In this document: positions 1-64,000 of the stretch, piece after piece
Layout: each line of letters opens with the position of its first letter
How positions within the stretch are numbered: position 1 is the first letter of the stretch
Assembly: GCA_017985935.1 (NCBI GenBank)
Contig: JAGNWT010000001.1
Coordinates: 32,871 to 96,870 of the forward strand
DNA from: Anaerolineales bacterium
GTDB taxonomy: Bacteria > Chloroflexota > Anaerolineae > Anaerolineales > Villigracilaceae
Length of the DNA: 64,000 bases
Direction of reading: 5' to 3'
Program-made: the position numbers and the translations under genes
Notes under the pieces: generated by a model
What the model was told of the DNA's origin: nothing
Databases searched by the model: none
The model's input: the letters and a program-made list of their open reading frames with translations, nothing else

Positions 1-1055
1 ATCCTTCCGTCGCTCACTGCCACCTTGGCATTCTTCAAGAAGTATTCGTAGGGCGATCCATCCAAACCCAGTTGAGAAAAATCCAGCCAGCCAAGATAGG
101 TGGCATCGGGAATCGTAACGCGGACCTCCGGCATGTATTGAGTGACATACTCCGAAATAAAGTCGCGATTGCCGGTCAGATAGCGCAGCAAATCCCTGAG
201 CCAGCCGTCACATTGACCGGAAAAAGCTGCCTCAGCAGCGTACAACCCCGAACTGCCGACATGCAGGCGCAGTTTCCCAACCTCCTGCTCATATCGCTTA
301 CGCAGGTCCTCGTTGGGGATGACCGCAAATCCGCAAAATAACCCGGGGACATTGAATGTCTTGGAAGGCGAAACAAGGGTGATCGTATGTTTCGCGATCT
401 CGGCTGAAAGTTTCGCCATCGGCGTGAACTTATTCCCATCCAAAATCAACTCTGAATGGATCTCATCTGAAACGATAAGTACATCATTCTTTATGCACAG
501 CTCCGCCATTTTCAACAGGTCTTTACGCGAGTAGATAATGCCGAGCGGGTTATGAGGGTTGCACAGCAGAAACATGCCTGCCTTCTTGACCTGTTTTTCA
601 AAAATATCCCAATCGATCTCATAGCTCAAGACATTGCCATTGACACGCCTAACCAGCGGAGCATCCAATTGCGGGACACCAAGATTGGTCTTCACTTCGT
701 GGAACTCGTTATAGACCGGCGTCTGCACCAGTACCCCGCGCTTTGGCGTGCAAGACATGCGCGCAGCGACGCTGAACCCACTGACAATGCCCGTCACCGC
801 AACCACCGATTCGGGCTTAACCTTCCAACCGTACAGCCTGTCCATGCGTGCGGCAACAGTCTCAAGCAAAGCAGGGGTTGGCATCTCGTATCCCATCACA
901 CCATGATCGATCGCCTTGTGTAGTTTCGAAAGGATCGGCTTAGGCGCAGGGAAATCCATATCTGCCACCCACATGGGTAAAACATCCTTTGGGTACCTCA
1001 GCCACTTGATAGAGTTTGAATTACGGCGGTTGGGAATATTATTGAAGTCTGTCAT
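1..1055 (-). CDS. MalY/PatB family PLP-dependent cystathionine beta-lyase/aminotransferase (3' end runs off the window)
   Basis: Not in the ORF track; translated by hand from ATG at 1055: MTDFNNIPNRRNSNSIKWLRYPKDVLPMWVADMDFPAP, PLP-lysine motif SPSKTFNVPG, and PDATYLGWLDF. Confidence 0.9.
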   Translation of the reverse strand, partial: MTDFNNIPNRRNSNSIKWLRYPKDVLPMWVADMDFPAPKPILSKLHKAIDHGVMGYEMPTPALLETVAARMDRLYGWKVKPESVVAVTGIVSGFSVAARMSCTPKRGVLVQTPVYNEFHEVKTNLGVPQLDAPLVRRVNGNVLSYEIDWDIFEKQVKKAGMFLLCNPHNPLGIIYSRKDLLKMAELCIKNDVLIVSDEIHSELILDGNKFTPMAKLSAEIAKHTITLVSPSKTFNVPGLFCGFAVIPNEDLRKRYEQEVGKLRLHVGSSGLYAAEAAFSGQCDGWLRDLLRYLTGNRDFISEYVTQYMPEVRVTIPDATYLGWLDFSQLGLDGSPYEYFLKNAKVAVSDGR

Positions 1056-1442
1056 ATTTTCCTTCTGATTTTTATAGGCTACGATCATTACCTTCCGCAT
1101 GGATGCAAGCGAAACGACCCATCTTTGTCGGCCATGACGAGGCAGATGAACCCCGCAAGCCATCGGTGGTATTGACCGTTAATTTTTCCAGCGCCAATTT
1201 TACTGCCTTCTACATATTTCACTTGCTCAAGACCGGGCAATTTTTGCATCCGTGCGGAACAGATATTAACATAATTTCTTCAAGCATCAGAACGACCAAA
1301 ACCGCAATTTACAGCATTTTATTTGAACGAACAAAACCGTTTCCCTGCCCATCCAAAACCATTATTTGCTGTTAGAATAACCGAGAAAGTCCAAAAGGGC
1401 TTTTTTGTTGCAAGTACAAAACGCAAGGATACATATTCGTAC

Positions 1443-2630
1443 ATGAAATATAACTTCAACTTATTCTGGCGCACCTTCTACCGTTCATTCTTCGCCTCAA
1501 AAAATACAACCGCCCGCCTTACCCGCAAACGCTTGACCTTTCTTACGCTCTTCTACCTGGTCTGGCCGGCTGGCATGCTCATTCACTGGTTCTTCTTCTG
1601 GTTGGATGACATTCTCTTCCCTGCATACAAAACTCATCCCGTTGAAAAGCCATTATTCATTCTTGGCAATTTACGCAGCGGATCGACCTTCCTGCACCGC
1701 CTGCTCTCGCGCGATTCTCAAACCTTTACCAGCCTCACCACTTGGGACATCTACCTGACGCCATCGGTCACCCAAAAGAAGATCACCCAATTCATCGCCC
1801 GGCTCGATACCCAATATTTCAACCGCGTACTTCATCGCCTGCTGCACAAATTTGACGATGCCACACTCGGCAAGATCAAAATTCATCCCATTTCATTTTT
1901 CCAGCCGGAAGAAGATGAGAATATTCACCTGCTGATCTGGGACGGCTACTTCGTCACATTCCTCTTCCCCTTCATGGACGAAATGCCAAACTACCAGCAA
2001 TTCGATGAGGCGCTCTCCCCGGCTCACAAGCGCCGCATCATGACCTTTTACAGGTCCATGATCCAGCGGCACATGTATGCCACGGGTAAGAAATATTTTG
2101 TGGCGAAGAATCCAGCCTTCAGTGCAAAGATCGAAACGCTGGTTGAATTTTTCCCCGATGTCCGCATCATTTATCTGGCTCGCAATCCGCTTGACATGCT
2201 TCCATCCACCATTTCGTGGATCAACTATGCCCGCCGTCAATTCACCGACCCGAAACCCGGCTATCATTACATCAACGAGATCGTGGAATTGAGCAAATAC
2301 TGGTATAGTCACCCGCTCAGCTATCTGGACGCTCATCCCTCGCCCCGCCACCTGATCCTGAAATACGACGACCTGATCCAACGCCCCGAAGCGGTCATTC
2401 GCGGATTCTATGAGCAGTTTGGCTACCCCGACAAGCCCGGTCTGCCCATCATCATCGACCAGGCAGTCAAAGAGACCATGACCTTCAACAGCGACCACAC
2501 CTACTCCTACGAAGAAATGGGCTTTACCCGCAGGCAGATCGTGGAAATGTACCCCGAGATCTTCAAACGCTTCAACTTCGAGACCCGTGAAGAGGAAGTC
2601 GCCACCAGTGTGCGGGTGGAGTACAAGTAG
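1443..2630 (+). CDS. Sulfotransferase family protein
   Basis: PAPS-binding loop PLFILGNLRSGSTFLHRLL, plus YLARNPLDMLPS and LKYDDLI motifs. Start placed at ATG 1443 (track start 1323). Confidence 0.8.
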   Translation: MKYNFNLFWRTFYRSFFASKNTTARLTRKRLTFLTLFYLVWPAGMLIHWFFFWLDDILFPAYKTHPVEKPLFILGNLRSGSTFLHRLLSRDSQTFTSLTTWDIYLTPSVTQKKITQFIARLDTQYFNRVLHRLLHKFDDATLGKIKIHPISFFQPEEDENIHLLIWDGYFVTFLFPFMDEMPNYQQFDEALSPAHKRRIMTFYRSMIQRHMYATGKKYFVAKNPAFSAKIETLVEFFPDVRIIYLARNPLDMLPSTISWINYARRQFTDPKPGYHYINEIVELSKYWYSHPLSYLDAHPSPRHLILKYDDLIQRPEAVIRGFYEQFGYPDKPGLPIIIDQAVKETMTFNSDHTYSYEEMGFTRRQIVEMYPEIFKRFNFETREEEVATSVRVEYK

Positions 2631-2645
2631 ATCACAATCAACCAT

Positions 2646-2680
2646 CAAGAGACCTGCCAACAGGTCTCTTTTTATTTACA
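2646..2680 (+). terminator. Intrinsic terminator after the sulfotransferase
   Basis: AAGAGACCTG-ccaa-CAGGTCTCTT followed by a T tract. Confidence 0.65.
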
Positions 2681-2718
2681 GTTTCTCTGATTTTCACAAG
2701 CCAGAAGTGGAGTTTGAA

Positions 2719-2727
2719 TGGTATAAT
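2719..2727 (+). promoter_or_regulatory. Extended -10 promoter element for gyrA
   Basis: TGgTATAAT about 110 bp upstream of the gyrA start. Confidence 0.5.
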
Positions 2728-2837
2728 TGCACTAACCAAATAAACTTCTTTCATCTAATGCAGACACGAAGTTTTCCCTCATCTTCGTGTCTTTTTATGC
2801 CATTTTTCGCAATTTTGACCAACTTTAAGGATATTTT

Positions 2838-5366
2838 ATGGCTGAAGAGAATATCGTCCCAAATAACTTGGGCAACATCGAGAGCATAGACATCGACCAG
2901 CAGATGCGCACTGCCTATCTCGATTACGCCATGAGCGTGATCGTAGCCCGCGCCCTGCCAGACGCCCGAGACGGCTTGAAGCCCGTCCACCGCCGCATCC
3001 TATACGCAATGCACGAATTAGGTATGCGCTCGAACTCCGCTTACAAAAAATCCGCCCGTATCGTGGGCGAAGTGCTCGGTAAATATCACCCGCACGGCGA
3101 CTCAGCGGTCTATGAATCCATGGCCCGCATGGCACAGGACTTCTCCATGCGCTACCTGTTGGTAGATGGTCAGGGCAACTTCGGCTCTGTGGATGGCGAC
3201 TCCCCGGCTGCCATGCGTTACACCGAAGCCCGCCTGCAAAAGATGGCCGAAGAGATGCTGGCAGACCTCGAAAAAGACACCGTAGATTTTGGCCCGAACT
3301 TCGATGACTCTCTACAAGAGCCGCTTGTGCTTCCGGCGCGCCTGCCGAACCTGCTGTTGAACGGCTCATCGGGCATCGCTGTGGGAATGGCAACTAACAT
3401 CCCGCCGCAAAATCTGCGCGAATTGGTCGCCGCCATCAATTACCTGATCGACAACCATGACACCATTGATGACATCACGGTCGATGACCTGATGAAGTTC
3501 GTGCAGGGACCGGACTTCCCCACCGGCGGCATGATCGTCGGCAAAGAGGGAATCCATTCTGCCTACAGCACCGGTCGTGGAAGAATTGTGATGCGCGGCA
3601 TCGCCCACATTGAAGAGACCAAAGGTGGACGATACCAGATCAATATCACCGAGATCCCCTATCAAGTCAACAAATCCTCGCTGATCGAGCGCATTGCCGA
3701 ACTCGTACGTGAAGATAAGATCGATCAGATCTCGGACCTGCGTGACGAATCAGACCAACGCGGAATGAGCATCATCATCGAGTTGAAGCGCGGAGCGCAG
3801 CCCAAGAAAGTCCTTAACCAGCTTTACAAGTACACAGCCCTTCAATCCACGTTTGGCGTGCAAATGCTCGCGCTCGTCGATGGCGAGCCCCGCACGTTGA
3901 CCCTCAAGCGCATGCTGCAGATCTTCATCGAGCATCGCCAGACGGTCATCACCCGCCGCTCCAAATTTGAGCTTGCCAAGGCTCAGGCACGCCTGCACAT
4001 CCTTGACGGTTACCTGATCGCGCTCAACAGCATCGACGCCATCATCAAAGTGATCCGCGAAGCCGAAGATGCAGATGTCGCCAAATCCAACTTAATGAAG
4101 AAATTCAAACTCAGCGAATTACAGGCACAAGCCATTCTTGACCTGCAGCTTCGTAGACTTGCCGCCCTCGAGCGGTGGAAGATCGAAGAGGAGCACAAGC
4201 AAGTCCGCTCTTTGATCGATCACCTTGAAGACCTGCTGGCACACCCAAAGAAGATCCTTGCGCTGATCCAAACTGACCTGAACGAGCTGACTGAAAAGTT
4301 CGGCGATGACCGGCGCACACAGATCTCTGCTGAAGCGAAGGAAGACATCCACGATGAAGATCTCGTGGCAGATGAAGCGGTGTTGATCAGCCTGACCGAA
4401 CGTGGATACATCAAACGGGTTGCTGCGACCGCCTTCAAAGCTCAAAGCCGCGGCGGACGCGGCGTGATGGGTCACACCACCAAGGACGAAGACGAAGTGG
4501 TGATGCTCATTCCCGCCCGCAGTTTGAATACCATGTTGTTCTTCTCTGATAAGGGCAAGGTCTATTCTGAGAAGGTGTATCAGATCCCTGATTCAGACCG
4601 CGCAACAAAGGGCATCCCATTGGTGAACGTGCTATCGCTCGAACCGAACGAAAAAGTGACAGCCGCCATGTCGGTGGGAGATTTCTCCTCTCACAGCTAC
4701 TGCATGTTGATGACCTCACGCGGCAAGATCAAACGCGTGACGATGGAAGAATTTGCCTCTGTGCGTCCCTCGGGCTTGATCGCAATGTCATTGGAAGAAG
4801 GCGACCAATTAGGCTGGGCGCGCCTGACCTCTGGCAAGGATGAGATCATCATCGTCACTGAAAATGGACAAGCCCTGCGCTTTAGCGAGACAAAGGTCCG
4901 TGCCATGGGACGCCAGGCTGCCGGAGTGCAAGGCATTCGTCTTTCAGAAGGAGATGCGGTCACCAGCATGGATGTGGTCGAGAAAGACGGCAACCTGCTG
5001 ATCGTTACGACCAAGGGATTTGGCAAGCAGACCCCGCTCAAAGATTACGCCGCAAAAGGACGCGCAACCGGCGGTATTTCCACGATCGATCAGAAAGCCA
5101 TTGCAGAGATCGGCAAGATCACGGCAGCGCGTGTGGTACAAAACGCAGACGATCTGACCATCATGACCTCCAACGGCGTGACCTTGCGCCTGAAAGTAAA
5201 GGAAGTCAAGCAGTCGGGTAGAGCAACGCGCGGCGTACACCTCATCAAGCCTCAGGAAGGCGACAGCGTAGCCTCTGTAGCGCGCATCTCTGCTGAAGAC
5301 CTCAAGAAGGTTGGAGCGCAGCTAGACAGCCCTGAAAAAGAAGAAACACAACCCAAGTTGGTGTAG
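2838..5366 (+). CDS. gyrA: DNA gyrase subunit A
   Basis: [26 protein letters not shown], catalytic AAMRYTEAR, GyrA-box-like QSRGGRG, beta-pinwheel C-terminal repeats. Confidence 0.97.
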
Positions 5367-5398
5367 AAAAAAGCCCCGGAAATTCCGGGGCTTTTTTC
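5367..5398. terminator. Bidirectional intrinsic terminator between gyrA and the GGDEF gene
   Basis: AAAAAAGCCCCGGAA-at-TTCCGGGGCTTTTTT between convergent genes. Confidence 0.85.
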
Positions 5399-5405
5399 TA
5401 CCTGC

Positions 5406-6182
5406 TCACATCATCGTGATCTGATTCTTGCCAAGATGCTTGGCTTTGTACAAGGCCTGGTCTGCGAACGAGATCAACCTTTCAAGTTTTTGCCCGGTCA
5501 CACCGTTGGCAACCCCAATACTGATCGTAAATTTGATAGCGCCTTTACTAGTCGGCACCTTCAACTGCCCCACTTTGATATTGAGCCGCTGTGCAATTTC
5601 CATCGCCTGTTCGATGCTAGTCTCAGATAAAAGGCAGATAAACTCATCTCCGCCATAACGCACAAAAACATCGGTGGACCTGAACACCGAACGGCAGGTC
5701 TCTGCCAAAAGTTTCAGAACATCATCGCCGGCACTGTGCCCATACCTGTCATTGATCTTTTTGAAATCATCCAGATCGATCAACAGGATGGAAGTATCTC
5801 CAGGCAGTACGGCGTCCTTATCATTTACGGACCGTATTTTATCCAGTAAATAATATCGATTAAATGCCTTTGTTAATTCGTCGTGAATGGACTTGTCATG
5901 CATTTCTTCGCGCATGGAATCCATCTCACCCAGCAGGCTGACCATTTGAAAAAGATGATAAGGCAAAAGTGTGGAGCAAAGAATTAAATTGATCGTCAGC
6001 CCGGTCAACACCTTCCCGCCCATGATCATATTCACGGGAACAATGACCAGCGTCCCCACAAAGAATGCTATCACGCAAGCGATCATAACGGTCCTTGCCA
6101 GTCCAACTTTTTTATAGAGGGCAAACAGATATCTTTGTTCTAAAAAATGAGGCGTGTAGGTCTGAGGATCAACTGTTTTCAT
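5406..6182 (-). CDS. Membrane-anchored diguanylate cyclase (GGDEF)
   Basis: N-terminal hydrophobic helices; IDLDDFKKIND-YGHSAGD; RSTD (RxxD I-site) before RYGGDEF. Start ATG 6182 (track 6215). Confidence 0.88.
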   Translation of the reverse strand: MKTVDPQTYTPHFLEQRYLFALYKKVGLARTVMIACVIAFFVGTLVIVPVNMIMGGKVLTGLTINLILCSTLLPYHLFQMVSLLGEMDSMREEMHDKSIHDELTKAFNRYYLLDKIRSVNDKDAVLPGDTSILLIDLDDFKKINDRYGHSAGDDVLKLLAETCRSVFRSTDVFVRYGGDEFICLLSETSIEQAMEIAQRLNIKVGQLKVPTSKGAIKFTISIGVANGVTGQKLERLISFADQALYKAKHLGKNQITMM

Positions 6183-6287
6183 AGCATCTCCCTTTCTGAA
6201 GAAAACACTGTCCATCGGTTTTGGTTGCAGCTGAGTAGCTGATCACGAATGATCGGGCTTGCACCTTTTTCTAAGACCTTTTTAAAT

Positions 6288-6318
6288 AAAAAAGTGACGG
6301 CACTTGCCGTCACTTTTT
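6288..6318 (-). terminator. Intrinsic terminator
   Basis: AAAAAAGTGACGGCA-ct-TGCCGTCACTTTTTT. Confidence 0.8.
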
Positions 6319-6333
6319 TATAAATCTGTTATT

Positions 6334-6561
6334 TTAGATCCCGATCTTACCAAGCACAAATAACGCCATTGTTCCAATAACACAGACAGCGATCATCAAC
6401 ATGAACGCGATCACGAATCGCTGGAGGGATGTCATTCCCAGAAAGCGCCCGGAACTTCTTCGGGCAGGCTCGGGAGAAATCGTGCCGGCGGCCGATTGGA
6501 ACTTCGCTTCGTCTTCATAGAACGGGGAAGATGCTGCATCATCACGGAGATTATCAAACAT
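6334..6561 (-). CDS. Small hypothetical protein with a C-terminal TM helix
   Basis: 75 aa, GAGG RBS upstream, ends just before the terminator, operonic after birA. Confidence 0.65.
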   Translation of the reverse strand: MFDNLRDDAASSPFYEDEAKFQSAAGTISPEPARRSSGRFLGMTSLQRFVIAFMLMIAVCVIGTMALFVLGKIGI

Positions 6562-6588
6562 ATTGACCTCTACTTTTCACGGAGTATA

Positions 6589-7371
6589 TCACGCACCAGG
6601 CCTCAGGCTGACATCCCCAAAGCGTACTATTACGGATTTGTCATGCGCATCACTCAGGCGCAAACTGCCGTCAGATTCGAGCCCCATTAATGTGCCGGTT
6701 ATGGGAGATTCGCCCCCGGCTTGAACCTGAACCTGCTCCCCACGAAAGGCAAGCTGTTCCTCCCAGGCATGGATCAACTCATCTGAGCCAATGCGTTCGC
6801 GCCAACGAAGGAGGGTGGTCAGGATCTGTGCAAGAAGTTCTTCGCTTGCCGGGGGCAGCGATCCCAATTCATCCTCCAGGCTGGTGGCAGGGAATTGCAA
6901 ATGTTCGGCAGGAGGCACAGATTCTCTATGAACGTTCACGCCCATGCCAATAACCAGCGAATCCACATCCGTGCCAGACCAGACCGTCTCGACCAGAATG
7001 CCAGCCATTTTTTTGCCGCCCAATAAAATATCGTTCGGCCACTTGATGCGCGGATCGAGTCCCAGCTGCGCACAAGATTCTGCAATTGAAAGCGCGGCCA
7101 ACCCAACGGTCCGCGAAAGATGCGGGCGCAGGGCGGCAGAGTGACGCAGGATCAGGCTGAAGGCAAGTCCGCTGCCTTTGGGCGTGAACCACTTTCGGTT
7201 AAGCCTGCCCCGTCCCTGCGTTTGTTCATCTGCAACCACGAGGGAGAGATCGGGAGCGCCTTCCGCCGCCCAGGCAAGCGCCGCATCGTTCGTAGAGCCG
7301 ATCGAATCATAGAAGCGCAATTCGCCGACATTTAATTTTGAGATGGCTTTTTTCAGGGATTGTTTGTTCAT
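6589..7371 (-). CDS. birA: Biotin--[acetyl-CoA-carboxylase] ligase (no N-terminal HTH)
   Basis: STN, EQTQGRGRLNRKW, IKWPNDILL, KMAGILVE motifs. Confidence 0.93.
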   Translation of the reverse strand: MNKQSLKKAISKLNVGELRFYDSIGSTNDAALAWAAEGAPDLSLVVADEQTQGRGRLNRKWFTPKGSGLAFSLILRHSAALRPHLSRTVGLAALSIAESCAQLGLDPRIKWPNDILLGGKKMAGILVETVWSGTDVDSLVIGMGVNVHRESVPPAEHLQFPATSLEDELGSLPPASEELLAQILTTLLRWRERIGSDELIHAWEEQLAFRGEQVQVQAGGESPITGTLMGLESDGSLRLSDAHDKSVIVRFGDVSLRPGA

Positions 7372-7413
7372 GGTGAAAAAAACCTGACAGACTGTGAGCC
7401 TGCCAGGTTTTAT

Positions 7414-8544
7414 TTATTGGACAATGCTGTAAGGGTTGACGTTCGAGCCGCCGATACGAACCTCAAAATGCAAGTGCGCACCGAAGGAATTACCAGTGTT
7501 GCCCGCCGCGCCAATGACGGCGCCCTGCCCCACCGGGGTACACAAGCCAACATTGATCACGCTCAAGTGGGCATAGACCGTGACATAGCCGTTGCCGTGA
7601 TCGATCTGCACTACGTTGCCGTAGCCGTAATTCCATCCGCCCTGCGCCATGGTGACCACGCCTGAGCCGGCTGCAAAGACCGGCTCGCCTTCATTGGCCT
7701 GAATGTCAATGCCGAGGTGACCAGGGCCATAGCCGTTCCCAGAAATGTTATGTGAAGATGCGGGCCAACCGAAACCGCCAGCAACCGGGCCGCCGCCGCA
7801 GGCATTTCCACTGATCTCGCCGGTGCCGGTATCCGCTCCACGCCCGTTGGTGGCAAGGTCTTGCTGCCACTGGCGCAGTTCGCGAGAACCGCCGGGGATC
7901 ATCACGCTCATTCCAGGCTTGATCTCGGGGTCGGTCAAGTCTACATTATTGCCGGGGAAATTGATGATGTCTTCCGGCACTGCATCGAACTTTTCCGCGA
8001 CCGATTCAAAAGTATCGCCATCCTGCCACTCGTAATACAGACCATCCACCGGCGGAATGGTCAACTCCATGCCGGGTTTCAGGTTATGCGGATTATCTTC
8101 CAATTGCGTGTTGACGTAGAGAATGGTTTCAGATTTCAGGTTGTAATCTTCAGCGATCGAAAGCATGGCATCACCGCGCGAAACACGATAGACCACCGAA
8201 TCATACCGGGGTCTTTCGGGGATATTGGTGATCAATTGGAGTTTGCGAGGAATCGCAGATACGGCGCCTCCATCCGCGCTGATAGCGGGTACGCCGGGGT
8301 CAGGCTGACCAACACCGGCAGCACTTGTTGGCTGCACTGAAGGAGCGATCGTGGCCGGCCGCGAGTTCTTGTAGTAAATCGTCGAGCCGATCAGACTCAC
8401 CACGAGCACGACCGTAACGATCCAACTAACGATCGAAAAGCGATCCAGTCTGCCCTTGGTCTGCGGATCAGATTCCGGGTTACGTTCTGTTTTCTTCCCG
8501 AAGGCAGAAAAGAAGGCTCTTATGTTATCTAAAAGTTTTTTCAT
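7414..8544 (-). CDS. LysM-domain M23 family peptidoglycan endopeptidase
   Basis: N-terminal TM helix, two LysM-like repeats, HLGID and HLHFE zinc motifs. Confidence 0.88.
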   Translation of the reverse strand: MKKLLDNIRAFFSAFGKKTERNPESDPQTKGRLDRFSIVSWIVTVVLVVSLIGSTIYYKNSRPATIAPSVQPTSAAGVGQPDPGVPAISADGGAVSAIPRKLQLITNIPERPRYDSVVYRVSRGDAMLSIAEDYNLKSETILYVNTQLEDNPHNLKPGMELTIPPVDGLYYEWQDGDTFESVAEKFDAVPEDIINFPGNNVDLTDPEIKPGMSVMIPGGSRELRQWQQDLATNGRGADTGTGEISGNACGGGPVAGGFGWPASSHNISGNGYGPGHLGIDIQANEGEPVFAAGSGVVTMAQGGWNYGYGNVVQIDHGNGYVTVYAHLSVINVGLCTPVGQGAVIGAAGNTGNSFGAHLHFEVRIGGSNVNPYSIVQ

Positions 8545-8604
8545 TCGTTATCCGTCTGTTGCCCGCACATTACCCGTGTGGACATTCAAGGGCGGGTTTT
8601 GTGC

Positions 8605-9882
8605 CTAAGCATCCTTTGTCAGGTTTTCCAAAAATTCAATATTGTTCTTCGCGCGTTCCATGCGGGTGATGATGGCTTCGGTGGCTACAGAGTTATCCAT
8701 GCCAGCGCCCTGCGGCGGAGGTGAGGTCATCTGAATGAACATACGGCGCATCAGCCAAACGCGTTGGAGAAGATCGGGTCCGAGCAGCAGGTCTTCGCGG
8801 CGGGTGGACGAACGTTCGATATCCACAGCGGGGAAGGTGCGGCGTTCCTGCAGTTTACGCGAGAGGTGCAACTCCATATTGCCGGTACCCTTGAATTCTT
8901 CGTACACCACATCATCAAGGCGTGAGCCGGTATCAACCAGACAGGTGGCGATGATGGTCAACGAGCCGCCTTCTTCCACGTTACGAGCCGCGCCAAAGAA
9001 ACGCTTGGGCGGGTACAACGCGGAGGGATCCATACCGCCGGAGAGTGTGCGCCCAGAAGGGTTGACTGTCAGATTGTAGGCTCGGGCGAGGCGGGTGATC
9101 GAGTCCATTAAGATTACCACGTGACGACCGATCTCCACCAATCTCTTAGCACGGTCTAAGGCAAGCTCGGCTGTGCGAACATGCGAGGTGACTGGCTCAT
9201 CAAATGTGGAAGCAACCACTTCAGCATCTACGGAGCGGTCCATATCGGTCACTTCTTCGGGGCGTTCGCCGATGAGGGCAATAATTAAATGTACGTCGGG
9301 ATATTTGGTTGAGATCGAATTTGCGATCTGCTTCAAAATCGTGGTTTTGCCCGCCTTGGGAGGAGAAACGATCAATCCGCGCTGCCCTCTGCCGATCGGT
9401 GCGATCAGGTTGATCAAACGGGGTGCTAGAGTGTCGTGATCTAATTCGAGGTCAAATCTTGTGTCTGGGAAGATCGGGGTGAGGTTTTCAAAAACGATCC
9501 TGCGTGAGCCGGTCTCTGGTTCGAGCCCATTGATCGATTCAACTTTTAGAAGACCAAAGTGCCTTTCACTTTCACGCGGCGGGCGGACCTGCCCAATGAC
9601 GAGATCTCCGGCTCGAAGGTCATACTTTCTCAACTGCGCCTGCGAAACGTACACATCCTGGTCGCTGATCCGGTAATTGGTTGCCCGCAAGAACCCGATC
9701 CCTTCGCTTAAGATCTCAAGGATACCGCCGCGCAGCTCAATGCCTTCCTTTTGAGCTTCCGCCTCGCGGATCATCATGGCGAGAGACTCTTTTTTCATGC
9801 GGTTGAAATTCGGGATGTTCAGGCTCTTCGCCATGCTGCGCAGTTTCGCCAGCGGTTGGTTCTCTAGTTCTAGTATTTTCAT
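8605..9882 (-). CDS. rho: Transcription termination factor Rho
   Basis: GRGQRGLIVSPPKAGKT, ERPEEVTD, GRTLSGG, EEFKGTGNMEL. Confidence 0.97.
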   Translation of the reverse strand: MKILELENQPLAKLRSMAKSLNIPNFNRMKKESLAMMIREAEAQKEGIELRGGILEILSEGIGFLRATNYRISDQDVYVSQAQLRKYDLRAGDLVIGQVRPPRESERHFGLLKVESINGLEPETGSRRIVFENLTPIFPDTRFDLELDHDTLAPRLINLIAPIGRGQRGLIVSPPKAGKTTILKQIANSISTKYPDVHLIIALIGERPEEVTDMDRSVDAEVVASTFDEPVTSHVRTAELALDRAKRLVEIGRHVVILMDSITRLARAYNLTVNPSGRTLSGGMDPSALYPPKRFFGAARNVEEGGSLTIIATCLVDTGSRLDDVVYEEFKGTGNMELHLSRKLQERRTFPAVDIERSSTRREDLLLGPDLLQRVWLMRRMFIQMTSPPPQGAGMDNSVATEAIITRMERAKNNIEFLENLTKDA

Positions 9883-10176
9883 GTTTTTGTTTTCTCTTGG
9901 TGGGATTGAATTATGAATGCAAAAAGACCAGCATCCCCCTGCAGGGCTGGCAAATTTCCTAGGATGTTGTTAATAAATCAGGGATTTGAGTCAAGGTTAT
10001 CGTTACAGTTCGAGACGCAACACAATTGTGTCGGATGTTTGACAAGGATCGATTGTCAAAGTCTGGGGAGATGGCGAGATTATAGCACTTCCATGCATGC
10101 CATGCAAGTTGATTATTATTTGATTTCATCGTGGAGTATACGATTTTGTAAATTCAACATTTGATTTCGGCGGCTT

Positions 10177-10211
10177 AAAAAACAGAGCCGGAAACCCCGG
10201 CTCTGTTTTTT
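10177..10211 (-). terminator. Intrinsic terminator ending the sqr transcript
   Basis: AAAAAACAGAGCCGG-aaacc-CCGGCTCTGTTTTTT. Confidence 0.8.
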
Positions 10212-10224
10212 GGGTCGACATTAT

Positions 10225-10353
10225 CTAAGACCGTTTGCTTTGATACACAGCGATCAATATCTTGACGTTCAAGACGATGAAGCGCCAGAGTTGATAAAGT
10301 TTAAAGTTCATCCAGAACTTTTCGGCTTTTGAGAATTCTTGTGAGGTATTCAT
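10225..10353 (-). CDS. 42-aa small protein immediately downstream of sqr
   Basis: Below the track threshold; hand-translated MNTSQEFSKAEKFWMNFKLYQLWRFIVLNVKILIAVYQSKRS. GGAG RBS overlaps the sqr TAG stop; ends just before the terminator. Confidence 0.7.
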   Translation of the reverse strand: MNTSQEFSKAEKFWMNFKLYQLWRFIVLNVKILIAVYQSKRS

Positions 10354-10363
10354 TTCGGTTCTC

Positions 10364-11803
10364 CTATTCGGGGATGATGGTCCAGCCGGGGCGGGCTTTG
10401 AACTTCCAGATGAAGGTGTGGTGAAGCATGAACTTCATCCATGCGCCGCTGACGCCCATTTCGAGATGAGAGGTGAACAGGTCGCGCCCAAACTCATTGG
10501 GGAATTTCTTGCGATCTGGAACCACGGGATGCATAACGATCACGACCGCATTTCCATCCCAGAGAGAATCTCCCATGGAAGCGATGCAGGCGGCGACCAT
10601 GTCGGTCATGGGTTCGCGATGGGTCATCTCCCCCTTTTCGATCAAGTCCACGATGTTGAGAGCAACGACCCGCCCGATCACGCCGCTGACCATGCCTGTG
10701 CGTGGAGGCGCTGGGGCAATAGCCAGGTTGTTCTTGTTCGTGAACGGCTTGGAGATCGGCCCGGGAGGAGCGAAGGCAATGCCCGCGGCGAACATGTTCT
10801 TGTAGGTAGGATTCTGATATTGCGCCGGCCATGCTTCGGGGGTCTGGGCAAGCTCGGGGTAAGGCAGACCGTATTTTCCATCGACCAGGAGAAATCCCGC
10901 TGGGTTGGTCAATTTGGAGGTGATGTCTTCGCCGTTCTTGTCGATATATTTGAAGGGCTGTCCTTTGAATTGCGGGATGAGCATGGAGAAGTCGAAATCG
11001 GTAGTGCCTTCTTCGCCTTCGTAGTTCTGCCAGTGGATCTTGCCTTCTTCGATCTTGGTGACACCGGTCTGCACTTGATAGCGAATGCCATGATCGTTGA
11101 AGACGGAGGTGAGGAATTCCTCGCTCTTTATCACATGCCCATTGCGTTTGATCTGCACGCCGTTAACGCCGAAGTCTCCCATGGCGGGCTCGTTCGAAAG
11201 CCAGAGAATATCGGCTTTATCGCGCAGCCCTTTTTTGACGAGGTCTTTGTGGACATTGACAATGTATTCAAATGCCGCGCCCTGACAGGTTGCGCCGGGG
11301 TGACCTGTGCCAATGACGATCTTGACCTTTTCGCCTTTGCCCATGCGGTCACACAAGGCTAGGTAGGCATCACGGGTTTTGATGGCATGCGGAAGCGAGC
11401 AGATGGAGTGTGTGAAGCCGTTCTCGGGTCCGAGACCAGGGGTGCCGGCAAAGTTGAGGAGCGGCCCGGGCGCAACGACAAGGTAATCGTAATCAAGGCG
11501 CACTTCCTTGTCGGTGCCGACTTCATTCCCAAGCACATATTGGTCGCCTGCATCCGGGTGGATCTCTTTGGCGGCGGCGTGAACGAATTTGACGTTCATC
11601 TTGTCGTACACAGGCTTGAGCTTGAAGACGGTCTTTTCAGGTTTCATGTGACCGACCCCCACCCACACCCACGAGGGGACGTACCCGAACACATCGCGAT
11701 TGCTGATGACGGTGACCTCGTGTTTCCTGCCGATCTTGCTGCCGAGATACAGAGCCGCAGTATGCCCTGCGAAGCCCGCCCCAATTACAACAACTTTAGC
11801 CAT
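10364..11803 (-). CDS. sqr: Sulfide:quinone oxidoreductase, SqrF (type VI)-like flavoprotein
   Basis: Rossmann VVIGAGFAG; HSICSLPHA; GTGHPGATCQGAAFEY; APPRTGM; AACIASMG; amphipathic C-terminus; GGAGG RBS. Confidence 0.82.
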   Translation of the reverse strand: MAKVVVIGAGFAGHTAALYLGSKIGRKHEVTVISNRDVFGYVPSWVWVGVGHMKPEKTVFKLKPVYDKMNVKFVHAAAKEIHPDAGDQYVLGNEVGTDKEVRLDYDYLVVAPGPLLNFAGTPGLGPENGFTHSICSLPHAIKTRDAYLALCDRMGKGEKVKIVIGTGHPGATCQGAAFEYIVNVHKDLVKKGLRDKADILWLSNEPAMGDFGVNGVQIKRNGHVIKSEEFLTSVFNDHGIRYQVQTGVTKIEEGKIHWQNYEGEEGTTDFDFSMLIPQFKGQPFKYIDKNGEDITSKLTNPAGFLLVDGKYGLPYPELAQTPEAWPAQYQNPTYKNMFAAGIAFAPPGPISKPFTNKNNLAIAPAPPRTGMVSGVIGRVVALNIVDLIEKGEMTHREPMTDMVAACIASMGDSLWDGNAVVIVMHPVVPDRKKFPNEFGRDLFTSHLEMGVSGAWMKFMLHHTFIWKFKARPGWTIIPE

Positions 11804-11826
11804 GGTTTCTTCCTCCTTCGGGAATT

Positions 11827-11871
11827 AAAAAAGATCAGGACAGGCAGGGGCACACGCCGCTGTCTGTCCTG
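11827..11871 (-). terminator. Terminator-like hairpin in the sqr leader
   Basis: Minus strand CAGGACAGACAG...CTGCCTGTCCTG then ATCTTTTTT, ending about 10 nt before the sqr RBS. Confidence 0.55.
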
Positions 11872-12138
11872 TTGACGACAACCCATTGCACACACGAAAA
11901 GTCACATCCCTGCAAGCGAGGGAGCGTTCCACTTTTCTGAAAGGTGAGCACACGAGGCATGGTGAATAACTCCATTCATCTGAAATGATGTGGAATTCAC
12001 GACGTCATCGATCAATAAAATAATGACGTCCCGCGTATTTGGCTATCAGATCATATTAAATTTGAGGTTGGTCCGAAACTCTGTAGCTTTCCTGCTTCGA
12101 CACATTCCGCCATTAATAGCGGAATGAAATTGGAGAAC

Positions 12139-12564
12139 TTATTTGGGGTTTGGGTAAGCTGTCTCTTCGCCGGGGACATCCATACCTTCGAGCAGGCGCG
12201 TCCCATACAGTTGTCCATCCACTGTGATCGTGTATTCGCCCGTGCCAGAGATGGCTTGATCCGCGCCGGCAATACTGACCCAGGTAAATATCAGTTTGTT
12301 GCCTTCCAAAGTTCCCGCACCTTCTTGAATGCCGCCAGAGACCAGCCACTGGAATTTGAATTCATTGGGCTGCCCGCCAGCAGAAATGGTGAGCGTGCCG
12401 CCATATTCCTCGCCATGAGGGTCTGTGGCATTAAGCGCGTAAGAGCCGAGAATATCAGGGATGTTATCGGCTGGCGCGTCCGCGCCGAGCGGACCGGGTT
12501 TGTTCCGTCCGCAAGCCGAAAGGAAAAAAGTCAGTAACAAAAACAGGATTGCAATTCTTTTCAT
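12139..12564 (-). CDS. Hypothetical lipoprotein
   Basis: Signal peptide with lipobox LSAC; beta-rich 141-aa body. Confidence 0.75.
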   Translation of the reverse strand: MKRIAILFLLLTFFLSACGRNKPGPLGADAPADNIPDILGSYALNATDPHGEEYGGTLTISAGGQPNEFKFQWLVSGGIQEGAGTLEGNKLIFTWVSIAGADQAISGTGEYTITVDGQLYGTRLLEGMDVPGEETAYPNPK

Positions 12565-12617
12565 GTTTCCTCTAGTAACGGCACAGACGGGTAAACCTCC
12601 CGTCCATTGCCCTGTAT

Positions 12618-14957
12618 TTAATCATCTTCTTCCATGGTCATCAGGAATGCGATCAGATCGTTGATCTGCTCTTCGGTCAGGATCTGCCCAAAGTTTTGGA
12701 TCATCTGTCCCGCAGGATAGCCCGGAACAACAAATGCGTTCGGCTCAACAATGGACTGCCTCAAGTAATCCTCAGCAGACATCCCGGGCACACGCTCTTC
12801 GGCTCGGTCTGCAATGCCATAAAATGACGGTCCGATGATCGTCTCACCTTTTTCCAGCGAATGGCAGATGCGGCATCCCGCATTGACCGCTGAAGTGGTC
12901 TCGTAGTAAATGCTTTCGCCCGCCTTCGGGTCTGCAATGTGGACATCCCTGAAGTTAATGGTCAGGTATTGTCTTTCAGCAAGTGAAATCGTGTTGTTAA
13001 ACAGCACCTGTTCGACATCTTCATCAGGGCGGTCATACATTTTGATGACCACATGATGAGTTCCCACCGGCAAGTGTACCTGCTCAAAGATACGCACACC
13101 TTGATTGATATGGTTATCCGTGGCGGTATAAGTTTTATCGAACTTCAGTTTTCCGTCCACTTCCAAAGTAATTCGGGTCGGGTGTTCAAGTTCTGGATCC
13201 ACTTCTGCAAGGCTGGCGGCATCATGGACGGCATACCCGCTATGGTGAGTCATTTGTATCGCAAGAGCAGCAGTATCTGCGGCATAGAACTTTGTCTGCC
13301 AATCACCAAGCCAGATGTAAAACGCGCTGATGACAGCAAGCACTCCCAAAGCCGGCAGGATAAATCGGATATGAGATCGATCGGGCGTGAATTTGAACGT
13401 GTTCGGATCTGACTTAATCTGTGACTTGATCGCCTTACCAAAGTCGGTCGGCGCCGCCCAGGCAGTATGCACCAGCGGAATGAAGTCGGGTTTCAGCTTG
13501 GGAAGCCGCTCGCCATTTGCACGATCGTTCATCCAGACATTGCCTTCACGATTGGCACAGTCTTCGGGCGGGCAGCCAATGAACTGCACATCACTGGCAC
13601 CGGCTTCAAGCGCCTGCGCCGCAAGGTTGGGATTCGCCATTGCAATACAAGTCAACGGGACAATGTGAACATTCGGGTCGTTGAAGTGTGCGCCAACTCC
13701 ATGCAAAGCATGACGCTCACAAGTGAAAACAACCTTTACATTTTTCTTTTCTGCAACCTGGCCGAGGGTGGTCTTCCAAAGCGGGTTGAGCGGAATATCG
13801 CCAAAGGTCAGGGCGTTATCGGGGCAGCTGCCGATACACACGCCGCAAGAGACACAAAGTTTGGGGTCGATCTCTGCCTGGAATTTGGGGCGTGCCCCAT
13901 CAGTGCGCGGGACCATCTTGATGGCAAGATAAGGACAATCGCGTTCGCAAAGCGTGCAGCCATCGCAATTGGACAAGTCCACTTTGACGGGTTCGAGTTT
14001 TTTTGCGCGGGGCATGATCCACGGCAATGCAAGGAAAAAGCCGAGACCAAAAAGCAGAACGCTCCAAAAAAGAGCCTGGGGTCCGCGCAGGAAAGTGGGC
14101 AGATAAAATAAATAAAATAAGTCAATGGGGGCTTCCGCAGGGAATTGAGTGGCGCTGAGAGGCGGCAGCATTCCAAGCGGAAAAAGAGCCGATGCAAGCA
14201 GCAGCACCAGCGTTGAGATGACCATCCAATATTTGGGCGGCAGCCACTTGGCACGGCTCATGCGTTTCAAGTGCAGCCAAAGGAAATATCCCGTCAATGC
14301 GGAAAGCCCCAAATGCAGGACGATCACAAGCATCATAAAGACCCAGCCTGTGCCGGCCGCGTCACCGACAATGAAGTCGACGATAAAGGCCTGTCCGCTT
14401 TGGAAATTTCCAAGAACCTGGTAAAGGCTTTGGTTTAAGATCTGCGCGCGGTTATCCCAGATCAACCAGTAGCCTGTGATGCCGATCACCCAGACCACCA
14501 CGGCCATCCCCACACCAGTCACCCACGCCAGCCAGCGCGGACCACGGAAGCGATCCTGGAAGAAGGTGCGCCATCCATGCAGCAGCCCGAAAATGACCGC
14601 CGCATCAGATGCGTAGCGGTGCATGGCACGGATCACGCGCCCGATGAAGTTCGATTCGATGCTGGAGACCGCCCGATAGGAAAAAGTGAATCCGAACGGG
14701 TAGAACATGGTGAGGTAGATCCCGGTCAACAGAATGACGACCAGCAGGAAGATGGTGATCGTCCCCGTGTGATACAGGGGATTAAAGCGCGGGTCGTTGA
14801 CCAGCCAGTTGATGGGGGCTTCGAGGCGCAGGGAGATGTTCTCGAAAAAATTGATCAGGCGTCGGCTGGGGGAATTGAGCCGCGCATTCCAATCCACGCT
14901 AGGGTTGCGCTCAGAGAGGGAATCCGTCAGTTGTTTTTTTTCAGGGGAAGAGGTCAT
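12618..14957 (-). CDS. Fusion of cytochrome b-like domain, 2x[4Fe-4S] ferredoxin, MvhD/FlpD-like Fe-S domain, TM helix and monoheme cytochrome c
   Basis: Two H-x13-H heme b pairs (HRYASDAAVIFGLLH; HLGLSALTGYFLWLH); CDGCTLCERDCP and CVSCGVCIGSCP; FTCERH..LTC..GCPPEDCANREG; CRICH...GPSF...M. Confidence 0.85.
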   Translation of the reverse strand: MTSSPEKKQLTDSLSERNPSVDWNARLNSPSRRLINFFENISLRLEAPINWLVNDPRFNPLYHTGTITIFLLVVILLTGIYLTMFYPFGFTFSYRAVSSIESNFIGRVIRAMHRYASDAAVIFGLLHGWRTFFQDRFRGPRWLAWVTGVGMAVVVWVIGITGYWLIWDNRAQILNQSLYQVLGNFQSGQAFIVDFIVGDAAGTGWVFMMLVIVLHLGLSALTGYFLWLHLKRMSRAKWLPPKYWMVISTLVLLLASALFPLGMLPPLSATQFPAEAPIDLFYLFYLPTFLRGPQALFWSVLLFGLGFFLALPWIMPRAKKLEPVKVDLSNCDGCTLCERDCPYLAIKMVPRTDGARPKFQAEIDPKLCVSCGVCIGSCPDNALTFGDIPLNPLWKTTLGQVAEKKNVKVVFTCERHALHGVGAHFNDPNVHIVPLTCIAMANPNLAAQALEAGASDVQFIGCPPEDCANREGNVWMNDRANGERLPKLKPDFIPLVHTAWAAPTDFGKAIKSQIKSDPNTFKFTPDRSHIRFILPALGVLAVISAFYIWLGDWQTKFYAADTAALAIQMTHHSGYAVHDAASLAEVDPELEHPTRITLEVDGKLKFDKTYTATDNHINQGVRIFEQVHLPVGTHHVVIKMYDRPDEDVEQVLFNNTISLAERQYLTINFRDVHIADPKAGESIYYETTSAVNAGCRICHSLEKGETIIGPSFYGIADRAEERVPGMSAEDYLRQSIVEPNAFVVPGYPAGQMIQNFGQILTEEQINDLIAFLMTMEEDD

Positions 14958-15036
14958 TGTTTATTCACGATGCAGGTAACTTCGCGTAAATGATAATAAT
15001 AAAAGTAAGCGCAATTAATAAAGGTCGCGAAATGAA

Positions 15037-15085
15037 AAAAAGAAAGGGGTGGCAGCCGCCTGCAATGCAAACGACTGCCACCCAG
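15037..15085 (-). terminator. Terminator-like hairpin after cbaA
   Basis: GGGTGGCAG...CTGCCACCC inverted repeat followed by a T-rich tract on the minus strand. Confidence 0.5.
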
Positions 15086-15093
15086 TGATAAAA

Positions 15094-16743
15094 CTACCAG
15101 ACTTTGAAGCCGGGTGAAGTGAGCGAGATGTTCTTGATCATGTCGAAGAGCTGGGGCCCATAGACGATGACGATCAAGGCGAGGGTACCGTACACCCAGG
15201 GAGCCCAGCGGTCGAGCCAATCGGGGGTGAGGGCGGGATCCTGCATGGCTTCAGCCACGGGGACTTCCACTTCTTCCTTGACAGTTTCCTTGTTCAGGGC
15301 AGTCATCAACATGACGGCGAGATAGAGGAAACCGCTGACGAAGAGGATCGCGCCACCGAGACCGACCTGGAAGAGGCGGCTGTTCCATTCCGCAGGAACG
15401 TAGGGAGCGAGGTTGAGCGGTACGCGGCGGGGAGCGCCGAGCAAGCCGAGGACATGCATGGAGTTGGAGAAGATGATCATACCAACGAACCAGGTCCAGG
15501 CTTGAGCCACAGCCCACTTGGGCTTCCAGAGTTTCTTACCGGTGAGGTAAGGCAGGAGCCAGTAGGAAATACCCATGAAGCTCAGGGTCACGCCAGTAGC
15601 CACAGTGAGGTGGAAGTGACCGGGGACAAAGGCGGTATTGTGCAAAACAAGGTTGACGTTGTAGGAAGCATTCGCCAAACCACCGATACCACCAAAGAAG
15701 AACAGGATGCCGGCGAGAAGCTGGGCGGCCACAGAGGGATCACTCCAGTTCAACTTGCCGATCCAGGCGAGAGCGCCCTTGCCACCGTTTTTGCGTCCAG
15801 CGTGCTCGAGGGAGGCGACCACGGTAAAGGCGGTCATCATGGAGGGGAAGAACACACCAAAGGTGAGCATGGCATGCAGGAACTTCCAGGCGGGGGGAAC
15901 GCCGGGATCCACATATTGGTGGTGGAAGCCAAGCGGGGTGGAGAGAACGAGGAAGATCCAGAAGGAAAGGCGGGCGAGTGTATCGCTGAACATCTTGCCA
16001 TTGCCAGCCTGCTTGGGAAGCATGGCATACCAGGAGATGTATGCAGGCAGAAGCCAGAAGTACACGAGCGGGTGACCGGTGAACCAGAAGTAGGTACGAG
16101 CCAATTGCGGGTCTACGCCTTCGAGCAGTCCGAGCGACCAGGGCAGGAGCATGGTGAGGATCTCAACAGCAACGCCGATGGTGCAGATCTGCCAGAGTAA
16201 AGCGGTAAGGATACTGGCGAACGCAATGAACGGGGAGCGTTCATTGGGATTTTCCTTGCGCCAGGCCACGTAGGTCATGAAGAGACCCCAGCCTTCAACC
16301 CAACTGCCGACGACCACCAAAGTCAAACCGAGATAAAAAGCCCAGTTCGCTTTGAGAGGCGGATAGAAGGTGAAGAGCACGGTCGCCTGATTGGCAAGGA
16401 TCGGGATCGCAGCAGCAACCACGCCAACGACCATGATCCAGAAACCAACAACATTCAAGGTCATGTTCTTCAGGGGGCGCTTCAAACCGAAAATGACATT
16501 GAAGGTCAGGAAGCCCATGATGAAGAAGGTCGTCCAGACCAGGGCGTTCAACACACCGTGAACGGTCAAACCCTGATAGTAAGACTTAATGAACGGCTTG
16601 AGATAAACATAAACATCCCAACCCGCATGTTCAAAAGCCTGCAACGGTCCAAAAAGACTGCCGACAGCAAGCGCGAGGATGGCAGTCAAAAGGTGCCAAC
16701 CGATGAATTTCTTTTCGCCAGTGGATAATTGATATTGTTTCAT
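15094..16743 (-). CDS. cbaA: ba3-type (B-family) cytochrome c oxidase subunit I
   Basis: HGVLNAL, WFTGHPLVYFW (His-Tyr crosslink motif), GFHHQY, HFHLTV; about 13 TM helices. Confidence 0.93.
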   Translation of the reverse strand: MKQYQLSTGEKKFIGWHLLTAILALAVGSLFGPLQAFEHAGWDVYVYLKPFIKSYYQGLTVHGVLNALVWTTFFIMGFLTFNVIFGLKRPLKNMTLNVVGFWIMVVGVVAAAIPILANQATVLFTFYPPLKANWAFYLGLTLVVVGSWVEGWGLFMTYVAWRKENPNERSPFIAFASILTALLWQICTIGVAVEILTMLLPWSLGLLEGVDPQLARTYFWFTGHPLVYFWLLPAYISWYAMLPKQAGNGKMFSDTLARLSFWIFLVLSTPLGFHHQYVDPGVPPAWKFLHAMLTFGVFFPSMMTAFTVVASLEHAGRKNGGKGALAWIGKLNWSDPSVAAQLLAGILFFFGGIGGLANASYNVNLVLHNTAFVPGHFHLTVATGVTLSFMGISYWLLPYLTGKKLWKPKWAVAQAWTWFVGMIIFSNSMHVLGLLGAPRRVPLNLAPYVPAEWNSRLFQVGLGGAILFVSGFLYLAVMLMTALNKETVKEEVEVPVAEAMQDPALTPDWLDRWAPWVYGTLALIVIVYGPQLFDMIKNISLTSPGFKVW

Positions 16744-16760
16744 GATGTCTCTCTTTCAGC

Positions 16761-17264
16761 CTATGGCGTAACAATGATTGCGCCGTACATGACGCCATGT
16801 CCGCTGCCGCAGTATTCGGTACAAATGAAGTTGTAGGTACCGGGCTTGTCAAACTTGACAGTCAACTTGGAGACCTGTCCGGGGATGACCATGAAGTTCG
16901 CATTTGTATCCTGGATCTTGAAGCCATGCTGAACATCAGATGAAGTCACATAGAAGGAAATGCTCGAGCCAGCAGGCACGGTGATCTCCTTGGGCAGATA
17001 TTCCCAATTGGGAATCGCACGCGCCAGGATATAGGCATCATACTTCTTGCCGGCTTCGATCTCACGCAGTCCAGGGTTGGACCAGGGGCTATTGGGATCG
17101 GTGGCAACGGTGCGGGGATCAACACGTTGTTCTGGGGCGGGAACTTGAATTCCCATACCAAAGGCCGCAACACTGACAGCCGTCGCAAATAACACAAGCA
17201 GGATGGCGCTGAAGATCATCCAGTTGCGCTCGTAGGGATCGATGTGCATTTGCTTGGTGCTCAT
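16761..17264 (-). CDS. cbaB: ba3-type cytochrome c oxidase subunit II (CuA)
   Basis: Single TM helix; DVQHGF and CTEYCGSGHGVM CuA motifs. Confidence 0.93.
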   Translation of the reverse strand: MSTKQMHIDPYERNWMIFSAILLVLFATAVSVAAFGMGIQVPAPEQRVDPRTVATDPNSPWSNPGLREIEAGKKYDAYILARAIPNWEYLPKEITVPAGSSISFYVTSSDVQHGFKIQDTNANFMVIPGQVSKLTVKFDKPGTYNFICTEYCGSGHGVMYGAIIVTP

Positions 17265-17398
17265 AGTGTGCCTCCTCTGCCGACAAGGATCATATAGATC
17301 GTTGCCCAGATTGCGATGAGTGTGACCACAAATATCGCCAAAACCGCGATCGTACCGGTCGGGCGAAACTCATCATCTTCTTTATCTTTTTTCGCCAT
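17261..17398 (-). CDS. cbaD: ba3-type oxidase subunit IIa (45 aa)
   Basis: Below the track threshold; MAKKDKEDDEFRPTGTIAVLAIFVVTLIAIWATIYMILVGRGGTL matches the P-x-G...W...Y...RG pattern of Thermus CbaD. GAGGAG RBS; ATGA overlap with cbaB. Confidence 0.85.
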   Translation of the reverse strand: MAKKDKEDDEFRPTGTIAVLAIFVVTLIAIWATIYMILVGRGGTL

Positions 17399-17508
17399 GT
17401 TACATTCTCCTCATAAAAGTGATGGATTTGGAATCTGCCGCTTCATACGGCCCGCAAACTGCGGAGGGGGAAATGGAGATTCTTCAGCGCTTTACCAGTT
17501 CCACCTCC

Positions 17509-18099
17509 TTATTGCCTTAGCATGTATTCCAGATCATCGGCGATCTCGTCAACCGTTACGCCGAATGGAAATACCAACTTTAAGTAACCCTCACGGTCAA
17601 TGACCAGCAAAGTGGCCGTGTGGTCGATCAGATAGCCCGTGGCATCTGATCCGGGCTGCACTTGATAAAAAATTCCATAAAGGGATGTCACCTGCGCAAT
17701 ATCCTGCTCAGTGCCGGTGATGCCAATAAAGGAAGGGTGAAAGTGGGTCACATACTCTGCAAGTTTCTGCGGCGTGTCCCGTTCAGGATCAAGTGAGATC
17801 ATGATGGTCTGAACTTCGCTGGCTTTATCTTCACCCAGATTTCGCAATGCCTGCCCAACATTCGCCAGTGTAGCCGGGCAAATGTCTGGGCAAAAGGTAT
17901 AACCAAAATAAATAAGTACAAGCTTGCCGCGATAGTCATTTAATGAAACGTCGCCATCTTTCCCTGTCAACTTAAAATCAAAGGAAGGCTCGGGCGATTG
18001 AATGACCGTGCCGTGGAAAGTATGCGGACGGAAGAAGTACACCCCGACGGCTAATCCGAGCATTACAACAACAATGGGAAGAACGACCTTGAGTTTCAT
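17509..18099 (-). CDS. SCO1/SenC copper chaperone
   Basis: FGYTFCPDICP (CxxxC) plus conserved IDHT histidine; N-terminal anchor. Confidence 0.92.
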   Translation of the reverse strand: MKLKVVLPIVVVMLGLAVGVYFFRPHTFHGTVIQSPEPSFDFKLTGKDGDVSLNDYRGKLVLIYFGYTFCPDICPATLANVGQALRNLGEDKASEVQTIMISLDPERDTPQKLAEYVTHFHPSFIGITGTEQDIAQVTSLYGIFYQVQPGSDATGYLIDHTATLLVIDREGYLKLVFPFGVTVDEIADDLEYMLRQ

Positions 18100-18126
18100 T
18101 GATAAATCTTTTTCCTTATTGAATGG

Positions 18127-18801
18127 TCATGGCGCATAACATAGAAATAAATGGGCAGCTTCGTAAGCCAATTTTGAAGTGCCGTCGCTATTTTGAACCT
18201 CTTCCGCTAACACTCCCAAGTGACGAAGGATGCGGTCAGCGCTGGAAACCTCGGTCTGGTAACGATATTCAGCGCGGACAATTCCCCAGCCATCTACCAG
18301 CACATAAGCGGGGTCAAAAGCAAAATCACCGTTGCCTTTATCTTCGTAATATGTTTCAAAGCCCGAACTGATAATGGTCTTAAGCAACATCTTGTTGGTG
18401 GTGCTCGCGAACTGCCAACGGCTCACATCCGCGCCCAACGACTTGGCATAAGCGTTCAAAACTTCCGGGGTATCTCGATCGGGGTCAATGGAGATGGTGA
18501 CGAAAGAAACATCAACACCGCCCAGGTCCACTTCGTTCAACCGAGCCTGCACTTCCTGCATTGTCTCGTCGATGTTATAGCAAGGCTCGGGACAATTTGT
18601 GTATGTAAAGGTATAGAGTATGAACTTTCCACGAAGTTCTTCGCTGGTAAGCTGCTCATTATCCTGATCGGTAAGGTTGAAAGCCGGAGATAACTGCATG
18701 CGCGGCAATACCTGGATCGGCTGAAAAACCTTGAAGGCGACTGCCGAAATCACGATCAGACCTAAAATGCCGTAAATGCCATTCAACAGGTATTTGTTCA
18801 T
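18127..18801 (-). CDS. Second SCO-family protein (atypical)
   Basis: FTYTNCPEPC, VTISIDPDRDT; FDPA in place of the usual His motif; C-terminal HLFLC. Confidence 0.8.
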   Translation of the reverse strand: MNKYLLNGIYGILGLIVISAVAFKVFQPIQVLPRMQLSPAFNLTDQDNEQLTSEELRGKFILYTFTYTNCPEPCYNIDETMQEVQARLNEVDLGGVDVSFVTISIDPDRDTPEVLNAYAKSLGADVSRWQFASTTNKMLLKTIISSGFETYYEDKGNGDFAFDPAYVLVDGWGIVRAEYRYQTEVSSADRILRHLGVLAEEVQNSDGTSKLAYEAAHLFLCYAP

Positions 18802-19286
18802 GCGAGTACTTTACCTGTCAAAACTGGAACCGGCGCAGAGACAAATGAAATGTTCGCATTCAGGCTGGCGTCCAATAATTCGCCCTCTTCCACCAATTGC
18901 TGAAAGGAGATTAGCGCCATTTCCTTGCGAAGCATGTTCTTGAGCCTCACCCACTGACAATGGACCGGGCACTTTAACTCAAAGGGACATTCGCCCGGTT
19001 TCAGGATGCAGTCTGAAAGATAGATTTCGCCTTCAAAATGCTCAACCACCTGAAGCAGGGATATCTCTTTGGGCGCGCGAGCAAGGGAGATTCCCCCGTC
19101 ACGACCGGCTTGAGTGTGAATAAACCCGCCGCTGGATAATTCCGCCACGATCCGTTGAAGTAACGAAGGCGGAATCAACATTTCACGCCCAATTTCCGAG
19201 GTAGGCACGCGGGCACCCCGGTCCCTTTTGGAAAGGGCCAGTATCACTCGAACGGCGTAATCGGTTTGGCGGTTGATTTTTAGCAT
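18798..19286 (-). CDS. Rrf2 family Fe-S transcriptional regulator
   Basis: RQTDYAVR wHTH start, GRDGGISLAR, C-x6-C-x5-C-x2-H. Start ATG 19286 (track 19301). Confidence 0.88.
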   Translation of the reverse strand: MLKINRQTDYAVRVILALSKRDRGARVPTSEIGREMLIPPSLLQRIVAELSSGGFIHTQAGRDGGISLARAPKEISLLQVVEHFEGEIYLSDCILKPGECPFELKCPVHCQWVRLKNMLRKEMALISFQQLVEEGELLDASLNANISFVSAPVPVLTGKVLA

Positions 19287-19331
19287 AAATTTTCCATTCA
19301 ATGTTGAGCATTATTGTCAACGTTGACTGTT

Positions 19332-19389
19332 ATTGTATGGATTTTGATAGTTTTTTTGATGTGGCTTTCGTCACGTTGTCATATGACAA
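19332..19389 (-). promoter_or_regulatory. Promoter of the rrf2-sco-cba operon with a CRP-like box and palindrome
   Basis: Minus-strand -10 TACAAT (19337-19332); CGTGA-N6-CCACA at 19375-19360; perfect palindrome TTGTCATATGACAA at 19376-19389. Confidence 0.5.
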
Positions 19390-19534
19390 ATGTCTATTCT
19401 TTTAGGTCATGATGTGCGATATTTATTACATTAGTTGTCTGATTTTTTTATTCCGATCTCCACCTCCCTGTTGAAATTTGCCCGGGAGGATGGATGATAT
19501 AATCTTCAAAAATTAATCCCCTCAGAGGTAATAA

Positions 19535-20611
19535 ATGATCGACCCAATTATTTTTCAATTCAAACTTTTCAACATTCAGGTTGTCCTGCGCTGGTATGGC
19601 GTGTTAGTGATGCTTGGCGCTGTGGCGGGAGCCTGGCTTGCCGAGCGTGAGATTCGACGCAGGGGCGAAAACGGCGAGTCCATTTGGGATGCGATGGTCT
19701 GGGTTTTGCCTGTTGGCATTATCGGCGCGCGTCTATGGTATGTTGCGAACAACATTCTTGGTGGAAGTACCTACTACACAGAAGACCCTGCCAGAATATT
19801 GAACATCCCGGAAGGTGGTTTGCATTTCTTTGGCGGACTTTTGTTCGGAGCAATTGCCTTGTTCGCTTTTTTGAAAAGCAATAAGATGGATATTTGGCTC
19901 TTTCTGGATGCCATTGCCCCAGCCGTTTTCATTGGTCAGGCACTTGCGCGCCCTGCGAATTTCATAAATCAAGAACTATACGGCCAGCCGACCAAACTTC
20001 CGTGGGGAATTCCGATCGATGCTGCGCACCGCCTCGCTCAATTTGCCGACCTGAGTCAATATCCCGTGGAAACGACCCGCTTCCACCCGACCTTTGCCTA
20101 TGAGATGATCCTGAACATCCTGCTCGCCTTGTTACTTCTTTGGGTCTCGCGCCAATACGCCGAGCAGATGAAGCCCGGCGCGACCTTCTCGCTTTGGCTG
20201 GTCTTTGCCGGGCTGGCGAGAATCTTTATTGAATTCTTCCGCCCAGATCAGCCCCGCATTGGCGACTCATTCATCAGCTACACCATGCTGGTCTCTTTCT
20301 TGATGGCGCTCGCCGGTGCGATCATGCTCCTCGTCCGTTTTGGAAAACTGCAACTGGCTTTTGCAGAAGGCTGGGAGGAAAGCTACCAGATCAAACCTGC
20401 CGAAACCGAAAAAAGATCCTCCCGCACAAGATCTTCCATCTCTGATGAAACCAGCGCTCTTGAAGATGAATCAGATAATGAGGATGTTGTTGAAGAGATG
20501 ACCCCCGAACCTGTAAAGAAGAAAGCGGTCACCCGCACGAAGACAAAGCCCCCCGTAAAAAAGGAAGCGGCGAAAAAGAAGCCAGCGACCAAACGCAAGA
20601 AAGCCGAATAA
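19535..20611 (+). CDS. lgt: Prolipoprotein diacylglyceryl transferase with an acidic then Lys-rich C-terminal tail
   Basis: VLRWYG, GGLHFFGG, ARPANFINQELYG, HPTFAYE, RIFIEFFR. Confidence 0.92.
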   Translation: MIDPIIFQFKLFNIQVVLRWYGVLVMLGAVAGAWLAEREIRRRGENGESIWDAMVWVLPVGIIGARLWYVANNILGGSTYYTEDPARILNIPEGGLHFFGGLLFGAIALFAFLKSNKMDIWLFLDAIAPAVFIGQALARPANFINQELYGQPTKLPWGIPIDAAHRLAQFADLSQYPVETTRFHPTFAYEMILNILLALLLLWVSRQYAEQMKPGATFSLWLVFAGLARIFIEFFRPDQPRIGDSFISYTMLVSFLMALAGAIMLLVRFGKLQLAFAEGWEESYQIKPAETEKRSSRTRSSISDETSALEDESDNEDVVEEMTPEPVKKKAVTRTKTKPPVKKEAAKKKPATKRKKAE

Positions 20612-20647
20612 AAAAAAGAGACCTGCTAAATAGCAGGTCTCTTTTTT
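20611..20647. terminator. Bidirectional terminator between lgt and tRNA-Glu
   Basis: AAAAAAAGAGACCTGCTA-aa-TAGCAGGTCTCTTTTTT. Confidence 0.85.
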
Positions 20648-20722
20648 GGTGCCCCCACGGGGATTCGAACCCCGGTCGTGGCCTTGAAAGGGCCGCGTCC
20701 TAGGCCTCTAGACGATGGGGGC
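20647..20722 (-). tRNA. tRNA-Glu (anticodon TTC), CCA encoded
   Basis: Reverse complement folds: GCCCCCA acceptor stem, anticodon loop CTTTCAA, T loop TTCGAAT, 3' ACCA. Confidence 0.96.
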
Positions 20723-20781
20723 CTTTTTTAGAGCGGGCGAATTCTATCACCCACTTTTGAGGCAGTCAAGCAATTTTGAAG

Positions 20782-21330
20782 TTAATTTTCAGGCTGAACT
20801 CGCTGGTTAAGCAGCGCGATCAAATCGACCAGATTGCGGTTAACGAGGATCCCTGCACTTTCCACCCGCAGAGTTGGGATGAGGATGGCAGTAACCGTTG
20901 CATTAAATACCGGGATAAAGTTCCGTGTGCCATCCGTCATGATCCCGGTGAAATCAAAACGCCCGGGCAATTCGATCACACCTTCCACTTCAAAGGTGCT
21001 GGTTGTAATGCGCACCGGGTATTCGGTTACAGAAGCAAAACCTCCGCGCACAATGGCCTGAGGACCCAGATCTTCACGGCGGGGCAGGCACACCGCATGG
21101 ACACTTTTCTTCATCATCCGCACAAGTTCAAAGTGATCGACCAGTTTGGTCGGCATATACAAGCGCGCCATCTTTGAATCATTAACTTCCATGGCAGAAT
21201 GAGTGGTGTCGTTCATCATTCCCATCACACCATTATGTGTGACCATGATCTTGCCAACCACGCGATACCCCGATGTCAACACATCACAATTTAGATAACG
21301 ATAGGTTCGCGGAGATGAATCAAGGGTCAT
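20782..21330 (-). CDS. Hypothetical protein with two internally similar halves (DUF6812-like, tentative)
   Basis: 182 aa; both halves start with a (V/I)-x-T-x3-(V/I)-x-G-x-I pattern. Confidence 0.6.
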   Translation of the reverse strand: MTLDSSPRTYRYLNCDVLTSGYRVVGKIMVTHNGVMGMMNDTTHSAMEVNDSKMARLYMPTKLVDHFELVRMMKKSVHAVCLPRREDLGPQAIVRGGFASVTEYPVRITTSTFEVEGVIELPGRFDFTGIMTDGTRNFIPVFNATVTAILIPTLRVESAGILVNRNLVDLIALLNQRVQPEN

Positions 21331-21348
21331 GGGAGCTGCCTCTTTGGG

Positions 21349-21648
21349 TTAGGAATCCAGGATCGGGCGGGTGGGACCGGTACGAGGTCGCGGGGGCGGC
21401 GGAGTACGGCGGTGATTGCTCGTGGGGTGACCCGCATTCGGATCCAGGATCATATTGAGCCACGAGATCGCCTTCTCATCATATTCTCGCTTGCCGCACA
21501 CATCGCAAACCCACGCAGGAAAATGCGGTACCGTGACCAACTCGTTACCAAGCCAGGTAAAGTAGGTAACAAATCTCGGTTGAAGAATGCCGGTGTGGCA
21601 TTCATTGCACGGAAAAGAATTCACAGGGTTATTATTTTGTTCGATCAT
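21349..21648 (-). CDS. YgiT-type zinc finger protein
   Basis: CNEC...VPHFPAWVCDVCG..EY; Pro/Arg-rich tail, no HTH. Confidence 0.8.
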   Translation of the reverse strand: MIEQNNNPVNSFPCNECHTGILQPRFVTYFTWLGNELVTVPHFPAWVCDVCGKREYDEKAISWLNMILDPNAGHPTSNHRRTPPPPRPRTGPTRPILDS

Positions 21649-21657
21649 CACAATACC

Positions 21658-22275
21658 TCATTGCACCAGTAATTCCTTATGTTGGATCACTTCCCACATG
21701 GGCGGAGGCCAATAGATCACCACAGCCTTGCCCACCACATTTTCAGCGGGCAACAGCCCCCAGGAATGTGAATCGGACGAATCATTGCGGTTATCTCCCA
21801 ACACGAACAATTGACCATCAGGCACGAACCATTGTCCCGCATAAAGCGGAGCCGATGCGATGTAGGGCTCATCCAGCACTTGACCGTTCACGGTCACCTT
21901 GCCCTCACCAATGATCACCCGATCGCCAGGCAAACCGATCACCCGTTTGATCAACTCCTGGGTGGGATCCATAGGGAAGTGAAACACAATAATATCGCCG
22001 CGTTGAATATCGCCAAACCGGTAATTCAACTTGCTGACCAAAACAAACTCGCCGTCTTCCAAGGTCGGGCGCATGCTAAACCCATCCACCCGCACACGAG
22101 CCGAAACCGCATTGATCCCCAAAAAAAGAACGACCGCCAAGACAAGAGTCTCAATAATATCCAGCGCAAAACGCCCCCAATTCATACTATCTTCCATAGG
22201 CGCAGAGACCGGAGTCACAGCCTGCTGTTCTTCGGTTTGCCCTTCTGGTTGTAAAGTCTCCAAACGTGCCTCCAT
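21658..22275 (-). CDS. lepB: Signal peptidase I
   Basis: GFSMRPTL (Ser), LIKRVIG (Lys), GDNRNDSSDS. Start set at 22275 because a minus-strand TATAAT lies in the track's first codons. Confidence 0.92.
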   Translation of the reverse strand: MEARLETLQPEGQTEEQQAVTPVSAPMEDSMNWGRFALDIIETLVLAVVLFLGINAVSARVRVDGFSMRPTLEDGEFVLVSKLNYRFGDIQRGDIIVFHFPMDPTQELIKRVIGLPGDRVIIGEGKVTVNGQVLDEPYIASAPLYAGQWFVPDGQLFVLGDNRNDSSDSHSWGLLPAENVVGKAVVIYWPPPMWEVIQHKELLVQ

Positions 22276-22331
22276 ACCTTTCTTTATTTCGATGGGATTA
22301 TACATCGCTTTTTTTCGAAGTCCACTGGGTC

Positions 22332-23045
22332 TTAGGTCTTACCCCAGGCAAAATAGGTCGGCACATGCAGGGCGCGCCTCCCGGCCTTGAAGGCATCTTC
22401 ATCCAAAACCTTCATTTTTTGGATCTCACCTTCTGGAGCAATCCCTGCCAGATCAGATTCGATCACCGCCCATTCATTCTCCCGCTCTTCGGCAGAGCGC
22501 ATCACCAACCCGCCCTGAATGGGTCCTGTTTCCATCAGTTTAATCCCCGCCTGAAAAAAAGTCTCTGCCAGCATGGACCCAAATGATGGATCAGCTCCCT
22601 GCCTGCGGAGAGACTCGGTCTGCCACTCGCCCAGCGGCTTGAGCGCGGACGGCTCATCTACACGCAAGATGTAATCAGGCTCCGCAAGTGCCAGCACGCA
22701 ACGCCCCACCCGGGCCATTTCTCGCACAACCTGCAAGGGGTCTCGCACCCACAGCAAAAGAAAATGACAATAGACAATGTCGAAAGATTGGTCGGGATAT
22801 GGCAGATGATGCGCATCACCGCATAGGAGCGAAGCACCCGGAGCGTGGATTCTGCACTCGGCGAGTGAAGCAGGCTCAAGGTCCAGACCGTGAACGGCGC
22901 AAGGAATTTCGCGCAAGATCGCACCTGTACCGCATCCCACTTCAAGCACGCGGCGCGCAGAGTTCATTCCCGCCTGCTCAAAAACATAAGCCCGCAGGTC
23001 TCGGGTCCACGCCGCCTGTTGAAGATAACGGGTGTGCCAGTTCAT
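22332..23045 (-). CDS. Class I SAM-dependent methyltransferase
   Basis: VLEVGCGTG, GDAHHLPYPDQSFDIV; ATGA overlap with the upstream phosphatase. Confidence 0.85.
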   Translation of the reverse strand: MNWHTRYLQQAAWTRDLRAYVFEQAGMNSARRVLEVGCGTGAILREIPCAVHGLDLEPASLAECRIHAPGASLLCGDAHHLPYPDQSFDIVYCHFLLLWVRDPLQVVREMARVGRCVLALAEPDYILRVDEPSALKPLGEWQTESLRRQGADPSFGSMLAETFFQAGIKLMETGPIQGGLVMRSAEERENEWAVIESDLAGIAPEGEIQKMKVLDEDAFKAGRRALHVPTYFAWGKT

Positions 23046-23593
23046 CCTTCGCAAAAAATTTTGTTGTTTTTGGGTTCGTCCCACCAGTTGAGGACGAACT
23101 GCATTTGTTCTTCGGTTTCAGGGGAAGTTGAAAGATAAGGGTTGTTCGGTCTTGTTTTGTAAAGTTGATCGACCTTTTTCAACGCCTGTTCATTCGGCAT
23201 GCCGCGCCGCACAAGGTGGCAGCCGACGACCATGCCTGTGCGCCCCACCCCGCCCCAACAGTGAACGTACACACAGCCGCCATTCCTGATGGCATCATCC
23301 ATTGTGTCGAGGATGGAGGTCATCAGGTCAGAGGAAGGGACGCCGTGGTCACGGATCGCAAAGCGATGATGAGAGGCGATCACTCCATAGAGTTTTGCCT
23401 GTTCTTTGAGAATTTTTTCATACGGAGGGAGTTCATGCTCGCGCGTCAGGTTGATGAAGGTAGTGACGCCCGCTTCGAGAAAAGCGTCAATGCGGCGGCG
23501 CGTGGTTTCGGCATCGTAACTGCCGGGGTACTCACCCGCAAGAAAACGATTCTCCTCCACCCAGTAGGATTCGACGATGGGAAGTTTTTTCAT
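23042..23593 (-). CDS. Protein-tyrosine/dual-specificity phosphatase family protein
   Basis: VHCWGGVGRTG (CX5R); IRDHGVP general-acid loop. Confidence 0.88.
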   Translation of the reverse strand: MKKLPIVESYWVEENRFLAGEYPGSYDAETTRRRIDAFLEAGVTTFINLTREHELPPYEKILKEQAKLYGVIASHHRFAIRDHGVPSSDLMTSILDTMDDAIRNGGCVYVHCWGGVGRTGMVVGCHLVRRGMPNEQALKKVDQLYKTRPNNPYLSTSPETEEQMQFVLNWWDEPKNNKIFCEG

Positions 23594-23622
23594 ATTTTCA
23601 AGGATACCATAATCGAAAAAAG

Positions 23623-24678
23623 TCACTCCGCTGTGTACGAGCACACGTTCTGAATGATCTGTTGGCGCAGAGCGACCATTTCAGGGAAGTCATAAAAGAA
23701 GCGGATCTTCTGGTCAATGACGCTATCGCCTTCGGGTTTTGGCTCCAGCACAAAGTAAGTGAAGGACTCAGCCATATCCTCATGGATGTTCGAGGCGGCG
23801 TAGTCACGCACAAATTCATTTTCGTGCCGGCTGTAAAATTCATCCACGAGAGCGAAATATTCATCATCCGTATCGGCACGTACTTTCTCAACGGTATCGC
23901 GCCATTCCTCGAAGATGTCGACCCAGAAGGCTTGGTAAAAATGATTGATGTACGAATCAGGTGTCGAGCATCCGTTGGGGTCCAAATACTGTTTACAAAA
24001 AGAAGGGTTTTGCCCCCAGCCAAAATAAAAGTCGGAAGGAGGGATCTGGTCTGTGTTCAGGGTGAGCAAATGTCCAAATTCATGGACGAGAGTGTAGGTC
24101 AGGTAAACAGGTTCCTGCGCGTCGATGATATCCACCGCCAACTGCCAGCTTGAGCGGTCTGCCTCGCCGCGCGGACTGACCCACGCCAGAACATTATCCG
24201 CGTTGTCGGTGAAGATGTAATACTCGCCGATCCATTTCAGTTCATCGGGCGGAAGAAGCGCAGAGGCGTAATCCCAAACCATTTGCTGGGTTTCTAGATC
24301 CTCTTGAAAAGATTTGAATTCCTGCGGCGCGTAAAGCATCAAAGGTTCGCCCAGTTCGCCGTCCTTCACTTTGTAAGTCACCAGATTCAAGTCTGCCTCG
24401 GTGCCGGCATAATCGCCGCCAAGGGATTCGATCTGCCCGATCGAGATCGCATCCTGGATCCTGACGAGGCAGGCGTTCAGGCAGGAATCATCCACGCAAG
24501 TGATGGGATGCGGCGTTGGGCGCGGCGTGGATGTGACCTGCGTCTCTGTTTCAACGACGAGAGTTGCCTCGCTTACAAGCGGCATTTCTGTGGCTGAAGG
24601 AGGCTCGGTCGGCATCAAAGTCTGGCAGGAGATGGAGGCAAGAATCAAAACAAAAATAGCGGCGAGGATTCGTTTCAT
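23623..24678 (-). CDS. Lipoprotein with a zinc metallopeptidase motif
   Basis: Lipobox-like LASISC, Thr/Pro linker, HEFGH and distal EDMAESF. Confidence 0.75.
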   Translation of the reverse strand: MKRILAAIFVLILASISCQTLMPTEPPSATEMPLVSEATLVVETETQVTSTPRPTPHPITCVDDSCLNACLVRIQDAISIGQIESLGGDYAGTEADLNLVTYKVKDGELGEPLMLYAPQEFKSFQEDLETQQMVWDYASALLPPDELKWIGEYYIFTDNADNVLAWVSPRGEADRSSWQLAVDIIDAQEPVYLTYTLVHEFGHLLTLNTDQIPPSDFYFGWGQNPSFCKQYLDPNGCSTPDSYINHFYQAFWVDIFEEWRDTVEKVRADTDDEYFALVDEFYSRHENEFVRDYAASNIHEDMAESFTYFVLEPKPEGDSVIDQKIRFFYDFPEMVALRQQIIQNVCSYTAE

Positions 24679-24704
24679 GTGATTACCCGTCCTTGTCTTT
24701 AATC

Positions 24705-24733
24705 CAAACAGGTCGGAAGGTCTCCGACCTGTT
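24705..24733. repeat. Inverted repeat between the radical SAM operon and the peptidase gene
   Basis: AACAGGTCGGA-aggtc-TCCGACCTGTT. Confidence 0.55.
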
Positions 24734-24750
24734 CATGGATGAATAAACTT

Positions 24751-25878
24751 TTATTTGCGGATCGTTTCCCAATCGTCGCGCAGGAAGTTACCGAGAACTT
24801 TATCTGCTTCACCCTGGGCAGGGAGCACATCTCCGTCAGGCTCCACGTACATCCACGCCTTACCGGCACCCGAGGGGATTTCATCGTCAATGGTTTCAAA
24901 AGCAACGGGATTTGCAGAAGAGTACGGCACGGGCAAATCCCAGCGGATGGTGAGTTGGAGAGTGCTGGCGGTATCCTGCAGTTCGATCAGTTCATCGGTC
25001 AGGTTATGGTCGGCGGCGCTGAGAGAAATATTTTTCACGCCCACTTCTGCCAGCTTTTGCAAAATCTCCTTTGCCTGCGCGGCGTTCTCGTTGTTGAGCG
25101 TCAGATGCACGGTGAGGAAAATATCCTGCGGGACGATGGTGGCAATGGCATTCCATGCCTGCGGGTTGGCAGGCTCAAGGATGAGCATGACATGGTCCAA
25201 CCCGGTTTGCAGGAGCATCTCAAGATAGTCCTTGTCGGCAAGTTTCAAACCGTCGGTGATCAAGCCGCAGACCTGCCCGTTCTTTTCAGCGTGGTCGATC
25301 AACATGACCAGGTCTTCACGCATGGTCGGCTCGCCGCCCGTGAAGATGATATGCGGGATCCCCGCAGACCATGCCTTGTCCATGATGATGCACCACTCGT
25401 CGGTGGAGAGTTCACGGTCCACACGTTTGACGGGAGCATGGTCAGCGTTGGAGTTTTTGGGCAGGCGGTAGGTGATGGCACAGTCGAGCCGCAGAGTGGA
25501 ATCTGCCGAGTGGGGCTGAGCCCGCTCAAAGTCCAGAAAGGATGCGGGGTCCAGGTCTGGAGTGGAGATCAGCGTGTGGATCTGGTCGGTGAAGTTGGCA
25601 AAATCCGCCAGCGCGGTCTTCCGATCCACGCGATAGCGTTTGGAGATCTGTTTGGCGGCTTCTTCGGGGTCGGTGCCTTTGATGAAGTGATAGGCGTATT
25701 CGGCGGCGGTGGGATTCAATTGCATGACGGTGGACGCGTTGAGAATGAGCAAGCCGGACCCGTCAGCGTTCAGACGCAGGTGCAGGCGATAGGGCTTATC
25801 ATCTTCAGTGGATTGCATGTGATGCGTGCCCACAGGAAGCGGCGCGGATTTGGTGAACATTTGAGTCAGGAAGTTCAT
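24751..25878 (-). CDS. Radical SAM-fold paralog lacking all cluster-ligating cysteines, with an RRE/PqqD-like N-terminus
   Basis: Collinear with the 27320-28681 protein. FTGGEP is kept, but AITYRCNNDCAHC becomes AITYRLPKNSNADH and the SPASM Cys are replaced (GAGKAWMYVEPDGDVLPAQ). GGAG RBS; start 25878 (track 25992). Confidence 0.85.
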   Translation of the reverse strand: MNFLTQMFTKSAPLPVGTHHMQSTEDDKPYRLHLRLNADGSGLLILNASTVMQLNPTAAEYAYHFIKGTDPEEAAKQISKRYRVDRKTALADFANFTDQIHTLISTPDLDPASFLDFERAQPHSADSTLRLDCAITYRLPKNSNADHAPVKRVDRELSTDEWCIIMDKAWSAGIPHIIFTGGEPTMREDLVMLIDHAEKNGQVCGLITDGLKLADKDYLEMLLQTGLDHVMLILEPANPQAWNAIATIVPQDIFLTVHLTLNNENAAQAKEILQKLAEVGVKNISLSAADHNLTDELIELQDTASTLQLTIRWDLPVPYSSANPVAFETIDDEIPSGAGKAWMYVEPDGDVLPAQGEADKVLGNFLRDDWETIRK

Positions 25879-25886
25879 AGGGTCTC

Positions 25887-26894
25887 CTATTTGCTGAGTA
25901 TCGCAAGGTCTTGAACAAAGAATAGGATGATATATCCGATGAGAAGCACCACCCAGCCGATCAGTTCGGCTCTTTCCATGATGCCCTCCCACGAAAGGGA
26001 GAAATTATCTTTGACGGTCTGGACGATGCTCTCCAGATTATCTAGTTTGGCTTTTACATTTTCCTTCCAGTCCTTGAGGTAGAACTCGCTCTGGATGGCT
26101 TCGTAAAGTTTCGCGGTGTACCAATCGCCGATGAGCAGCAGGTTCTGTTCGGCGCGTTCAAAGTCCAGCATGACCTCAAGCTTGTGTTCGGCGATCTGGC
26201 GGATGACGCCGCGTGTGGCGCGTGGTCTGCGTTTGTTCTTGAAAAAAGTTTCGCTGATCTTATCCAGCATGGTGTCGATGGATTGATCGAGCATGCGGTA
26301 GCGCAACAACTGGTAATTGCCGATCTTAAGCAGGGCAATGTCGGATTGATAATCGTCGTTGGGCGCGATGATGACCGCGCCTTCCCAATCGACAAGTGTG
26401 AGTTCCTCGGCGGAGTAGCGGGTGCGCGAGATGAGAATGTCGTCGATCTCGCTTTTGTCGAACACTTCACGCTGCGAACGGATGAACTTGGTGAGGGCAA
26501 GCGCGTTCTTCTCGATCCATTTATCGGGCGTGGGTTTTGCCTCCTGCACCAGCAGAACGGTGTACTGTTCGAACAGTCCGTTCTGGCGGTATTGGGTCGG
26601 GATGAATTTGCTCTCCAGCGCAGCCTGGATCTTTGCCCGCTCCTGCAGAACCGATGCGGCGAATGGATTCTTTAACTCGAAGTGACATTCCACCAACTGC
26701 ACACGACCATCATAACGCTGACGCATGACCAGCACCGCATGCCCTTCAATGAGGACGGTCTCTTCGCCAAGCGGGACAATGTCGATATCAATAGGCTGGA
26801 AGTATGGCGCATCCTTTAGTCCCTTAAATGGGTCAGGGACGGGGGCTGTGCCGTCGTCAGTGTCGGGGAAGGCGATGAGGTAGCAGATTTCCAT
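25887..26894 (-). CDS. Hypothetical membrane protein, RMD1/DUF155-like (tentative)
   Basis: VDWEGA..NYQLLRYRMLD..IGDWYTAKLY..FYLKDWKENVKAKL pattern plus C-terminal TM helix; start 26894 (track 27056 overlaps the PAS gene). Confidence 0.65.
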   Translation of the reverse strand: MEICYLIAFPDTDDGTAPVPDPFKGLKDAPYFQPIDIDIVPLGEETVLIEGHAVLVMRQRYDGRVQLVECHFELKNPFAASVLQERAKIQAALESKFIPTQYRQNGLFEQYTVLLVQEAKPTPDKWIEKNALALTKFIRSQREVFDKSEIDDILISRTRYSAEELTLVDWEGAVIIAPNDDYQSDIALLKIGNYQLLRYRMLDQSIDTMLDKISETFFKNKRRPRATRGVIRQIAEHKLEVMLDFERAEQNLLLIGDWYTAKLYEAIQSEFYLKDWKENVKAKLDNLESIVQTVKDNFSLSWEGIMERAELIGWVVLLIGYIILFFVQDLAILSK

Positions 26895-26931
26895 AGGAGT
26901 GGGGTAAGAAGTAAAGTTAAGCAAGAAGTGA

Positions 26932-27273
26932 TCAGGCACGGATAAAGTGCGGAAGTTCAAGCGGGATCTCCAATGAGAGTTCCACAAAGCCCGCGTAGCT
27001 GCCGTCTTTGTACCACGGCGATTGATAAATGAGCTTTTTGACTCCGTTCTTTTCAATAGTGTACACGTTCTTCTGGTGCGCGGCGAGCAATCTTTCGACC
27101 TTGTTACGGGCAGGGTCAGGGTGACAGTCTAACATGTTCGAGCCAACCAGTTTATAGCCACCGTCCTTTTCAAAGGTCCTGGCGGCTTTGTCGTTCATTT
27201 CAAGGATGATGCCTTCCTCGTCACAGACGGTGATGGCGGCGGGAAATTCTTTGATCCATTCGTGGTCAGACAT
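26932..27273 (-). CDS. Stand-alone PAS domain protein
   Basis: ITVCDEEGIILEMN..A, G-x-N-x-x-DCHP PAS pattern; 113 aa; GGAG RBS. Confidence 0.8.
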   Translation of the reverse strand: MSDHEWIKEFPAAITVCDEEGIILEMNDKAARTFEKDGGYKLVGSNMLDCHPDPARNKVERLLAAHQKNVYTIEKNGVKKLIYQSPWYKDGSYAGFVELSLEIPLELPHFIRA

Positions 27274-27319
27274 GAGATCTCCAGATCAGGTTACAAGCGG
27301 GCAGGCTGACAGTTAAAGG

Positions 27320-28681
27320 TTAACCAGCGACCTGTAAAACTTCCAAGTGCAACTGATGTCCTTCAAACTTAAGCGGGCATCCCCCGCCGCACTCGGCAAC
27401 AAGGGAACAGGTCTCGCATTTGAAGGGCAGGTTCTGGCGTTCGCGCAACTGAACAGAGAGCTTGTGATTCCAGATCGAGTCCCATGAGTCGGTAAGGAAG
27501 TTGCCTAGCGGCTGGTAATAGGATTGGCAGGGAAGCACATTGCCATTGGATTCAATGCACATGCTGTAAAGCGCGGCAGTGCAGCCTTTCACTCCCAGGT
27601 TGCTCGCTGTGGGGTCGAACTCACAGTATTGGGTCGGCGTGTACCAGATGAGCCTTTGTCCACGGGCGGCGGTCTTTTGGGTGGCGACATCCAACAGGGG
27701 CTGCAACTCGCTCTCGCGCAGCCCCGTGCCAACGGTCAGACCTTGACCGGAAAGAATAAGGGCGTTGAGCCCAATGGTGGGGACTCCGTTATCGGCGAGA
27801 AAATCCAGCGTGGCGGGAATCGTATGCGCGTTCGTTCTCAGCATGGTGGTATTGGTCATCACGTAGAGTTTGGTCGCGAGGGCATTATTCAGCCCCGTTA
27901 TCGTCTGCTTGAACGCACCCTTTGCGCGCATCATTTCGTCGTGGATCTCAGGCACGCAAGATTCGACCGTGATCTGAACATGGTCAAGCCCGGCATCAAC
28001 AAGTTGTTGGACGTAATCCATATCCATCAGACGGCGGGCGTTCGTGTTCAGACCTGTGATCTGCCCGTTGCGTTCTGCATGCCGGATCAACTCTGGAAGA
28101 TCGTTTCGCAAGGTCGCTTCGCCGCCCGTGAAAACAATGTGCGGCACGCCCAAATCCCACAGCTTATCGAGAGTGGACTTCCATTGGTCGGTGCTGAGTT
28201 CGGGAAAGTTCCGCTCGCGGGCGTTATAGCAATGAGCACAGTCGTTGTTACAGCGATATGTGATGGCAAGGTCCATGCGGTAAGGCGCGGATGGTCTCGC
28301 ACTGAAAGGCATCACCGTATCAAGATCAAGTTCGTGGACGGGACATGCGCCATCGGGGCGCAGCAATTCAGAAAGTTGAACCTGAAAATCGGACAAGTCC
28401 GTGAACGCCTGGGTTTTGCTCACACGATAATTTCTGCGGATGGCGCTCAGCGCCTGATCTTCGCTTACTTTTTCCAATGTGAGATATGCCATGAACGCCG
28501 CGGTCGGATTCAGGTGCATGACACTGCTGGCATTGACGATGAGCGTGCCCGTGCCATCGGGGTCAATGCGGAGATGAATACGTGATTTCTCGGACCCATC
28601 TTCGCGCTGGTAATGATACAAGCCCGAGCCGGGGTTTTCGATCGAGGATTTACGATTAAATAGATTACTAAATAAACTCAT
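27320..28681 (-). CDS. Radical SAM/SPASM domain protein with an N-terminal RRE (PqqD-like) domain
   Basis: CNNDCAHC, FTGGEA, SPASM CTAALYSMC..GNVLPC and CETCSLVAECGGGCP; N-terminal LNPTAA...YRVSKTQAFTDL PqqD-like segment. Confidence 0.93.
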   Translation of the reverse strand: MSLFSNLFNRKSSIENPGSGLYHYQREDGSEKSRIHLRIDPDGTGTLIVNASSVMHLNPTAAFMAYLTLEKVSEDQALSAIRRNYRVSKTQAFTDLSDFQVQLSELLRPDGACPVHELDLDTVMPFSARPSAPYRMDLAITYRCNNDCAHCYNARERNFPELSTDQWKSTLDKLWDLGVPHIVFTGGEATLRNDLPELIRHAERNGQITGLNTNARRLMDMDYVQQLVDAGLDHVQITVESCVPEIHDEMMRAKGAFKQTITGLNNALATKLYVMTNTTMLRTNAHTIPATLDFLADNGVPTIGLNALILSGQGLTVGTGLRESELQPLLDVATQKTAARGQRLIWYTPTQYCEFDPTASNLGVKGCTAALYSMCIESNGNVLPCQSYYQPLGNFLTDSWDSIWNHKLSVQLRERQNLPFKCETCSLVAECGGGCPLKFEGHQLHLEVLQVAG

Positions 28682-28723
28682 GCTGACCTTTTCTCTGATC
28701 AATAAAGATTGAACCTGTCAAAT

Positions 28724-30382
28724 TTATCTTCCGCCGCCGGCACAGGCGCAGGCGCAGCCCGCACAGGCACAAGCGCAGGCACATGAACGTCCACCGCCGC
28801 CACCGCTCCGTCCGCTGGAAGTGGGTTTGGGCGGAGGGTTCGTGGCGCCTGTGATCTTCTCGGTGAAGGTGTTGACATTGCCCACGACCTTCGAGGAGAA
28901 GGTCTGCACGCCCGTCACCACTTGCGCGGCAAAGTCTGCGCCGGGCAGGGCTGTGCGGCTCGAGGGCTGACCCATGCTCGGGGTCGGGAATCCGCTCGAA
29001 GCCTGGGTGGGACGCGGGGCATAGGTTGGGTTATATCTCCCCCACCAATGCGGAAGGAAGATCGGTCCGTTGAAGACGCGCCGCGTGCGATCGTCGTAAT
29101 CTTTGTCGAGCATGGTCCATTCGAGGGCTTCGTCAAATTTCTGGCTCTTGACCTCTGGCGTGTCGGCGGCTTCGATCTGCTGCCAAGCTTTTTCCATGAT
29201 GGACTTGTAATACGCGACGGTTTCCTTGCGGCTGAATCCGCGCATCTTTTCTGAAACACTCTTGACCAACGCGATCATCATCGCCTGCAAGTCACCCTGA
29301 CGGGTCTTTTTATCTGCGGTCTTGAAAGCCTTGAGAAAATCCTTTTCGTACTGATGCAAACCATCGGGGGTGGGGTTGGCAACATCCAACTCGAGCGGGT
29401 CGCGGGTCTTGACCGATGCCGCCTCTTTCTTAATGGCGCCAAAGAGGATCATGGTCAACACCTTGTCGAGCGGCTGCTCCATGAGGATGGCAGATTCCAC
29501 AGCGGTCAATCCGCGCTTGATGCCGTGACCTTCAATGGCGACCTTGGGCGGCATGTACTGCATCTTGCGGCGTTGATTGCCGATCGCTGTCAATGTGGGA
29601 GCGCCAATGAACATGAAGGCAAAGAAACCGCAGCATATCACGTTGAAAATGGTGTCGGTGCTGATCAGCGGCTCGGAAGCAGGGACGGTAATGCTCTCCG
29701 CAGGGACGTAGGTCTTTGGGAAGGATGCGCCGAAAAGATAATATTCCGACGCGTTGGCCGAAGGTGAATACCAGGTATAGGTCACCCGGTTCTCTGAGTC
29801 ATAGACCGATTGCGGCTCAGATGGAAACCCCGAAGGCGCCGCGTGCCAACGCGGTTCCTGCTCGTTCATATTCGGCGGCAGATGAAAGGTGAGCGTGAAA
29901 TCAGTATTCCCTGTTACATACTGCGAGCCGAAATAAGTGGGAGCAAATGCGGCGCTGGCGTAGGCTTCGTCGTTATCGTCTGGATACAGCACGCCGGTGA
30001 TCCGGCCGACATAAACATGCACGGTTGCGGTTCCGCCGGCAGGGATGGATTGACTTCCAAGCACAACAGCAAAACCCGATCCACCTCCCTGATAATCGCC
30101 GGTCGAGACCGATACAGGCACCCCGTCCACATCGGCTTGGATCGTGCCGGTATCAAAGTTGTAGTTAGGCATGCCCACATCTACAAAGTCGATCTCATGC
30201 GAGTCGGGTTGGTTGGTGAAGACCCACGTGTAATCCAAACTTTGAGAGCCGTCTGAATTCCAATAGACGTGCACCACCTGTTTGTTCACTTGAAAGTAAT
30301 ATGGAAGGTCCTGCGCAGATACATTCGCTGCGCCCCCCATCGTAAGCAAAATCACCAGTGCGAATAAAAATATTTTTTTCAT
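28724..30382 (-). CDS. DUF2207-like single-pass membrane protein with a C-terminal Cys-Ala repeat tail
   Basis: Signal peptide, beta-rich exported domain, TM helix (NVICCGFFAFMFIGAPTL), cytoplasmic domain, Gly linker, tail SCACACACAGCACACAGGGR; GGAGG RBS. Confidence 0.85.
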   Translation of the reverse strand: MKKIFLFALVILLTMGGAANVSAQDLPYYFQVNKQVVHVYWNSDGSQSLDYTWVFTNQPDSHEIDFVDVGMPNYNFDTGTIQADVDGVPVSVSTGDYQGGGSGFAVVLGSQSIPAGGTATVHVYVGRITGVLYPDDNDEAYASAAFAPTYFGSQYVTGNTDFTLTFHLPPNMNEQEPRWHAAPSGFPSEPQSVYDSENRVTYTWYSPSANASEYYLFGASFPKTYVPAESITVPASEPLISTDTIFNVICCGFFAFMFIGAPTLTAIGNQRRKMQYMPPKVAIEGHGIKRGLTAVESAILMEQPLDKVLTMILFGAIKKEAASVKTRDPLELDVANPTPDGLHQYEKDFLKAFKTADKKTRQGDLQAMMIALVKSVSEKMRGFSRKETVAYYKSIMEKAWQQIEAADTPEVKSQKFDEALEWTMLDKDYDDRTRRVFNGPIFLPHWWGRYNPTYAPRPTQASSGFPTPSMGQPSSRTALPGADFAAQVVTGVQTFSSKVVGNVNTFTEKITGATNPPPKPTSSGRSGGGGGRSCACACACAGCACACAGGGR

Positions 30383-30419
30383 ACAACCTCCAACGTTGAA
30401 CCTTGAACGTTAACCGTTC

Positions 30420-30824
30420 CTACCACTTCGGTTCTTCTGTCAGTTGATAGACCGTGCCGCAGAAGGGACATTCCACCGTAGGCGCGCCTGCGATCATCTT
30501 TACATTATCGGCCTTCAATGAGCCGCCGCAGGATCTGCACTTCATCTGCTCAACCTTGGTCTGGGCAGGCAGATCGATCTTATAGGTGATGTTATCTCCG
30601 CCGCCGCCAGCCGCCTTTTGCCTGCTCGCAAAAACGATCAGCCCAATGCCTCCTCCAAGGAAAGCCACGCCAACGCAGGAGAAAGCAATGCCAAAGGTCA
30701 GCCACGACCCGCTCCCCTGGGCGGAGGTGGAACCGATGACACTTAATACGCCATAGCCAAAGAGGCAAACTCCGATCAACAACAAAATCCCCGCTCCGAT
30801 ATACATTAATGTCTTGTTGCCCAT
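30420..30824 (-). CDS. Two-TM membrane protein with a C-terminal zinc ribbon
   Basis: Two hydrophobic helices, then CRSCGG...CPFCG; AAGGAG RBS before ATG 30824. Confidence 0.8.
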   Translation of the reverse strand: MGNKTLMYIGAGILLLIGVCLFGYGVLSVIGSTSAQGSGSWLTFGIAFSCVGVAFLGGGIGLIVFASRQKAAGGGGDNITYKIDLPAQTKVEQMKCRSCGGSLKADNVKMIAGAPTVECPFCGTVYQLTEEPKW

Positions 30825-30947
30825 ACGAATGAAACTCCTTATTGATCCGACTACCAAACTACATACGTAAAGTTTAGCATTTTCGTCTCATAAAGGCATG
30901 TGACTTTCATCCATTAATCTTCCTATGTCAGTCCAATTCAAAATCTG

Positions 30948-32129
30948 CTAAACTCTTTGCGGTAGCCGTACACGCAGGGCTGTAAAAAAGTTTATGATGG
31001 CTATTCCCATTCCTAACAGAAAAACATATTGAAAACCAAACGTGTTCCAGATAACCCCGCCCACCAGTGCAGCGGTGATCGAGAACACATGGTCAATTGT
31101 GACAGCAGCGGTCAACGCAGGCTGGATGTGATCGGGCTGTAACGCGATCTTTTTCATGTACGTGGCTCGCGCCATGCTGACCGAAAAAATCATCTGATCG
31201 ATCAGGAAGCAGACACACACCACAAGAAAAGCAACTTCTTCAGAGAAGATAAATTTTGCAAATCCATAACCTATACAAACAAAGACCAGAACGACAGCCT
31301 CTGAAGCCAGCACAACGCGTTCACCAAATTTATCGATCGCCCACCCAAGCAAAGGCTGAAATAGGATTCCGATCACCCCGCCAATGGTAAACAAGGTCGC
31401 CATGATCTGGGTTGGCTGCCCCAACACACTGACCAACACCCAGGGGGCAAAAGTAATGAAAAGCTGTTTGCGGGCACCCGAAAGTACATTCAAGGTGTAA
31501 TACAAACGATATTCCGGATGCAGTTGTAAAAATCCGCGCCGCTCAACGACCGGTTCTGGGGTCATCATGAATAATAAAACAGCAGCAATGACCAGTAAAA
31601 CAGCGGAAATGGCAAATGTGTGTTGAAAGGAAAATCCAAGATATTTGAATCCCAGCACCACACTGAAACTGCCTAAAATGGCCGCAAGATTGCGGATGGA
31701 ATTGATCTGCCCAAGGCGGCGCCCATCCTGCCCTTCTCGCGCCAGTTCCATGCCAATGGTCGAAGCGAGCGGCATAAAAAGGTGATTGCCCATGCTATAC
31801 ACAAACAACCAAAGCAACATCACAGAATAACCGGAAGAAGCAAAACCGATCAGTACTGCGCCTAATGCGCCAAGGATCATTGCCACCACACTCAGCCTGC
31901 GCGAACAAAGAAATCCCATCGCCGCTGAAACAAATACCACCAGAAAGCCGGGCAATTCGCGCGGAAATTCCAAAAAGGAACGCTGGAATCCCGTCAATGC
32001 AAATTTTTCGTTGAGAAAATTGTTGAAAGTAGAATCGAACATGCTGAATGCCATGCCAAGAGCCAGCGCGGCAGAGGCAAAAAGGATAAGTTCACGCGAA
32101 GACCGCCTGAAACGAGATATAAGATTCAT
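30948..32129 (-). CDS. MFS transporter
   Basis: About 12 TM helices; IDKFGER motif A-like loop. Confidence 0.85.
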   Translation of the reverse strand: MNLISRFRRSSRELILFASAALALGMAFSMFDSTFNNFLNEKFALTGFQRSFLEFPRELPGFLVVFVSAAMGFLCSRRLSVVAMILGALGAVLIGFASSGYSVMLLWLFVYSMGNHLFMPLASTIGMELAREGQDGRRLGQINSIRNLAAILGSFSVVLGFKYLGFSFQHTFAISAVLLVIAAVLLFMMTPEPVVERRGFLQLHPEYRLYYTLNVLSGARKQLFITFAPWVLVSVLGQPTQIMATLFTIGGVIGILFQPLLGWAIDKFGERVVLASEAVVLVFVCIGYGFAKFIFSEEVAFLVVCVCFLIDQMIFSVSMARATYMKKIALQPDHIQPALTAAVTIDHVFSITAALVGGVIWNTFGFQYVFLLGMGIAIINFFTALRVRLPQRV

Positions 32130-32338
32130 GGATAACCTCGGTGGAAGATGTAAGGAATTCTAGCACGTTCATACAGGAAAGAACGGGACATTTTTCATCG
32201 AATAGCATGCCACTTGTCCTACATCTAATTTTTGGTTGGATTTATACTTGAAGAAATTCAACTATCCACAACGAACCTCAGGTACATAAGAAATTATCTT
32301 TCTACCTTTGGACCCTTTGTGAAAATCGGTGGTGAAAA

Positions 32339-33991
32339 ATGACAATCAACGACCAATACAAAAAATGGAAAGAAACCACTCTCAAAAAATCTTTGGAAAA
32401 ATTCAAGGAGCGGAAGGAACGCTTCGAGTTTTCTTCGGGGATCGAAGTGCCGCGCCTCGCAACTCCGCCCGAGCCTGATTCGGTCTACGAAGAGAAGTTA
32501 GGCTACCCGGGAGAGTATCCCTACACCCGCGGAGTCCAGCCAACGATGTATCGTTCGCGCTTCTGGACGATGCGCCAGTATGCGGGCTTTTCGACGGCGG
32601 AAGAGTCGAACAAGCGTTACCGTTATTTGCTGGGACAAGGTCAAACGGGGCTATCGGTTGCGTTCGACCTCCCAACTCAAATTGGGTATGATGCGGACGA
32701 TCCCATCGCACAGGGAGAGGTCGGTAAAGTGGGCGTGTCCATTTCGTCGATCAAAGACATGGAGCAATTATTCGATCAGATTCCATTAGATAAAGTTTCT
32801 ACATCCATGACCATCAACGCACCGGCGGGAGTTTTGCTGGCGATGTATATCGCGGTTGCCAAACGCCAGGGCGCGGACATGCACCAACTGCGCGGCACGA
32901 TCCAGAATGACATCCTCAAAGAATATGTGGCGCGTGGAACGTATATCTTCCCCCCTGCCCCGTCGATGCGACTCATCACGGACATCTTCCAGTTCTGCGC
33001 CAGAGAAGTGCCATATTGGAACACGATCTCGATCTCGGGCTATCACATCCGTGAAGCTGGTTCGACCGCCGTGCAGGAAGTGGCGTTCACCCTCGCGAAC
33101 GGAATAGCTTACGTGGAAGCCGCGCTCAAAGCCGGACTGAACGTGGACGATTTCGCGGGTCAGCTTTCGTTCTTCTTCAACGCGCACAATAACCTGCTCG
33201 AAGAAGTTGCCAAATTCCGCGCGGCGAGACGGATGTGGGCACGCATCATGCGTGAACGCTTCAAAGCACAGAAGCCGTCTTCATGGCAGTTGCGCTTCCA
33301 CACGCAAACCGCTGGTTCGACCCTCACCGCACAACAGCCGGAAAATAACGTCGTGCGTGTTACGTTACAAGCTCTTTCCGCCGTCCTCGGCGGGACTCAG
33401 TCTCTGCACACCAATAGCATGGACGAAGCCCTCTGGCTGCCCACCGAAAAATCGGTGCGGGTTGCCTTGCGAACTCAACAGATCATCGCCTACGAATCCG
33501 GAGTCGCAGATTCGATCGATCCGCTGGCGGGTTCGTATCTCATTGAACATCTGACCGATGAAATCGAAAAAGGCGCGCTGGACTATATCTCCAAGATCGA
33601 TGAAATGGGCGGAGCCTTGCAATCCATCGAACGCGGATACATGCAGAACGAAATTCAGAATGCGGCATATTCGGCACAGCAGGAGATCGAGCACAAAGAA
33701 CAGATCGTGGTGGGCGTCAATCAATTCCATGTGGACGAAGCCCTGACACTGGAACGCTTGAAGGTGGATCCATCGATTGAGTTGGGACAGCGTGAGAAAC
33801 TGAAGAAGTTGAGAGAGGCTAGAAATCAGGAACGAGTTAATGAGTTATTAGGGCAGTTGATGAATGCCGCGAAAGGCACCGACAACCTGATGCCGCTCTT
33901 CATTGAGTGCGCTGAAAATGACATCACCCTCGGCGAGATCTGCAATACGCTCAGAGGTGTTTGGGGCGAGTACGTGGCGGAGGGATTTTAG
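32339..33991 (+). CDS. Methylmalonyl-CoA mutase family, catalytic (large) subunit, split type
   Basis: [37 protein letters not shown]; no DxHxxG B12-binding domain. Confidence 0.93.
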
Positions 33992-34189
33992 ACCACCCCA
34001 ACAATTAACCTCAAATTCAATTTGGGGCAGTGCAAGAGTCAGCGTTTATCCGCGTCCCATATTCTCATAAGAACACTTCCCCTCGAAACCTTAATTTCGG
34101 GGGGAGTTATGTTTTTGTTTTCAAATATCTTCTACTCAACAGCTTTTCATTCAACATATAATTGAAAAATCATCGGAAAGGAAAACGAT

Positions 34190-34867
34190 ATGACACCTCA
34201 AACTCCACTCAGCAAACGCGAGCGGGACGTGGTCGATCTTTTACTGGCAGGCAAAAGCAACAAGCTGATCGCCCACGCGCTCGGCATCACTGAACGCACG
34301 GTTGAATTCCACCTGAAAAACATCTACACAAAATATCAAGTCAATTCGAGAATGGAGTTGGTCTTAAACCTGAGGCAATCCACAGTTGCGGGCGAGGGCA
34401 AAGACGCAGAAAATGGAGGCACGTCCAGTCTATCGGGCTGGGCAAAATCCACTTTCAAAGAAGCCGTCTTTCGAATCGGCAAGGAGATAGAAATGAACAA
34501 GCCTGCAACACCCACCCCGCTCAACGAGGCAGACCCGGTCACCTTTCAAGAAGCGATCCGCATTTGCTTCGTCAAATATGCGGATTTTACAGGTCGCGCA
34601 TCACGCCCTGAATTCTGGTGGTTCACTCTCTTTATGCTGCTCCTCACCGCAGCGTTCACCTCCGTCAGCGAAACATTCGGCAGCATCTTCCAGATCGCCA
34701 TGCTACTCCCATTTCTGGCGGTCGGCGCGCGCCGGTTGCGCGATGGCGGCAATAATCCCTGGTGGTTATTCGGTCTGCTCATTCCGATCGGCGGCATCAT
34801 TCTGCTGGGTATCTACTGGTCCATGCCGCCCGCCAAAGCGCTGACGGAAGACTCGCTCCCGGCGTAA
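34190..34867 (+). CDS. LuxR-type HTH fused to a DUF805 membrane domain
   Basis: LSKRERDV...TVEFHLKNIYTK (GerE/LuxR); YADFTGRASRPEFWWF..VGARRLRDGG (DUF805). Confidence 0.85.
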   Translation: MTPQTPLSKRERDVVDLLLAGKSNKLIAHALGITERTVEFHLKNIYTKYQVNSRMELVLNLRQSTVAGEGKDAENGGTSSLSGWAKSTFKEAVFRIGKEIEMNKPATPTPLNEADPVTFQEAIRICFVKYADFTGRASRPEFWWFTLFMLLLTAAFTSVSETFGSIFQIAMLLPFLAVGARRLRDGGNNPWWLFGLLIPIGGIILLGIYWSMPPAKALTEDSLPA

Positions 34868-34879
34868 TGGTCACCCAAA

Positions 34880-34926
34880 AGAGACGGTCACCCTGCCTGC
34901 CCGGCAAAGTGACCGTCTCTTTTTTC
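34880..34926. terminator. Bidirectional terminator
   Basis: AAAAGAGACGGTCAC...GTGACCGTCTCTTTTTT between convergent genes. Confidence 0.75.
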
Positions 34927-34941
34927 ATGCGTGCTGTTTAT

Positions 34942-35340
34942 TTATTGCAACTCGGTTTCGCAGGTAATGAAAGTGTCAGTGCCCTGACCTCCCAAACAGA
35001 CATCGGCATCATCACCGCCGGTTATCTGATCGTCTCCATTACCGCTCAAAATGCAATCATCGCCGCCCAATCCATCGATCGTATCGACACCGGAACTTCC
35101 AAAGATCAGGTCGTTGCTTGCCGTGCCGTTGATCGTGCCCGCCCCTCTCACGATGTTCGTCAAGGTCATGCTGCAAACCGCCGGCTTGAGATCTTGGGCG
35201 CTCACTGAAAGAATAATATTATCCACGCTCGATGGTTCCGCCAGCATGCTGGAGGCGAATGCAGCCAGCACGCTGAAAAGGATCAGCATGACCCATCCAA
35301 AAACAATGACCCGAAAAAAAAAGCGGAACTTCATCGTCAA
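34942..35340 (-). CDS. Secreted protein with RTX-like Ca-binding nonapeptide repeats
   Basis: Signal peptide ending AAFA; GSSGVDTIDGLGGDD, SGNGDDQITGGDDAD, GGQGTD. Confidence 0.75.
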   Translation of the reverse strand: MTMKFRFFFRVIVFGWVMLILFSVLAAFASSMLAEPSSVDNIILSVSAQDLKPAVCSMTLTNIVRGAGTINGTASNDLIFGSSGVDTIDGLGGDDCILSGNGDDQITGGDDADVCLGGQGTDTFITCETELQ

Positions 35341-35369
35341 GTCACCCGGGCATCATGCCAACCCATCGC

Positions 35370-37091
35370 CTAATTTGAATCTTCCTGATCGTTATACGGA
35401 AGCGGTCCATCATAAGAAATTACAACTTTCTTGGGAATGAAATTCACGGGCGCATGCCCATTTCCATTTCCATTTCCGTTATTGCCATTCAAGCCTACTG
35501 GGACCTCTACTTGTGGAGCGGGTATGGTGGAAGGGATCTCGGTCCGCAAGGTCTGGGGCATCTGCCGAACGGGCGCTGAACGACTTTGATAGCGATAGGT
35601 TGTCCCTTCGCATTGAATAAAATAGCAATGCGATTGGTTATGCGTCATGTGAAGGATCATCGCGTTCTGCCGCTCTGCCAATTTCGCCAGGTCTTCAATG
35701 GACGCGACATCGATCACCGTCGCAGTATTTTCAAATCCGCGTTCAAACACATCCATCACCAAAGACCCATACCGAATGCGTATCAACGCCTCCGGGTCAC
35801 GCTGGGTCAAACTGTAAACATATAAAGCCAGGAACAGAGAAAGCAATAACGACACGCCAAATCCGCCGACCCCGATCGTTCGCAGATCCTGAACGCCCAA
35901 ATCCATGCCAAGTATTTTTACCGTGTTGGGCTGAATGCCCGGGTTGGGGATCGTTCCGCTCTGGTTGGATTGCAGCGGTCCATTCTCGCCGCTCTTGATC
36001 AAATAGAAATGAACTTTATCGAACTGAAAGATAAGGGAAGAGTCAAAAGATTCGTACATGCTTTGCCCGGCGCTCTTGCCAGAAACAGACATCTTGGAAG
36101 TGATCATCAAGGTCGTGCTCGGCTGGAAGCCGGTCTTCTCGCCGATCGTATCGACAAGGCTTTGGAATTGGCACAAGTCCACGGGAGTTGTGGATGAGAA
36201 CGAAGTTCCGTTAAAGGATGTCTCGGTCGTGAGCGGAATGGTCCGCTGCCAACCGCTTTGGGGGTCTATGATCTGCGCAATAAATTGATGCGTACCGGAA
36301 GCTTCCTGGAAGTCGCCAGCGAGGTTGTACGAAAAACCTAAAATGATCGAACAGGTAAGTTTTGTAAAGATCGGTTCCCCGGAATGAATGACCTCGGTAT
36401 CAAAAATCCCCATGGGGCTGGTCGCCGAATAATAGAAAACTCCTTCGTGTTGATACTCAATATCGTCAGCGGCACGCATGGTGGGCTGAGTGAATGAATA
36501 GATCGTTAAAACCAGAAAAGCCAGCAAAAAAAAGCCGAGTATGTAAATGGTTAACTCAACCCACCCGGTGGAAGCTCCAGCGGGTTGTTGGTTCTTCTTT
36601 TTTCCCCTTTGATTTTTTGGTTGATCTTGTCCGAGCATAAGAACACCTCCCAAACCGCCTACTATGAACGCCATGTTGATGGGTAACCGCAGCCAAAGCA
36701 CGGTCTGTCCAAGTTTAGGCAAGTGAAGCCATAATTTTCCAACCAGTTCATCCTTTGTGGGATGAAACGTATCGATCCACGCGTTGTTATCACCCTTGAT
36801 GACGAAGCGTCCCTGCTCCACATCGATGATCCGGTGAATGACATACACTTCCATTTCAGGGTCGCGATACGTGACGATATCGCCTACACGATAATCTGAT
36901 GCGGACTTTACAATGACGAGGTCGCCGCCATGGAATTTCGGTTCCATGCTGATGCCGTTCACCATGACATAAGATGCCTTGCCGCCCACCTTTAACGGGG
37001 CAAATTCGATCCACAAGATGACCATGACCGCGGCCATGATCAAGAAGAGGAATTTATTTGCGATCGATGGAAAGCGAACTACGCTGTGCAT
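35370..37091 (-). CDS. sipW: SipW-type (archaeal/ER-type) signal peptidase I fused to a DUF5305-like domain
   Basis: VNGISMEPKFHGGDLV, YVIHRII (Ser/His dyad), KGDNN..D; long C-terminal extension ending RIRYGSLV...ASIEDLAKLAER. Confidence 0.8.
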   Translation of the reverse strand: MHSVVRFPSIANKFLFLIMAAVMVILWIEFAPLKVGGKASYVMVNGISMEPKFHGGDLVIVKSASDYRVGDIVTYRDPEMEVYVIHRIIDVEQGRFVIKGDNNAWIDTFHPTKDELVGKLWLHLPKLGQTVLWLRLPINMAFIVGGLGGVLMLGQDQPKNQRGKKKNQQPAGASTGWVELTIYILGFFLLAFLVLTIYSFTQPTMRAADDIEYQHEGVFYYSATSPMGIFDTEVIHSGEPIFTKLTCSIILGFSYNLAGDFQEASGTHQFIAQIIDPQSGWQRTIPLTTETSFNGTSFSSTTPVDLCQFQSLVDTIGEKTGFQPSTTLMITSKMSVSGKSAGQSMYESFDSSLIFQFDKVHFYLIKSGENGPLQSNQSGTIPNPGIQPNTVKILGMDLGVQDLRTIGVGGFGVSLLLSLFLALYVYSLTQRDPEALIRIRYGSLVMDVFERGFENTATVIDVASIEDLAKLAERQNAMILHMTHNQSHCYFIQCEGTTYRYQSRSAPVRQMPQTLRTEIPSTIPAPQVEVPVGLNGNNGNGNGNGHAPVNFIPKKVVISYDGPLPYNDQEDSN

Positions 37092-37293
37092 GATGATGAA
37101 TACCAGGTCTCCAAGGTCCGAATCAAAAAATATGTTCGCCGATTAACGGCAATAATCCATAATCATTATACAAGGCTATCTAAATTCGAGAAAAAAACTT
37201 GCATAAATTTCGTATAAAAAACACATTAGGAACGGATTTGGGTGGTTCGGGGAAAATCCCGGTTTTTATGATTTCAACAGGGCGCGAACAAAC

Positions 37294-37328
37294 AACAGGC
37301 TTGACCAGTGGGTCAAGCCTGTTGTTTT
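37294..37328 (-). terminator. Hairpin/terminator after the pilin-like gene
   Basis: AACAGGCTTGACC-agtg-GGTCAAGCCTGTT. Confidence 0.65.
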
Positions 37329-37357
37329 GAAGGAGAGCGGAACCTCAGCCGAGAAGA

Positions 37358-37768
37358 TTACGGGTTGGCGCTGCTCGTGGCGACAATGTCAAGCTGGACC
37401 ACATTGGCTACGTCGAATGCCGCCGGGACAGCCACAGTACCGAAGGTGCAGGTGACAAGAGTTCCCGCCAGAGTCAGGACACATTCACTCGTTGTGAAGT
37501 CCTGAACGGCAGTTACGCTGATCTTCACAGTGACCGCAGCGGCAGTTCCAGTGGTCGGAGCAATATTGAAGATGATCTTATCGAGCTTGGTCGGGTTCGC
37601 CGTATTCAGATCATAAACAATGTTGCTGATCGTGTAACCAGGAACAGCGGACGCCTTGTAACCAGCAGCGCTGTCTGGGACGATGTTCGCAGCAGCAAAA
37701 GCATAGGTGCTGGCAGCGAGGACAAGTATTACGAGTACTGAAAGAAATCCCTTGAATTTTCGAGCCAT
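37358..37768 (-). CDS. Secreted pilin/TasA-like protein, putative SipW substrate
   Basis: Basic N-terminus, hydrophobic core, STYAFAA cleavage-like site; Ala/Thr/Val-rich beta body with a Cys pair; AAGGAG RBS. Confidence 0.7.
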   Translation of the reverse strand: MARKFKGFLSVLVILVLAASTYAFAAANIVPDSAAGYKASAVPGYTISNIVYDLNTANPTKLDKIIFNIAPTTGTAAAVTVKISVTAVQDFTTSECVLTLAGTLVTCTFGTVAVPAAFDVANVVQLDIVATSSANP

Positions 37769-37990
37769 TTTTTCTCCTTGCGTTGCCAGGATCGCTGGTT
37801 TCGCTATAATGATTTGAAAATGTTTGACTTACTCACTACTTTCAGTTTCGACTAACTTGACTAGAACTTAAGGCATTCTTCATTAATTCCGCATAAATAG
37901 TGCTTTCCTGCCTGCAAGGTTAAAGAGTGGATTTTTACGACCCATCACATGAATTCCTCCCGGGCAATAAACTGCTGCGCGGTTTGATAT

Positions 37991-38018
37991 TTGACAAAAC
38001 AAGCGTTTAGGATAAAAT
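37991..38018 (+). promoter_or_regulatory. Sigma70-type promoter for tRNA-Leu
   Basis: TTGACA-N16-TAAAAT. Confidence 0.7.
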
Positions 38019-38036
38019 ACAAGCCGCAATCGAAAT

Positions 38037-38120
38037 GCCGAAGTGGCGGAATTGGCAGACGCGCCACGTTCAGGGCGTGGTGAACTTACGTTCATGAGGG
38101 TTCAAGTCCCTCCTTCGGCA
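38037..38120 (+). tRNA. tRNA-Leu (anticodon CAG), CCA not encoded
   Basis: GCCGAAG/CTTCGGC acceptor stem, anticodon loop TTCAGGG, long variable arm, T loop TTCAAGT. Confidence 0.95.
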
Positions 38121-38121
38121 C

Positions 38122-38150
38122 AAGAGACCCGTTTTACGGGTCTCTTTTTT
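38122..38150 (+). terminator. Terminator after tRNA-Leu
   Basis: AAGAGACCCGT-ttt-ACGGGTCTCTTTTTT. Confidence 0.8.
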
Positions 38151-38213
38151 CATTAAAATAAAAAAGCCGGCGAATGCGGCTTTTTTAGGGGAGAATATTG
38201 GAAAGTCAAAAAA

Positions 38214-38684
38214 TTATCTGGAAGTTTTAGGTAAACGATAGGGGATTAACAAAAGAAAGCCAAGACCAATGATCGCCTGCCCGATCAGCACCCCGGCGGC
38301 TTGCAACGGTCCAAAATATGGGACATTTGGAAATGGCTGCGAACCCATGCCAAAGATATCTGCCAGCCCAGCAAAGACCGCGATCACATAGCCGGTCCAG
38401 ACCAGGCGCGACCCGATCTCTGAAATAATGGTCCGCTCCTGCCTTGCCCACAGGTCATGCAGGCTGATATAGCCCCCCAGGCAGATCAACGCCAGCCCAA
38501 AGAGAAAAACCGATATCTGCACAAAACCGACCACGAGGCTGCGATCCCAGCCGAACCAGGCAGGCTTGGCACCGATCACGAAGGTGAAAAAACCAACAAT
38601 GCTGATCACAAGCCCAATATAAATGCGGGGTGTCAGGGGTTCTTCCGTGCGAGGCAGAGGCTCTGTATTCCGGTCAATGCTCAT
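38214..38684 (-). CDS. Hypothetical membrane protein (4 TM)
   Basis: 156 aa, four hydrophobic helices; ATGA overlap with the dipeptidase. Confidence 0.7.
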   Translation of the reverse strand: MSIDRNTEPLPRTEEPLTPRIYIGLVISIVGFFTFVIGAKPAWFGWDRSLVVGFVQISVFLFGLALICLGGYISLHDLWARQERTIISEIGSRLVWTGYVIAVFAGLADIFGMGSQPFPNVPYFGPLQAAGVLIGQAIIGLGFLLLIPYRLPKTSR

Positions 38685-39772
38685 GATGAAGGTAGATTCC
38701 TTTTCAGGCGCGCAAGCCAGTTTCCGCTGAAGATATTCTCGATATCGGCATCCGAATAGCCGCGAGCACCCAATAAGGATACCAGATTTTGCAGGTCGGC
38801 GATCGTATCCATTTCAGGCGGAATGGACTGCAACCCAAAACCGCCGTCAAAATCAGAGCCAATACCTGCGTGAAGCGAGTCTCCGGCGATCTGACAAATA
38901 TGGTCAATGTGGTCGGCAAGGATGCCAAGCGGAACCTCTTCCCTCTTGCTTTTGCCCACTGCCCAGCCCACCTTGAGATAGGTATTGAAAGGAACAACAC
39001 CGATCACGCCGTCACGCTCAATGATGCCTTCGATGATGCGGTCGGAGAAGTGTCGGTTCGATTCGGAGTTTGGCAGGAGCGAGAGACAATTGCCATGCGT
39101 GCCAACGATCGGTCCGCGATAGATATCTAATGCCTCGATCGCTGATTGTTCGTCCATGTGACTGAGGTCGAGGGTGAAGTTGTAATCTGCCATCGCGGCG
39201 AGAAGTTTGCGCCCATCATCGGTCAGCGGACCCGGTTCGCGCCAGCCGCCACAATACCGAGTCCCCACCCATGCAGGACCGATCAACCGCACGCCGCGTT
39301 CGTACCATTCCTCCAATTCAGAAACCGACCGGATGCCCTCCGCGCCTTCCATGAGAACGACCATACCCACGGGGTGTCCTTCAGGGCTGGGAGTCTTCCA
39401 ATGGTCGAGGAGCGTGTTCAGGTCCCGCGCCGAACGGATGAGTCGGAATTTATCCGGCGCAGAGTCGGTCATACGGTGATAGGTCATTAATTGTTCAAAA
39501 TAGAGTGCGTGGGCTTCGTCAAATGTTTTGTAAACCTGCGCTTTGTTTGCACCGTGACCATAACGGGCGGGCGTGGCATACAAGGTTGAGAAAATGAGCG
39601 CGACTTGTCCGCGTTGATAATCGGGCCAGCCGAGGGTGGCATCCCCGTTCTCGGCAACAACGTCGCTCCCCGCTTCAAGTCTGCGAGTCTCTTCTGCAGA
39701 GCGCAAATAATCGCGCCCGTATCTGTGCATGTTAAAAGCAATATCTGCGTGTGCGTCTACAATCAGCGGCAT
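38681..39772 (-). CDS. Membrane dipeptidase (peptidase M19 family)
   Basis: IVDAHAD, LMEGAE, DLSH, GTHGN, GIGSDFDG. Confidence 0.9.
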   Translation of the reverse strand: MPLIVDAHADIAFNMHRYGRDYLRSAEETRRLEAGSDVVAENGDATLGWPDYQRGQVALIFSTLYATPARYGHGANKAQVYKTFDEAHALYFEQLMTYHRMTDSAPDKFRLIRSARDLNTLLDHWKTPSPEGHPVGMVVLMEGAEGIRSVSELEEWYERGVRLIGPAWVGTRYCGGWREPGPLTDDGRKLLAAMADYNFTLDLSHMDEQSAIEALDIYRGPIVGTHGNCLSLLPNSESNRHFSDRIIEGIIERDGVIGVVPFNTYLKVGWAVGKSKREEVPLGILADHIDHICQIAGDSLHAGIGSDFDGGFGLQSIPPEMDTIADLQNLVSLLGARGYSDADIENIFSGNWLARLKRNLPSS

Positions 39773-39816
39773 ATGGATTATCGAAGAGCGCACCTTTCGG
39801 TGCGCTCTCTGTCTTT

Positions 39817-41040
39817 TTATTCTTTGGTTTCTTCTTCGTCTTGGTCGTGGAATTCCTGCGTGAGCATCTTGAAGTCTTTGTCGGCGAAGGCTGCTGAGTC
39901 CACCTTGCGGAGACTGAGCCCCACCCGATGCTGGTCGCCGTCGATGCGGATGACGCGCAGGGTCTTGGTCTCGCCTTCCTTGAGCACTTCCTTCGGATGC
40001 TCAACGCGGTTCTCGCTCAGCTCAGAGATGTGAATCAAACCTTCGATATCACCTTCGAGGCGGGCGAACGCGCCAAACTTGGTCAGTCGGGTAATGGTGC
40101 CTTCCACCAATTGACCGACACTGAACTTCTCAACGCGGCTCTTCCAAGGATCATCCTGCAGAGCGCGCATGGAAAGTCCGATGCGTTTCTTCTCACGGTC
40201 AATGTTAATGACCTTGACTTTGACTTCCTGACCAACTTCGAGCATATCCTTGGGATGCGCGAGGCGGTCCCATGAAAGCTCGGAAAGGTGGACAAGTCCA
40301 TCAGCGCCATTGATGTTGACGAACGCGCCAAAATCAGCGAGGCTGGTGACGCGGCCGGTATAGGTCTTGCCTTCTTCCAGTTCACCGATCACACGATCTT
40401 TCATCGAAGCGCGGGACTCATTGTTGGTCGAGCGTTCGGTGAGGATCAAGCGGCGGCGTTCACGGTCCACTTCGATGATGCGGACGGAGATCGGCTGACC
40501 AACCATTTTCTGCCAGCGCTGCTCAGGTGTATCACCCGAGGACTGCGCGCGGCGGCCGGCGCTGATCTGGGAGGACGGCACAAAGCCGCGCAGATTTCCA
40601 ATCGCAACAATCAAACCGCCTTTATTGAAACCAATGATCTTGGTATCCATAACGGTTTCATCGGCAATCATCTTCTCAACATTTTCCCAGGACATCTCTT
40701 CCTGAGCACGTTTGAACGACAACACAACATTGCCGTTCTGATCTTCGGGGTTGAGAACGAAAACGTTCACTTCCTGACCCACTTGAAGAGCAGCACGTTC
40801 TTCAGCACTAAGCTGTTCCAACTCGCGGCCGGAAACAACACCTTCCGACTTCGCGCCAATGCTGATGAGAATTTGGCTTGCGCCAATACTTGCGATCATA
40901 CCTTTGCGGATCTCGCCCACTTGAGGCAATTCAACGCTTAGCGACTCTGATGCAAGCAACGACTCCATTGTCTGATTGTTCGGGGTTTCTCCCTGGGCAT
41001 ACTCTGCCCCTTGCCCGTTCTGGGCTTCTTGTTCGTCCAT
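39817..41040 (-). CDS. rpsA: 30S ribosomal protein S1 (four S1 domains)
   Basis: Repeated S1 motifs (FGAFV...DGLVHLSELSW; FGAFARL..EGLIHISELS); GGAG RBS before ATG 41040. Confidence 0.9.
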   Translation of the reverse strand: MDEQEAQNGQGAEYAQGETPNNQTMESLLASESLSVELPQVGEIRKGMIASIGASQILISIGAKSEGVVSGRELEQLSAEERAALQVGQEVNVFVLNPEDQNGNVVLSFKRAQEEMSWENVEKMIADETVMDTKIIGFNKGGLIVAIGNLRGFVPSSQISAGRRAQSSGDTPEQRWQKMVGQPISVRIIEVDRERRRLILTERSTNNESRASMKDRVIGELEEGKTYTGRVTSLADFGAFVNINGADGLVHLSELSWDRLAHPKDMLEVGQEVKVKVINIDREKKRIGLSMRALQDDPWKSRVEKFSVGQLVEGTITRLTKFGAFARLEGDIEGLIHISELSENRVEHPKEVLKEGETKTLRVIRIDGDQHRVGLSLRKVDSAAFADKDFKMLTQEFHDQDEEETKE

Positions 41041-41191
41041 CACTGGTGGCTCCAATTAACTGAAATGTAGATTGGATTATACAAGTGAAATGGGAAGTTG
41101 GCAACCCTGATATACAACAGATTCCTTTAATTGAAGCAAAGTCATCTTGAAACTGGAAACATCCGTTATAATCACGCTTCGGAGTAAACAA

Positions 41192-42292
41192 ATGCCAGCC
41201 ATCTTTCCCTTTACAGCCATCGTAGGACAGGAGCGCATGAAACGCGCTCTCATTCTCAACGCCGTCGATACCCGCATCGGCGGAGTGTTGATCCGCGGCG
41301 AACGCGGTACAGCCAAATCGACCGCTGCGCGTTCACTCGCCGCACTTCTGCCGCACGTCAAGATCGTGCAGGACTGCCGCTTCGGATGCGACCCTGAAAA
41401 ATCCAGCACATGGTGTACCGAATGCAAGGAACGCTACGCCGCCGCGAAAAAACTTCCCACCGCGGAGCGCGCCACACCGTTCATCAACCTCCCCGTTTCC
41501 GCCACCGAAGACCGCGTGGTCGGAACGCTTGACATCGAGAAAGCCATTCAAAAAGGCGAACGCCATTTTGAACCCGGTGTGCTCGCCAGTGCCAACCGCG
41601 GGTTGCTCTACATCGACGAAGTGAATTTGTTGGACGATCACGTGGTGGATATCCTTTTGGATTCTGCGGCGATGGGCGTGAACACGGTCGAACGTGAAGG
41701 CATTTCCTTTGCCCACCCGGCGCGTTTCATCCTCGTTGGAACGATGAATCCTGAAGAAGGAGATCTCCGCCCCCAATTGCTGGATCGCTTCGCCCTCTCG
41801 GTTGAGATCGTCGGCATCCGTGATGCACGCGAACGCGTCACCATCATGGAACGCAACATCTCATACGAAAGAGACGCCGACGCCTTCCGAAAGAACTGGC
41901 TTCCCAAGGAAGATGAGCTCTCCGCCAAGATCGCCCGCGGACGTGAGCTCGTGGACCAGGTCACCCACACCAGCCGCGACCTGCTCTCCATCGCCGCATT
42001 GACCTCCTCCCTCAACGTGGACGGTCACCGCGCAGACCTTGTGATCCTCAAAGCCGCGCGCGCTGAAGCCGCCTTTGAAGGACGCACCAAGATCAACGAT
42101 CACGATATCGCTCTTGCCGCAGAGCTTGCTCTGCCGCATCGCATCAAACGCACGCCTTTCCAACAGGCCGAGATGACCGCCGAGCAACTGCAGGAACGCA
42201 TCGAGCAGCTCGCGGGTCAATCGGTCCCGAGCGAAGCTGACGATGAATCCGAAAGCAAGCAGGATGGCGAAGGCGAGGAAAAAAAAACTTAA
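41192..42292 (+). CDS. Mg/Co chelatase subunit I-like AAA+ ATPase (0-frame product of a frameshifted chlD)
   Basis: FPFTAIVGQ, GERGTAKST, LYIDEVNLLDDH, NPEEG.LRPQLLDRF; stops at TAA directly after an A9 run. Confidence 0.9.
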   Translation: MPAIFPFTAIVGQERMKRALILNAVDTRIGGVLIRGERGTAKSTAARSLAALLPHVKIVQDCRFGCDPEKSSTWCTECKERYAAAKKLPTAERATPFINLPVSATEDRVVGTLDIEKAIQKGERHFEPGVLASANRGLLYIDEVNLLDDHVVDILLDSAAMGVNTVEREGISFAHPARFILVGTMNPEEGDLRPQLLDRFALSVEIVGIRDARERVTIMERNISYERDADAFRKNWLPKEDELSAKIARGRELVDQVTHTSRDLLSIAALTSSLNVDGHRADLVILKAARAEAAFEGRTKINDHDIALAAELALPHRIKRTPFQQAEMTAEQLQERIEQLAGQSVPSEADDESESKQDGEGEEKKT

Positions 42293-43254
42293 AGCTCGAA
42301 GATGAACAGCAGGAAGGTCCCCAGCAGGGAAATCCCGAGCCCATGGAACAGCAGGAAGTTTTCGCAAGCACGAATGCGAACTGGTGGGACGGCGGACAAA
42401 AAGTAAAAGCTGGTGAGACCTTCCAGCCTCGTAAACTTAATACCCCTCTCGATAAATTAACCCGCAAGCAGGCCGGTCGTCGTTCGCTCACCAAAACAGA
42501 GCGCAAACACGGACGGTATATCAAAGCGCGTCCCGCCGGCGATAAATTGAACGACATCGCTTTCGATGCCACGTTCCGCGCTGCCGCGCCTTTCCAAAAT
42601 CAACGCACAGAAGAACGCAAAACCTTGGCCTTCTCCATTAAACGCAGCGACCTTCAACGCAAGGTGCGTGTGAAGCGCGTTGCGAATCTGGTTTTGTTCC
42701 TTGTGGATGCTTCATGGTCGATGGCGGTTGCCGAGCGCATGAATGCCACGAAAGGTGCGATCCTTTCGCTGCTGACCGATGCATATCAACGCCGCGACCG
42801 CGTCGGCTTGATCGTCTTCCAAAAAGACCGCGCCACGCTGGTACTCTCCCCCACCAACTCAGTTCAACTGGCACAGCGCGCATTGATGGATATTCCCGTC
42901 GGTGGCAAGACCCCGCTTTCGGCAGGGTTGTTCATGGCGCACGATGTGCTCACGCATGAAAAGCACACCCACCCCGATGTGGAACCGTTGCTCATCGTGC
43001 TGACCGATGGTGCGGGCAATGTCTCGATCGGGACTTTACCGCCGCAGGAAGAGTCCTACAAATTCGCAGAGTTGATCGCGGGCGAAAAGACTCGCTCGGT
43101 CGTCATCAACATGGAGCACGCCGCCTTCGACCAGGGACTTGCCCAGCAACTCGCCGACCACCTCAAAGCGCCGTGTTATTCCCTGAGCGACTTGAAAGCC
43201 GAGAGCTTGTACGCCACAGTTAGAGATGAGATGGCAAAGCCTGTCAAGAAATAA
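41192..43254 (+). CDS. chlD: Full-length chelatase subunit D (AAA+, acidic linker, vWA) via a -1 frameshift at A9 (42279-42287)
   Basis: The -1 frame is open from the A run (..KNLKLEDEQQEGPQQGNPEPMEQQ..) into the 42343-43254 ORF with MIDAS motif DASWSM. Predicted about 687 aa. Confidence 0.75.
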
Positions 43255-43257
43255 ATA

Positions 43258-43294
43258 AAAAGACCTCCGGGCAAAGATGCTCGGAGGTCTTTTT
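43258..43294. terminator. Bidirectional terminator
   Basis: AAAAGACCTCCG...CGGAGGTCTTTT between convergent genes. Confidence 0.7.
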
Positions 43295-43305
43295 ATTTTA
43301 AGTTC

Positions 43306-44721
43306 CTATGAATCAAACCCCAATCCAAGGGCATCCAAAGTCTTCAACCAAAGATTTCTCTTCCCGCCGTTCTCATCTGCGCGATTGAGAGACCAGCGTG
43401 TAAAGTTGATGATCGGCGAGCGGAACGGTTCTGGCGGAAACGGGAAGGGTTTCGACTTTACCATTTGCAACTCAGTGCGCTCGGTCTTTTTTCCTTCGAG
43501 CAGATCCAACATCACTTGCGCACCAAAGCGGGACGCGCCCACTCCAAGACCGGTGTAACCCAAGGCATATGCCACTTTGCCGCCGTAGGCTTGTCCCCAA
43601 AAAGCGGTGTAACGCGAGCAGGTGTCGATCACGCCGCCCCAGGCATGGGTGAAACGCAGACCTTTCAGCGTGGGGAATGTTTGGAAGAAGTGCTCAGCCA
43701 ATCGGGCGAAAGACTCGGGGCGATTCTCCAGATGCGGAGCCACCCCATTATTGGAAAAATAGATCGCGTCGAATCCGCCCCAGAGGATCCGTCCATCTGC
43801 CGTGGTGCGATAGTAATGAAATTGATTGCCATAATCGCCGATGCCCTCGCGTCCGTGCCAGCCGATGGACGCCCGCTGTTCCGCAAAAAGCGGCTCGGTC
43901 ATCAGTACGTAATCATAAACAGGCACAACATAGAACGAGAGACGTTTCAGCAAAGGCGGGAATGCGTTCGTGGCGAGCGCAACTTTTTTAGACTCGACTT
44001 GACCATAGCTTGTTTTGACAATGACTGATGAGCGCTTCTCTTCGAGACCTGTCACCTGCGTGCCTTCGAACAAGCGGACTCCAAGCTCCAGGCAGGCACG
44101 CCTCAGTCCCCACGCCAACTGCGCGGGGTTGACCATCGCCACAGACGGGTCAAAGACCGCCGCGATGTAGGTCGGCGAATGGACTCGCGCGCGAGTCTGC
44201 TCTGCATCCAGAAACTGGATCTGCTCGCCATATTTGGCGGAGTGCTCGGCTTCTTCGCGCAATTCTTCGATCTGATATTCCTCGTTGGCAACAACCAGTT
44301 CACCCGAGCGGATGAAATCACAATCGATCTTGAATTGTTTGATGGTGTCTTCGATGCCGTCCAGATTCTTGTGCCCCATCTCCACCAGTTTGGACATTTC
44401 CTTCGGCCAGCGGTTCAATCCATTCTGGAAGGAGTGGGTCAGCGAGGAGGCGCAAAATCCGCCGTTGCGCCCACTGGCACCGCTGCCCACCTCTCCCCCT
44501 TCGAGCAAAACCACATCACACTCGGGGTCGGCCTGTTTCGCCATCAACGCCGTCCACAAGCCGGTAAACCCTGCGCCGATCACCACCAGATCAGCCGTGA
44601 TGTTTTCAGTCAACGCAGAAGCAGGCACAGGCTTGTTCGGGTCATCCAACCAGAACGGCATGTGCTTCACATCCGCAAGAGACCGCAAGGTCTCAGGGCG
44701 CGGAGTGTTCGAGAAAATCAT
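43306..44721 (-). CDS. FAD-dependent oxidoreductase (DAO/PuuB-like amine oxidase family)
   Basis: VIGAGFTGLWTA, GASGRNGG, GYTGLGVG. Confidence 0.85.
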   Translation of the reverse strand: MIFSNTPRPETLRSLADVKHMPFWLDDPNKPVPASALTENITADLVVIGAGFTGLWTALMAKQADPECDVVLLEGGEVGSGASGRNGGFCASSLTHSFQNGLNRWPKEMSKLVEMGHKNLDGIEDTIKQFKIDCDFIRSGELVVANEEYQIEELREEAEHSAKYGEQIQFLDAEQTRARVHSPTYIAAVFDPSVAMVNPAQLAWGLRRACLELGVRLFEGTQVTGLEEKRSSVIVKTSYGQVESKKVALATNAFPPLLKRLSFYVVPVYDYVLMTEPLFAEQRASIGWHGREGIGDYGNQFHYYRTTADGRILWGGFDAIYFSNNGVAPHLENRPESFARLAEHFFQTFPTLKGLRFTHAWGGVIDTCSRYTAFWGQAYGGKVAYALGYTGLGVGASRFGAQVMLDLLEGKKTERTELQMVKSKPFPFPPEPFRSPIINFTRWSLNRADENGGKRNLWLKTLDALGLGFDS

Positions 44722-44904
44722 AAAGTCTCCAGTTTCGCGGCCTGCCCGCCTTCAAGCGAACAGGTTCATAGATTTTTGCAAGTGTAACGGGAAAGCAGCA
44801 GGCTGGTCAAACCTATTCTTCCGAAAACAGCAGGCTTTCAAACTCTTGACATTTTTAGAACATGCGTTCTATAATAGAAATTAATTACTCGACAGGAGGT
44901 CGAA

Positions 44905-45753
44905 ATGTCCAATTTGCGTAATCCAATGATCGACGGTTTGAAAACGCTCTGGTACAGACTCACCCACAATCTCAAATTCAACCGGGGAGCCACCTGGGGA
45001 ATGATGATCATCGGCGCTTTGCTCGCCTTTGAGGTCTTCAACTTCAGCACCACCCAATTTGCCTTGCACGACATGCTCGGCGACCTGACCTTCGCGGGCA
45101 TGCGTTGGGCGACCATCCTCGCCATCGCTTTCTGCGGCATTGACTTTGCCGGTATTGCACGCATCTTCACCCCCGAGCAGGGACGTGACGAACCCGCAGA
45201 AGTTTATTATCTCTTTGGCGCATGGCTGTTGGCGGCAGGTTTCAATGCCACTCTCACCTGGTGGGGCGTGTCTGTTGCCATCTCCAACAACCCCAACCTG
45301 CAATCCAGCGCGGTGATGAGCGCAGCTACACTCGGCAAGGCTGTTCCGATCTTTATCGCAGCGATGGTCTGGCTGGTGCGCTTACTGATCATCGGCACAT
45401 TCTCGCTCGCCGGCGACCGTCTCTTCACAACCGATGAACACCGCCAGTCACAATACAAGCCGCAATATCAGCAAACTCAAAAATACAACTCGCAACAACA
45501 GCAGCGCACCAGCACTTCAAGCTATCAAAATCAACGCCCGGTCAATCAGCCTGTCAACCAGCCTGTCTTGCGTCCTGCGTCACAGATCGCGCGCCCGGCA
45601 AATAACATCAACACGAACAACTCAGCCACCTTCCGCCCTGCGCCCAAACCGGCAACCACCCAGCAAAGCTCGTTCATCCCGCCGGAACCAACCTATCACC
45701 CAGTCACTTACAACGCCCGCAACTCAGACAGCACCAGTCACTACGACGCATAA
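44905..45753 (+). CDS. Hypothetical multi-pass membrane protein with a Gln/Asn/Pro-rich C-terminal tail
   Basis: Four hydrophobic helices, then a low-complexity tail; GGAGG RBS. Confidence 0.75.
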   Translation: MSNLRNPMIDGLKTLWYRLTHNLKFNRGATWGMMIIGALLAFEVFNFSTTQFALHDMLGDLTFAGMRWATILAIAFCGIDFAGIARIFTPEQGRDEPAEVYYLFGAWLLAAGFNATLTWWGVSVAISNNPNLQSSAVMSAATLGKAVPIFIAAMVWLVRLLIIGTFSLAGDRLFTTDEHRQSQYKPQYQQTQKYNSQQQQRTSTSSYQNQRPVNQPVNQPVLRPASQIARPANNINTNNSATFRPAPKPATTQQSSFIPPEPTYHPVTYNARNSDSTSHYDA

Positions 45754-45818
45754 TAAAATTTAATACAACATCATTCGAGCCGGGTCCCTTATAGACCCAG
45801 AATGGAGAGACCTAACGC

Positions 45819-46499
45819 ATGTCCCGCGCTCGTCCTAAAAAAATTTACAGGCAGACAGCCGCGACCCCGCAAGAACAAGGGAGCGGCTGTTTGTCTGGTT
45901 TCGCCCTGGTACCACTGACAGTGATCGCCATCAGCATTGCACTGGGGTCTTTCGCGTGGGGGAAAAATCCATCCAAGGCGGATTTGCCGCCCGCCGCTTC
46001 GAACAGCATTTCTCCCATCTTTAGGATCGAAGTGCAATACTGGCGCGATTCCATCTCAAGGTGGGCGGCCGCATCTCAACTGGACCCGAACCTGGTGGCC
46101 ACCATCATGCAGATCGAATCCTGTGGAGATCCCCGCGCCCGATCGAGCGCGGGTGCAATGGGATTGTTCCAGGTGATGCCTTTTCATTTCCATCTGGTGG
46201 ATGATCCCTACAACCCGGATGTCAACGCAGCCCGTGGGTTGAGCTATCTTGCAAAGTCCCTTGAAACCAGCGGAGGGAATCCGCGCCTTGCAATGGCTGG
46301 CTACAATGGCGGCATCGGTTTGATCGGGCTTGCAGAGTGGAATTGGCCTGCGGAAACGAAAAGATACGTCCAGTATGGCGCGCCCATCTTTGAAGATGCG
46401 CAAAGCGGGCTGACCACCAGCGCGGCATTGAACGAATGGTATGAAAACTACGGGGTGAGTTTATGCCTGCAGGCGAGTCGAAGACTGAACCTGCCCTGA
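45819..46499 (+). CDS. Lytic transglycosylase (SLT domain)
   Basis: IMQIES catalytic Glu, GAMGLFQVMP, AGYNGG. Confidence 0.88.
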   Translation: MSRARPKKIYRQTAATPQEQGSGCLSGFALVPLTVIAISIALGSFAWGKNPSKADLPPAASNSISPIFRIEVQYWRDSISRWAAASQLDPNLVATIMQIESCGDPRARSSAGAMGLFQVMPFHFHLVDDPYNPDVNAARGLSYLAKSLETSGGNPRLAMAGYNGGIGLIGLAEWNWPAETKRYVQYGAPIFEDAQSGLTTSAALNEWYENYGVSLCLQASRRLNLP

Positions 46500-46512
46500 G
46501 CGATCAGCAGCG

Positions 46513-47880
46513 CTACGCGATAACCGTCAACCAGATCACGAAGGTCGTGCCTTTTCCCTCTTTTGATTCAACCTTGATCTGACCACCATGATGCTCCACG
46601 ATCCATTGAGTGATGGAGAGTCCCAGCCCGAAGCCGCTGGTGCTTGAGCGTGTGCGTGATTTCTCTGCGCGATAGAAACGATCGAAGATGTGAGGCAGGT
46701 CTTCGGCGGGGATTCCCGGTCCCGTATCGCGGATGATAATGCGCGCCTGTTCGCCGATCTTTGCCATGCTCAGGAACACATCGCCACCCTGAGGTGTGTA
46801 TTGAATGGCGTTGGAGATCAGGTTCAAGAAGACCTGTTTCAAACGGTCACGGTCGCCATTGACCATCACCTGATCGATCTCATTAAGATGCACCCGCACC
46901 TTGCTGCCCGCCAAAACACACATCTCGGTGAAGACCTCGGTCAGCAGCAGGTCGAGTTCCACGGGCTTGAGGTTGAGGGTCAGCTTGCCTGACTCTGCCT
47001 GTGCAAGCATCAACAGACCGCCCACCAACCTTGTTAGCCGACCGGCTTCCTGATCAATGCTGCCCAGCGATTCTTCATCCGCCTGCTTCATCCGGCGCAT
47101 GAGATCGACGTTGCCTTTAATAACGGTGAGCGGTGTGCGAAGTTCGTGGCTGACATCTGCAAGAAATCTTTGCTGAGAAGTGAAAAGGGATTCGAGACGT
47201 TCAAGGGTTTGATTAAAGGAAACCACAAGATCGCCGATCTCATCTTCGTTCTGCACATCATGGGGAATGCGGCGAGAAAGGTCATCAGCACGGTTGATCT
47301 GGTCCACGGTTTCGGTGATGGCTTCCAAAGGAGACAGAGCGCGCCCGAGGACCACCCATGAACCCAGAGCGGCAATAAGCACCGCAAAAACAGCAATGAC
47401 CGCCATGGTCGAAAGCATGTTCGTGCGGGTGGCGTCCACCACGCTCAAACTGGCGCCTACTTGCAAGGTCCCGATCGTCCGCTCTCCCAACACGAGGGGC
47501 ACACTCAGCACGCGCAGGTGGGCTCCGTCGAGATAGGAATCTTGATAGATGCTTTCCCCTGCCTGAAGTCCGTTTGGATCGAGGGGCTTGGTCAATGTGC
47601 CAATGCTGGGAGAAGTGGCGATCAATCTTCCATCCGGTCCCCACACCTGGACGTAAGCGTTCGAGGTCATATCCAATGGGGGCAGGCTGATGAGACTCAA
47701 CTCCCCCACTGAATTGACCTTGGTGACCTGTGTGATGTCGCGCACCACCCCGGCCAACATCGAGTCCACTTGATTGAGCAGGATGATATTTACGAGGAAA
47801 TAGACCACTGCGCCGAAGATGAGCAGAATACCACCCATGATGGTGGAGTACAACCAGGTAAAGCGCAGGCGCAGGGACAT
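46513..47880 (-). CDS. HAMP-domain sensor histidine kinase
   Basis: Two TM helices, HAMP, SHELRTP, N box NAIQY, DTGPG, GFGLGL; start 47880 (track 47955). Confidence 0.92.
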   Translation of the reverse strand: MSLRLRFTWLYSTIMGGILLIFGAVVYFLVNIILLNQVDSMLAGVVRDITQVTKVNSVGELSLISLPPLDMTSNAYVQVWGPDGRLIATSPSIGTLTKPLDPNGLQAGESIYQDSYLDGAHLRVLSVPLVLGERTIGTLQVGASLSVVDATRTNMLSTMAVIAVFAVLIAALGSWVVLGRALSPLEAITETVDQINRADDLSRRIPHDVQNEDEIGDLVVSFNQTLERLESLFTSQQRFLADVSHELRTPLTVIKGNVDLMRRMKQADEESLGSIDQEAGRLTRLVGGLLMLAQAESGKLTLNLKPVELDLLLTEVFTEMCVLAGSKVRVHLNEIDQVMVNGDRDRLKQVFLNLISNAIQYTPQGGDVFLSMAKIGEQARIIIRDTGPGIPAEDLPHIFDRFYRAEKSRTRSSTSGFGLGLSITQWIVEHHGGQIKVESKEGKGTTFVIWLTVIA

Positions 47881-47956
47881 GGTTACAGTGTAATGGTGTG
47901 AGTTTAGTGCAACCTGAGAAAATAAAGAAGCGGCAGAAAATTCTGCCGCTTGCAAG

Positions 47957-48634
47957 TTACGGGTTTTCCCTCATTACATACCCCACGCCGCGCACGGTGT
48001 GGATCAAACGAACCTCGCCTTCCCCTTCGAGCTTTTGACGCAGGTAGCGGATATAGACTTCGAGCACGTTGCTCTCGCCGCCAAAGTCGTACCCCCAAAC
48101 GCGGTCAAAGATCACTTCGCGGGTCAGGACTTGTTTGGGGTGGCGCAGGAATAACTCGAGCAATTCATATTCCTTGGCGGTCAGCGCCACGAGGCGGTTG
48201 CCGCGTGAAGCCTGGCGGGAACTGGTATCGAGGGAAAGGTCGGCAAATTTCAGAACGGGCACACGCTCGGGCTGGGTGCGGCGGAGCAAGGCACGCACGC
48301 GCGCCAGCAATTCATCGAGATTGAAAGGCTTGACCATGTAATCATCTGCGCCGGCATCCAACCCTTGAATGCGGTCCTGAACGGTATCCTTCGCGGTCAG
48401 CATCAGGATCGGGATCGAGCCGCCCGTGCGCAAGCGATGGCAAACTTCCAACCCATCCATGCCGGGCAGCATCCAATCCAAAATCACGAGGTCGGGAGTG
48501 TGATCGCGCGCGGCGATCAAGCCCATGCGTCCGTCTATTGCAGTATCCACGGTATAGCCTTCATAAGCCAAACCGCGCTGCAATAATTTTAGAATTGCCT
48601 GATCATCTTCAATAATTAGAATTCGTTCATTCAT
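47957..48634 (-). CDS. OmpR/PhoB family response regulator
   Basis: [18 protein letters not shown], wHTH with TVRGVGY. Confidence 0.95.
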
Positions 48635-48805
48635 GGCAGTATCTCCTGCGTATCGTTTATCTCATTGTTGGTCTTTGTTATCGAAAACTGAAAAATACTT
48701 TGAATTTTTTTCATCAAGCCATGTGATACTCCGCAAAATATACCATAAATCAATCATCTTGATTTTCGACAGCATTTCGACAACATATTAACGAGAAACG
48801 ATTTC

Positions 48806-48833
48806 TTGACACTCCGATTTGGAGGGGTATAAT
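48806..48833 (+). promoter_or_regulatory. Sigma70-type promoter for the T-box/serS transcript
   Basis: TTGACA-N16-TATAAT. Confidence 0.8.
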
Positions 48834-48854
48834 CCCGCCATTGAAAAGACCAGC

Positions 48855-49108
48855 GCGAAGACAAGTAATCACGCAACTGTTCAGAGAGTCGTCGGTCAGT
48901 GCGAGACGACCAGCCAGGTGATGAAATCCCCTTTGCTTGCCCTGAAATTTTCAGGGACAGGTCATTCTCGGAGAGGCAATTGCCATAAGAGGATCGGGTT
49001 GCACCCGTTACCGTGCAAGCCAAGATTGCGCCCTCACCGGCGGAATGAAAGCAGGTGGCACCACGAGACGCCCCCTCGTCCTGCAAATGGACCGGGGGCG
49101 TATTCTAT
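48855..49108 (+). promoter_or_regulatory. T-box riboswitch (Ser, specifier UCC)
   Basis: AG box CAGAGAG, GnTG box, specifier GAAA-TCC (48927-48929), T-box AGGTGGCACCACG (bulge UGGC matches discriminator G), downstream GC-rich terminator; directly upstream of serS. Confidence 0.9.
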
Positions 49109-49129
49109 TAATGCACTTGGAGGTGCAAC

Positions 49130-50398
49130 ATGTTGGATATCAATTTAATTCGAGAAAAGCCCGATGTCGTCCGCAAGTCATTGCAGGACCGCCAAATGGA
49201 CCCGTCTCCTGTGGATGCGATCCTGCAGTTGGATGAAAAGCGGCGCACCCTGCTCGGTCAGGTGGAAGTCCTCAAGGCGGAGCGGAACACGGTCTCAAAG
49301 GAGATCGGGCAGATGAAAGACGCGGCAGCCCGACAGTCGAAGATCGATGCGATGCGCCTGGTCGGAGATAAGATCGCAGAGATGGACAAGCAGGTCGCTG
49401 AAGTCGAAACCGAACTAAACGCGCTCACCGCTTCGCTCCCGAACATTCCTGATGCGCGCGTCCCTTACGGAAAGGATGACAGCGAGAACGTGGTCATCAA
49501 AACCGTGGGCGAGCCGCGCAAGTTCGACTTCAAGCCGCTTCCCCACTGGGACCTCGGACCTGCTCTTGGAATCCTCGACTTTGAACGCGGCACCAAGCTG
49601 ACCGGCTCACGCTTTTACGTTTTGCAAAAAGCAGGCGCGCGCCTGCAGCGCGCCCTCATCGCGTGGATGCTCGACCTGCACATCCGGCAGGGCTATCAGG
49701 AAGAATATCTGCCGTTCATGGTGAAGTCCGCCATTGTGTATGGCGCGGGTCAACTGCCCAAGTTCGCAGATAATCTCTACAAAGATCATGAAGAGGATTA
49801 CTACTTCGTGCCGACCGCTGAAGTTCCGCTGACGGGTTTGCACATGGATGAGATCCTCGATGAAGGTTCGCTGCCAAAACTTTATACTGCGTACACTCCC
49901 TGCTTCCGCCGCGAGAAGATGAGCGCCGGGCGCGATGTGCGCGGCATCAAGCGCGGACATCAATTCGACAAGGTTGAGATGTACATGTACTGCAAGCCCG
50001 AGGAATCGGAAGCCCTGCACCAAAAGATGGTCAAGGATGCAGAAGAGACTTGCGAACTGCTCGGCATTCCCTACCGTGTGAAACGTCTCTGCACTGGCGA
50101 TATCGGATTCGGCTCAACGATGACCTACGATCTTGAGTTGTGGGCGCCCGGCTGCGACGAGTGGTTGGAAGTCTCATCGATCTCAAATGTGACCGATTTC
50201 CAGGCGCGCCGCGCCAACATCAAGTACCGCCCCGCTGACGGCGGCAAGGCGAAGTTCGTCCACACCCTGAACGGCTCAGGGTTGGGCATGCCGCGTACGA
50301 TGATCGCCATCATGGAAAACTATCAACAGGCGGACGGCTCGATCGTGGTGCCTGAAGTCCTGCGCCCGTGGATGGGCGGAATCGACATCATCAAATAA
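49130..50398 (+). CDS. serS: Serine--tRNA ligase
   Basis: MLDINLIR, coiled-coil arm, PTAEVPL, FRRE, EVSSISN, HTLNGSG. Confidence 0.97.
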
Positions 50399-50459
50399 AC
50401 GATAGACCCGACAGGTAACAGGCATACAACCTGTCGGGTCTTTTGAACGTAGAGGAAGT

Positions 50460-50987
50460 ATGACCGATCCTTCTGGCTGGCAAGTATTTTTCGAATCGTT
50501 GATTGGCGCACTGACCCTGCTCGTCCTGATTACCGGCTTGCTGGGCTTATTCGTTCCCGTCTTCCCCGGGCTGACCGTGATGTGGCTTGGCACTTTGTTC
50601 TATGCCATTGTGCAGGGCTTCAGCGGAAACATGACCTGGGTTGGCTGGCTGTTGTTCTTCTTCATCACCCTGTTGATGATCGGCGGCAACATCGCGGACA
50701 ACTTCATCATCGCCAAACATGTGCGCGACAAGAACGTCCCGTGGAGTTCGATCCTCTGGGCGTTCGCGGCGGGTATCGTTCTCAGCTTATTCTTCACGCC
50801 CATCGTTGGCATTATTTCCTCGCCCATCGCTTTATATCTCGCCGAACTACGGAGACTGAAAGATAAGCCAACCGCCCTTGCCAACACCAAGGCATGGATG
50901 ACAGGCTGGGGCTGGTCCGTTGCGGCGAGATTTGGCATTGGCTTCCTCATGCTCGTGCTATGGCTTTTATGGGTTTGGGCGCAATAA
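50460..50987 (+). CDS. DUF456 family membrane protein
   Basis: GLFVPVFPG start motif, multiple TM helices. Confidence 0.78.
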   Translation: MTDPSGWQVFFESLIGALTLLVLITGLLGLFVPVFPGLTVMWLGTLFYAIVQGFSGNMTWVGWLLFFFITLLMIGGNIADNFIIAKHVRDKNVPWSSILWAFAAGIVLSLFFTPIVGIISSPIALYLAELRRLKDKPTALANTKAWMTGWGWSVAARFGIGFLMLVLWLLWVWAQ

Positions 50988-51003
50988 CCATCAAGGAGTT
51001 CAC

Positions 51004-51288
51004 ATGGGTCAATTTTCAAGTTTTCTTTCGGTCGTTGGGTTTCTCATCCGCGCGCTGGGATTTTTAGTTCTTGGATTCGCACTTGCTCGTTTCACAATGG
51101 ACGCCTACAAAAAAGCGGTCTGGCAGGTGCAGGCGGCGCTGGCACTTGGTTTCTTCGGCTTGTTGGTTGGGCTGACCAATTATTCAAGCGCAGGTTCGAT
51201 GGGCACATTTGCTCTGGGAGCAGGCGCAGCGATCTTGATGGCTGTCATGCCAAAGAAGGAAGAAGCGGAAGAGACAAAAAAAGAGTAG
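51004..51288 (+). CDS. Small three-TM hypothetical protein
   Basis: AAGGAG RBS before ATG 51004; hydrophobic; charged tail. Confidence 0.7.
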   Translation: MGQFSSFLSVVGFLIRALGFLVLGFALARFTMDAYKKAVWQVQAALALGFFGLLVGLTNYSSAGSMGTFALGAGAAILMAVMPKKEEAEETKKE

Positions 51289-51302
51289 GGATTGAAACCA
51301 TC

Positions 51303-51356
51303 GCCTAAGTTAAATCAAAAGGGTTTGGCAAAAATGCCAAACCCTTTTGATTTGAA
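51303..51356. terminator. Bidirectional terminator
   Basis: AAATCAAAAGGGTTTGGCA-aaaa-TGCCAAACCCTTTTGATTT. Confidence 0.8.
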
Positions 51357-51367
51357 AATGACAGAGA

Positions 51368-52369
51368 TCAGAAACTCACCGGCTTGCTCAGCATAACTGA
51401 AAGCAGTTTGATCGAATTGCTCAAGTCATCCACATCCACCATTTCTGAAGCCGAGTGGACGTAACGCACAGGGATGGATAACGCGCCCGTCATTACACCA
51501 GCGCGCGAGATCTGTATTTCGCTCCCGTCAGTGCCGCCCACCAAAAGCACTTCACGCTGATACGGGATCTTCGCTCTCTCCGCAGTCTTGATCATCCAAT
51601 TCACCACGCGCGGATCGGAGATCATGCTCAGATCACGGAACTTCACGCACGGTCCCTTGCCGAGTTCCATGACCATCTTCAACGAACTCGGGGTATCTCC
51701 TGTGGGAGTCACATCCACTGCGATGCCGATCTCGGGGTCAATGCCAAAAGCCGCCGTCCCAGCGCCGCGCGAGCCAACTTCTTCCTGTGTGGTGAAGACA
51801 AAATACAGATCATTGGGCGTGGATTTGATCGCACGCAGAGTCTCGATCAGCACAACCACACCCGTGCGGTCATCGAGAGATTTGGCGACGAGACGGTTTC
51901 CCATTTCAATAAAAGACCGTTCGAACGCGCCGACATCACCGACCTTGACGGGACAATCTTCCACGCTGGTCGCGCCGACATCGATGTACATCTTGTTGAG
52001 CGGAAGCCAGTTATCGATCTGTTCGAGGCGGTCATAACCGACCACACCTGTTGCGCCGTTCAAAAAGCGGACCCGCGCCCCGAGCGTGTACCTGCCGAAT
52101 GTCCCGCCTACATTGGTGAAACGCACGAATCCGTTCTTATCGACATGCGAGACAATGACACCGATCTCATCCATGTGAGCGGCAAGCATGATCTTCCTGG
52201 GATTCTTCGCGCCGGCCGCAGGTTTCTTGCGGACGATGAGATTCCCAAGCGCATCCTCGCGCACTTCATCGGCGAGCGGTTTTACTTCAGCAAGGATCAG
52301 CTTGCGGACGGCGTCTTCGTAGCCCGAGGGGCCAAATGTTTCGGTCAGTGATTTCAGTAATTGTTTCAT
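51368..52369 (-). CDS. M42 family (TET-type) metallo-aminopeptidase, paralog 3
   Basis: AAHMDEIG, KSLDDR, TTQEEVG, AVDVT, RYVHS. Confidence 0.92.
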   Translation of the reverse strand: MKQLLKSLTETFGPSGYEDAVRKLILAEVKPLADEVREDALGNLIVRKKPAAGAKNPRKIMLAAHMDEIGVIVSHVDKNGFVRFTNVGGTFGRYTLGARVRFLNGATGVVGYDRLEQIDNWLPLNKMYIDVGATSVEDCPVKVGDVGAFERSFIEMGNRLVAKSLDDRTGVVVLIETLRAIKSTPNDLYFVFTTQEEVGSRGAGTAAFGIDPEIGIAVDVTPTGDTPSSLKMVMELGKGPCVKFRDLSMISDPRVVNWMIKTAERAKIPYQREVLLVGGTDGSEIQISRAGVMTGALSIPVRYVHSASEMVDVDDLSNSIKLLSVMLSKPVSF

Positions 52370-52372
52370 CGG

Positions 52373-53092
52373 TTAATTTCCCAAATTGAATTTTTCGCCA
52401 GCGGCGTAGCTCTTATTTTCATCGCGCGTAAAAACATGCGCCTTTGCCTTGCCCATCACGGTCCAAGATTCGTTCAGCCTGCCGACAACGGCAGTATTCT
52501 CATCCACGCCGAGCATGATCTCGCCCGCCTTCAAACGTCCACGCAGGGCAGAGACCAGCGGCTTGCCAAACAATGGAATGGCATCAAAATGCGGCATGAC
52601 AAAAGCCACAGGCACGGAGCCGAAGGCAGAGACGGAGCGCATGCCCATCGTGCGAAAATCAGGGACCTCGCGCCCGAGGATCATCGCGCCTGCCGAACAA
52701 CCCGCGTAGACCGCGCCGCGCGCCCATGCTTTTTGCGCCGCCTGCCAGACGAGACTATCCTTCATGGTGCGATGCAGATATCCAGGGTCGCCGCCCGAGA
52801 AATAGACCACGTCCGCATCTTCCACCGCCGATGCATGATTCAGATCATTGGCAGATTCTACGTCCACGACAGGAACAGCCTGAACGTCCGCCCCGAGCCG
52901 AGTGAAGTGCTCCACACCCATCCGTGACCAGCGTCCCACGCTGGCATCGCCCTCACGCCCTGCGGCGGTTGGCAGGCAAACGACTCGCGGCTTGCGTCCC
53001 GCTGCTCCGCAATTGGCAAGCAGGTAGCGGTCCACATCATCCATGACCGAAAGATATTCTCCAGAACCCAGTAAAGCGATCAAGCCGTTCAT
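52373..53092 (-). CDS. Peptidase S51 / cyanophycinase-like (class I glutamine amidotransferase fold)
   Basis: LLGSGE, LPTA, YFSGGDP, GCSAGA, PHFD, GVDENT; start 53092. Confidence 0.85.
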   Translation of the reverse strand: MNGLIALLGSGEYLSVMDDVDRYLLANCGAAGRKPRVVCLPTAAGREGDASVGRWSRMGVEHFTRLGADVQAVPVVDVESANDLNHASAVEDADVVYFSGGDPGYLHRTMKDSLVWQAAQKAWARGAVYAGCSAGAMILGREVPDFRTMGMRSVSAFGSVPVAFVMPHFDAIPLFGKPLVSALRGRLKAGEIMLGVDENTAVVGRLNESWTVMGKAKAHVFTRDENKSYAAGEKFNLGN

Positions 53093-53094
53093 TT

Positions 53095-54141
53095 TTATTT
53101 TTCCAATAAAGCGGGGGTCATTTTCTGCAATGCGATGTGCAGCAAGTTCAACGTATTTTTCCAATCATCGACCCGCGAAATGCTGATCGGCGAGTGGGTG
53201 TAGCGGTGCGGCACAGAGACCGAGACCACAGGCACGCCCGCGCGGGATTGTTGAATGGCGCCCGCATCCGTGCCACCTCCGCCAGGCTGACGGAATTGAT
53301 ACTGAATGTTGTTCTTCTCGGCGGTCTCTGCCAGAAAACGCACCAGCCGCGGGTCATCCATCGTGGAGGAGTTCGCCATGTAAATGGCAGGACCAAGCCC
53401 CAACTGGGTGTTGTAGGTGTAATTTTCCCTGCCTTCATAATCGGGCAGGTCGCGCGCGGGAGTCGAATCTACGGCAATGGCGAGGTCAGGCGCGAAGTAA
53501 TGCGCCGCCACCTTTGCGCCGCGCAGACCAATCTCTTCCTGCACGCTGAAAGAGAGACACAGCTCGATATTCTTCGGCGCGTGTTTGAGCAGCTCGATCA
53601 GGATCGCCACGCCGATGCGATCGTCAATGGATTTGGACATGATGGACGGACCGACTCGTTTGAACTTCGTGGCGAAGGTGGCGCGGTCACCGACCTTTGC
53701 CCTGCCATCGGGACCGAGATCAATGCGCATCGAGTCCACGCTCACGGCATGTTCACGCTCTGAGGCAGTGGTCAGGTGGATCGGTTTCGCGCCGATCACG
53801 CCGACGGTGTGGTCCTTACCCACGATGACCTGCTTGCCAACCAGATGACGCTCGTCAATGCCGCCAACACATTCAAATTGATAGAAACCATCTTCATCAT
53901 CGCTGACGATCATGAAGCCCACTTCATCCATGTGGGCATCGAGCATCACACGCAGCGGCTTTTTTCCCGCACCCTTTTTGCGGACGAGCACACTGCCTAG
54001 CGCATCCACTTTGACTTCGTCGGCGTAAGGCTTGACCTCTTCGAGCACCATGCGGCGCACTTCGCCTTCGTCACCAGAGACCGACATGGCGTTGCACAAT
54101 TTTTCGAGCAGTTTAATTTGGGGTGTTCCAATAGAAAGCAT
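53095..54141 (-). CDS. M42 family aminopeptidase, paralog 2
   Basis: DAHMDEVG, KSIDDR, SVQEEIG, AVDST, RYTHS. Confidence 0.92.
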   Translation of the reverse strand: MLSIGTPQIKLLEKLCNAMSVSGDEGEVRRMVLEEVKPYADEVKVDALGSVLVRKKGAGKKPLRVMLDAHMDEVGFMIVSDDEDGFYQFECVGGIDERHLVGKQVIVGKDHTVGVIGAKPIHLTTASEREHAVSVDSMRIDLGPDGRAKVGDRATFATKFKRVGPSIMSKSIDDRIGVAILIELLKHAPKNIELCLSFSVQEEIGLRGAKVAAHYFAPDLAIAVDSTPARDLPDYEGRENYTYNTQLGLGPAIYMANSSTMDDPRLVRFLAETAEKNNIQYQFRQPGGGGTDAGAIQQSRAGVPVVSVSVPHRYTHSPISISRVDDWKNTLNLLHIALQKMTPALLEK

Positions 54142-54146
54142 AATGC

Positions 54147-55223
54147 CTAATCCCACTTGATCTGGTTCATAAAATCTTCTTCAAGCGAAGCGACGAATTC
54201 AGCCAGCAAACGACCCGCGCGCTGAATATCCTTGACCGCGACCAACTCCACGGGCGTGTGCATGTATCGCTGCGGAATGCTGACCACCATCGTGGGGACG
54301 CCCTCTGCCGCCAACTGCATGGCATCTGCATCGGTGGAAGAATATTGAGCCATCACCTCGTCCTTGACGGGAATCTCCACCCGCTCGGCAACTTCCTTGA
54401 AGCGCTTATGCAGGAATGGATGAATGCTCGGGCTGATGCCAAGCGTGACTCCCTTGCCGATCGGGAAGGTGGCGTATCCGCTCGAGCCTGTGCCTTTGCC
54501 AAAGGTCATATCCACCGCCACGGCAATGGTCGGGCGGATCTGAAACGCAGATGTGAGCGCGCCGCCGAGTGTCACTTCCTCCTGCACCGAAGCCAGCGCC
54601 CACACATCCCAAACATGCGAGCGGGATTGGAGTTCTTCGAGGCAGATGGTGAGCGCGGCGACGGATGCGCGGTTATCGAGCGTGTGTCCGCTCACGTATC
54701 CACCCGACATTTCAACGGGTTCTGTTCCGAAGGAGACTCTATCCCCGATGCAGACCCGCTTCGCGACTTCCTTTGGCAGCAAGCCTGTGTCGATCATCAG
54801 ATACTTCAAAGCGACCGCGCCAGAGCCTTGTCCTTCGGGAAGCAGGTTCGCAGGAGGCAGGACAACCACGCCGTACAATGCTTCTTCCCTGCTGCCGCCC
54901 GTCGCGTGGACAGTGACAGGCGAGCCAGGCAAAACACGCGAATCCACGCCGCCAATGTTGGTGACGTAGATAAAGCCGTCTGCGATGCGCGAGACCATCA
55001 AACCGATGGCGTCCATGTGGGTGGCGATCAAGACCGAAGGGCGGGAATTCTTTTTCGAAGCGGTACCCTTCTTCAGTCCATGAAGCGACCCGATCCTGCT
55101 TCGGCTGATCTCATCCACAAGTGGAGTCCACTTTTCTTCGATGAGATTCGCAACCGGGGTTTCATATCCTGAAAGCCCTGCAACAGAGATGATTGATTTA
55201 AGAAATGGCAGAATGTCACTCAT
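54147..55223 (-). CDS. M42 family aminopeptidase, paralog 1
   Basis: ATHMDAIG, HTLDNR, SVQEEVT, AVDMT, RYMHT; start 55223. Confidence 0.9.
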   Translation of the reverse strand: MSDILPFLKSIISVAGLSGYETPVANLIEEKWTPLVDEISRSRIGSLHGLKKGTASKKNSRPSVLIATHMDAIGLMVSRIADGFIYVTNIGGVDSRVLPGSPVTVHATGGSREEALYGVVVLPPANLLPEGQGSGAVALKYLMIDTGLLPKEVAKRVCIGDRVSFGTEPVEMSGGYVSGHTLDNRASVAALTICLEELQSRSHVWDVWALASVQEEVTLGGALTSAFQIRPTIAVAVDMTFGKGTGSSGYATFPIGKGVTLGISPSIHPFLHKRFKEVAERVEIPVKDEVMAQYSSTDADAMQLAAEGVPTMVVSIPQRYMHTPVELVAVKDIQRAGRLLAEFVASLEEDFMNQIKWD

Positions 55224-55260
55224 GATGGGTTCAGACCTGAATTTTGGATGGGATAATTTC

Positions 55261-55740
55261 TTACGGGGTTCCACCAAGCGCGGTCGGTGACGGGGTCACG
55301 GGCGTGGGTGTGGAAGTGGGAGGAGGCGGTAATGTGGCTGTCGGTGTGGCAGATGGCGTTAACGTCGCTGAGGGGATGGCTGTTGCCGTGAAGGTTGGCG
55401 TAGCAGTGAACGAAGCCGTCGGCGATGCGGTGTTGGTGGAGGTCGGGGTGAAGGTGTTCGGCTGGAAGGGAGTCGGAGAGATGGTGGGTGTGGCGGTAAT
55501 GGTGGGCGTATTGGTAATGGAAGGGGTGACGATCAGCGGCGTGAGGCTGAGGGTGGGAGTCACCGGAGTCCCTGTGAAAGGGAGGGTGCTGGTCATGGTG
55601 ATGGTCGGTGTGGGGGTGGCACGCTCATCCGGCGCGAGCGAAAGGGCAACAAAACCAATGCAATAGCACGGGATGGTGAGGATGATCACGGTGATGATCG
55701 TCGAGCGGCGGCGTGTGCGGATCGAAGCGGATTCAAACAT
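55261..55740 (-). CDS. Membrane-anchored Thr/Pro-rich protein
   Basis: One TM helix followed by about 110 aa of TPT/TAT repeats; start uncertain. Confidence 0.65.
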   Translation of the reverse strand: MFESASIRTRRRSTIITVIILTIPCYCIGFVALSLAPDERATPTPTITMTSTLPFTGTPVTPTLSLTPLIVTPSITNTPTITATPTISPTPFQPNTFTPTSTNTASPTASFTATPTFTATAIPSATLTPSATPTATLPPPPTSTPTPVTPSPTALGGTP

Positions 55741-55811
55741 GTTGGGTCGATTATAATCCATCAGCAATTGCAGGAAGCGCAAAACATTTATAGTCCAAAA
55801 GAGTCTCCCCC

Positions 55812-58382
55812 ATGATCCCCCTTCATCTTCGCATTTCAGGTTTCCTCTCGTACCGCGACCCCATTGATCTTGATTTCAATTCATTCAACCTTGCCTGCAT
55901 CTCAGGCCACAACGGCGCGGGAAAATCATCCCTGCTGGACGCGATGACCTGGGTGTTGTTCGGCGAAGCGCGCGGCAAAAGTTCAGATGTGATCAACCTG
56001 AACCAGGATGTGAAAGCCGCGGAAGTATCGTTGAGTTTTGCCTACGAGGGTAACACCTTCCGCGTTACCCGCACCCTGCCGCGTGGAAAAAGCACCGTGC
56101 TGGAATTTCAAATTCTGGACCGCGAGAACAGCGGGAATTGGAAACCGCTGACCGAAAAAACGACCAAGGATACACAGACGCGGATCGAACAGACCCTGCG
56201 GCTGGATTACGACACCTTTATCAACGCCTCCTTCTTTTTGCAAGGCAAGGCAGACGAGTTCACTCAGCGCAAGCCAAGCGAGCGCAAAGCGGTCTTGAGT
56301 ACGGTCCTCGGTTTGGAAATTTGGAATACTTACAAGGAACGCACCGCCGAAAAGCGGAAACTGATCGAAGCTGAAGTGCAGGAAATTGACGGGCGCGTGG
56401 CAGAGATCGACTCGGAGCTGGACGAGGAAGATGCCCGCAGGTCACGGCTGGCAGAGTTGGAAGCCAGCCTCAAGCAGCTTTCCACAGCGCGGACGGCGCA
56501 AGAGTCGGCGTTGGAGAACATCCGCAAGAACGCGGCACTGATCAAGGAACAGCGCAAACTAGCCGAGACCTTATTTGCATCTTTGGAGCGCGAACGTTTC
56601 TCGCTTGCGAATCTCGAAGCCCGCCTCGCGGGAAAAGAATCCGAGCGAGCCGCGCACGCCGACCTGGTGAACCGAGCCAAAGAGATCGAATCCGCGTACA
56701 AGGCCTGGCAGAAAGCCCGCAAAGATCTCGAAGGATTCGACAAGGTGGCATTGGAATTCCGTGAACATAACGAGCAAAGACAGCCGCTTCTGCGTGAGAT
56801 CGAAGTGGAAAAGGCAAAGCTGGAGCAGGAACGGGAAGCGCTGAGCAGACAGTGGGAAGTGATCAGTGGACAATCATCAGTCATTGGTGATCTGGAGGAA
56901 CAGATCGCTGCGGCTCAGAAGTCCCAACTGGAAGCGGAAGAAAAGGTCAAAGAACGCGAAGCAGTGGAAGGTCAAAGAAATGAAGCGCGTGAAAGGAACG
57001 CGGCGTTAAAGGTCGAGAACGAATCCCTGCGCAAGGAAATGGACGAGATCAAGAAGCGCATCGGCTCGCTAGAAAGCACGCACGATGCAAACTGCCCGTT
57101 GTGCGGGCAGGAACTGACCGAGACTCATCGCACATCCACGCTGGATGAATTGAACAAGGCTGGCAAGGAAAAAGGCGACCAGTTCCGCGCGAATAAAAAA
57201 GAACTGGAAGAGATAGAGAAACAAGTTGCGAGTTACGAGTTGCAGGTGGCGCAGCTCGCAAACGCTGAAAGGGAAGTCCTCGCCCACTCCAATACTGTAT
57301 CGCAGCTTACCGAGCGGATCGGCACTCTCAAGTCCGTGGAAAAGGAATGGGAGAAAGCCGGAAAGAAACGCCTCGCTGAAGTGAACAAGGCGCTTGAAAA
57401 AGAATCCTACGCCGCAGATGCGCGCAAGCAATTAACCAAACTCGACAAGGAACTTGCAAAGCTTGGCTACGATGCCGCCGCGCATGAAGCGGTGAAGCAG
57501 GCAGAAGCGGCGGGACGCAGCACTGAAGAAGAATACAGCAACTTAAGGTCGGCGCGCGAGGTCAGCAAGCAGATCGAAAGTGAAATCCAAAATCTGAACG
57601 CTGAAATTGCAAATCGCAAAGCTGAGATCGCAACCCTTGATTCTGAATATCAAGCCATAAAAACCAACCTCGAAGTCTCCGAGGCGCAATCTCCCAATCT
57701 GGAAAAAGTGGAGAGGGAGTTGTTCGCCCTGCGCGAGGATGAGAACGAAACCCGCTCACAGGTTGGGGCGGCGCGCCAAAAAGTGGACGCGCTCACCATT
57801 TTGCGTTCGCGCAAAGCGGACTATTCCGTCCAACGCGAAGAACTTAACCAGCAGATCATGCGTCACAAAACTTTGGAGCATGCCTTCAGCAAAGACGGCG
57901 TGCCCGCCCTGCTCATCGAGCAGGCGCTGCCGCAGATCGAGCAAAAAGCAAATGACCTACTCGAAAGGTTAAGCGATGGTCAAATGTCCATCCGCTTTGT
58001 TACCCAGGCGGAATACAAAGATAAAAAGCGAGACGACCTCAAGGAAACTCTCGACATTCAGATCAGCGACTCAGCGGGCTTGCGGAATTATGAAATGTAC
58101 TCGGGCGGCGAAGCCTTCCGAGTCAACTTTGCCATCCGACTCGCGCTCTCTGAAATTCTGTCCCAGCGCAAAGGCGCGCGATTGCAAACCCTCGTCATTG
58201 ATGAAGGCTTCGGCTCGCAGGATGCGCAAGGACGTCAGCGCTTGATCGAAGCCATCAACACGGTCAAGAACGACTTTGCCAAGATCCTGATCATCACCCA
58301 TCTCGATGAACTAAAAGATCAATTCCCCAACCGCATTGAAGTGGAAAAGACAGATCGCGGGTCATCGGTAAAAGTGATATAA
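55812..58382 (+). CDS. sbcC: SbcC/Rad50-like SMC ATPase
   Basis: Walker A GHNGAGKSS, long coiled coil, zinc hook CPLCG, signature YSGGE, Walker B IDEGFGSQD, IITH. Confidence 0.9.
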   Translation: MIPLHLRISGFLSYRDPIDLDFNSFNLACISGHNGAGKSSLLDAMTWVLFGEARGKSSDVINLNQDVKAAEVSLSFAYEGNTFRVTRTLPRGKSTVLEFQILDRENSGNWKPLTEKTTKDTQTRIEQTLRLDYDTFINASFFLQGKADEFTQRKPSERKAVLSTVLGLEIWNTYKERTAEKRKLIEAEVQEIDGRVAEIDSELDEEDARRSRLAELEASLKQLSTARTAQESALENIRKNAALIKEQRKLAETLFASLERERFSLANLEARLAGKESERAAHADLVNRAKEIESAYKAWQKARKDLEGFDKVALEFREHNEQRQPLLREIEVEKAKLEQEREALSRQWEVISGQSSVIGDLEEQIAAAQKSQLEAEEKVKEREAVEGQRNEARERNAALKVENESLRKEMDEIKKRIGSLESTHDANCPLCGQELTETHRTSTLDELNKAGKEKGDQFRANKKELEEIEKQVASYELQVAQLANAEREVLAHSNTVSQLTERIGTLKSVEKEWEKAGKKRLAEVNKALEKESYAADARKQLTKLDKELAKLGYDAAAHEAVKQAEAAGRSTEEEYSNLRSAREVSKQIESEIQNLNAEIANRKAEIATLDSEYQAIKTNLEVSEAQSPNLEKVERELFALREDENETRSQVGAARQKVDALTILRSRKADYSVQREELNQQIMRHKTLEHAFSKDGVPALLIEQALPQIEQKANDLLERLSDGQMSIRFVTQAEYKDKKRDDLKETLDIQISDSAGLRNYEMYSGGEAFRVNFAIRLALSEILSQRKGARLQTLVIDEGFGSQDAQGRQRLIEAINTVKNDFAKILIITHLDELKDQFPNRIEVEKTDRGSSVKVI
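56850..56891 (+). repeat. Degenerate heptamer tandem repeat inside sbcC
   Basis: CAGTGGG AAGTGAT CAGTGGA CAATCAT CAGTCAT TGGTGAT. Confidence 0.5.
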
Positions 58383-58396
58383 AACTTCAAACTTCG

Positions 58397-58447
58397 TCAA
58401 AGGTCAAAAGTTCGTTTTCTTGACCTTCGACTCCCGACCTTTGACTC
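58397..58447. repeat. Intergenic inverted heptamer arrays
   Basis: TCAAAGG TCAAAAG ... TTGACCT TCGACTC CCGACCT TTGACTC. Confidence 0.55.
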
Positions 58448-58458
58448 TTAAAAAAATC

Positions 58459-59622
58459 ATGCCTTATATCATCACATCTACGATCCTGTTTATCGCTGCG
58501 TTGGTCATCATCCATTGGATCCACAACCAATACCATCTCGACATCATCGTTACGCCTGCCCCACCGCCTGCTGACGCGCCGCTCATTTCCATTTGCATCC
58601 CCGCCCGCAACGAAGAGAGCAACATCCGCCGCTGTGTCGAGTCTGCGCTCGCGCAGGATTATCCCAACCTTGAAGTGATCGTGCTGGATGATCGCTCCAC
58701 TGATTCGACTCTGACCCAATTGAAAGAGATCGCATCCCGCGACTCTCGCCTCCTCCCGATCAGCGGATCAGACCTGCCCGAAGGCTGGGCAGGCAAACCC
58801 TACGCATTGTTCCAAGCCTCGGCAGTTGCCCGCGGCGAATGGTTATGCTTCGTAGATGCCGATACATTCCTCGCACCGCAAGCCATCTCCTCCTGCCATG
58901 CCAAAGCATCCGAAACCAAAGCGGACCTGTTCACCACCATGAACGAACAGGTGCTTGGCTCATTTTGGGAGAAGGTTGTCATGCCGTTGGTGATGACCGC
59001 GCTCTCGGTTGGTTTTTCGCCGCGCAAGGTCAACGACCCGAACACACGAGACGCCATCGCGAACGGACAGTTCATCTTTATCAGGCGCAGAGTCTATGAT
59101 TCGATCGGCGGACATGCAAAGGTCAAAGATCAGATCGTTGAAGATAAAGCGATCTCCGAGCAGGTCAAATGGAACGGCCACCGATTGATCGTGGCAGATG
59201 GAAGGCAGTTGATCCGCACCCGTATGTACACCTCCCTGCCCGCCATGTGGGAAGGCTGGACGAAGAACATCTACCTCGGCTTGCGTGACCATCCATCCAT
59301 GCTTTTGCTGGGCGCATTCGGCGCGCTGCTTGCCTTGTTGGCAGCGCTGTTCCTTCCTGCATGGCCGCTGCTTGGATTTGTGTGGTTCCTCAACGGCGGC
59401 GGCTGGATGGCAATCAGCGTGCTCGTTCAAGCGTTGATCGTTTGGGGATGGTTGATCCACATCCGCGGGATCGTTGCGCACGAAATGAATATCTCTCGTT
59501 GGTACGCGTTCACCACTCCCCTGGGTGCGGGTGTTTTCGCCGCCATGATGCTCACCTCTGCCTGGAAGGTTGTATCGGGACAAGGGGTCACCTGGCGTGG
59601 AAGAAAATACCATCAAAAATGA
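58459..59622 (+). CDS. Glycosyltransferase family 2 (CrtQ/CruC/HpnB-like architecture)
   Basis: ISICIPARNEE, LDDRSTD, GWAGK, FVDAD, ANGQ, VED, C-terminal TM helices and WRGR. Confidence 0.88.
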   Translation: MPYIITSTILFIAALVIIHWIHNQYHLDIIVTPAPPPADAPLISICIPARNEESNIRRCVESALAQDYPNLEVIVLDDRSTDSTLTQLKEIASRDSRLLPISGSDLPEGWAGKPYALFQASAVARGEWLCFVDADTFLAPQAISSCHAKASETKADLFTTMNEQVLGSFWEKVVMPLVMTALSVGFSPRKVNDPNTRDAIANGQFIFIRRRVYDSIGGHAKVKDQIVEDKAISEQVKWNGHRLIVADGRQLIRTRMYTSLPAMWEGWTKNIYLGLRDHPSMLLLGAFGALLALLAALFLPAWPLLGFVWFLNGGGWMAISVLVQALIVWGWLIHIRGIVAHEMNISRWYAFTTPLGAGVFAAMMLTSAWKVVSGQGVTWRGRKYHQK

Positions 59623-59653
59623 TCGCTGTTTTACCTTGACGATATTTATCAGG

Positions 59654-59699
59654 TTTGTTATATTACGTTAGTTGTCGTTAATTATAACAAAATATAACA
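59654..59699. promoter_or_regulatory. Phased operator-like array upstream of the DeoR-NosL regulator
   Basis: GTTA at 59657, 59667, 59677; TAAC at 59685, 59695; outer inverted repeat TGTTATATT/AATATAACA. Confidence 0.55.
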
Positions 59700-59702
59700 T
59701 CC

Positions 59703-60269
59703 ATGAATTCATCCATTGACCGCGAAACAAAAATTTTAGAACTGCTTCAGAAACAGGGCAGCGCCACCATCCAAGAGTTGGTGGATGTTTTTAGCGTTTC
59801 CAATATGACCATCCATCGCGACCTAAACAAACTGGCAGAGTCAGGTTGGATCCAAAAAAGGCACGGCGGGGTCACTCTCGCAAGCAAGTCCCCCATCAGT
59901 GACCCGGGACAGTGCGCCATGTGCCGCAAACCGGTTACTGATCGGTCGGTCTTCATCGTCCAAATGGATAACGGGGAACATAAACGCGCCTGTTGCGCAC
60001 ACTGCGGCTTAATGCTGCAAAGCCAATCCAGGAACACCATTCAGTCACTCACAGCCGATTACCTGCGCGGGCACATGATCAGCGCCAACCAGTGTACTTA
60101 TCTGCTGGCCAGTGAGTTGACTATTTGCTGCGGCCCGAGCATTTTGAGCTTTGGCTCGAGGCAGGATGCTGAAAAGTTCCAAATGGGATTTGGCGGCGAA
60201 CTGGCGACCATGGAAGAGACGATCCACTACCTGCACGGAATGATGCATGCGCACAAACACGGCGCCTGA
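59703..60269 (+). CDS. DeoR-type HTH plus NosL-like metal-binding domain (YcnK/CutR-like copper regulator)
   Basis: VSNMTIHRDLNKL..RHGG; CAMC, CCAHC, ICC..SFGS; His/Met-rich end. Confidence 0.8.
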   Translation: MNSSIDRETKILELLQKQGSATIQELVDVFSVSNMTIHRDLNKLAESGWIQKRHGGVTLASKSPISDPGQCAMCRKPVTDRSVFIVQMDNGEHKRACCAHCGLMLQSQSRNTIQSLTADYLRGHMISANQCTYLLASELTICCGPSILSFGSRQDAEKFQMGFGGELATMEETIHYLHGMMHAHKHGA

Positions 60270-60309
60270 TTCAGAACATATTACACTGTTAAAAAGGAAG
60301 AGAATAATT

Positions 60310-60789
60310 ATGAAACGCTTTTTTTTGGTCATGACCCTGGCAATCGTTCTGCTCGTCAGCGCCTGCGGAGCCAAAGGCACCGAAGGCACAGACATCGAAA
60401 CCCATGACGCCTGGGCTCGCTCTGCCATGAAAGATGGCAACGGCGCCGCCTATATGCTTCTCCACAACCACACTGAAGAAGGTGATGCCCTGGTCGGCGC
60501 ATCCTCCGACGTAGCCACCGCCACCGAGATCCATTTGAGCCAGATGAAGGCCGACGGCACGATGGAAATGCTCCAGCAGGAATCGATCGACATGCCGGCA
60601 GACTTTGAACTGGAACTCAAGCCGGGCAGCTATCACATCATGTTGATCGGTCTCAAACAGGACCTGAAAGTTGGCGACGAGATCCAGATCACTCTTCACT
60701 TTAAGAACCACGAAGATGTTACCGTGACCGTCCCCGTGATGGACGCCGCCAGCAATGGCGGAGCCGGCATGGACGGACACACTCCCTAA
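60310..60789 (+). CDS. Copper chaperone PCu(A)C lipoprotein
   Basis: Lipobox VSAC; EIHLSQM..GTMEM; LKPGSYHIML; start 60310. Confidence 0.9.
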   Translation: MKRFFLVMTLAIVLLVSACGAKGTEGTDIETHDAWARSAMKDGNGAAYMLLHNHTEEGDALVGASSDVATATEIHLSQMKADGTMEMLQQESIDMPADFELELKPGSYHIMLIGLKQDLKVGDEIQITLHFKNHEDVTVTVPVMDAASNGGAGMDGHTP

Positions 60790-60825
60790 TAAAGAATTTG
60801 CACTTTCGCCGGTGCATTCTCCCTC

Positions 60826-60866
60826 TAACCTCCTGTTGCTGCAAGCAACAGGAGGTTATTTTTTTT
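60826..60866 (+). terminator. Terminator after PCuAC
   Basis: TAACCTCCTGTTGCT-gca-AGCAACAGGAGGTTA followed by T8. Confidence 0.85.
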
Positions 60867-60945
60867 CAAAGGAAGGAATGTTACTGAAACAGTTTCAGTT
60901 TGAGCGGGGAAAGATACGGACGAGATTCCAAAACAAGGTTGTTTT

Positions 60946-60988
60946 TGTGACAAAAATCACAGCGCTTTATTTTTCGCTCCCTTATATT
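60946..60988 (+). promoter_or_regulatory. CRP-type box and -10 element of the nrfHA promoter
   Basis: TGTGA-CAAAAA-TCACA (60946-60961), centred 29.5 bp upstream of the first base of TATATT (60983-60988). Confidence 0.75.
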
Positions 60989-61020
60989 AAGCGTACGTTA
61001 ATCTTATCCAAGGAGAGCCA

Positions 61021-61509
61021 ATGTCCAAAACTCCATTCATCATCGCCATTGCAGCCGCAGTCTTCGCGCTGGGCTACTTTGCGTATGTGACCGACGCCGC
61101 CGCGTATGGGGGAAGCGCACCGGAAACCTGCGCAAACTGCCACGTGATGGATTCGCAGTATGAGAACTGGTATCACGGCGGACACGAAAATTTTGCAAAA
61201 TGCACCGACTGCCATTTGCCTCACGACAATCTCGCGGCGTATTACGCGGAAAAAGGCCGGCAAGGCGCGAAGGATACGTTCGCATTCGTGACCGGGCGAA
61301 TCCCCGCGGCGATCCGCGCCAGCGAGAAGACAAAGGAAATTGTCCAATCGAACTGCATTCACTGCCATGAAACCACTGCAGAGACCGTAGTGATGGGCGC
61401 CCAGCCTTTCGATCGCTATTGCTGGGACTGCCATCGCAATGTGGCGCACGGCACACGCGGCGCTTCCAGCCTCCCCTATCAAGACTCTACACTTTATCCA
61501 ACAAAATAA
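61021..61509 (+). CDS. nrfH: Cytochrome c nitrite reductase small subunit (tetraheme)
   Basis: N-terminal TM helix; CANCH, CTDCH, CIHCH, CWDCH. Confidence 0.93.
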   Translation: MSKTPFIIAIAAAVFALGYFAYVTDAAAYGGSAPETCANCHVMDSQYENWYHGGHENFAKCTDCHLPHDNLAAYYAEKGRQGAKDTFAFVTGRIPAAIRASEKTKEIVQSNCIHCHETTAETVVMGAQPFDRYCWDCHRNVAHGTRGASSLPYQDSTLYPTK

Positions 61510-61522
61510 GGAGAATGTTTCA

Positions 61523-62854
61523 ATGAAAAGTTATACCAATCTTATTCTGGCAGGCCTTGTGATCGTTCTGGCTGTTGCGCTCGTTGGCGTGCTGACCTAT
61601 GTGAAGAATCAACCCGCAGAAGAACGCGCTGTTCAACCGCTGGTCAAGATCGCACCCATGGAGCCAGATTCTTCCAAGTGGGCGGTCAACTTCCCAAACC
61701 AGTATGATTCTTTGATGAAGACCAAGACGAATGCGCTGGATACCACCTACGGCGGATCGTCCCAGTTCTCCTGGCTTACGCGTGATCCGCGCCAGGTGAT
61801 CTTGTTTGCGGGATACCCCTTCAGCAAGGACTACAACGACGACCGCGGTCATGCGAATGCGGTGGATGATGTACGGGCTACCAAGCGCCTCAACCTCGAC
61901 GACTCGAACCCCAAGCGCACACCCGGTACTTGCTATTCCTGTAAATCTTCCGACAATCCCGGCTTGTGGGCTGAACTTGGCATGGAAGCCTACGATAAGA
62001 TGTCGTTCAATGAATTGACCCCAAGCATCAACAACGCCATCGGCTGCGCGAACTGCCACGAAGCAGAAACAATGCGCTTGATCGTGACGAACCCCGCTCT
62101 CGAAGAAGCCTTTGAACGACAAGGCAAGGATTGGGAAACCTTCTCTCGTCAGGAAATGCGGACGGTAGTCTGCGCGAACTGCCACGTTGAATATTACTTC
62201 AAGGGTGACGGCAAGTATCTTACCTTCCCGTGGGATAACGGCACCACGGTCGATGAAATGATCGCCTACTACGAAGAATCCGGCTTCAAGGATTGGGAAT
62301 ATCCCGACACCCTTACCCCGATGCTCAAGGCTCAGCACCCGGAATATGAATTCTTCACAGCCGGCTCCACCCATTACAACGCGGGCGTTTCCTGCGCCGA
62401 CTGTCACATGCCCTACACCCGTGACGGCGCAACCAAGTACTCTTCACACGATGTCCACAGCCCGCTGCTGAATCCCGAAGAAGCCTGCGGTCAATGCCAC
62501 AGCGACACAGAATATGTTGTTGGGCGTGTAAGCCTCATTCAGGAACAGGTGGCTGCCACCAAGATCGAAACCGAAGATGCGATCATCGACGCGATGAATG
62601 CCATCAAGGCTGCGGTCGCCGCCGGCAATGCCGACCCCGTTCTGTTGGATGAAGCACGCAAACTTCACCGCGAAGCGCAATTTGGCTGGGATATTGTCTC
62701 TGCAGAGAACAGCACAGGGTTCCACAATCCCGAATATGCTTTGAAGACCCTAGCAGATGCCACCAACCGCGCCCGCCAAGCGCAAATGCTCGCCGCTCAA
62801 TCGGTAGGCGACACCTCTCTGCTGGCAACTGACACATACTACCCCGCCCCGTAA
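61523..62854 (+). CDS. nrfA: Ammonia-forming cytochrome c nitrite reductase, catalytic subunit (pentaheme)
   Basis: CYSCK (CxxCK), CANCH x2, CADCH, CGQCH; CHVEYYF, KAQHPEYE, ENSTGFHNP; start 61523. Confidence 0.95.
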   Translation: MKSYTNLILAGLVIVLAVALVGVLTYVKNQPAEERAVQPLVKIAPMEPDSSKWAVNFPNQYDSLMKTKTNALDTTYGGSSQFSWLTRDPRQVILFAGYPFSKDYNDDRGHANAVDDVRATKRLNLDDSNPKRTPGTCYSCKSSDNPGLWAELGMEAYDKMSFNELTPSINNAIGCANCHEAETMRLIVTNPALEEAFERQGKDWETFSRQEMRTVVCANCHVEYYFKGDGKYLTFPWDNGTTVDEMIAYYEESGFKDWEYPDTLTPMLKAQHPEYEFFTAGSTHYNAGVSCADCHMPYTRDGATKYSSHDVHSPLLNPEEACGQCHSDTEYVVGRVSLIQEQVAATKIETEDAIIDAMNAIKAAVAAGNADPVLLDEARKLHREAQFGWDIVSAENSTGFHNPEYALKTLADATNRARQAQMLAAQSVGDTSLLATDTYYPAP

Positions 62855-62867
62855 CCGAAGTGAACAC

Positions 62868-62901
62868 CAAAACACCCCGCCGGTAATGGCGGGGTGTTTT
62901 C
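62868..62901 (+). terminator. Terminator after nrfA
   Basis: AAAACACCCCGCC-ggtaat-GGCGGGGTGTTTT. Confidence 0.85.
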
Positions 62902-62946
62902 TATTGGGAACATAATCCCTAATCATCGCGTCTGATCCATGGAGAT

Positions 62947-63402
62947 ATGAAAATGAAAAAAATAATTTTACTCACACTGATCCTCACCTTAACCGCCTGC
63001 TCTTCCAGCCCAGTCAATGAGCTGAGCGAGAACCGCGCAAAATGGAACGATGCGAAGGCTTCACATTATCAATATTCGCTATCCATAGGGTGCTTCTGTC
63101 CATTCATGGAAGATATGCCGCTGACGATTGAAGTTCAGAATGGAAAAACCGTTTCGATCATGGACAAAGATGGAAATGTGATCGCCCCGGATGACCAATT
63201 TGCTGAATATTATTTGCGCTACTCAAACATGGAGAGCATTTTCGACAACCTCGAGGCAGATATCTCAGGCGAAGCAGATGAAGTCATCGTCACATACGAC
63301 CCGGCATATGGCTTCCCTTCCCAGGTTAGCATTGACTTTATCAAGGAAGCCGTGGACGACGAAACATCCTACACCATCAGCTATTTTCAACTCTTGAAGT
63401 AA
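62947..63402 (+). CDS. Lipoprotein, DUF6174-like (tentative)
   Basis: Lipobox LTAC; CFCP; YDPAYGFPSQVSID..DDE. Confidence 0.7.
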   Translation: MKMKKIILLTLILTLTACSSSPVNELSENRAKWNDAKASHYQYSLSIGCFCPFMEDMPLTIEVQNGKTVSIMDKDGNVIAPDDQFAEYYLRYSNMESIFDNLEADISGEADEVIVTYDPAYGFPSQVSIDFIKEAVDDETSYTISYFQLLK

Positions 63403-63434
63403 AAAAACTCCCTGCAATGAGCAGGGAGTTTTTG
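63402..63434. terminator. Bidirectional terminator
   Basis: AAAAAACTCCCTGC-aatga-GCAGGGAGTTTTT. Confidence 0.8.
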
Positions 63435-63440
63435 ATTCAA

Positions 63441-64000
63441 CTAGTTCAGCCACTGGGAGAAAATTTCCCGATCAGCCACCTGGATCTGGCGGTCTTCGAT
63501 GACGATCGCGCCGCTGCGCTCCATTTCCTTCAGCGACCGCGCCACCACCTCGCGCACAGTCCCCAACCGCGCCGCGATCTGCTCCTGTGTCCAATGCATT
63601 GCAGATTTTTGCTCAGACATCTCCGCGATCAACCGGGCAAGGCGGTGTGTCACCTGATAAAAAGCCATCTCGCTGACCTTGTGTACCATGCCGCGCACCA
63701 TGCGGCTGAAATTACTCAACACCTTCAACGCAAACTGCGGATGGGTCTTGATCAGCCTGCGTAGAAGCTCACTATCGATCATCCACACCCGGCATTCATC
63801 CAACGCCTCCACGTTCACGGGGTTTCCCCCACCGTCAAATGCAGGGACTTCGGCGAAGGTATCACCTTCCTGAAGGATCCGTACAATGTACTGGCGTCCC
63901 TGTGGTGAGACCCGAAAAATCTTCGCGCTCCCAGACTCAAGGATATGCAGTCCCTCGCAAGGATCCCCTTCCCAAAACAGTACTTCTCCGCGCGAATGCT
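63441..64000 (-). CDS. Crp/Fnr family transcriptional regulator (5' end outside the window)
   Basis: cNMP-binding fold (LFWEGDP..LHILESG..GDTFAE) and HTH TQEQIAARLGTVREVVARSL. Confidence 0.9.
   Translation of the reverse strand, partial: HSRGEVLFWEGDPCEGLHILESGSAKIFRVSPQGRQYIVRILQEGDTFAEVPAFDGGGNPVNVEALDECRVWMIDSELLRRLIKTHPQFALKVLSNFSRMVRGMVHKVSEMAFYQVTHRLARLIAEMSEQKSAMHWTQEQIAARLGTVREVVARSLKEMERSGAIVIEDRQIQVADREIFSQWLN

Follow-up and report, generated by a model that had tools for sequence, protein, structure and literature searches.

An uncultured Anaerolineales (Villigracilis-like) bacterium carries, within the window (the whole stretch of 64,000 nucleotides that was analysed), ten co-oriented genes on the minus strand in the order rrf2, sco, sco, cbaD, cbaB, cbaA, a 779-aa fusion gene, a lipoprotein gene, sqr and a 42-aa open reading frame (ORF). 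These are the ten genes of the original prediction, all present in one orientation and with identities backed by profile or sequence matches. The genes and the elements that punctuate them are as follows.

18798..19301, minus strand: rrf2-family regulator, likely ATG start at 19286 (Pfam Rrf2, E = 2e-28; TIGR00738, 1.5e-25)
18127..18801, minus strand: divergent Sco/thioredoxin-fold protein with a CPEPC motif (SCO1-SenC, 6.5e-21)
17509..18099, minus strand: canonical Sco copper chaperone with a CPDIC motif (SCO1-SenC, 3.9e-42)
17261..17398, minus strand: cbaD, ba3 oxidase subunit IIa, 45 aa, one transmembrane (TM) helix (phmmer)
16761..17264, minus strand: cbaB, oxidase subunit II with CuA site (COX2/cupredoxin, 9.6e-10; CoxB TIGR02866, 7e-20)
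15094..16743, minus strand: cbaA, B-family (ba3-type) haem-copper oxidase subunit I (E = 4e-143 to T. thermophilus ba3 subunit I)
15047..15083, minus strand: 17-bp GC-rich hairpin followed by a T-run, terminator-like or RNA-stabilising (hairpin scan)
14981..15033, minus strand: conserved TTTCGC-(AT-rich, ~40 nt)-GCGAAA element, 5′ of the fusion gene
12618..14957, minus strand: 779-aa fusion (profile and structure-database domain matches)
12139..12564, minus strand: lipoprotein, 141 aa (lipobox in sequence)
11945..12053, minus strand: conserved 5′ domain of the sqr leader, three helices predicted around a junction (alignments, RNAalifold)
11826..11874, minus strand: 16-bp hairpin and T-run directly 5′ of the sqr ribosome-binding site, terminator or attenuator (covariation)
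10364..11803, minus strand: sqr, 479-aa sulfide:quinone oxidoreductase (E = 5e-41 to A. ferrooxidans SQR)
10225..10353, minus strand: 42-aa hydrophobic/amphipathic ORF (tblastn)
10183..10199, minus strand: terminator-like hairpin and T-run closing the sqr/42-aa unit, ahead of rho (hairpin scan)
8605-9882: rho, past the sqr/42-aa unit

CbaA aligned with T. thermophilus ba3 subunit I over residues 9-549, including the HPLVY, HH and HFH ligand motifs with their His ligands and the HPxVY tyrosine. CbaB has a COX2/cupredoxin fold, and its CuA motif H..CTEYCGSGHGVM was read in the sequence. CbaD matched subunit IIa of the Thermus (1xme_C, E = 0.004) and Aquifex (7deg_C) ba3 oxidases by phmmer; its gene has the ribosome-binding site GAGGAG and overlaps the start of cbaB by 4 nt at its 3′ end. 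The Rrf2 protein carries a C-terminal four-Cys cluster (98, 105, 111 and 115) typical of Fe-S-sensing members, and synteny places rrf2 at the head of the oxidase cluster in relatives. The divergent sco-like gene keeps its position in at least 30 related loci. The order rrf2-sco-sco-cbaB-cbaA-fusion was found in 41 of the 41 related loci with enough upstream flank, which indicates that the cluster is more than chance, and in all 41 the fusion gene is the next one after cbaA, down to 42% identity.

The fusion comprises cytochrome b (residues 54-232), 2×[4Fe-4S] (323-389), FlpD/MvhD (421-480) and cytochrome c (692-775) domains. Its parts run from a six-helix bc-type cytochrome b through a cytoplasmic 2×[4Fe-4S] domain, an MvhD-like [2Fe-2S] domain, one TM helix and a periplasmic Ig-like sandwich to a class I cytochrome c, with the Fe-S domains inside the cell and the cytochrome c outside. 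In an AF2 model (pLDDT 75.8), the N-terminal ~320 residues superposed on full-length cytochrome b (QcrB, bc1) and the MvhD domain on 5odc_D; the sandwich domain was generic. Invariant in 35 homologs were the haem b ligands H113, H127, H215 and H229, D279 and Y285 of the ef-loop, the eight Cys of two CxxCxxCxxxC motifs, C413, C437, C462 and C467 of the MvhD-like domain, and C695, C698 and H699 of the cytochrome c, with M752 nearly so. The cytochrome c domain is similar to that of caa3 subunit II (1w2l), and almost all loci examined have the gene of the fusion family beside a haem-copper oxidase cluster. A quinol:cytochrome c link that works without a Rieske protein and a CcoG-like accessory factor for the oxidase are equally conceivable roles of the fusion. 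Synteny places the lipoprotein gene after the fusion gene throughout Villigracilaceae, and its product gave a weak match to the LIC10280 family (6e-10, below the cut-off).

SQR belongs to a clade of 476-480-aa proteins, matches the type I SQR of A. aeolicus (4e-38) and aligns Cys135, Cys173 and Cys406 with the three catalytic redox cysteines of A. ferrooxidans SQR. Its gene has the ribosome-binding site AAGGAGG, and homologs carry the name SQR from JGI. The 42-aa ORF, for which no Pfam family match was found, lies directly 3′ of sqr in essentially all sqr loci with enough flank (tblastn), be they ba3-linked, bd-linked or Hdr-like in context.

The hairpin at 15047..15083 starts 10 nt past the cbaA stop; a strong hairpin follows cbaA in nearly all of the 41 related loci, with stem sequences that differ in distant loci. 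The TTTCGC/GCGAAA element could act as a promoter or operator inside the cluster. The sqr leader is ~330 nt long and has its own terminator. A covariance model of its 5′ domain (R1) scored 103 bits here, with matches limited to the 13 ba3-linked sqr loci and no Rfam family match for the domain. Compensatory changes affect 12 of the 16 pairs of the hairpin at 11826..11874 (13 loci), and the whole leader structure shows double changes in 18 pairs; shuffles gave 7.7, and none of the 500 reached 18. Terminator-like hairpins likewise lie between cydB and sqr in bd-linked relatives. Co-transcription of cbaA, the fusion gene and sqr is doubtful, because terminator-like hairpins part cbaA from the fusion gene and sqr has a leader with a terminator of its own.

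We surveyed 121 genomes of the family, of which 35 have this sqr, with a readable context in 32. In 27 of these 32, from at least 14 genera, sqr adjoins a terminal-oxidase gene set, so the association of SQR with oxidases is genuine and keeps recurring. The expectation that sqr is linked to the oxidase in relatives is thus borne out as a general pattern, but the ba3 cluster is not the usual partner: sqr follows cytochrome bd genes in 19 genomes and the ba3/fusion cluster in 8, and the sqr/42-aa pair is present in only 16 of 32 ba3/fusion loci, varying between sister species. Within ba3 clusters the pair is an optional cassette. All oxidase-linked cases occupy one lgt...rho site, whichever oxidase is resident, through junctions of three kinds (cydB-sqr, lipoprotein-sqr and variant-fusion-sqr). 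In three family genomes, one of the same genus, sqr lies instead in an Hdr-like/LbpA/Etf cluster.

Elsewhere, the genome encodes alternative complex III (ACIII), two Rieske/cytochrome b complexes, a caa3 oxidase and a third haem-copper oxidase. The claim that no bc1/Rieske complex or ACIII is present consequently holds for the locus and not for the genome, and with these complexes and oxidases the lineage, often described as fermentative, is not merely so. Since ACIII and bc complexes are available, the electron supply of ba3 does not depend on the fusion; the locus is not self-sufficient as a chain, and with caa3, ACIII and two bc complexes present the electrons from SQR may just enter the general quinone pool. 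Cytochrome bd was not found in the genome, so ba3 is the oxidase beside sqr here. A search of the genome for HemB was also negative, so haem may need to be imported.

The Thermus ba3 oxidase receives electrons from soluble cytochrome c552, itself reduced by a bc complex. The locus resembles the T. thermophilus system (cbaDBA; PDB 1XME/1EHK) in subunit I, a CuA-bearing subunit II and subunit IIa, but no fused cytochrome b/Fe-S/cytochrome c gene follows cbaA in Thermus. Aquifex aeolicus assembles SQR, bc1 and ba3 oxidase into a supercomplex (PMC3128077, PMC10205796), and its ba3 also takes naphthoquinol directly (PMC8251803). With Aquifex the window shares a type I-like SQR with three redox cysteines, a three-subunit ba3 including subunit IIa (CbaA and CbaD match the Aquifex enzyme 7deg) and, if our reading is right, a route for sulfide electrons to O2 via quinone. 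However, the Aquifex chain uses a Rieske/cytochrome b complex where the window has the fusion and no Rieske protein in the locus, and it is a physical supercomplex, whereas SQR and ba3 of the window are linked by gene adjacency alone. Methylacidiphilum fumariolicum SolV also pairs SQR with a ba3-type oxidase, sulfide-insensitive and, like its SQR, H2S-induced, in a route proposed to be detoxifying and energy-yielding, but its SQR is of type III, the two sets of genes are not linked, and the connectors proposed are ACIII and a heptahaem cytochrome (PMC10205796); that pairing rests on expression and respiration data, whereas the evidence here is genomic. Fusion of cytochrome b with 4Fe-4S and MvhD (methyl-viologen-reducing hydrogenase delta) domains, in a cluster lacking a Rieske protein, is known from the 'PDWF-FeS clade', which Kao and Hunte (2014, PMC4122944) recognised in a phylogeny on the basis of two Magnetospirillum and Turneriella sequences and to which they assigned no function. 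The window's fusion joins the same three modules, likewise with no Rieske protein in the cluster, but differs in its extra Ig-like domain and cytochrome c, its ef-loop PIDLFY and its tie to oxidase operons.

Our best explanation, which we hold with slightly better than even confidence, is that the stretch is a terminal-oxidase island of three adjoining, separately punctuated units at a conserved lgt/rho chromosomal site of Villigracilaceae (Anaerolineales), and that the sqr-oxidase adjacency reflects a sulfide-detoxifying or sulfide-respiring branch. The rrf2-sco-sco-cbaDBA unit would supply a CuA-containing ba3-type cytochrome c oxidase and copper chaperones, with an Fe-S-type regulator at its head; the cytochrome b/Fe-S/cytochrome c fusion and the lipoprotein would form the next, and a portable sqr/42-aa cassette behind its own leader and terminator the last.

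The adjacency could instead be functionally meaningless, the lgt-rho interval being a variable region of transient cassettes (sqr with the 42-aa ORF, rrf2-cydAB-cydDC) and SQR only a sulfide detoxifier that feeds the general menaquinone pool, with any electron exit. We regard this as unlikely. It would account for the scatter of sqr and cyd cassettes on the fusion tree (13 changes, with sister species differing), six empty sites at which the lipoprotein gene runs straight to rho, the separately terminated transcription units and the restriction of this sqr to 35 of 121 genomes; the recurrence of sqr just behind an oxidase set in 27 of the 32 genomes with a readable context, through a junction re-formed in at least three ways, argues against it, as does the choice of partners, bd and ba3 being types reported to be sulfide-tolerant (PMC4815019, PMC10205796). 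A separate question is whether the fusion replaces complex III. CcoG/FixG is a cupric reductase in cbb3 oxidase assembly (PMC7558416), and there is an appreciable, if minority, chance that the fusion is an analogous oxidase accessory or maintenance factor. Quinol or cytoplasmic electrons would then reduce Cu(II) or Sco/CuA thiols via haems b and Fe-S, the C-terminal cytochrome c would be a tethered ba3 donor reduced by ACIII or bc, and the locus would hold no self-contained chain. Both proteins combine a membrane part, two cytoplasmic [4Fe-4S] clusters and a C-terminal periplasmic Ig-like domain, and both genes lie just past oxidase genes; the position of ccoG beside a Cu-ATPase (PMC7558416) is matched by a 687-aa fusion paralog without cytochrome c or MvhD cysteines, whose cluster in 7 of 8 loci comprises SUII, a haem-copper oxidase, a DsbD_2 protein, a Cu P-type ATPase and the paralog. 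The accessory role is further favoured by the two sco genes of the cluster, by the ACIII and bc complexes of the genome and by a third subfamily, in which genes for an entire Rieske/cytochrome b complex and for a free-standing cytochrome c part cbaA from a variant that lacks cytochrome c. It also fits the strong hairpin before the fusion gene and the failure to find a recognisable Shine-Dalgarno sequence there, which suggest lower expression than that of the oxidase. On the other hand, profile searches with the fusion gave no match to FixG/CcoG families, CcoG has no haems, MvhD domain or cytochrome c, and no copper-binding motif was found in the fusion, which keeps a whole bc-type cytochrome b with the invariant ef-loop Asp/Tyr at the Qo position, needless for a plain electron wire. 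To our knowledge, the Thermus and Aquifex ba3 oxidases assemble without a fusion-like protein, which also counts against an accessory role.

A quinone-independent conduit, passing electrons from a cytoplasmic low-potential donor through the MvhD-like [2Fe-2S] and two [4Fe-4S] clusters to bH, bL, the outer cytochrome c and CuA, seems improbable. A largely fermentative cell would in that case burn excess reductant on traces of O2, and SQR would be unrelated. The cofactor order and topology do form a continuous inside-to-outside chain, MvhD domains are inter-protein electron connectors in Mvh-Hdr complexes (5odc_D match), and the Tmc/Hmc-type complexes of sulfate reducers, with cytochrome c, cytochrome b and cytoplasmic Fe-S, are a parallel. 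Nevertheless, no candidate cytoplasmic partner was found among the cluster genes, the Qo-like motif is conserved, the MvhD cysteines are lost in the 687-aa paralog, and outward electron flow would dissipate the membrane potential.

As originally predicted, the locus sets side by side SQR, a B-family oxidase with a CuA site and a protein that may connect the two. Of the chain proposed from them (sulfide to SQR, menaquinone, fusion, CuA and O2), the candidate parts are in place, but the leg from menaquinol through the fusion to CuA is inferential, and a CcoG-like role fits the genomic contexts about equally well. In the sulfide branch that we favour, SQR, identified as an enzyme and predicted to be active, would oxidise sulfide and reduce menaquinone, and the quinol would be re-oxidised via a branch ending in a high-affinity ba3 oxidase, probably sulfide-tolerant by extrapolation from other organisms, with the fused cytochrome c domain as likely donor to CuA. 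In our estimate there is a little less than an even chance that menaquinol is oxidised, with no Rieske protein involved, by the cytochrome b of the fusion itself; it is about as likely, or slightly less so, that ACIII or the Rieske/cytochrome b complexes elsewhere take this step, with the b/Fe-S part of the fusion in another role. E. coli cytochrome bd is a sulfide-resistant quinol oxidase (PMC4815019), and two enzymes, SQR and a quinol oxidase, suffice to lead from sulfide to O2. In the rrf2-cydAB-sqr relatives (19 family genomes), cydB is followed at once by the same sqr/42-aa cassette, and the chromosomal site is the same too; in the bd-less genome of the window, a cytochrome c oxidase and the fusion take the place of the bd genes. 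Most relatives would have the same branch, with the sqr cassette behind cytochrome bd.

Each of the ten genes named in the original prediction is present in the locus, and all are co-oriented on the minus strand, as identified by Pfam, NCBIfam and PDB searches.

Features of the locus (window positions)
10225-19301, minus strand: rrf2, sco, sco, cbaD, cbaB, cbaA, fusion gene, lipoprotein gene, sqr (sulfide:quinone oxidoreductase, SQR) and 42-aa ORF
12618-14957, minus strand: gene for the 779-aa fusion of cytochrome b, 2x[4Fe-4S], MvhD-like, Ig-like and cytochrome c domains
14769-14771, minus strand: codon of fusion His63, in an invariant HTGT motif
11826-12053, minus strand: candidate leader RNA upstream of sqr
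10225-10353, minus strand: 42-aa ORF

CbaA matched subunit I of the ba3 oxidases of T. thermophilus (E=4e-143) and Aquifex (9e-114), and A-family enzymes at 1e-15 or weaker, which places it in the B family (ba3-type, not aa3/cbb3). Its motifs vHgvln, tgHPlvYfw, gfHHq and pgHfH are in register with Thermus and retain the six histidine ligands and the cross-linked tyrosine of HPxVY. CbaB has a cupredoxin fold with COX2 and CoxB matches and a full CuA motif (H...C-T-E-Y-C-G-S-G-H-G-V-M), the mark of a cytochrome c rather than a quinol oxidase, and the 45-aa CbaD matches the small subunit IIa of the Thermus (1xme_C) and Aquifex (7deg_C) enzymes. Two Sco-type proteins and an Rrf2 regulator with a C-terminal four-cysteine cluster accompany the oxidase, and the fusion, a 141-aa lipoprotein and the 42-aa ORF complete the set. 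The 479-aa SQR matched that of A. ferrooxidans (E=5e-41) and has the FAD-binding fold (Pyr_redox_2, 8.6e-16). Its Cys135, Cys173 and Cys406 align with A. ferrooxidans C128, C160 and C356 (3sz0), the three-cysteine arrangement of type I. Among the six SQR types its nearest solved structures are type I, and it belongs to a clade of 476-480 aa with insertions. An earlier assignment to SqrF (type VI) is not supported; judged by residue numbers, TrSqrF appears considerably shorter (PMC9666304). Wherever this sqr clade was examined, the 42-aa ORF stood with it (62-96% identity), in the manner of a dedicated small subunit or a membrane anchor. One relative has sqr broken into two frames (locus L087:8099-9533, genome G075), likely a pseudogene or an assembly error.

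We gathered 44 related loci from species-representative genomes. The gene cbaA lies directly upstream of the fusion gene in all 41 loci with enough flank, and this adjacency extends to Caldilineales and other Chloroflexota, where identity falls to 42-47%. The pair of sqr and the 42-aa ORF follows the lipoprotein gene in only half of the loci with enough downstream sequence (16 of 32). The order lipoprotein-sqr-42aa-rho occurs in the window and three other loci, six loci have an empty site in which rho directly follows the lipoprotein gene, and many carry an additional rrf2-cydAB-cydDC cassette ahead of rho. The sqr and cyd states are scattered on the fusion-protein tree, and well-supported sister species differ (L013/L026 and L012/L025). 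We therefore conclude that sqr is an optional cassette rather than a constant part of the oxidase cluster.

Among 121 evenly sampled genomes of the family, 35 carried this sqr (three of the seven genomes in the window's genus), and its context was read in all 35. Within the sample, genomes without a cassette copy had no sqr at a second site.

Context of sqr in the 35 carrier genomes
rrf2-cydA-cydB-sqr-42aa: 19 genomes
adjoining the ba3/fusion cluster: 8 genomes
Hdr-like/LbpA/Etf/Mo-oxidoreductase cluster: 3 genomes
elsewhere: 2 genomes
contig edge, unreadable: 3 genomes

The usual partner of sqr is thus the quinol oxidase bd. In three of the eight ba3/fusion cases the fusion is a variant of 40% identity without cytochrome c, and one of the three Hdr-like cases belongs to the window's genus. 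In 27 of the 32 readable cases sqr lies immediately downstream of a terminal-oxidase gene set, at three different junctions in at least 14 genera and always between lgt and rho; these 27 genomes are related to each other, and independent events are far fewer than 27. The pairing of sqr with an oxidase outlasts a swap of the oxidase partner, and no other finding argues as strongly for a functional tie between the two. The link to a terminal oxidase on which the original prediction was built is therefore real and recurrent in relatives; the complete, self-contained sulfide-to-oxygen chain that it placed in one locus is not established, and the cassette is optional. In the Hdr-like clusters (L065:2998-15963, L061 and L069), sqr and the 42-aa ORF sit amid two GcvH/LbpA-like proteins, a lipoate-ligase-like gene, a large Hdr-like membrane protein, EtfAB-like genes and a Mo-oxidoreductase with a fused FeS/NrfD subunit, in what may be an sHdr-type sulfur-oxidation cluster.

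The locus falls into neighbouring units, whose co-transcription is doubtful. A 17-bp hairpin with a T-run lies 10 nt after cbaA, and nearly all relatives have a strong hairpin at this position, with differing sequence in some. Next comes a conserved TTTCGC...GCGAAA element ahead of the fusion gene, which has no recognisable Shine-Dalgarno sequence, in contrast to cbaD, cbaB and sqr. The gene sqr is preceded by a 335-nt spacer, in which a conserved three-helix 5' domain of some 110 nt is followed by a 16-bp hairpin and T-run immediately ahead of the ribosome-binding site. Across 13 loci, 18 predicted base pairs changed on both sides, against 7.7 in shuffled alignments (none of 500 shuffles scored as high), and 12 of the 18 fall in the terminator stem. 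This candidate new leader RNA, which resembles a riboswitch or an attenuator, was found only upstream of ba3-linked sqr, in 13 related species. The intergenic regions had no Rfam match, and a covariance model of the leader, searched against the genome and 49 loci, had no matches beyond its 13 source loci; with no second regulated gene, it gives no help in guessing a ligand. A leader peptide before sqr, whose start codon would vary between ATG, TTG and GTG, was rejected: its frame is broken in L038 and the peptides are not conserved. A hairpin and T-run also lie between cydB and sqr in bd-linked relatives.

In 35 homologs of the fusion the four haem b histidines (H113, H127, H215 and H229), which align with those of b6 as bL and bH ligands, are invariant, and the eight ferredoxin cysteines, four MvhD-type cysteines and CxxCH are also kept; Met752 is nearly invariant. 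The ef loop, the place of a PEWY-type Qo motif in bc1 and b6f, was located by eye and by fold match to helices E and F; in the fusion it reads PIDLFYLFYLP, with Asp279 and Tyr285 invariant. In an AF2 model (pLDDT 75.8) the first ~320 residues superpose on the full-length cytochrome b of bc1 and on QcrB, and the MvhD domain on 5odc_D. The predicted topology comprises six transmembrane helices, cytoplasmic Fe-S domains, one further transmembrane helix, a periplasmic Ig-like sandwich and cytochrome c. No Rieske gene, the partner expected of a bc1 or b6f cytochrome b, occurs in the fusion cluster among 41 loci. This core architecture has been seen before, since the 'PDWF-FeS clade' of Kao and Hunte (2014) likewise joins cytochrome b to 4Fe-4S and MvhD domains and lacks a Rieske partner (PMC4122944). 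The CxGG motif, in which b6 Cys35 binds haem cn beside haem bH (PMC5600118), is absent from the fusion; the invariant His63 aligns with this cysteine and could ligate an extra cofactor bridging to the Fe-S domain.

Almost all homologs of the fusion belong to Anaerolineales and 'Candidatus Villigracilis' MAGs, with identities of up to 86%. We distinguish three subfamilies, each the last gene of a haem-copper oxidase cluster, and the tie of the family to oxidases is solid.

Subfamilies of the fusion
Subfamily 1: the window type, with cytochrome c
Subfamily 2: a variant without cytochrome c, after cbaBA, a separate cytochrome c, an Fe-S flavoprotein and a complete b6/SUIV/Rieske/trihaem-c set
Subfamily 3: a 687-aa paralog without cytochrome c or the MvhD cysteines, after SUII, a tyrosine-less oxidase, DsbD_2 and a Cu P-type ATPase

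The separate cytochrome c of subfamily 2 is 41% identical to the C-terminal domain of the window fusion. One such cluster (L067:552-10204, genus g32; also L100 and L101) encodes CbaA, a monohaem cytochrome c, a 661-aa Fe-S flavoprotein, b6, subunit IV, Rieske, a trihaem cytochrome c and the variant without cytochrome c, then sqr and rrf2-cydAB. We take this combination of Rieske/cytochrome b with an NAD(P)-type flavoprotein to recall anammox-type complexes. Subfamily 3 is also represented in this genome, on contig C130 (69346-76875), where SUII with a CuA motif, a 595-aa haem-copper oxidase, DsbD_2 and the Cu P-type ATPase precede the paralog. The oxidase there lacks the cross-link tyrosine (HPAQQ) and is possibly an NO-reductase-type enzyme. 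Clusters of this type are kept in seven of eight relatives checked.

The assembly (3.82 Mb, 96.6% complete) is far from that of a purely fermentative organism, as the lineage is often described.

Respiratory gene sets of this genome
Haem-copper oxidases (three): caa3 on contig C54; ba3 in the window; tyrosine-less enzyme on C130
Rieske/cytochrome b complexes (two): C136 and C128
ACIII-like operon: C131:828-7561
Multihaem cytochrome clusters: also present

The absence of bc1 and ACIII noted in the original prediction holds for the locus, where no ActA-ActB-ActC-ActD-ActE set was found, but not for the genome, whose three Rieske genes all lie on contigs other than the window's. Cytochrome bd was not found in this genome. 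A cluster at C76:19000-29500 encodes four cytochromes with 7-10 CxxCH each, an NrfD-like protein and a TAT Fe-S subunit, and suggests extracellular or periplasmic multihaem electron transfer. Although the genome encodes three haem-copper oxidases and many c-type cytochromes, HemB/ALAD porphobilinogen synthase (PF00490) was not found in it. Haem A synthase CtaA is present, and haem may therefore be scavenged; this tentatively suggests auxotrophy with haem modification, from a single marker in one MAG.

The gene identities, conserved cofactor ligands and synteny patterns are shown; the route itself is proposed. In it SQR would reduce menaquinone, and the fused cytochrome c domain, similar to the cytochrome c of caa3 subunit II (1w2l), would deliver electrons to CuA of the ba3 oxidase. 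The pairing would serve sulfide-tolerant, sulfide-consuming respiration. The Aquifex supercomplex is a precedent for the route from SQR to ba3, and the SQR/ba3 response of Methylacidiphilum a further one for the pairing (PMC3128077, PMC10205796); cytochrome bd in relatives is likewise drawn on for sulfide tolerance (PMC4815019).

How the cytochrome c is reduced allows several readings. We tentatively, and by a small margin, favour reduction by the fusion's own cytochrome b, which would make the protein a Rieske-less quinol oxidase. The argument that the fusion must be the link as no other complex III exists fails: canonical cytochrome b is absent in three relatives, but two of these, and the window's genome, have ACIII-like operons. 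Because relatives without canonical cytochrome b keep such operons, gene content does not separate the options. A possible, somewhat more doubtful reading is that ACIII or bc complexes reduce the cytochrome c, with the b/Fe-S part acting in oxidase biogenesis or maintenance. The gene contexts of the fusion subfamilies resemble ccoNOQP-ccoGHIS, in which the neighbour of the gene for the Cu-ATPase CcoI codes for CcoG, a cupric reductase of the membrane that has 2x[4Fe-4S] and an Ig-like domain in the periplasm (PMC7558416). However, neither the fusion, the paralog nor the isolated periplasmic domain matched the FixG families (Fer4_5, Fer4_18, FixG_C) in Pfam or NCBIfam. Pfam showed no homology to CcoG at thresholds as loose as E=10, and a fold search with the periplasmic domain gave nothing closer than generic Ig/CBM20-like sandwiches, at TM-scores no higher than 0.44. 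As the sandwich is generic and no FixG family matches, the likeness to CcoG is architectural and not one of family membership.

The cytoplasmic Fe-S domains and periplasmic cytochrome c would also suit a cytoplasm-to-periplasm electron conduit, a role that we consider unlikely. A similarly improbable role for the fusion is that of an electron-bifurcating menaquinol oxidase that works without a Rieske protein. Each quinol, SQR-made quinol included, would then send one electron downhill to O2 by way of the fused cytochrome c and CuA, and the other by way of the haems b to the [4Fe-4S]/[2Fe-2S] chain on the cytoplasmic side, making low-potential reductant; if so, low-O2 sulfide oxidation would support proton-motive force and also supply electrons at ferredoxin level, with no need of reverse electron transport.

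The association of SQR with a sulfide-tolerant oxidase is known already; what is added here is an uncharacterised oxidase-linked protein family and a candidate leader RNA which, if confirmed, would put a sulfide-oxidation gene under the control of an undescribed cis-regulatory RNA. The same cassette stands after cytochrome bd or after ba3 and the fusion at one chromosomal site, a natural comparison that could help to decide the role of this cytochrome b/Fe-S fusion family. The fusion may bring quinol electrons to cytochrome c oxidases by a new route, or may act as a new redox factor in oxidase assembly. Villigracilis-type Anaerolineales are abundant filamentous bacteria of wastewater and groundwater and are often treated as fermenters. 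About one-third of the family carries the conserved sqr cassette behind a terminal oxidase, which suggests that micro-oxic respiration, tolerant of sulfide and consuming it, is a niche trait of these bacteria.

Follow-up and report, generated by a model that had tools for sequence, protein, structure and literature searches.

A single-chain cytochrome b/iron-sulfur/cytochrome c protein as a possible Rieske-less electron-input module of a ba3-type oxidase in Anaerolineales

How electrons could enter a ba3-type oxidase in a locus without a Rieske gene is the question raised by a stretch of 64,000 nucleotides from an Anaerolineales bacterium (assembly GCA_017985935.1, contig JAGNWT010000001.1, positions 32,871 to 96,870), referred to here as the window. 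Beside the oxidase genes lies an open reading frame without internal stop, and its 779-residue product (P0001) combines a cytochrome b, two [4Fe-4S] motifs, an MvhD/FlpD-like domain, a seventh transmembrane helix, a beta-sandwich and a class I cytochrome c, in this order. Hydropathy and the AlphaFold2 model (pLDDT 80.6, pTM 0.74) placed the Fe-S domains in the cytoplasm and the cytochrome c outside. Such a modelled topology would fit both roles suggested in the initial annotation, a quinol:cytochrome c oxidoreductase and a wire from cytoplasmic donors. The reading that we prefer, with a probability of about 0.5, is that P0001 oxidises menaquinol without a Rieske protein and is dedicated to feeding the electrons into the neighbouring ba3-type (B-family) oxidase. 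The gene and its parts are the following:

12618..14957, minus strand: whole fusion gene P0001 (ORF and translation)
14013..14789, minus strand: cytochrome b core, residues 57-315, helices A-F, ligands H113/H127/H215/H229 (Pfam PF00033, b6 alignment, Foldseek)
14112..14129, minus strand: Qo-like motif P277-I-D-L-F-Y282, p-side loop joining helices E and F
13794..13988, minus strand: cytoplasmic ferredoxin-like domain with two CxxCxxCxxxC motifs for two [4Fe-4S] (Pfam Fer4 families)
13425..13787, minus strand: cytoplasmic MvhD/FlpD-like domain, C413/C437/C462/C467 (Pfam PF02662)
13305..13379, minus strand: seventh transmembrane helix, residues 527-551 (hydropathy, model helix 527-551)
12930..13304, minus strand: periplasmic beta-sandwich, residues 552-676 (model strands 562-671)
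12621..12929, minus strand: class I cytochrome c domain, C695-R-I-C-H699 and M752 (Pfam PF00034)

The Pfam matches, all above the curated cut-offs, were Cytochrome_B (57-230), Fer4_7 (330-382), FlpD (421-480) and Cytochrom_C (692-775). The domains that the initial annotation had read from the letters alone were thereby recovered, namely four haem b histidines with H-x13-H spacing, two ferredoxin motifs followed by a four-Cys MvhD/FlpD-like domain with CERH, LTC and GC..DC, and a further transmembrane helix leading to an exported domain and a CRICH/Met cytochrome c. All 14 cysteines of P0001 lie inside a cofactor motif. The cofactor ligands were kept in 36 orthologs from two phyla and almost universally in the wider family (103 representatives; counts for single positions are given below), therefore a chance origin of the motifs is excluded.

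The same initial annotation had named an assembly chimera as a possible explanation of the unusual architecture, which we rejected. Full-length homologs were found by the hundreds (42-86% identity) in Anaerolineales and Acidimicrobiia, in many independent assemblies; near-identical DNA was present in metagenomes from at least 10 studies, and metatranscriptome contigs covered the gene. At E <= 1e-30, 392 clusters at 50% identity matched P0001, and 223 species genomes matched for its clade alone. Genes of this type are abundant and transcribed in activated sludge. In Anaerolineae and Acidimicrobiia they are currently annotated as 'hydrogenase iron-sulfur subunit'.

The cytochrome b core scored 44.4 bits against PF00033 (cut-off 27.2). 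H113, H127, H215 and H229 aligned with the four haem ligands of cytochrome b6 and were present in 103 of the 103 family representatives. The best Foldseek matches of the core were long cytochromes b from bcc/bc1 complexes, over about 315 aligned columns; helices E and F are retained according to the AlphaFold2 model and Foldseek, and the GYWLxWD motif (helix C/cd) is conserved in the family. P0001 shares with the bc1, b6f and bcc complexes the helices A-F fold and the four His ligands, and it resembles b6 plus subunit IV in having seven helices, with the cytochrome c outside after the last one. It differs from these complexes in having no Rieske subunit, in an Fe-S insert of 210 residues that separates helices F and G, and in HTGT in place of CxGG, and its scores were far under the NCBIfam cut-offs for b6 and QcrB. 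In the b6 alignment, Cys35 of b6 (CxGG, haem cn) was matched by His63 (HTGT) of P0001, and the b6f-type haem cn motif at the Qi site was absent; position 63 is His in only 50 of the 103 representatives.

On the proposal that PIDLFY occupies the position of PEWY at the Qo site the evidence is divided. The motif lies in the E-F loop, immediately before a short helix (283-289) of the AlphaFold2 model, and its Asp279 was invariant in both ortholog alignments (A1 and A2), with D in 98 and N in 5 of the 103 representatives of the wider family, where the consensus reads [LIMV]-D-[WPL]-[FWL]-[YF]. On the other side, the profile-profile alignment with the canonical long cytochrome b of the same genome covered residues 36-176 only, i.e. 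the N-terminal half, and never reached the motif; therefore its equivalence to PEWY is not demonstrable by sequence and rests on the chain position, the Foldseek match and the family consensus. P0001 has Leu (IDLF, a variant of PDWF) where canonical cytochrome b has the Trp that is its best-conserved Qo-motif residue (PMC4122944), and just 30/103 family representatives have Trp there.

The initial annotation knew of no characterised protein with this architecture, and the literature searched gave no characterised member of the family; only two phylogenomic surveys surfaced (PMC4122944, PMC5600118). The architecture itself, however, had been catalogued: cytochrome b with 4Fe-4S and MvhD is the 'PDWF-FeS clade' of Kao & Hunte 2014 (PMC4122944), and large cytochrome-b-containing proteins without assigned function make up 'subfamily H' of Dibrova 2017 (PMC5600118). 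The two are probably the same. The PDWF-FeS clade is marked by an x-D-W-F Qo motif, the 4Fe-4S and MvhD fusion and a gene cluster without Rieske; P0001 agrees with it in domains and gene cluster and departs from it in the motif, where IDLF for PDWF means Leu for Trp. The wider family of P0001 has the same three Pfam domains as this clade, as compared by its published description. Few proteins are named in these papers (Magnetospirillum magneticum AMB-1, Turneriella parva), which make no mention of a fused cytochrome c, a beta-sandwich or a linkage to an oxidase. A fused cytochrome c together with strict oxidase linkage is undescribed in the literature searched.

The linkage to the oxidase is evident from the neighbouring genes:

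15094..16743, minus strand: haem-copper oxidase subunit I (COX1), B family, ba3-like (Pfam COX1)
16761..17264, minus strand: oxidase subunit II (COX2), CuA site HGFK...CTEYCGSGHGVM, without a cytochrome c domain (Pfam COX2/cupredoxin and sequence)
17509-18099 and 18127-18801, minus strand: two SCO1/SenC copper chaperones (Pfam PF02630)
18798..19301, minus strand: Rrf2-family regulator with a Cys cluster (Pfam PF02082, synteny)
15047..15083, minus strand: terminator-like hairpin of 17 pairs with T-rich tail, between cox1 and the fusion gene (fold scan)
12139..12564, minus strand: 141-aa lipoprotein, eight-stranded calycin/FABP-like beta-barrel (conserved lipobox)

COX1 matched subunit I of the Thermus thermophilus ba3 oxidase over its full length (3e-140 to 4e-143), and COX2-COX1 lay directly upstream of the fusion gene in 67/67 informative loci of Chloroflexota and Acidimicrobiia, so that the suggested partnership of P0001 with a ba3-type oxidase proved genuine and conserved. 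Both B-type oxidases of this genome have a fusion gene of the P0001 type in their operon. SCO1/SenC genes were found near the operon in nearly all loci of both phyla, and the Rrf2 regulator is the first gene of the cluster in Chloroflexota. P0001 and the oxidase may form a physical complex. Among six distant family members without cytochrome c, four were in oxidase operons, one of them with a cupredoxin gene between COX1 and the fusion, in the place where P0001 has its fused cytochrome c. The two that did not adjoin an oxidase show that the b/Fe-S core can function without one; the neighbourhood of one of these, a 2x[4Fe-4S] ferredoxin and rubrerythrin, hints at a cytoplasmic partner.

The lipoprotein gene adjoined the fusion gene in 60 of 63 loci; the AlphaFold2 model of its product (pLDDT 91.6) matched beta-barrels, FABP and nitrophorin in Foldseek. 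A hairpin with a T-rich tail was found at the same place between cox1 and the fusion gene in 15 of the 17 related loci scanned, its main stem being mostly a strong GC-rich helix that varies in sequence between loci, with a weak fold in a few. One RNA contig runs through this hairpin, and the fusion/lipoprotein junction is also spanned by an RNA contig. As a separate candidate, a sulfide-to-oxygen chain with an SQR-like flavoprotein (10364-11803) as a core part was rejected, the gene being present in just 19/63 loci, all of close relatives.

The absence of a Rieske gene, which the initial annotation had noted for the locus, was confirmed for a wider region: a scan for the bc-type motif (CxHxGC...CxCH), in which the positive controls were detected, found none within the 64 kb, and there was no Rieske Pfam match on the contig of the window. 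Nor does P0001 contain any high-potential cluster in place of a Rieske centre. It could then be asked whether P0001 is an ordinary cytochrome b served in trans by a Rieske protein borrowed from a canonical bc operon, or a subunit of the oxidase that has an accessory, assembly or redox-sensing function and no part in electron donation. Two bc-type Rieske proteins are indeed encoded in the genome, in two canonical Rieske/cytochrome b operons, Rieske genes are not invariably adjacent to their own cytochrome b (PMC5600118), and the terminator-like hairpin partly uncouples the fusion gene from cox1. However, both bc-type Rieske genes belong to complete operons of their own, each including genes for a cytochrome b and for cytochromes c, and the beta-sandwich and cytochrome c, judging from the domain order, would fill the face where a Rieske head docks. 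The third Rieske, an orphan on contig C5 considered as a hidden partner, is a 115-aa soluble protein of a suf cluster and was rejected. Six redox cofactors conserved across phyla are also hard to square with an assembly factor. We regard both the borrowing and the accessory role as very unlikely.

A dedicated input module working without Rieske is not without parallel. The SoxABCD quinol oxidase of Sulfolobus is a haem-copper oxidase that incorporates a cytochrome b homolog, SoxC, and no Rieske protein. By analogy, SoxABCD would be the nearest characterised functional precedent for P0001, with a Rieske-less cytochrome b homolog encoded together with a haem-copper oxidase and a quinol-oxidising input. 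SoxC, which is archaeal and belongs with another oxidase family, has neither Fe-S domains nor cytochrome c, unlike P0001; the latter scored 35.5 bits with the SoxC model (cut-off 740) and is therefore not a SoxC member. Geobacter CbcBA, a Rieske-less b/c quinol oxidoreductase, was set aside as a relative: the paper describing it does not put CbcB in the PetB family.

The C-terminal part of P0001 lies on the outer side, to which helix 527-551 brings the chain back. No family was recognised for the beta-sandwich, whose profile had no relative among PDB sequences; it is present even in family members without cytochrome c, and its H571 and G574 were invariant among orthologs. A linker of low confidence (687-693, pLDDT <50) precedes the cytochrome c domain, which scored 25.2 bits against PF00034 (cut-off 21.3). 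In the alignment of 36 orthologs the CxxCH residues C695, C698 and H699 were invariant and M752 was at least 90% conserved, the latter being, from sequence, the likely sixth haem c ligand. The best PDB relative was the cytochrome c domain of Rhodothermus caa3 subunit II (1w2l). B. subtilis QcrC, for example, has a class I cytochrome c as a C-terminal extension of its subunit IV/cytochrome b part. Such C-terminal fusions, to cytochrome b or subunit IV, are present in some Rieske/cytochrome b clades (PMC4122944).

The insert between helices F and G lies on the positive-inside face. Its ferredoxin-like domain begins 10 residues past helix F, with the motifs CDGCTLCERDC from 331 and CVSCGVCIGSC from 368, each Cys of which was kept in 102-103 of the 103 representatives, and its PDB relatives are FwdF, the C-terminal domain of HdrA, and NuoI. 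The MvhD/FlpD-like domain scored 38.5 bits against PF02662 (cut-off 22.3); C437, C462 and C467 aligned with Cys of MvhD (5odc_D), and C413, C437, C462 and C467 were kept in 101, 101, 100 and 92 of the 103 representatives, hence a [2Fe-2S] cluster is probable in this domain. As a whole, the insert is similar to a C-terminal HdrA domain combined with MvhD (NCBIfam HdrA2, residues 573-728). QmoABC and HdrA-MvhD systems likewise join a di-haem cytochrome b, 2x[4Fe-4S] and an MvhD-type domain, connecting the menaquinone pool with cytoplasmic redox chemistry. In contrast to P0001, whose cytochrome b is PetB-type, that of QmoC is HdrE/NarI-type, and QmoABC and Hdr/Flx have flavoprotein HdrA-like subunits and serve anaerobic sulfur/methane metabolism, not oxidases. 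No Hdr genes were found here, the genome had only one FlpD (PF02662) match, P0001 itself, and no Hdr, hydrogenase or Flx partner genes were near P0001-type genes in 80 loci. Nine long family members had no extra cytoplasmic flavin or NAD domains, and synteny of P0001-type loci gave no conserved cytoplasmic partner or acceptor gene in the operon.

The presence of menA in the genome makes menaquinone the likely pool quinone. According to the preferred reading, menaquinol would bind in an outer-side Qo-like pocket to which helix C, the cd helices and the E-F loop contribute, and Asp279 would accept the proton. One electron would be handed by the class I cytochrome c, on its flexible tether, to the CuA site in subunit II and so reach O2. 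The low-potential branch would run from haem bL to haem bH across the membrane, bypass the classical Qi site/haem cn and enter the 2x[4Fe-4S] and the MvhD-type [2Fe-2S] clusters, from which the electron would either go back to the inner-face menaquinone pool or be exchanged with a ferredoxin-like protein in solution. We infer quinol oxidation at this site from the four His, GYWLxWD, Asp279, the retained helices E and F and the extent of the Foldseek match. Electron transfer from cytochrome c to CuA is suggested by the external position of the domain, its likeness to caa3 subunit II, where it is the CuA donor, and a subunit II that has CuA and no haem c. The Fe-S branch, whose direction and final partner are proposed more than observed, is indicated by the 8 + 4 conserved Cys, the location of the insert and the replacement of the haem cn Cys by His63. 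Against this scheme speak the Leu in place of the Qo Trp, the lack of a Rieske substitute, the two of six distant members away from an oxidase and the hairpin after cox1. We know of no precedent for a c haem that takes the first electron straight from quinol at the Qo site of a cytochrome b.

The same Fe-S branch may be read in the opposite direction. A soluble low-potential donor, either ferredoxin or a flavoprotein that docks on the MvhD-like domain, would then send electrons through the Fe-S clusters, bH, bL and cytochrome c to CuA and O2. P0001 would be a transmembrane wire and act as a ferredoxin:O2 oxidoreductase that balances the redox state or scavenges O2, while its Qo-like pocket would be a vestige or serve as a side entrance. 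In other systems MvhD domains pass electrons from one soluble module to another, the HdrA/MvhD resemblance of the insert would fit this, and three serial clusters look like a route to a partner rather than a substitute of Qi; the loss of the Qo Trp and the distant member beside ferredoxin and rubrerythrin, with no oxidase near, point the same way. The membrane potential moreover pulls electrons from the n-side towards the p-side, B. subtilis succinate:menaquinone reductase being a precedent. Yet the operon conserves no cytoplasmic partner gene, the only FlpD of the genome has no Hdr module nearby, most energy of low-potential donors would be wasted, and the family-wide conservation of Asp279 and of helices E/F would be unexplained if no quinone binds. 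We consider the wire possible though doubtful.

If the electrons do enter as menaquinol, the second one might also be put to use. In a Rieske-less bifurcation, the passage of the first electron to haem c, the oxidase and O2 would drive the second over bL and bH into the Fe-S clusters, at the end of which a low-potential cytoplasmic reductant such as reduced ferredoxin or NAD(P)H would be made. Architecture and topology would be identical to those of the preferred reading, and the chain ends in an MvhD-type adaptor. One PDWF-FeS-clade member is fused to a ferredoxin and a flavin oxidoreductase (PMC4122944), and in anammox-type Rieske/cytochrome b complexes, which have NAD(P)-binding Fe-S flavoprotein subunits, bifurcation to low-potential acceptors was proposed (PMC5600118, PMC12954380). 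As in P0001, the n-side of cytochrome b is wired there to cytoplasmic Fe-S cofactors, whereas the Rieske protein is kept and the subunits are separate; distant P0001 orthologs have a complex of this kind encoded nearby, in an operon of its own. The conservation of no acceptor gene, the lack of an evident need in aerobic heterotrophs and the lack of a demonstrated precedent make bifurcation unlikely in our view.

To our knowledge, the textbook routes from quinol to cytochrome c oxidase all pass via a Rieske/cytochrome b complex or alternative complex III. If the proposed role is true, P0001 would be a third, single-chain route, and, with 392 matching clusters, and 223 species genomes for its own clade alone, a solution that is far from rare. 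The protein unites a Q-cycle-type cytochrome b with an Hdr/Mvh-type Fe-S wire, and it raises the questions of whether a Qo site can work without a Rieske cluster and whether the low-potential branch of a bc-type protein may be tapped from, or feed, the cytoplasm. Should bifurcation be true, aerobic respiration would be coupled directly to the making of a strong, ferredoxin-level reductant. P0001 is also relevant to the proposal that bc complexes arose from membrane-anchored dehydrogenases (PMC5600118) and to respiratory predictions for Anaerolineae and Acidimicrobiia.

The fusion gene is a real, conserved and expressed feature. A search of 5.8 billion proteins returned 849 matches to its product, and the best 120 of them were nearly all full-length (~775-820 aa, 49-83% identity) and came from Anaerolineales/Chloroflexota assemblies of many sources. 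Relatives were found in 223 genomes of a species-representative scan, including full-length ones in Acidimicrobiia (42-45% identity), and at least 10 studies of sludge and wastewater metagenomes contain near-identical DNA. Metatranscriptome contigs cover the gene, one running across the cox1/fusion junction and another across the fusion/lipoprotein junction. An assembly chimera is ruled out by the full-length homologs in two phyla, the near-identical metagenome DNA and the RNA contigs. Distribution of the family across the class Anaerolineae is patchy, with members in 24 of 201 genomes and 15 of 120 genera. A wider search of 1.84 billion representatives gave 392 matches at E <= 1e-30; 101 of the best 150 were full-length, 22 with and 79 without a C-terminal CxxCH, and a beta-sandwich-like tail was common to all 101. 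Nine long family members had the same three Pfam domains and nothing further.

The fusion gene and its product are laid out as follows; all four Pfam calls exceed their own curated cut-offs.

Window 12618-14957, minus strand: fusion gene, single ORF, 779 aa, without internal stop
Residues 57-230: Cytochrome_B (Pfam)
Residues 330-382: 4Fe-4S dicluster domain (Pfam)
Residues 421-480: FlpD/MvhD (Pfam)
Residues 527-551: seventh helix, bringing the chain outside again
Residues 552-676: beta-sandwich, outer side, between the seventh helix and the cytochrome c domain
Residues 692-775: Cytochrom_C (Pfam)

The initial annotation had recognised four haem-b histidines with H-x13-H spacing, two ferredoxin motifs, a four-Cys MvhD/FlpD-like domain and a CRICH cytochrome c, and the Pfam calls, cysteine positions and alignments bore this out. 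The pairs H113/H127 and H215/H229, both H-x13-H, match the haem ligands of cytochrome b6. Each of the exactly 14 cysteines lies within a cofactor motif: two CxxCxxCxxxC motifs, C413, C437, C462 and C467 of the MvhD-like domain (three of which align with cysteines of the solved MvhD subunit 5odc_D), and CRICH at 695. The four haem histidines, twelve Fe-S cysteines, CxxCH, D279, H63 and H571 are invariant in 36 orthologs from both phyla, and M752 is kept in at least 90% of them. Across the wider family, represented by 103 sequences from 50% identity clusters, the haem histidines are present in all 103, each ferredoxin cysteine in 102-103 and the four MvhD cysteines in 101, 101, 100 and 92. At position 279, 98 of them have Asp and 5 have Asn, within a Qo-like consensus of [LIMV]-D-[WPL]-[FWL]-[YF]; H63 (50/103) and H571 (52/103) are not universal.

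Hydropathy, the positive-inside rule and b6 homology predicted seven membrane helices with the N-terminus inside. Helices A-D bind haem, the outer loop between helices E and F carries P277-I-D-L-F-Y282, a putative counterpart of PEWY, and the 210-residue Fe-S insert comes after helix F, in the cytoplasm. The same elements appeared in an AlphaFold2 model based on the 36 orthologs (pLDDT 80.6, pTM 0.74; low confidence in linker 687-693 ahead of the cytochrome c domain). In a Foldseek comparison with the PDB, the top-ranked structures were long cytochromes b of bcc and bc1 complexes; since ~315 columns align, helices E and F are part of the cytochrome b fold. His63 aligns with b6 Cys35, a haem cn ligand, and the fusion protein is therefore without a b6f-type Qi site.

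COX2 and COX1 lie immediately upstream of the fusion gene in all 67 loci with enough upstream DNA, and COX1 matches Thermus ba3 subunit I over its full length (~1e-140), which supports the proposed partnership with a ba3 oxidase. Subunit II has the CuA motif and no haem c. Of 63 loci, 60 have a 141-aa lipoprotein gene next to the fusion gene; the lipoprotein was confidently modelled as a calycin/FABP-like barrel of eight strands, and it has a conserved lipobox and lacks obvious metal ligands. A pair of SCO1 copper chaperones is near-constant, and an Rrf2 regulator heads the cluster in Chloroflexota. Two further features of the locus were noted.

Window 10364-11803, minus strand: SQR-like flavoprotein, 479 aa (type III sulfide:quinone reductase model, 59 bits, far under cut-off)
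Window 15047-15083, minus strand: GC-rich 17-bp hairpin with T-rich tail, directly 3' of cox1

The downstream flavoprotein accompanies the fusion gene in 19 of 63 loci, and its confinement to close relatives places it outside the operon core; synteny thus does not support a sulfide-to-oxygen chain with it as a core part. Of 17 related loci scanned, 15 have a hairpin and T-rich tail in the corresponding place; most main stems are strong and vary in sequence between loci, and a few folds are weak. An RNA contig reads through the hairpin, which may act by partial termination or by stabilising mRNA and so set the cox:fusion expression ratio.

The best-supported part of our functional prediction is that the fusion protein delivers electrons to the oxidase, because its outer c haem resembles the CuA-donating domain of caa3 oxidases, the oxidase has no c haem of its own, fusion and oxidase genes are paired without exception in two phyla, and distant relatives have a separate cupredoxin in place of the fused cytochrome c. 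Separately encoded cupredoxins are known from archaeal quinol-oxidase supercomplexes (PMC4122944). The likeliest electron source is quinol oxidation at the putative Qo-like site, since the Qo scaffold is kept throughout the family, as is a near-invariant Asp at the position assigned to the Glu/Asp of PEWY. We give a probability of about 0.5 to the fusion protein being a quinol-oxidising input module. The b haems and three Fe-S clusters would form a trans-membrane low-potential branch. One possibility is that this branch takes the second electron inward, as in a Q cycle, with the clusters in place of haem cn or a Qi site. The substrate is likely menaquinone, as menA is present in the source genome.

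The locus had been described as Rieske-free, and the window indeed holds no bc-type Rieske motif; elsewhere, however, the genome has two canonical Rieske/cytochrome b operons, each of which includes cytochromes c, and a third Rieske protein that is a soluble component in a suf cluster. A borrowed Rieske protein, or an accessory role, is nevertheless improbable in our judgement. The genome encodes three haem-copper oxidases, and both B-type ones have a cytochrome b/Fe-S fusion in their operon.

Contig C130, L012:5347-7410, minus strand: second fusion, a paralog of 687 aa, 28% identity; operon up to L012:12876 and L094

Cytochrome b and 2x[4Fe-4S] are retained in this paralog, whereas the four MvhD cysteines are all lost and cytochrome c is absent. 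Upstream of it are the genes of a second, divergent B-like oxidase (COX1 595 aa, CuA subunit II 174 aa), a DsbD_2 protein and a Cu-ATPase; genes for a large sensor kinase and a response regulator of NarL type also lie upstream.

Two other clusters of this genome were also noted. Contig C70 (L013:4973-11113) encodes a Tat-exported molybdopterin oxidoreductase, a 4-cluster Fe-S subunit, an NrfD-type membrane subunit, a PetB-type cytochrome b (340 aa) and a multihaem cytochrome c, and stops inside the cluster; it is unusual for a Psr/ACIII-like module to be combined with a bc-type cytochrome b. Window 24751-30382 (minus strand) encodes a secreted 552-aa protein with a C-terminal Cys-Ala repeat (...SCACACACAGCACACAGGGR), a tail that may be a modified or sorted segment. 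Beside it is a Cys-rich 460-aa ORF (27320-28702) and nearby a 413-aa ORF (24751-25992), which share N-terminal similarity and, from their translations, look like radical-SAM/SPASM-type maturases.

Among six distant members without cytochrome c whose neighbourhoods were examined, four lie in oxidase operons, one of these with a cupredoxin gene between COX1 and the fusion, and two do not.

L100 (ENA contig k141_921476), genes 4964-8381: distant member without cytochrome c, no oxidase adjacent

This member, one of the two outside oxidase operons, is flanked by genes for rubrerythrin and a 117-aa 2x[4Fe-4S] ferredoxin, a hint of possible pairing between the b/Fe-S core and soluble ferredoxin in anaerobes; its 90% cluster includes one fragment labelled Candidatus Hydrothermarchaeota. 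Electrons may accordingly be carried outward from a cytoplasmic donor, making the protein a cytoplasm-to-oxidase wire, which we hold possible but doubtful given the family-wide Qo scaffold. The second electron may instead pass inward to a soluble acceptor; true bifurcation to a low-potential acceptor appears unlikely, though less so than a borrowed Rieske protein. As a separate observation, a distant ortholog clade (L062:11620-16955; also L056, L061, L065, L067, L070, L072, L088, L089) has an additional 129-aa cytochrome c after the fusion gene and, 1-5 kb downstream, an operon for a GltD-like NAD(P)-binding Fe-S flavoprotein (697 aa), a short cytochrome b, a subunit IV-like protein, a Rieske protein and a tri-haem cytochrome c. 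The encoded complex resembles the Rieske/cytochrome b complexes of anammox type that include a cytoplasmic oxidoreductase subunit.

The nearest characterised functional precedent known is Sulfolobus SoxABCD, in which SoxC, a cytochrome b homolog, works for a haem-copper oxidase and no Rieske protein takes part; at 35.5 bits against a cut-off of 740 for the SoxC model, the fusion protein is not a SoxC member. That no characterised protein has this architecture agreed with the literature searched, where we found no characterised family member, but the core architecture is already catalogued, being listed by Kao & Hunte (PMC4122944) and probably also by Dibrova et al. (2017, PMC5600118), who grouped large proteins containing cytochrome b as a 'subfamily H' of no assigned function. 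Kao & Hunte (2014) described Magnetospirillum and Turneriella cytochromes b with a 4Fe-4S domain and an MvhD subunit, with no Rieske gene in the cluster, as the PDWF-FeS clade (PMC4122944). The literature found on this clade, and the other papers found, made no mention of a fused cytochrome c, beta-sandwich or lipoprotein, or of strict pairing with B-family oxidases. The fusion protein is thus a variant of a catalogued but uncharacterised architecture, and what is at stake in it is the functioning of a Qo site without a Rieske cluster and the connection of the Fe-S branch.

Follow-up and report, generated by a model that had tools for sequence, protein, structure and literature searches.

The window, a stretch of 64,000 nucleotides, carries on its minus strand an operon of six co-oriented genes (24751-30857), all of them found where a sequence-only reading had placed them, with gaps of 8-46 bp. 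In order from the zinc-ribbon gene, the intergenic gaps measure 37, 21-42, 46, 37 and 8 bp. The widest of them, at 46 bp, leaves no room for a short precursor gene, so the earlier statement that the operon encodes no such peptide holds. Contigs of four wastewater metatranscriptomes cover the operon (24.6-30.9 kb) and cross its gene junctions; from these contigs, the six genes are co-transcribed.

The first gene encodes a small membrane protein (30420..30824, minus strand) of 134 aa from its ATG, within an ORF that opens at a TTG (30857). As had been described from sequence, it is a zinc-ribbon protein with two hydrophobic segments: two TM helices are followed by a cytoplasmic CxxC...CxxC ribbon and the C-terminus YQLTEEPKW. 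Nearly every locus has an ortholog immediately upstream of its tail gene, the Bathyarchaeota and Korarchaeota loci also encode the protein, and EEPKW terminates 78 of the 89 zinc-ribbon ORFs taken from the loci.

The second gene encodes the tail protein (552 aa; 28724..30382, minus strand), which was characterized from its ORF by AF2 modelling, Foldseek and a homologue search. It consists of a signal peptide, an exported beta-sandwich, one TM helix, a cytoplasmic helical/winged domain, two helices, a Gly/Ser/Arg spacer and a Cys-Ala tail, and its C-terminus reads SCACACACAGCACACAGGGR. The search returned 4351 relatives at E<=1e-3 (8000 candidates scored). The AF2 model (mean pLDDT 88.4) matched ribophorin I/Ost1 and the N-domain of M1 aminopeptidases in Foldseek. 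Of the earlier label 'DUF2207-like', a remote link survives: the protein of the window matched no Pfam model, its model resembles ribophorin I, and a sister subfamily passes PF09972 (DUF2207; 25.5 vs 24.4 bits). The sole internal TM helix (approximately aa 243-268; 29579..29656, minus strand), detected in a hydropathy scan and contained in an AF2 helix spanning residues 242-273, is followed by RRK. The C-terminal 280 residues are therefore predicted to be cytoplasmic, and the orientation is unchanged in variants with three TM helices. A conserved helical segment upstream of the tail (aa 481-514; 28841..28942, minus strand), with the pattern LPGxDFA...F(S/T)..V...TNPxP (consensus of 107 sequences; pLDDT 83-92), is a candidate leader-like docking element.

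The tail core, CACACACAGCACACAGGGR (aa 534-552; 28727..28783, minus strand), is the presumed modification site, as judged from conservation, codon analysis and AF2. Among the 120 closest clusters, 118 share it without change, and it is kept in relatives while the rest of the protein drops to ~30% identity. At 50% clustering, 112 of 150 representatives have a Cys-Ala tail, and nearly all of the remaining 38 are short or frameshifted fragments. The Ala and Gly positions are fixed as firmly as the Cys. These 19 residues are encoded by 82 distinct DNA versions in which synonymous sites are saturated: TGC and TGT occur near 50:50, Ala and Gly each draw on their full set of four codons, Arg on six, and each of the three stops is in use. 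Such variety at the DNA level points to selection on the peptide. It also rules out chance or a DNA repeat as the origin of the tail. In the AF2 model the tail is disordered, and it is predicted to lie in the cytoplasm, the compartment of the enzyme.

The third gene (27320..28702, minus strand; alternative ATG start at 28681) encodes a 460-aa enzyme that Pfam and NCBIfam scans and a map of its cysteines assign to the PqqD(RRE)-radical SAM-SPASM type, in agreement with the sequence-only reading. Pfam scores are 90.6 bits for Radical_SAM and 35.4 bits for SPASM; the PqqD match is marginal, just under its cut-off (21.8 bits vs 23.4), which counts against the crosslinking proposed below. The cysteines comprise a CX3CX2C motif (C151/155/158) and eight C-terminal Cys. 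This arrangement of PqqD/RRE, radical SAM and 8-Cys SPASM domains is that of peptide maturases, and the closest solved structures are SkfB (PDB 6efn, E 1.9e-20) and PqqE (PDB 6c8v, E 6.6e-14).

The last gene of the operon (24751..25878, minus strand; 375 aa) encodes a paralog of the enzyme. Alignment at 36% identity bears out the earlier report that it is Cys-less: it has no cluster cysteines or Fe-S ligands, retains the RRE (PqqD score 27.0 bits, over the 23.4 cut-off) and the barrel, and is truncated before the CX2CX5CX3C motif. Its orthologs also lack the cluster Cys. Where a genome has two tail genes, it has two paralogs but a single active enzyme, so that one paralog seems to be supplied per tail protein. 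Some loci hold a tail gene and a dead paralog only, and one MAG of this kind yielded no active enzyme at all, an observation that counts against crosslinking of the tail.

The two genes between enzyme and paralog are lineage-specific accessories. The small PAS-like protein (113 aa; 26932..27273, minus strand) gave sub-threshold PAS matches only (E 5e-4), and its gene occurs in only some related loci, all of closer relatives. The 335-aa protein (25887..26894, minus strand), tail-anchored by a C-terminal TM segment, is present in 9 related loci. It had been labelled 'RMD1-like', a name that found no support: no Pfam, NCBIfam or significant PDB fold match was obtained (AF2 pLDDT 69); an ortholog has a precomputed match to PF27233 (MJ0711_N). 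Thus four members of the original gene set, the zinc-ribbon protein, tail protein, enzyme and paralog, are retained, these two occur only in close relatives, and a methyltransferase has to be added. This class I SAM-dependent enzyme (22332..23084, minus strand; Methyltransf_11, 73.5 bits) was overlooked because two inserted genes displace it. They encode, according to Pfam, an exported HExxH protein (23623-24678, minus strand) and a dual-specificity phosphatase-like protein (23042-23644, minus strand), and they co-occur between paralog and methyltransferase only in the closest relatives. The best NCBIfam match of the methyltransferase is the DVU_1556 family methyltransferase (55.7 bits vs a cut-off of 155). 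Its gene directly follows that of the paralog or the enzyme in most loci, among them those of distant Chloroflexota and the one from Zixibacteria. Judging from this gene order, the methyltransferase is a conserved system member in most bacterial loci.

The tail protein and the radical SAM/SPASM enzyme occur in exactly the same 29 genomes among 401 of the phylum, so that the active enzyme accompanies the tail in 29/29, as the sequence-only reading had led one to expect. The sampled genomes are mostly related Anaerolineae, and these counts are therefore not independent events. The two genes are adjacent in all carriers but one (G247, ~1.7 kb apart), and presence and absence of the pair agree within genera, three same-genus genomes lacking both. 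Leptolinea sp. HRD-7 and Ornatilinea apprima are carriers that have been cultured. Canonical DUF2207 genes had a radical SAM relative within 6 kb in 0 of 72 cases. A core triad of EEPKW zinc-ribbon membrane protein, tail protein and enzyme is found in bacteria and archaea, recurring in Zixibacteria, Bathyarchaeota and Korarchaeota; most Anaerolineae add the Cys-less paralog and the class I methyltransferase. In the sister subfamily the tail differs yet is itself invariant (GYDACHSACHSACVHDAC..., with ACHSAC/VHDAC repeats), and its gene lies beside its own radical SAM/SPASM enzyme and a zinc-ribbon membrane protein ending in EVQKT or ELIKQ. A weak TIGR04222 match was also obtained for the sister tail protein.

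The anatomy of the system, its conservation, genetic linkage and transcription were directly observed here. Since the tail protein is always encoded beside a peptide-modifying radical SAM enzyme, the enzyme very probably acts on the whole membrane protein and modifies its tail. The earlier proposal of a cytoplasmic tail as substrate, with the dead paralog helping, thus has strong comparative backing in the 29/29 linkage, the 0/72 control, and the sister and archaeal pairs. With somewhat less assurance, we think it probable that the modification consists of thioether-type crosslinks. The cytoplasmic enzyme would dock on the conserved helical segment that precedes the tail, and the paralog may assist it through its retained peptide-binding RRE. 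The enzyme would cleave SAM, and the resulting 5'-deoxyadenosyl radical would abstract a hydrogen from a tail Ala or Gly carbon, which would then be bonded to the sulfur of a neighbouring Cys. Several crosslinks of sactionine or ranthionine type would tie the flexible tail into a compact, thiol-free knot. The methyltransferase would probably add a further modification, on a thiol or the C-terminal carboxylate, and the zinc-ribbon protein would probably anchor the assembly at the membrane. An oxygen-sensitive enzyme is unexpected in a host that lives in activated sludge and has oxidases encoded in the window, which counts against crosslinking.

Radical SAM chemistry on whole proteins has precedents. 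The radical SAM/SPASM enzyme QhpD forms Cys-to-Asp/Glu thioether bonds inside the whole protein QhpC, the gamma subunit of quinohemoprotein amine dehydrogenase. Unlike the tail protein, QhpC is a small periplasmic enzyme subunit of known role, has no Cys-Ala repeat and belongs to a different gene set. In Methanococcus voltae, CrpC introduces thioether (ranthionine) crosslinks into CrpA, a large Cys-rich protein (PMC13692751, 2026). As in the window, an RRE-radical SAM-SPASM enzyme is paired there with a large Cys-rich protein that is encoded next to it and carries a C-terminal repetitive Cys motif. However, CrpA is described without a membrane segment and contains C-x-x-Q/D motifs in ten repeats of 17 residues each; CrpC is a member of TIGR04463, which is absent from the best 25 families for the enzyme of the window; and neither a zinc-ribbon membrane protein nor a dead paralog or methyltransferase belongs to the Crp cluster. 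StsB joins the three Cys of a CxCxC motif to Gly alpha-carbons (PMC10288494). StsB/StsA and BlaB/BlaA resemble the present system in having a CxCxC core followed by Gly and an RRE protein that improves processing, as proposed for the paralog (PMC10288494), but StsA is a short peptide precursor, and a score of 87.8 bits on the StsB model NF045574 (cut-off 625) shows that the enzyme of the window is not a member. For TIGR04222 membrane proteins associated with an MNIO (DUF692), an unstructured Cys-rich C-terminal tail was proposed as a RiPP-type enzyme substrate (PMC12452194). MNIOs are non-haem iron oxidases, in contrast to the radical SAM enzyme here; the tails are predicted to be periplasmic and vary in sequence, their carriers are mostly Actinomycetota, and the two are only loosely associated, no MNIO gene being present in one third of the genomes that carry TIGR04222 genes. 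SkfB, a thioether synthase, and PqqE, which has a SPASM domain, are likewise radical SAM enzymes acting on peptides, but the similarity is distant and their substrates, SkfA and PqqA, are short. Finally, the pseudo-SAM/SPASM family TIGR04347 of NCBIfam is an earlier example of radical SAM paralogs that lack clusters and are retained as partners; at 47.3 bits against a cut-off of 525, the paralog belongs to a different, unnamed family.

The Cys-Ala tail could instead be a metallothionein-like binding module for metal or iron-sulfur rather than a substrate, the enzyme exchanging cluster, metal or sulfur via the tail or building a cofactor on it as a scaffold. We consider this unlikely. Cys-X-Cys with small residues is a classic metal-binding pattern, typical of metallothioneins, and the alternating Cys-X-Cys of the tail fits it. 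Residues between the ligands of metal sites usually vary, whereas the Ala, Gly and terminal Arg of the tail are as invariant as the Cys. A peptide-recognition domain on both enzyme and paralog, and ordinary DUF2207 tails without such a neighbour, also speak against a metal site, though these arguments are not decisive. On the other side, many residues of the sister tail are Cys, His or Asp, all of them metal ligands, the enzyme itself requires three Fe-S clusters, and upregulation of the Crp cluster on pyrite hints at an iron-sulfur link (PMC13692751).

It is improbable that the substrate is a small molecule or lipid, such as a tetrapyrrole, quinone or membrane lipid, with the membrane proteins serving only to localise or regulate the enzyme. 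The system is membrane-located and includes a methyltransferase, and the top NCBIfam matches of the enzyme, besides peptide maturases, include SPASM-type enzymes with non-peptide substrates (AhbD, NirJ/NirJ2, AhbC and the lipid synthase Tes), which counts against a crosslinked tail. However, all these matches fall far under their cut-offs (118 bits vs 500), the enzyme and its paralog have an N-terminal PqqD-like domain in common, and both the frozen 19-residue tail and the different tail of each enzyme clade would be left unexplained.

Crosslinking of Lys to Trp is known among radical SAM/SPASM enzymes. WgkB and StrB are named examples (PMC11851443). A streptide-like Lys-Trp crosslink in the C-terminal EEPKW of the zinc-ribbon protein, as substrate or second substrate, would suit a motif that, itself or as a close variant, ends almost all copies, archaeal ones included, and a gene that is part of the conserved triad, but it is the least probable reading, as sister zinc-ribbon proteins end in EVQKT or ELIKQ although the sister tail keeps its invariant Cys, and second loci hold a tail gene and paralog without a zinc-ribbon gene.

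We thus favour modification of the tail by the enzyme. NCBIfam, Pfam and the literature gave no name for the system, in line with the earlier view of an undescribed family. It is classed with protein-directed radical SAM maturation, alongside CrpC/CrpA and QhpD/QhpC, and is itself undescribed; we propose that it is a dedicated protein-tail maturation system.

The ORF map of the window, which derives from an Anaerolineae-type Chloroflexota genome, revealed six tightly packed genes on the minus strand (24751-30857). The first encodes a zinc-ribbon protein of 134 residues (30420-30824) with two hydrophobic segments and a C-terminal CxxC...CxxC motif. It is followed by the tail protein, a membrane protein of 552 residues (28724-30382) whose C-terminus is SCACACACAGCACACAGGGR, and by the enzyme, a radical SAM/SPASM protein of 460 residues (27320-28702). 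The remaining genes code for a PAS-like protein of 113 residues (26932-27273), for which the PAS matches are sub-threshold, a tail-anchored protein of 335 residues (gene 5; 25887-26894) and a Cys-less paralog of the enzyme (375 residues; 24751-25878). A class I methyltransferase gene (22332-23084) stands apart from the operon. The intervening genes (23042-24678), present in the closest relatives only, encode an exported HExxH metallopeptidase-like protein and a dual-specificity phosphatase-like protein. The intergenic gaps within the operon measure 8-46 bp, and a hidden short precursor gene is ruled out because no gap exceeds 46 bp. Neither a leader peptidase nor an ABC exporter is encoded in the operon, which thus holds none of the precursor and peptidase or exporter genes of a RiPP-type locus, as the sequence-only reading had noted for precursor, transporter and leader peptidase. 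An MFS gene upstream of the operon was matched in only one related locus. The RMD1-like label given earlier to gene 5 (RMD1/DUF155) is not supported, as gene 5 has no Pfam or NCBIfam match at E≤1 and its AF2 model (pLDDT 69) no PDB fold match at E≤0.001. An ortholog of gene 5 bears a precomputed match to PF27233 (MJ0711_N).

At 95-100% identity, contigs of four metatranscriptomes from three studies cover the 24.6-30.9 kb region. Four junctions lie within these contigs (paralog/gene 5, gene 5/PAS, enzyme/tail-protein and tail-protein/zinc-ribbon), and in two runs the coverage outside the six genes was zero. These data support co-transcription of the six genes but do not prove it, since contigs cannot exclude DNA carry-over. 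A consensus scan for the boundaries of the operon was uninformative, with no excess of promoter-like sites (7, versus 7.8 in shuffles) and no terminator-like site marking the end of the operon. Summed over contigs, the depth in metatranscriptome X25 was 2-3 times as high across the 3′-terminal third of the tail gene (28669-29370) as elsewhere in the operon, which may mean nothing, contig depth being a poor measure.

A profile-free scan of 1.84 billion representatives retrieved 811 relatives of the tail protein. The exact C-terminus CACACACAGCACACAGGGR is present in 118 of the 120 closest clusters (63-99% identity); of the two exceptions, one is cut short and the other carries a two-residue change. 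The Cys-Ala tail also ends 112 of the 150 best relatives, the other 38 being nearly all short or frameshifted fragments. The first block of the tail varies from three to five Cys-Ala units, while the last block, CACACAGGGR, is fixed. Among the fetched loci, the identical 19 residues are encoded by 82 distinct DNA sequences, in which TGC and TGT are about equally frequent and every Ala, Gly and Arg codon and all three stop codons occur. An origin of the tail as a DNA-repeat or slippage artefact is therefore ruled out, a single peptide being written in 82 DNA versions with all synonymous codons in use. This pattern points to extreme selection on the tail at the protein level.

The AF2 model of the tail protein, built from an alignment of 107 sequences, has a mean pLDDT of 88.4. 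It predicts a signal peptide, a β-sandwich (residues 30-222), a transmembrane helix (242-273) followed by RRK, a cytoplasmic helical/winged domain (279-450), a disordered stretch, two helices (481-514) that cover the conserved LPGxDFA...TNPxP segment, and finally the disordered tail (522-544, pLDDT below 50). The tail is thus predicted to lie in the cytoplasm, the same compartment as the soluble enzyme. Foldseek matched the model to ribophorin I/Ost1 of the oligosaccharyltransferase and to the N-domain of M1 aminopeptidases. One use of such a tail would be as a metallothionein-like site for a metal or a cluster, which we consider unlikely. In the alignment of 107 full-length members, the mean column identity is 22%; nearly every invariant column belongs to the tail, its Ala and Gly positions among them.

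Maturation of the tail by the neighbouring enzyme is the reading that we prefer. The enzyme (Radical_SAM 90.6 bits, SPASM 35.4 bits) carries the cluster motif CX3CX2C at C151/C155/C158 (CNNDCAHC), and its eight further cysteines (C360, C374, C382, C392, C429, C432, C438 and C442), which include a CX2CX5CX3C motif, assign it to the SPASM proteins. Its match to the PqqD-like RRE is marginal (21.8 bits, under the cut-off of 23.4), whereas the homologous N-terminus of the paralog exceeds it with 27.0 bits. The nearest structure to the enzyme is SkfB. The enzyme scores below the curated cut-offs of the thioether synthase equivalogs SkfB (TIGR04403, 87.3 versus 300 bits), AlbA (NF012164, 65.8 versus 850), StsB (NF045574, 87.8 versus 625) and ACGX (TIGR04340, 65.0 versus 400), and of PqqE (TIGR02109, 116 versus 381) and the mycofactocin protein MftC (TIGR03962, 88.5 versus 265). 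The CrpC family (TIGR04463) is outside the best 25 of 62 NCBIfam families for the enzyme, the 25th scoring 65 bits.

The tail protein was found in 29 of 401 genomes sampled across the phylum, and a relative of the enzyme (E≤1e-60) was found in exactly the same 29; MAGs of one class predominate, and the counts lack phylogenetic independence. The probability of such a perfect overlap for independent sets is about 1e-44, a figure inflated by shared ancestry. Both proteins are absent from three genomes of the window's own genus, and their presence or absence is concordant within genera. The two genes are adjacent in all genomes but one (G247), where they are about 1.7 kb apart. By comparison, 72 canonical DUF2207 genes from 66 genomes of the phylum all lack a radical SAM relative (E≤1e-6) at a distance of up to 6 kb; the nearest one is 9.4 kb away. 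Such pairing is thus ruled out as a general property of DUF2207 proteins. The linkage supports the earlier proposal that the tail of a membrane protein is the substrate of the enzyme, and tail homologs devoid of radical SAM partners were not encountered among the 29 carriers. A non-peptide substrate for the enzyme appears improbable. In two genomes, enzyme orthologs of 76-80% identity are recorded with in-frame stops (G258:C1:3449051-3450388 and G166:C19:29196-30566; one with a TGA, one with a TGA and a TAA), which may reflect sequencing errors, decay or recoding. Another locus has tandem tail-protein genes (L060:5160-6839 and 6968-8674), both with the Cys-Ala tail.

The Cys-less paralog is 36% identical to the enzyme and, as first described, retains none of the cluster cysteines; it ends ahead of the last SPASM motif. 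It keeps the PqqD-like N-terminus and a GGE motif. At eight loci the tail gene is followed only by this paralog. These loci do not refute the pairing of tail and active enzyme, since 7 of the 8 genomes also encode the active enzyme, at a complete second locus or at a distance of a few kb; none was found in one MAG. Two genomes (G403 and G407) have a complete second locus and thus two tail proteins and two paralogs with a single active enzyme. The paralog would therefore fit the role of a non-catalytic adaptor, one per substrate. In a distant Chloroflexota lineage (L010:6314-7675, minus strand), the partner of the enzyme lacks CX3CX2C and retains the CX2CX5CX3C SPASM motif; it looks like an intermediate state of the dead paralog. 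A third variant occurs at L099:6392-8014 (minus strand), L100:3840-5438 (plus strand) and L101:4918-6651 (plus strand). Here the enzyme (532-577 residues, 40-43% identical) bears its own C-terminal CSGCSGSCGTGG-type extension and is followed by a short homolog (288-338 residues) of the cytoplasmic domain of the tail protein, without the Cys tail. The gene for the Cys-Ala tail protein has the dead paralog as its sole partner in these genomes.

The composition of the system was compared across 80 genome loci plus others, nearly all of them from Anaerolineae (Leptolinea sp. HRD-7 and Ornatilinea apprima are cultured examples) and one from Zixibacteria. The usual gene order is zinc-ribbon protein, tail protein, enzyme, paralog and class I methyltransferase. 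In distant Chloroflexota and at the locus from Zixibacteria, too, the methyltransferase comes after the enzyme. Because it is placed upstream in two loci, it appears functionally linked to the system rather than merely inherited in order. The PAS protein and gene 5 occur in close relatives only. Of the six-gene set originally proposed, the zinc-ribbon protein, tail protein and enzyme stand as the conserved core. Loci from Bathyarchaeota and Korarchaeota contain this triad alone. The family comprises hundreds of clusters at 50% identity, from Anaerolineae to these archaea, and DNA nearly identical to the window is present in many wastewater and activated-sludge metagenomes. The zinc-ribbon protein ends in ...Y(Q/E)xxEEPKW (30420-30434), also at archaeal loci (L095:5660-6007 and L096:1141-1506), a second frozen terminal motif of the system with adjacent Lys and Trp. 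EEPKW ends 78 of 89 copies, and the chance that this terminus is what the enzyme modifies seems slimmer still than that of a non-peptide substrate.

A sister subfamily was identified at L008:5090-6808 and L009:4049-5794 (both minus strand), where a homologous membrane protein ends in the tail GYDACHSACHSACVHDACHSACVHDAC...CVS(K/D)F. This tail, with ACHSAC/VHDAC repeats and at least 11 Cys, is conserved in about ten proteins (41-50% identity). The neighbouring genes encode a radical SAM/SPASM enzyme (31-35% identical to that of the window), a coiled-coil protein of 390-420 residues and a zinc-ribbon membrane protein. Judged by these sequences, the tail and the enzyme change together. The sister tail protein exceeds the gathering score of DUF2207 (PF09972; 25.5 versus 24.4 bits) and matches TIGR04222 weakly (22.8 bits, below the 43-bit cut-off). 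This places the whole group with the DUF2207/TIGR04222 membrane proteins, whose tails are of low complexity. The tail protein of the window has no Pfam match even at E≤1 and none to TIGR04222, and PF09972 finds nothing in this genome. The description as DUF2207-like thus holds for remote kinship and fails for membership: the protein is a remote DUF2207 relative, with a fold matching ribophorin I.

On these grounds, we consider that the tail is probably matured by radical thioether formation, given the type of enzyme, the Cys-rich repetitive core, SkfB as nearest structure and two published systems. StsB links all three Cys in a CxCxC motif to α-carbons of Gly residues downstream (PMC10288494). 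CrpC acts on a large Cys-rich protein and forms ranthionines there, ACAGM and CAVD motifs being among the sites (PMC13692751). The fixed CACACAGGG block of the tail would provide three Cys and, after them, three Gly, Ala being the alternative acceptor; the carbon attacked, the number of links and the role of the methyltransferase are what we infer. On a broader picture our judgement is evenly balanced: in a widespread, undescribed system of post-translational modification common to bacteria and archaea, the enzyme, the dead paralog as substrate-specific adaptor and the methyltransferase may rebuild the invariant cytoplasmic (Cys-Ala)n-GGGR tail into a multiply crosslinked module, serving signalling, anchoring or the bearing of a cofactor and coupled to the exported ribophorin-like domain. 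RiPP chemistry would then build a permanent part of a membrane protein and not a secreted product.

Neither the NCBIfam equivalogs nor Pfam include a family for the tail protein, the clade of the enzyme, the paralog or gene 5. Nothing relevant to the tail motif, 'Cys-Ala repeat' or MJ0711 was found in the searchable full-text literature, and a keyword search returned general radical SAM papers only. The sequence-only reading, which had recognised no described family, is borne out to this extent. RiPP-type modification of the Cys-rich tail of a membrane protein has already been proposed for MNIO enzymes and TIGR04222 proteins; those tails, however, are predicted to be periplasmic and are only loosely associated with the enzyme, which is of another class (PMC12452194). 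Action of a radical SAM enzyme on a whole protein was described before for CrpA (PMC13692751). The system is thus not categorically new, since the idea of tail modification has been published and whole-protein radical SAM action has precedents.

QhpC and the sulfatases are whole proteins acted on by radical SAM enzymes. To our knowledge, these and CrpA (2026) are the few proven whole-protein cases, almost all known substrates of radical SAM/SPASM maturases being short secreted peptides. In the family described here, a maturase of this kind is paired with a membrane-integral protein and its frozen tail. Tests of the system are easy, since trypsin would release the tail as one peptide, only a few genes are involved and carriers are available in culture. 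The one-to-one match of paralog and tail protein would make a clear case of a pseudoenzyme acting as substrate adaptor. If the tail is modified, it would represent a new class of substrate, probably with a new crosslink pattern on a Cys-Ala repeat, and would open a first way into the function of DUF2207/TIGR04222 envelope proteins, a large and uncharacterised group whose tails are of low complexity.

Follow-up and report, generated by a model that had tools for sequence, protein, structure and literature searches.

A conserved, cysteine-less radical SAM paralog in an apparent protein-tail maturation cassette of Anaerolineales

The cassette and its genes

The window, a 64,000-nucleotide stretch of DNA from an Anaerolineales bacterium, carries a set of reverse-strand genes (Table 1) that includes two radical SAM paralogs: ACT, the active one, and PSE, which is without cluster cysteines. 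Different families share the gene order of this cassette, ZnRib-P4-ACT-PSE-MT, and differ in the genes inserted into it. MT, the methyltransferase that the earlier note omitted, is a conserved member; in most other families it lies directly 3' of PSE, and here two inserted genes stand between them. Insert positions vary within the genus for the PAS protein, the 335-aa TM-anchored protein, the HExxH lipoproteins and the DSP phosphatase. Species of the genus differ in how many HExxH lipoprotein genes, 0 to 4 in tandem, lie between PSE and the phosphatase. ACT has the Pfam domains PqqD, Radical_SAM and SPASM, and NCBIfam returned no model at cut-off for any cassette protein. Apparent natural fusions of PSE with MT (P0143, P0166 and P0205) were set aside as frameshifted or chimeric gene calls.

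Table 1. Coordinates of the cassette genes, inserted genes and PSE features in the window
Feature	Position	Strand	Remarks
2-TM zinc-ribbon protein (ZnRib)	30420..30857	-	First gene of the conserved cassette
P4	28724..30382	-	552 aa; signal peptide and single TM; bears Cys-Ala tail; probable substrate
C-terminal tail of P4, ...SCACACACAGCACACAGGGR	28727..28786	-	Invariant across orthologs; codons vary
ACT, active RRE-rSAM-SPASM paralog	27320..28681	-	CxxxCxxC and full SPASM Cys; start is the Met common to orthologs
PAS protein	26932..27273	-	113 aa; lineage-specific insert between ACT and PSE
C-terminally TM-anchored protein	25887..26894	-	335 aa; precomputed Pfam MJ0711_N; lineage-specific insert
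Shine-Dalgarno GGAGA	25883..25887	-	5 nt upstream of the PSE ATG at 25878; overlaps TAG stop of the preceding gene
PSE, radical-SAM paralog without cluster Cys	24751..25878	-	375 aa and stop
PqqD/RRE-like domain of PSE	25564..25830	-	About residues 17-105; four beta strands and three helices; PF05402, AF2
LPKNSNADH loop of PSE	25441..25467	-	In place of CNNDCAHC [4Fe-4S] loop; alignment with ACT
GGE motif (FTGGEP) kept in PSE	25330..25338	-	Invariant in PSE and ACT families
Partial (beta/alpha)6 radical-SAM barrel of PSE	24949..25497	-	About residues 128-310; PF04055, AF2, Foldseek (PqqE, SkfB, SuiB)
Cys-free twitch/SPASM remnant of PSE	24754..24948	-	WDLPVPYS...GAGKxWxYVEPDGDVLPAQG...LGNxLxDxW; highly conserved, low model confidence
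HExxH lipoprotein	23623..24678	-	Variable insert, 0-4 copies in relatives
DSP/PTP-type phosphatase	23042..23644	-	Variable insert
Class I SAM-dependent methyltransferase (MT)	22332..23084	-	Conserved cassette member

P4 ends in a 19-residue Cys-Ala tail: CACACACAGCACACAGGGR is invariant in 66 of 67 orthologs, and the same tail ends P4 homologs of only 26% overall identity. Tails of P4 were seen also in loci L013-L023 and L112-L115. Since the tail codons vary synonymously, the constraint acts on the protein. A conserved segment, LPGADFAAxVVxGVQxFxxxVxGNxxxFTxxxTxxTNPxP, precedes the tail. The idea that each tandem element of this region (GVQTFSSKV / GNVNTFTEKI) provides one RRE site was dropped because the same segment is present in systems that have no PSE. 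Assignment of P4 to DUF2207 was likewise rejected; P4 has no Pfam match even at E values up to 1 and no relative in the PDB.

The earlier note described PSE as a 375-aa ORF with a ribosome-binding site, and this gene model holds, with a GGAG ribosome-binding site and a start Met common to orthologs. A longer, GTG-initiated ORF extends over PSE to 25992; because the same Met starts the PSE orthologs, this extension is unnecessary. Adjacent ACT and PSE genes are often in frame with each other (L014, L015, L017, L074, L077, L078, L082, L117, L119 and L120), the ACT stop being followed by 3-27 sense codons (about five in most, 27 in L077). This arrangement, found in about half of the adjacent cases seen, may be due to chance. 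The natural read-through of the L078 pair was modeled with AF2, the ACT stop being read as Gly; the result, a monomer model from 10 paired rows and without cofactors, reached pTM 0.51. In this fusion model (10-row alignment) the conserved C-terminal stretch of PSE had pLDDT below 50, with no gain in confidence; so weak a test speaks neither for nor against a defined heterodimer.

Positions 22000-31000 of the window recur, with a word share of 83-92%, in metagenomes of wastewater and activated sludge that come from many studies (runs X1-X22). Transcript data from two sludge metatranscriptomes amount to only four short contig pieces of low depth within the operon, with only 24 nt on PSE, too little to count as evidence of transcription.

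Lost cysteines and a retained fold

PSE and ACT share 34% identity over 409 columns (BLASTP, E 6e-68) and are collinear from the RRE through LGNFLxDxW, as the earlier note had read from the letters. Its two replacements are likewise present in the alignment. YRCNNDCAHCY of ACT stands opposite YRLPKNSNADH of PSE, and the SPASM segment GCTAALYSMCIESNGNVLPCQ of ACT pairs with GAGKAWMYVEPDGDVLPAQ of PSE; the ACT cysteines C360, C374, C382 and C392 (P0002 numbering) correspond to S, I, Y and A. PSE terminates upstream of the last Cys block of ACT, so that the absence of this segment stands, with a correction to its spacing: the block, CETCSLVAECGGGC, reads CxxCx5CxxxC and not the CxxCx4Cx3C given before. 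A further cysteine of ACT, C120 (DGACP, P0002 numbering), is replaced by an Asp that is invariant in PSE. C120 is 98% conserved in ACT, lies in the linker between RRE and barrel, is additional to the CxxxCxxC and SPASM set, and is a possible extra cluster ligand. Three cysteines are left in PSE (C133, C163 and C204), none of them at a ligand position.

Pfam places PSE within the structural superfamily, with a Radical_SAM (PF04055) score of 47 bits against a cut-off of 29.5, and recognizes its RRE as PqqD (PF05402) at 27.4 bits against a cut-off of 23.4, a winged-helix-like (beta3-alpha3) domain type predicted to recognize peptides. There is no Pfam match to SPASM (PF13186) in PSE, and the seven-Cys pattern Cx9-15Gx4C...CxxCx5CxxxC...C is absent from it. 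CxxxCxxC is missing from all 93 aligned PSE orthologs, from the 120 best homologs in the database and from 39 representatives of full-length clusters. Judged by its residues, PSE is unable to hold any Fe-S cluster and incapable of radical chemistry, and it should not be counted as a functional member of the radical SAM enzymes.

The AF2 model of PSE (27-row alignment; pLDDT 74.7, pTM 0.71) has an RRE composed of strands at residues 17-54 and helices at 56-105, with pLDDT up to 93, followed by a barrel of six beta-alpha units at residues 130-306. The C-terminal stretch at 315-347 is poorly modeled, yet among the most conserved parts of the protein. By Foldseek and a profile search of PDB sequences, the best matches are PqqE, SkfB, BlsE, SuiB and MoaA. 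RRE conservation is 0.76 in PSE versus 0.72 in ACT, and both carry HLRL..DG.G.L..NA..V..LN.TAA, the peptide-binding strand-helix of RREs.

Family-level comparison of 93 dead with 82 active sequences extends these observations to the SAM site. GGE is invariant in both paralog families, and two ACT loops (254-263 and 315-328) are deleted in PSE. Among the SAM contacts, ES of beta4 has become QP (Pro in 94%), NTN of beta3 has become LTD, and the beta5 Asn, N284 of ACT, is H258 in PSE. At these changed positions, the residues differ from those of ACT yet are conserved within PSE. One role proposed earlier, a sensor or buffer of SAM, SAH or 5'-deoxyadenosine that ties the system to methyl-cycle status, could draw on the invariant GGE and the retained barrel. 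It is weakened by these changes: PSE no longer has the unique iron that anchors SAM, it has lost the loops that follow beta4 and beta6, and with other residues in its ribose and adenine motifs it is unlikely to sense SAM. We consider such a sensor very improbable.

PSE has an invariant Asp/His set of its own (D108, D110, D209, D252, H258, D314, D348 and D350), inviting the question of a new activity. The barrel might have been rebuilt as a cluster-independent catalytic or metal site, with P4 or its tail undergoing a distinct reaction there that involves no radical. PSE-specific residues that are at least 90% conserved include many carboxylates and a His, and these occupy what were cluster or SAM sites: D110 stands where ACT has Cys, D209 and H258 each where it has Asn, and D348 and D350 lie in the hairpin. 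Conservation also persists at the strand ends around the mouth of the barrel, and the overall barrel conservation of 0.745 (versus 0.85 in ACT) is high for a pure scaffold. A Cys-less form beside a tail-less P4-like protein at locus L126 (discussed below) would also fit a new enzyme. However, Pfam, NCBIfam, PDB-sequence profile and Foldseek searches gave no match to any non-rSAM enzyme family, the replacement residues could merely stabilize the fold in place of clusters, and the two deleted loops belong to the ACT active site. On the whole, we regard a rebuilt enzyme, the rival reading that the Asp and His residues favor, as unlikely.

Maintenance, distribution and repeated loss

PSE is under purifying selection and is maintained, not decaying. 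Against a 95%-identical relative its dN/dS is 0.065 at dS 0.36, with similar values for neighboring genes, and across 186 species pairs PSE has a median ω of 0.27 and ACT one of 0.22. The ORF is intact and Cys-less in 80 of 80 species-representative genomes, labeled Anaerolineales or Chloroflexota apart from probable mislabels. Sixteen order-level orthologs from at least eight families are all intact, and none has CxxxCxxC or the SPASM cysteines; the best 120 database homologs have only 2-3 Cys each. In a separate search of 41 genomes of close and order-level relatives, 22 carry PSE with no internal stop, the identity being 44-79% in genomes other than the source, and PSE adjoins ACT wherever one assembled contig holds both; 8 further genomes gave matches only to ACT or to unrelated radical-SAM genes.

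A profile search of 1.84 billion cluster representatives recovered about 39 full-length clusters of PSE type at 50% identity, all Cys-less, and relatives of PSE are confirmed in at least 591 species genomes. In a maximum-likelihood tree the PSE-type clusters form one clade on a 100/100 branch; this clade is monophyletic and sits on a long branch outside all active clades, and lineages without PSE may be ancestral or may have lost it.

The earlier note took the targeted loss of cysteines as a sign of selection, and named as contrary evidence any close relatives that keep CxxxCxxC or carry frameshifts. We looked for these and found no ortholog with the motif, a frameshift or a stop, whether among 120 database homologs, in 80 species genomes or in orthologs as distant as 43% identity. 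Two of the checks that it suggested, dN/dS and conservation of the Cys loss, strongly support its reading. A recent pseudogene whose frame is still open by chance could appeal to the lost catalytic residues and to nothing else. The intact orthologs, the low dN/dS, an ω on par with that of the active paralog, and a single clade of at least 39 uniformly Cys-less clusters reduce its probability to a negligible level.

Presence and absence across genomes link PSE to ACT and to the P4 tail. A back-translated tail pattern, searched in a 401-genome sample of the phylum, occurs once each in 27 genomes; the reversed-pattern control gave no match in the same 401. Genomes of the order account for 25 of these, the source genome included. 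ACT and PSE were both found in 23 of 23 re-searched tail-bearing relatives of the order, and both genes are absent from 8 of the 9 genomes of the order that have no tail. Tail, ACT and PSE are gained or lost together. A 97%-complete genome, G257, departs from this pattern with an intact PSE ortholog of 58% identity and no ACT or tail pattern anywhere. The G257 gene (L116, G257:C35:1-10000) adjoins leucine-biosynthesis genes. In the opposite direction, two genomes outside the class have tail and ACT without PSE, one of them with ZnRib-P4-ACT-MT in a row. PSE is therefore accessory, and the chemistry does not require it generally, a dispensability in some tail-bearing lineages that the earlier note missed.

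That dispensability, together with the close similarity of the PSE and ACT RREs, could suit a negative regulator or decoy that competes for the P4 recognition segment or caps ACT, thereby tuning or timing tail maturation. The PAS-domain and phosphatase genes often inserted nearby hint at regulation as well. Near-strict co-inheritance with ACT and the tail, plus a convergent origin (below), fit a positive partner better than a brake, and we think a regulator of this kind improbable.

Further Cys-less lineages lie on the active side of the tree. At L022 (G033:C24, 6264-7664, reverse strand), where the gene order is ZnRib-ACT-paralog-P4-MT, the second paralog is without CxxxCxxC and the first SPASM Cys and retains CxxCx5CxxxC; by its sequence it appears to be an intermediate form. 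On the distant contig L124 (JGI 3300064063 contig, GC 35%), ZnRib and a P4 bearing this tail come with the Cys-less P0188, followed by a glycosidase and an active paralog that carries ITYNCNNKCAHCY. P0188 is 45% identical to the active clade P0192 and 31% identical to PSE, and is nested in the active clade with support 100/99. Here the cassette underwent a duplication of its own, with its own loss of Cys, and dead copies have evolved in it more than once.

A third case, L126 (JGI 3300036766 contig), combines a tail-less P4 homolog and a Cys-less paralog with no active copy on the 8-kb piece. It is probably archaeal because it includes ribosomal protein L15e of archaeal type. Because a Cys-less paralog pairs here with a tail-less P4-like protein, the tie is to P4 itself and extends beyond radical chemistry. 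L124 and L126 are relatives of the cassette outside Chloroflexota-like DNA.

Possible roles and relation to known systems

Four roles had been put forward for PSE: substrate-presenting scaffold, heterodimer partner, SAM sensor and regulator. By genomic context and analogy, scaffold or partner is the best fit among these, and we lean, with moderate confidence, toward PSE as an accessory, non-catalytic, RRE-bearing partner of the ACT/P4 cassette. PSE keeps an RRE of the peptide-binding type and the barrel scaffold, and can hold no Fe-S cluster. It could hold the conserved pre-tail segment or the body of P4, and/or pair with ACT through the RRE domains. ACT would then perform radical chemistry on the cytoplasmic Cys-Ala tail of P4, and MT may complete the modification afterward. 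Binding by PSE, its target and the formation of a heterodimer are what we infer.

Counted in favor of a partner are the universal Cys loss with an intact frame, purifying selection, an RRE conserved as it is in ACT, the kept cassette order, co-occurrence, the convergence seen at L124, the pairing at L126 and the precedent of TrnC/TrnD. Counted against it are a pre-tail segment that is alike in systems with and without PSE, the two outside-class genomes that do without PSE, the solitary PSE of G257, and the invariant Asp/His set, which could mean a new activity.

[quoted passage not shown] In that complex the substrate is positioned between the barrels, and of the two rSAM clusters that of TrnC alone is strictly essential (PMC12093266). 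Here too there is an adjacent pair of RRE-rSAM paralogs and one probable Cys-containing substrate, a PSE-ACT complex being our proposal. The systems differ in that TrnD retains both bound clusters and rSAM activity, whereas PSE has no clusters, and in that the TrnC/TrnD substrates are free precursor peptides, whereas the candidate here is the tail of a 552-aa membrane protein. The likeness is one of functional analogy, with a sequence relation taken only at the superfamily level. By this analogy, a TrnC/TrnD-like arrangement could lose the clusters of its second partner entirely.

PqqE is the best match of PSE in both sequence and fold (6c8v, E 1e-13; Foldseek E 4e-10). The two systems share a PqqD-type RRE and the logic of peptide presentation by an RRE to the barrel of an rSAM/SPASM protein. 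PqqE, with its full set of clusters, catalyzes C-C bond formation, unlike PSE, whose locus has no PqqA-like peptide; no pqq genes were found near PSE, and its score of 77.9 bits against the PqqE model TIGR02109 (cut-off 381) leaves it outside that family. Public records name PSE orthologs "radical SAM protein," "organic radical activating enzyme" or "PqqA peptide cyclase," names that are inapplicable to a cluster-less protein. A more distant parallel is the E1-like C protein of YcaO cyclodehydratases, an inert enzyme homolog that bears an RRE and presents substrate to an active partner; its fold and chemistry differ from those of PSE, and the comparison is one of analogy only.

Two NCBIfam families, TIGR04347 (pseudo-SAM/SPASM, haloarchaea) and TIGR04150 (pseudo_rSAM_GG), are by name rSAM-fold proteins without the canonical cluster motif. 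Their members are encoded beside genuine rSAM maturases, and to our knowledge neither family has been characterized experimentally. PSE belongs to neither: it scores 47.7 bits against TIGR04347 (cut-off 525) in a partial match over residues 146-231, and its locus in the source genome scores 11.7 bits against TIGR04150 (cut-off 250). Taxa and substrates of these families differ from those of PSE. Literature searches (pseudo-rSAM, TIGR04347, DUF2207 with radical SAM) found no description of the PSE family or of its cassette.

The radical SAM superfamily is one of the largest known for enzymes, and we know of almost nothing on members that gave up their clusters. PSE is a new, uncurated family of a recognized but uncharacterized kind of protein; the existence of TIGR04347 and TIGR04150 shows that curators already recognize the pseudo-rSAM kind. 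The cassette is apparently a hitherto undescribed system for protein-tail maturation, with the P4 tail as its apparent substrate. Because a dead partner has evolved independently in the same cassette, a selected, non-catalytic role is likely.

A broader and much more speculative generalization would make cluster-free rSAM-fold proteins recurrently evolved, selected partners in membrane-protein tail maturation, in Anaerolineales and in other lineages including archaeal-looking contigs. Their cluster-independent job would be tied to a P4-family protein, for which they would serve either as an obligate subunit in the manner of a prozyme or as a chaperone of P4. We hold this only tentatively; if true, the tie to P4 would explain why dead copies arose at least twice, why one stands beside a tail-less P4 and why one is an orphan. 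The PSE family also warns against taking automated tallies of rSAM enzymes and of RiPP clusters at face value. The cassette offers a clean, heterologously testable case of rSAM maturases that recruit paralogous helpers.
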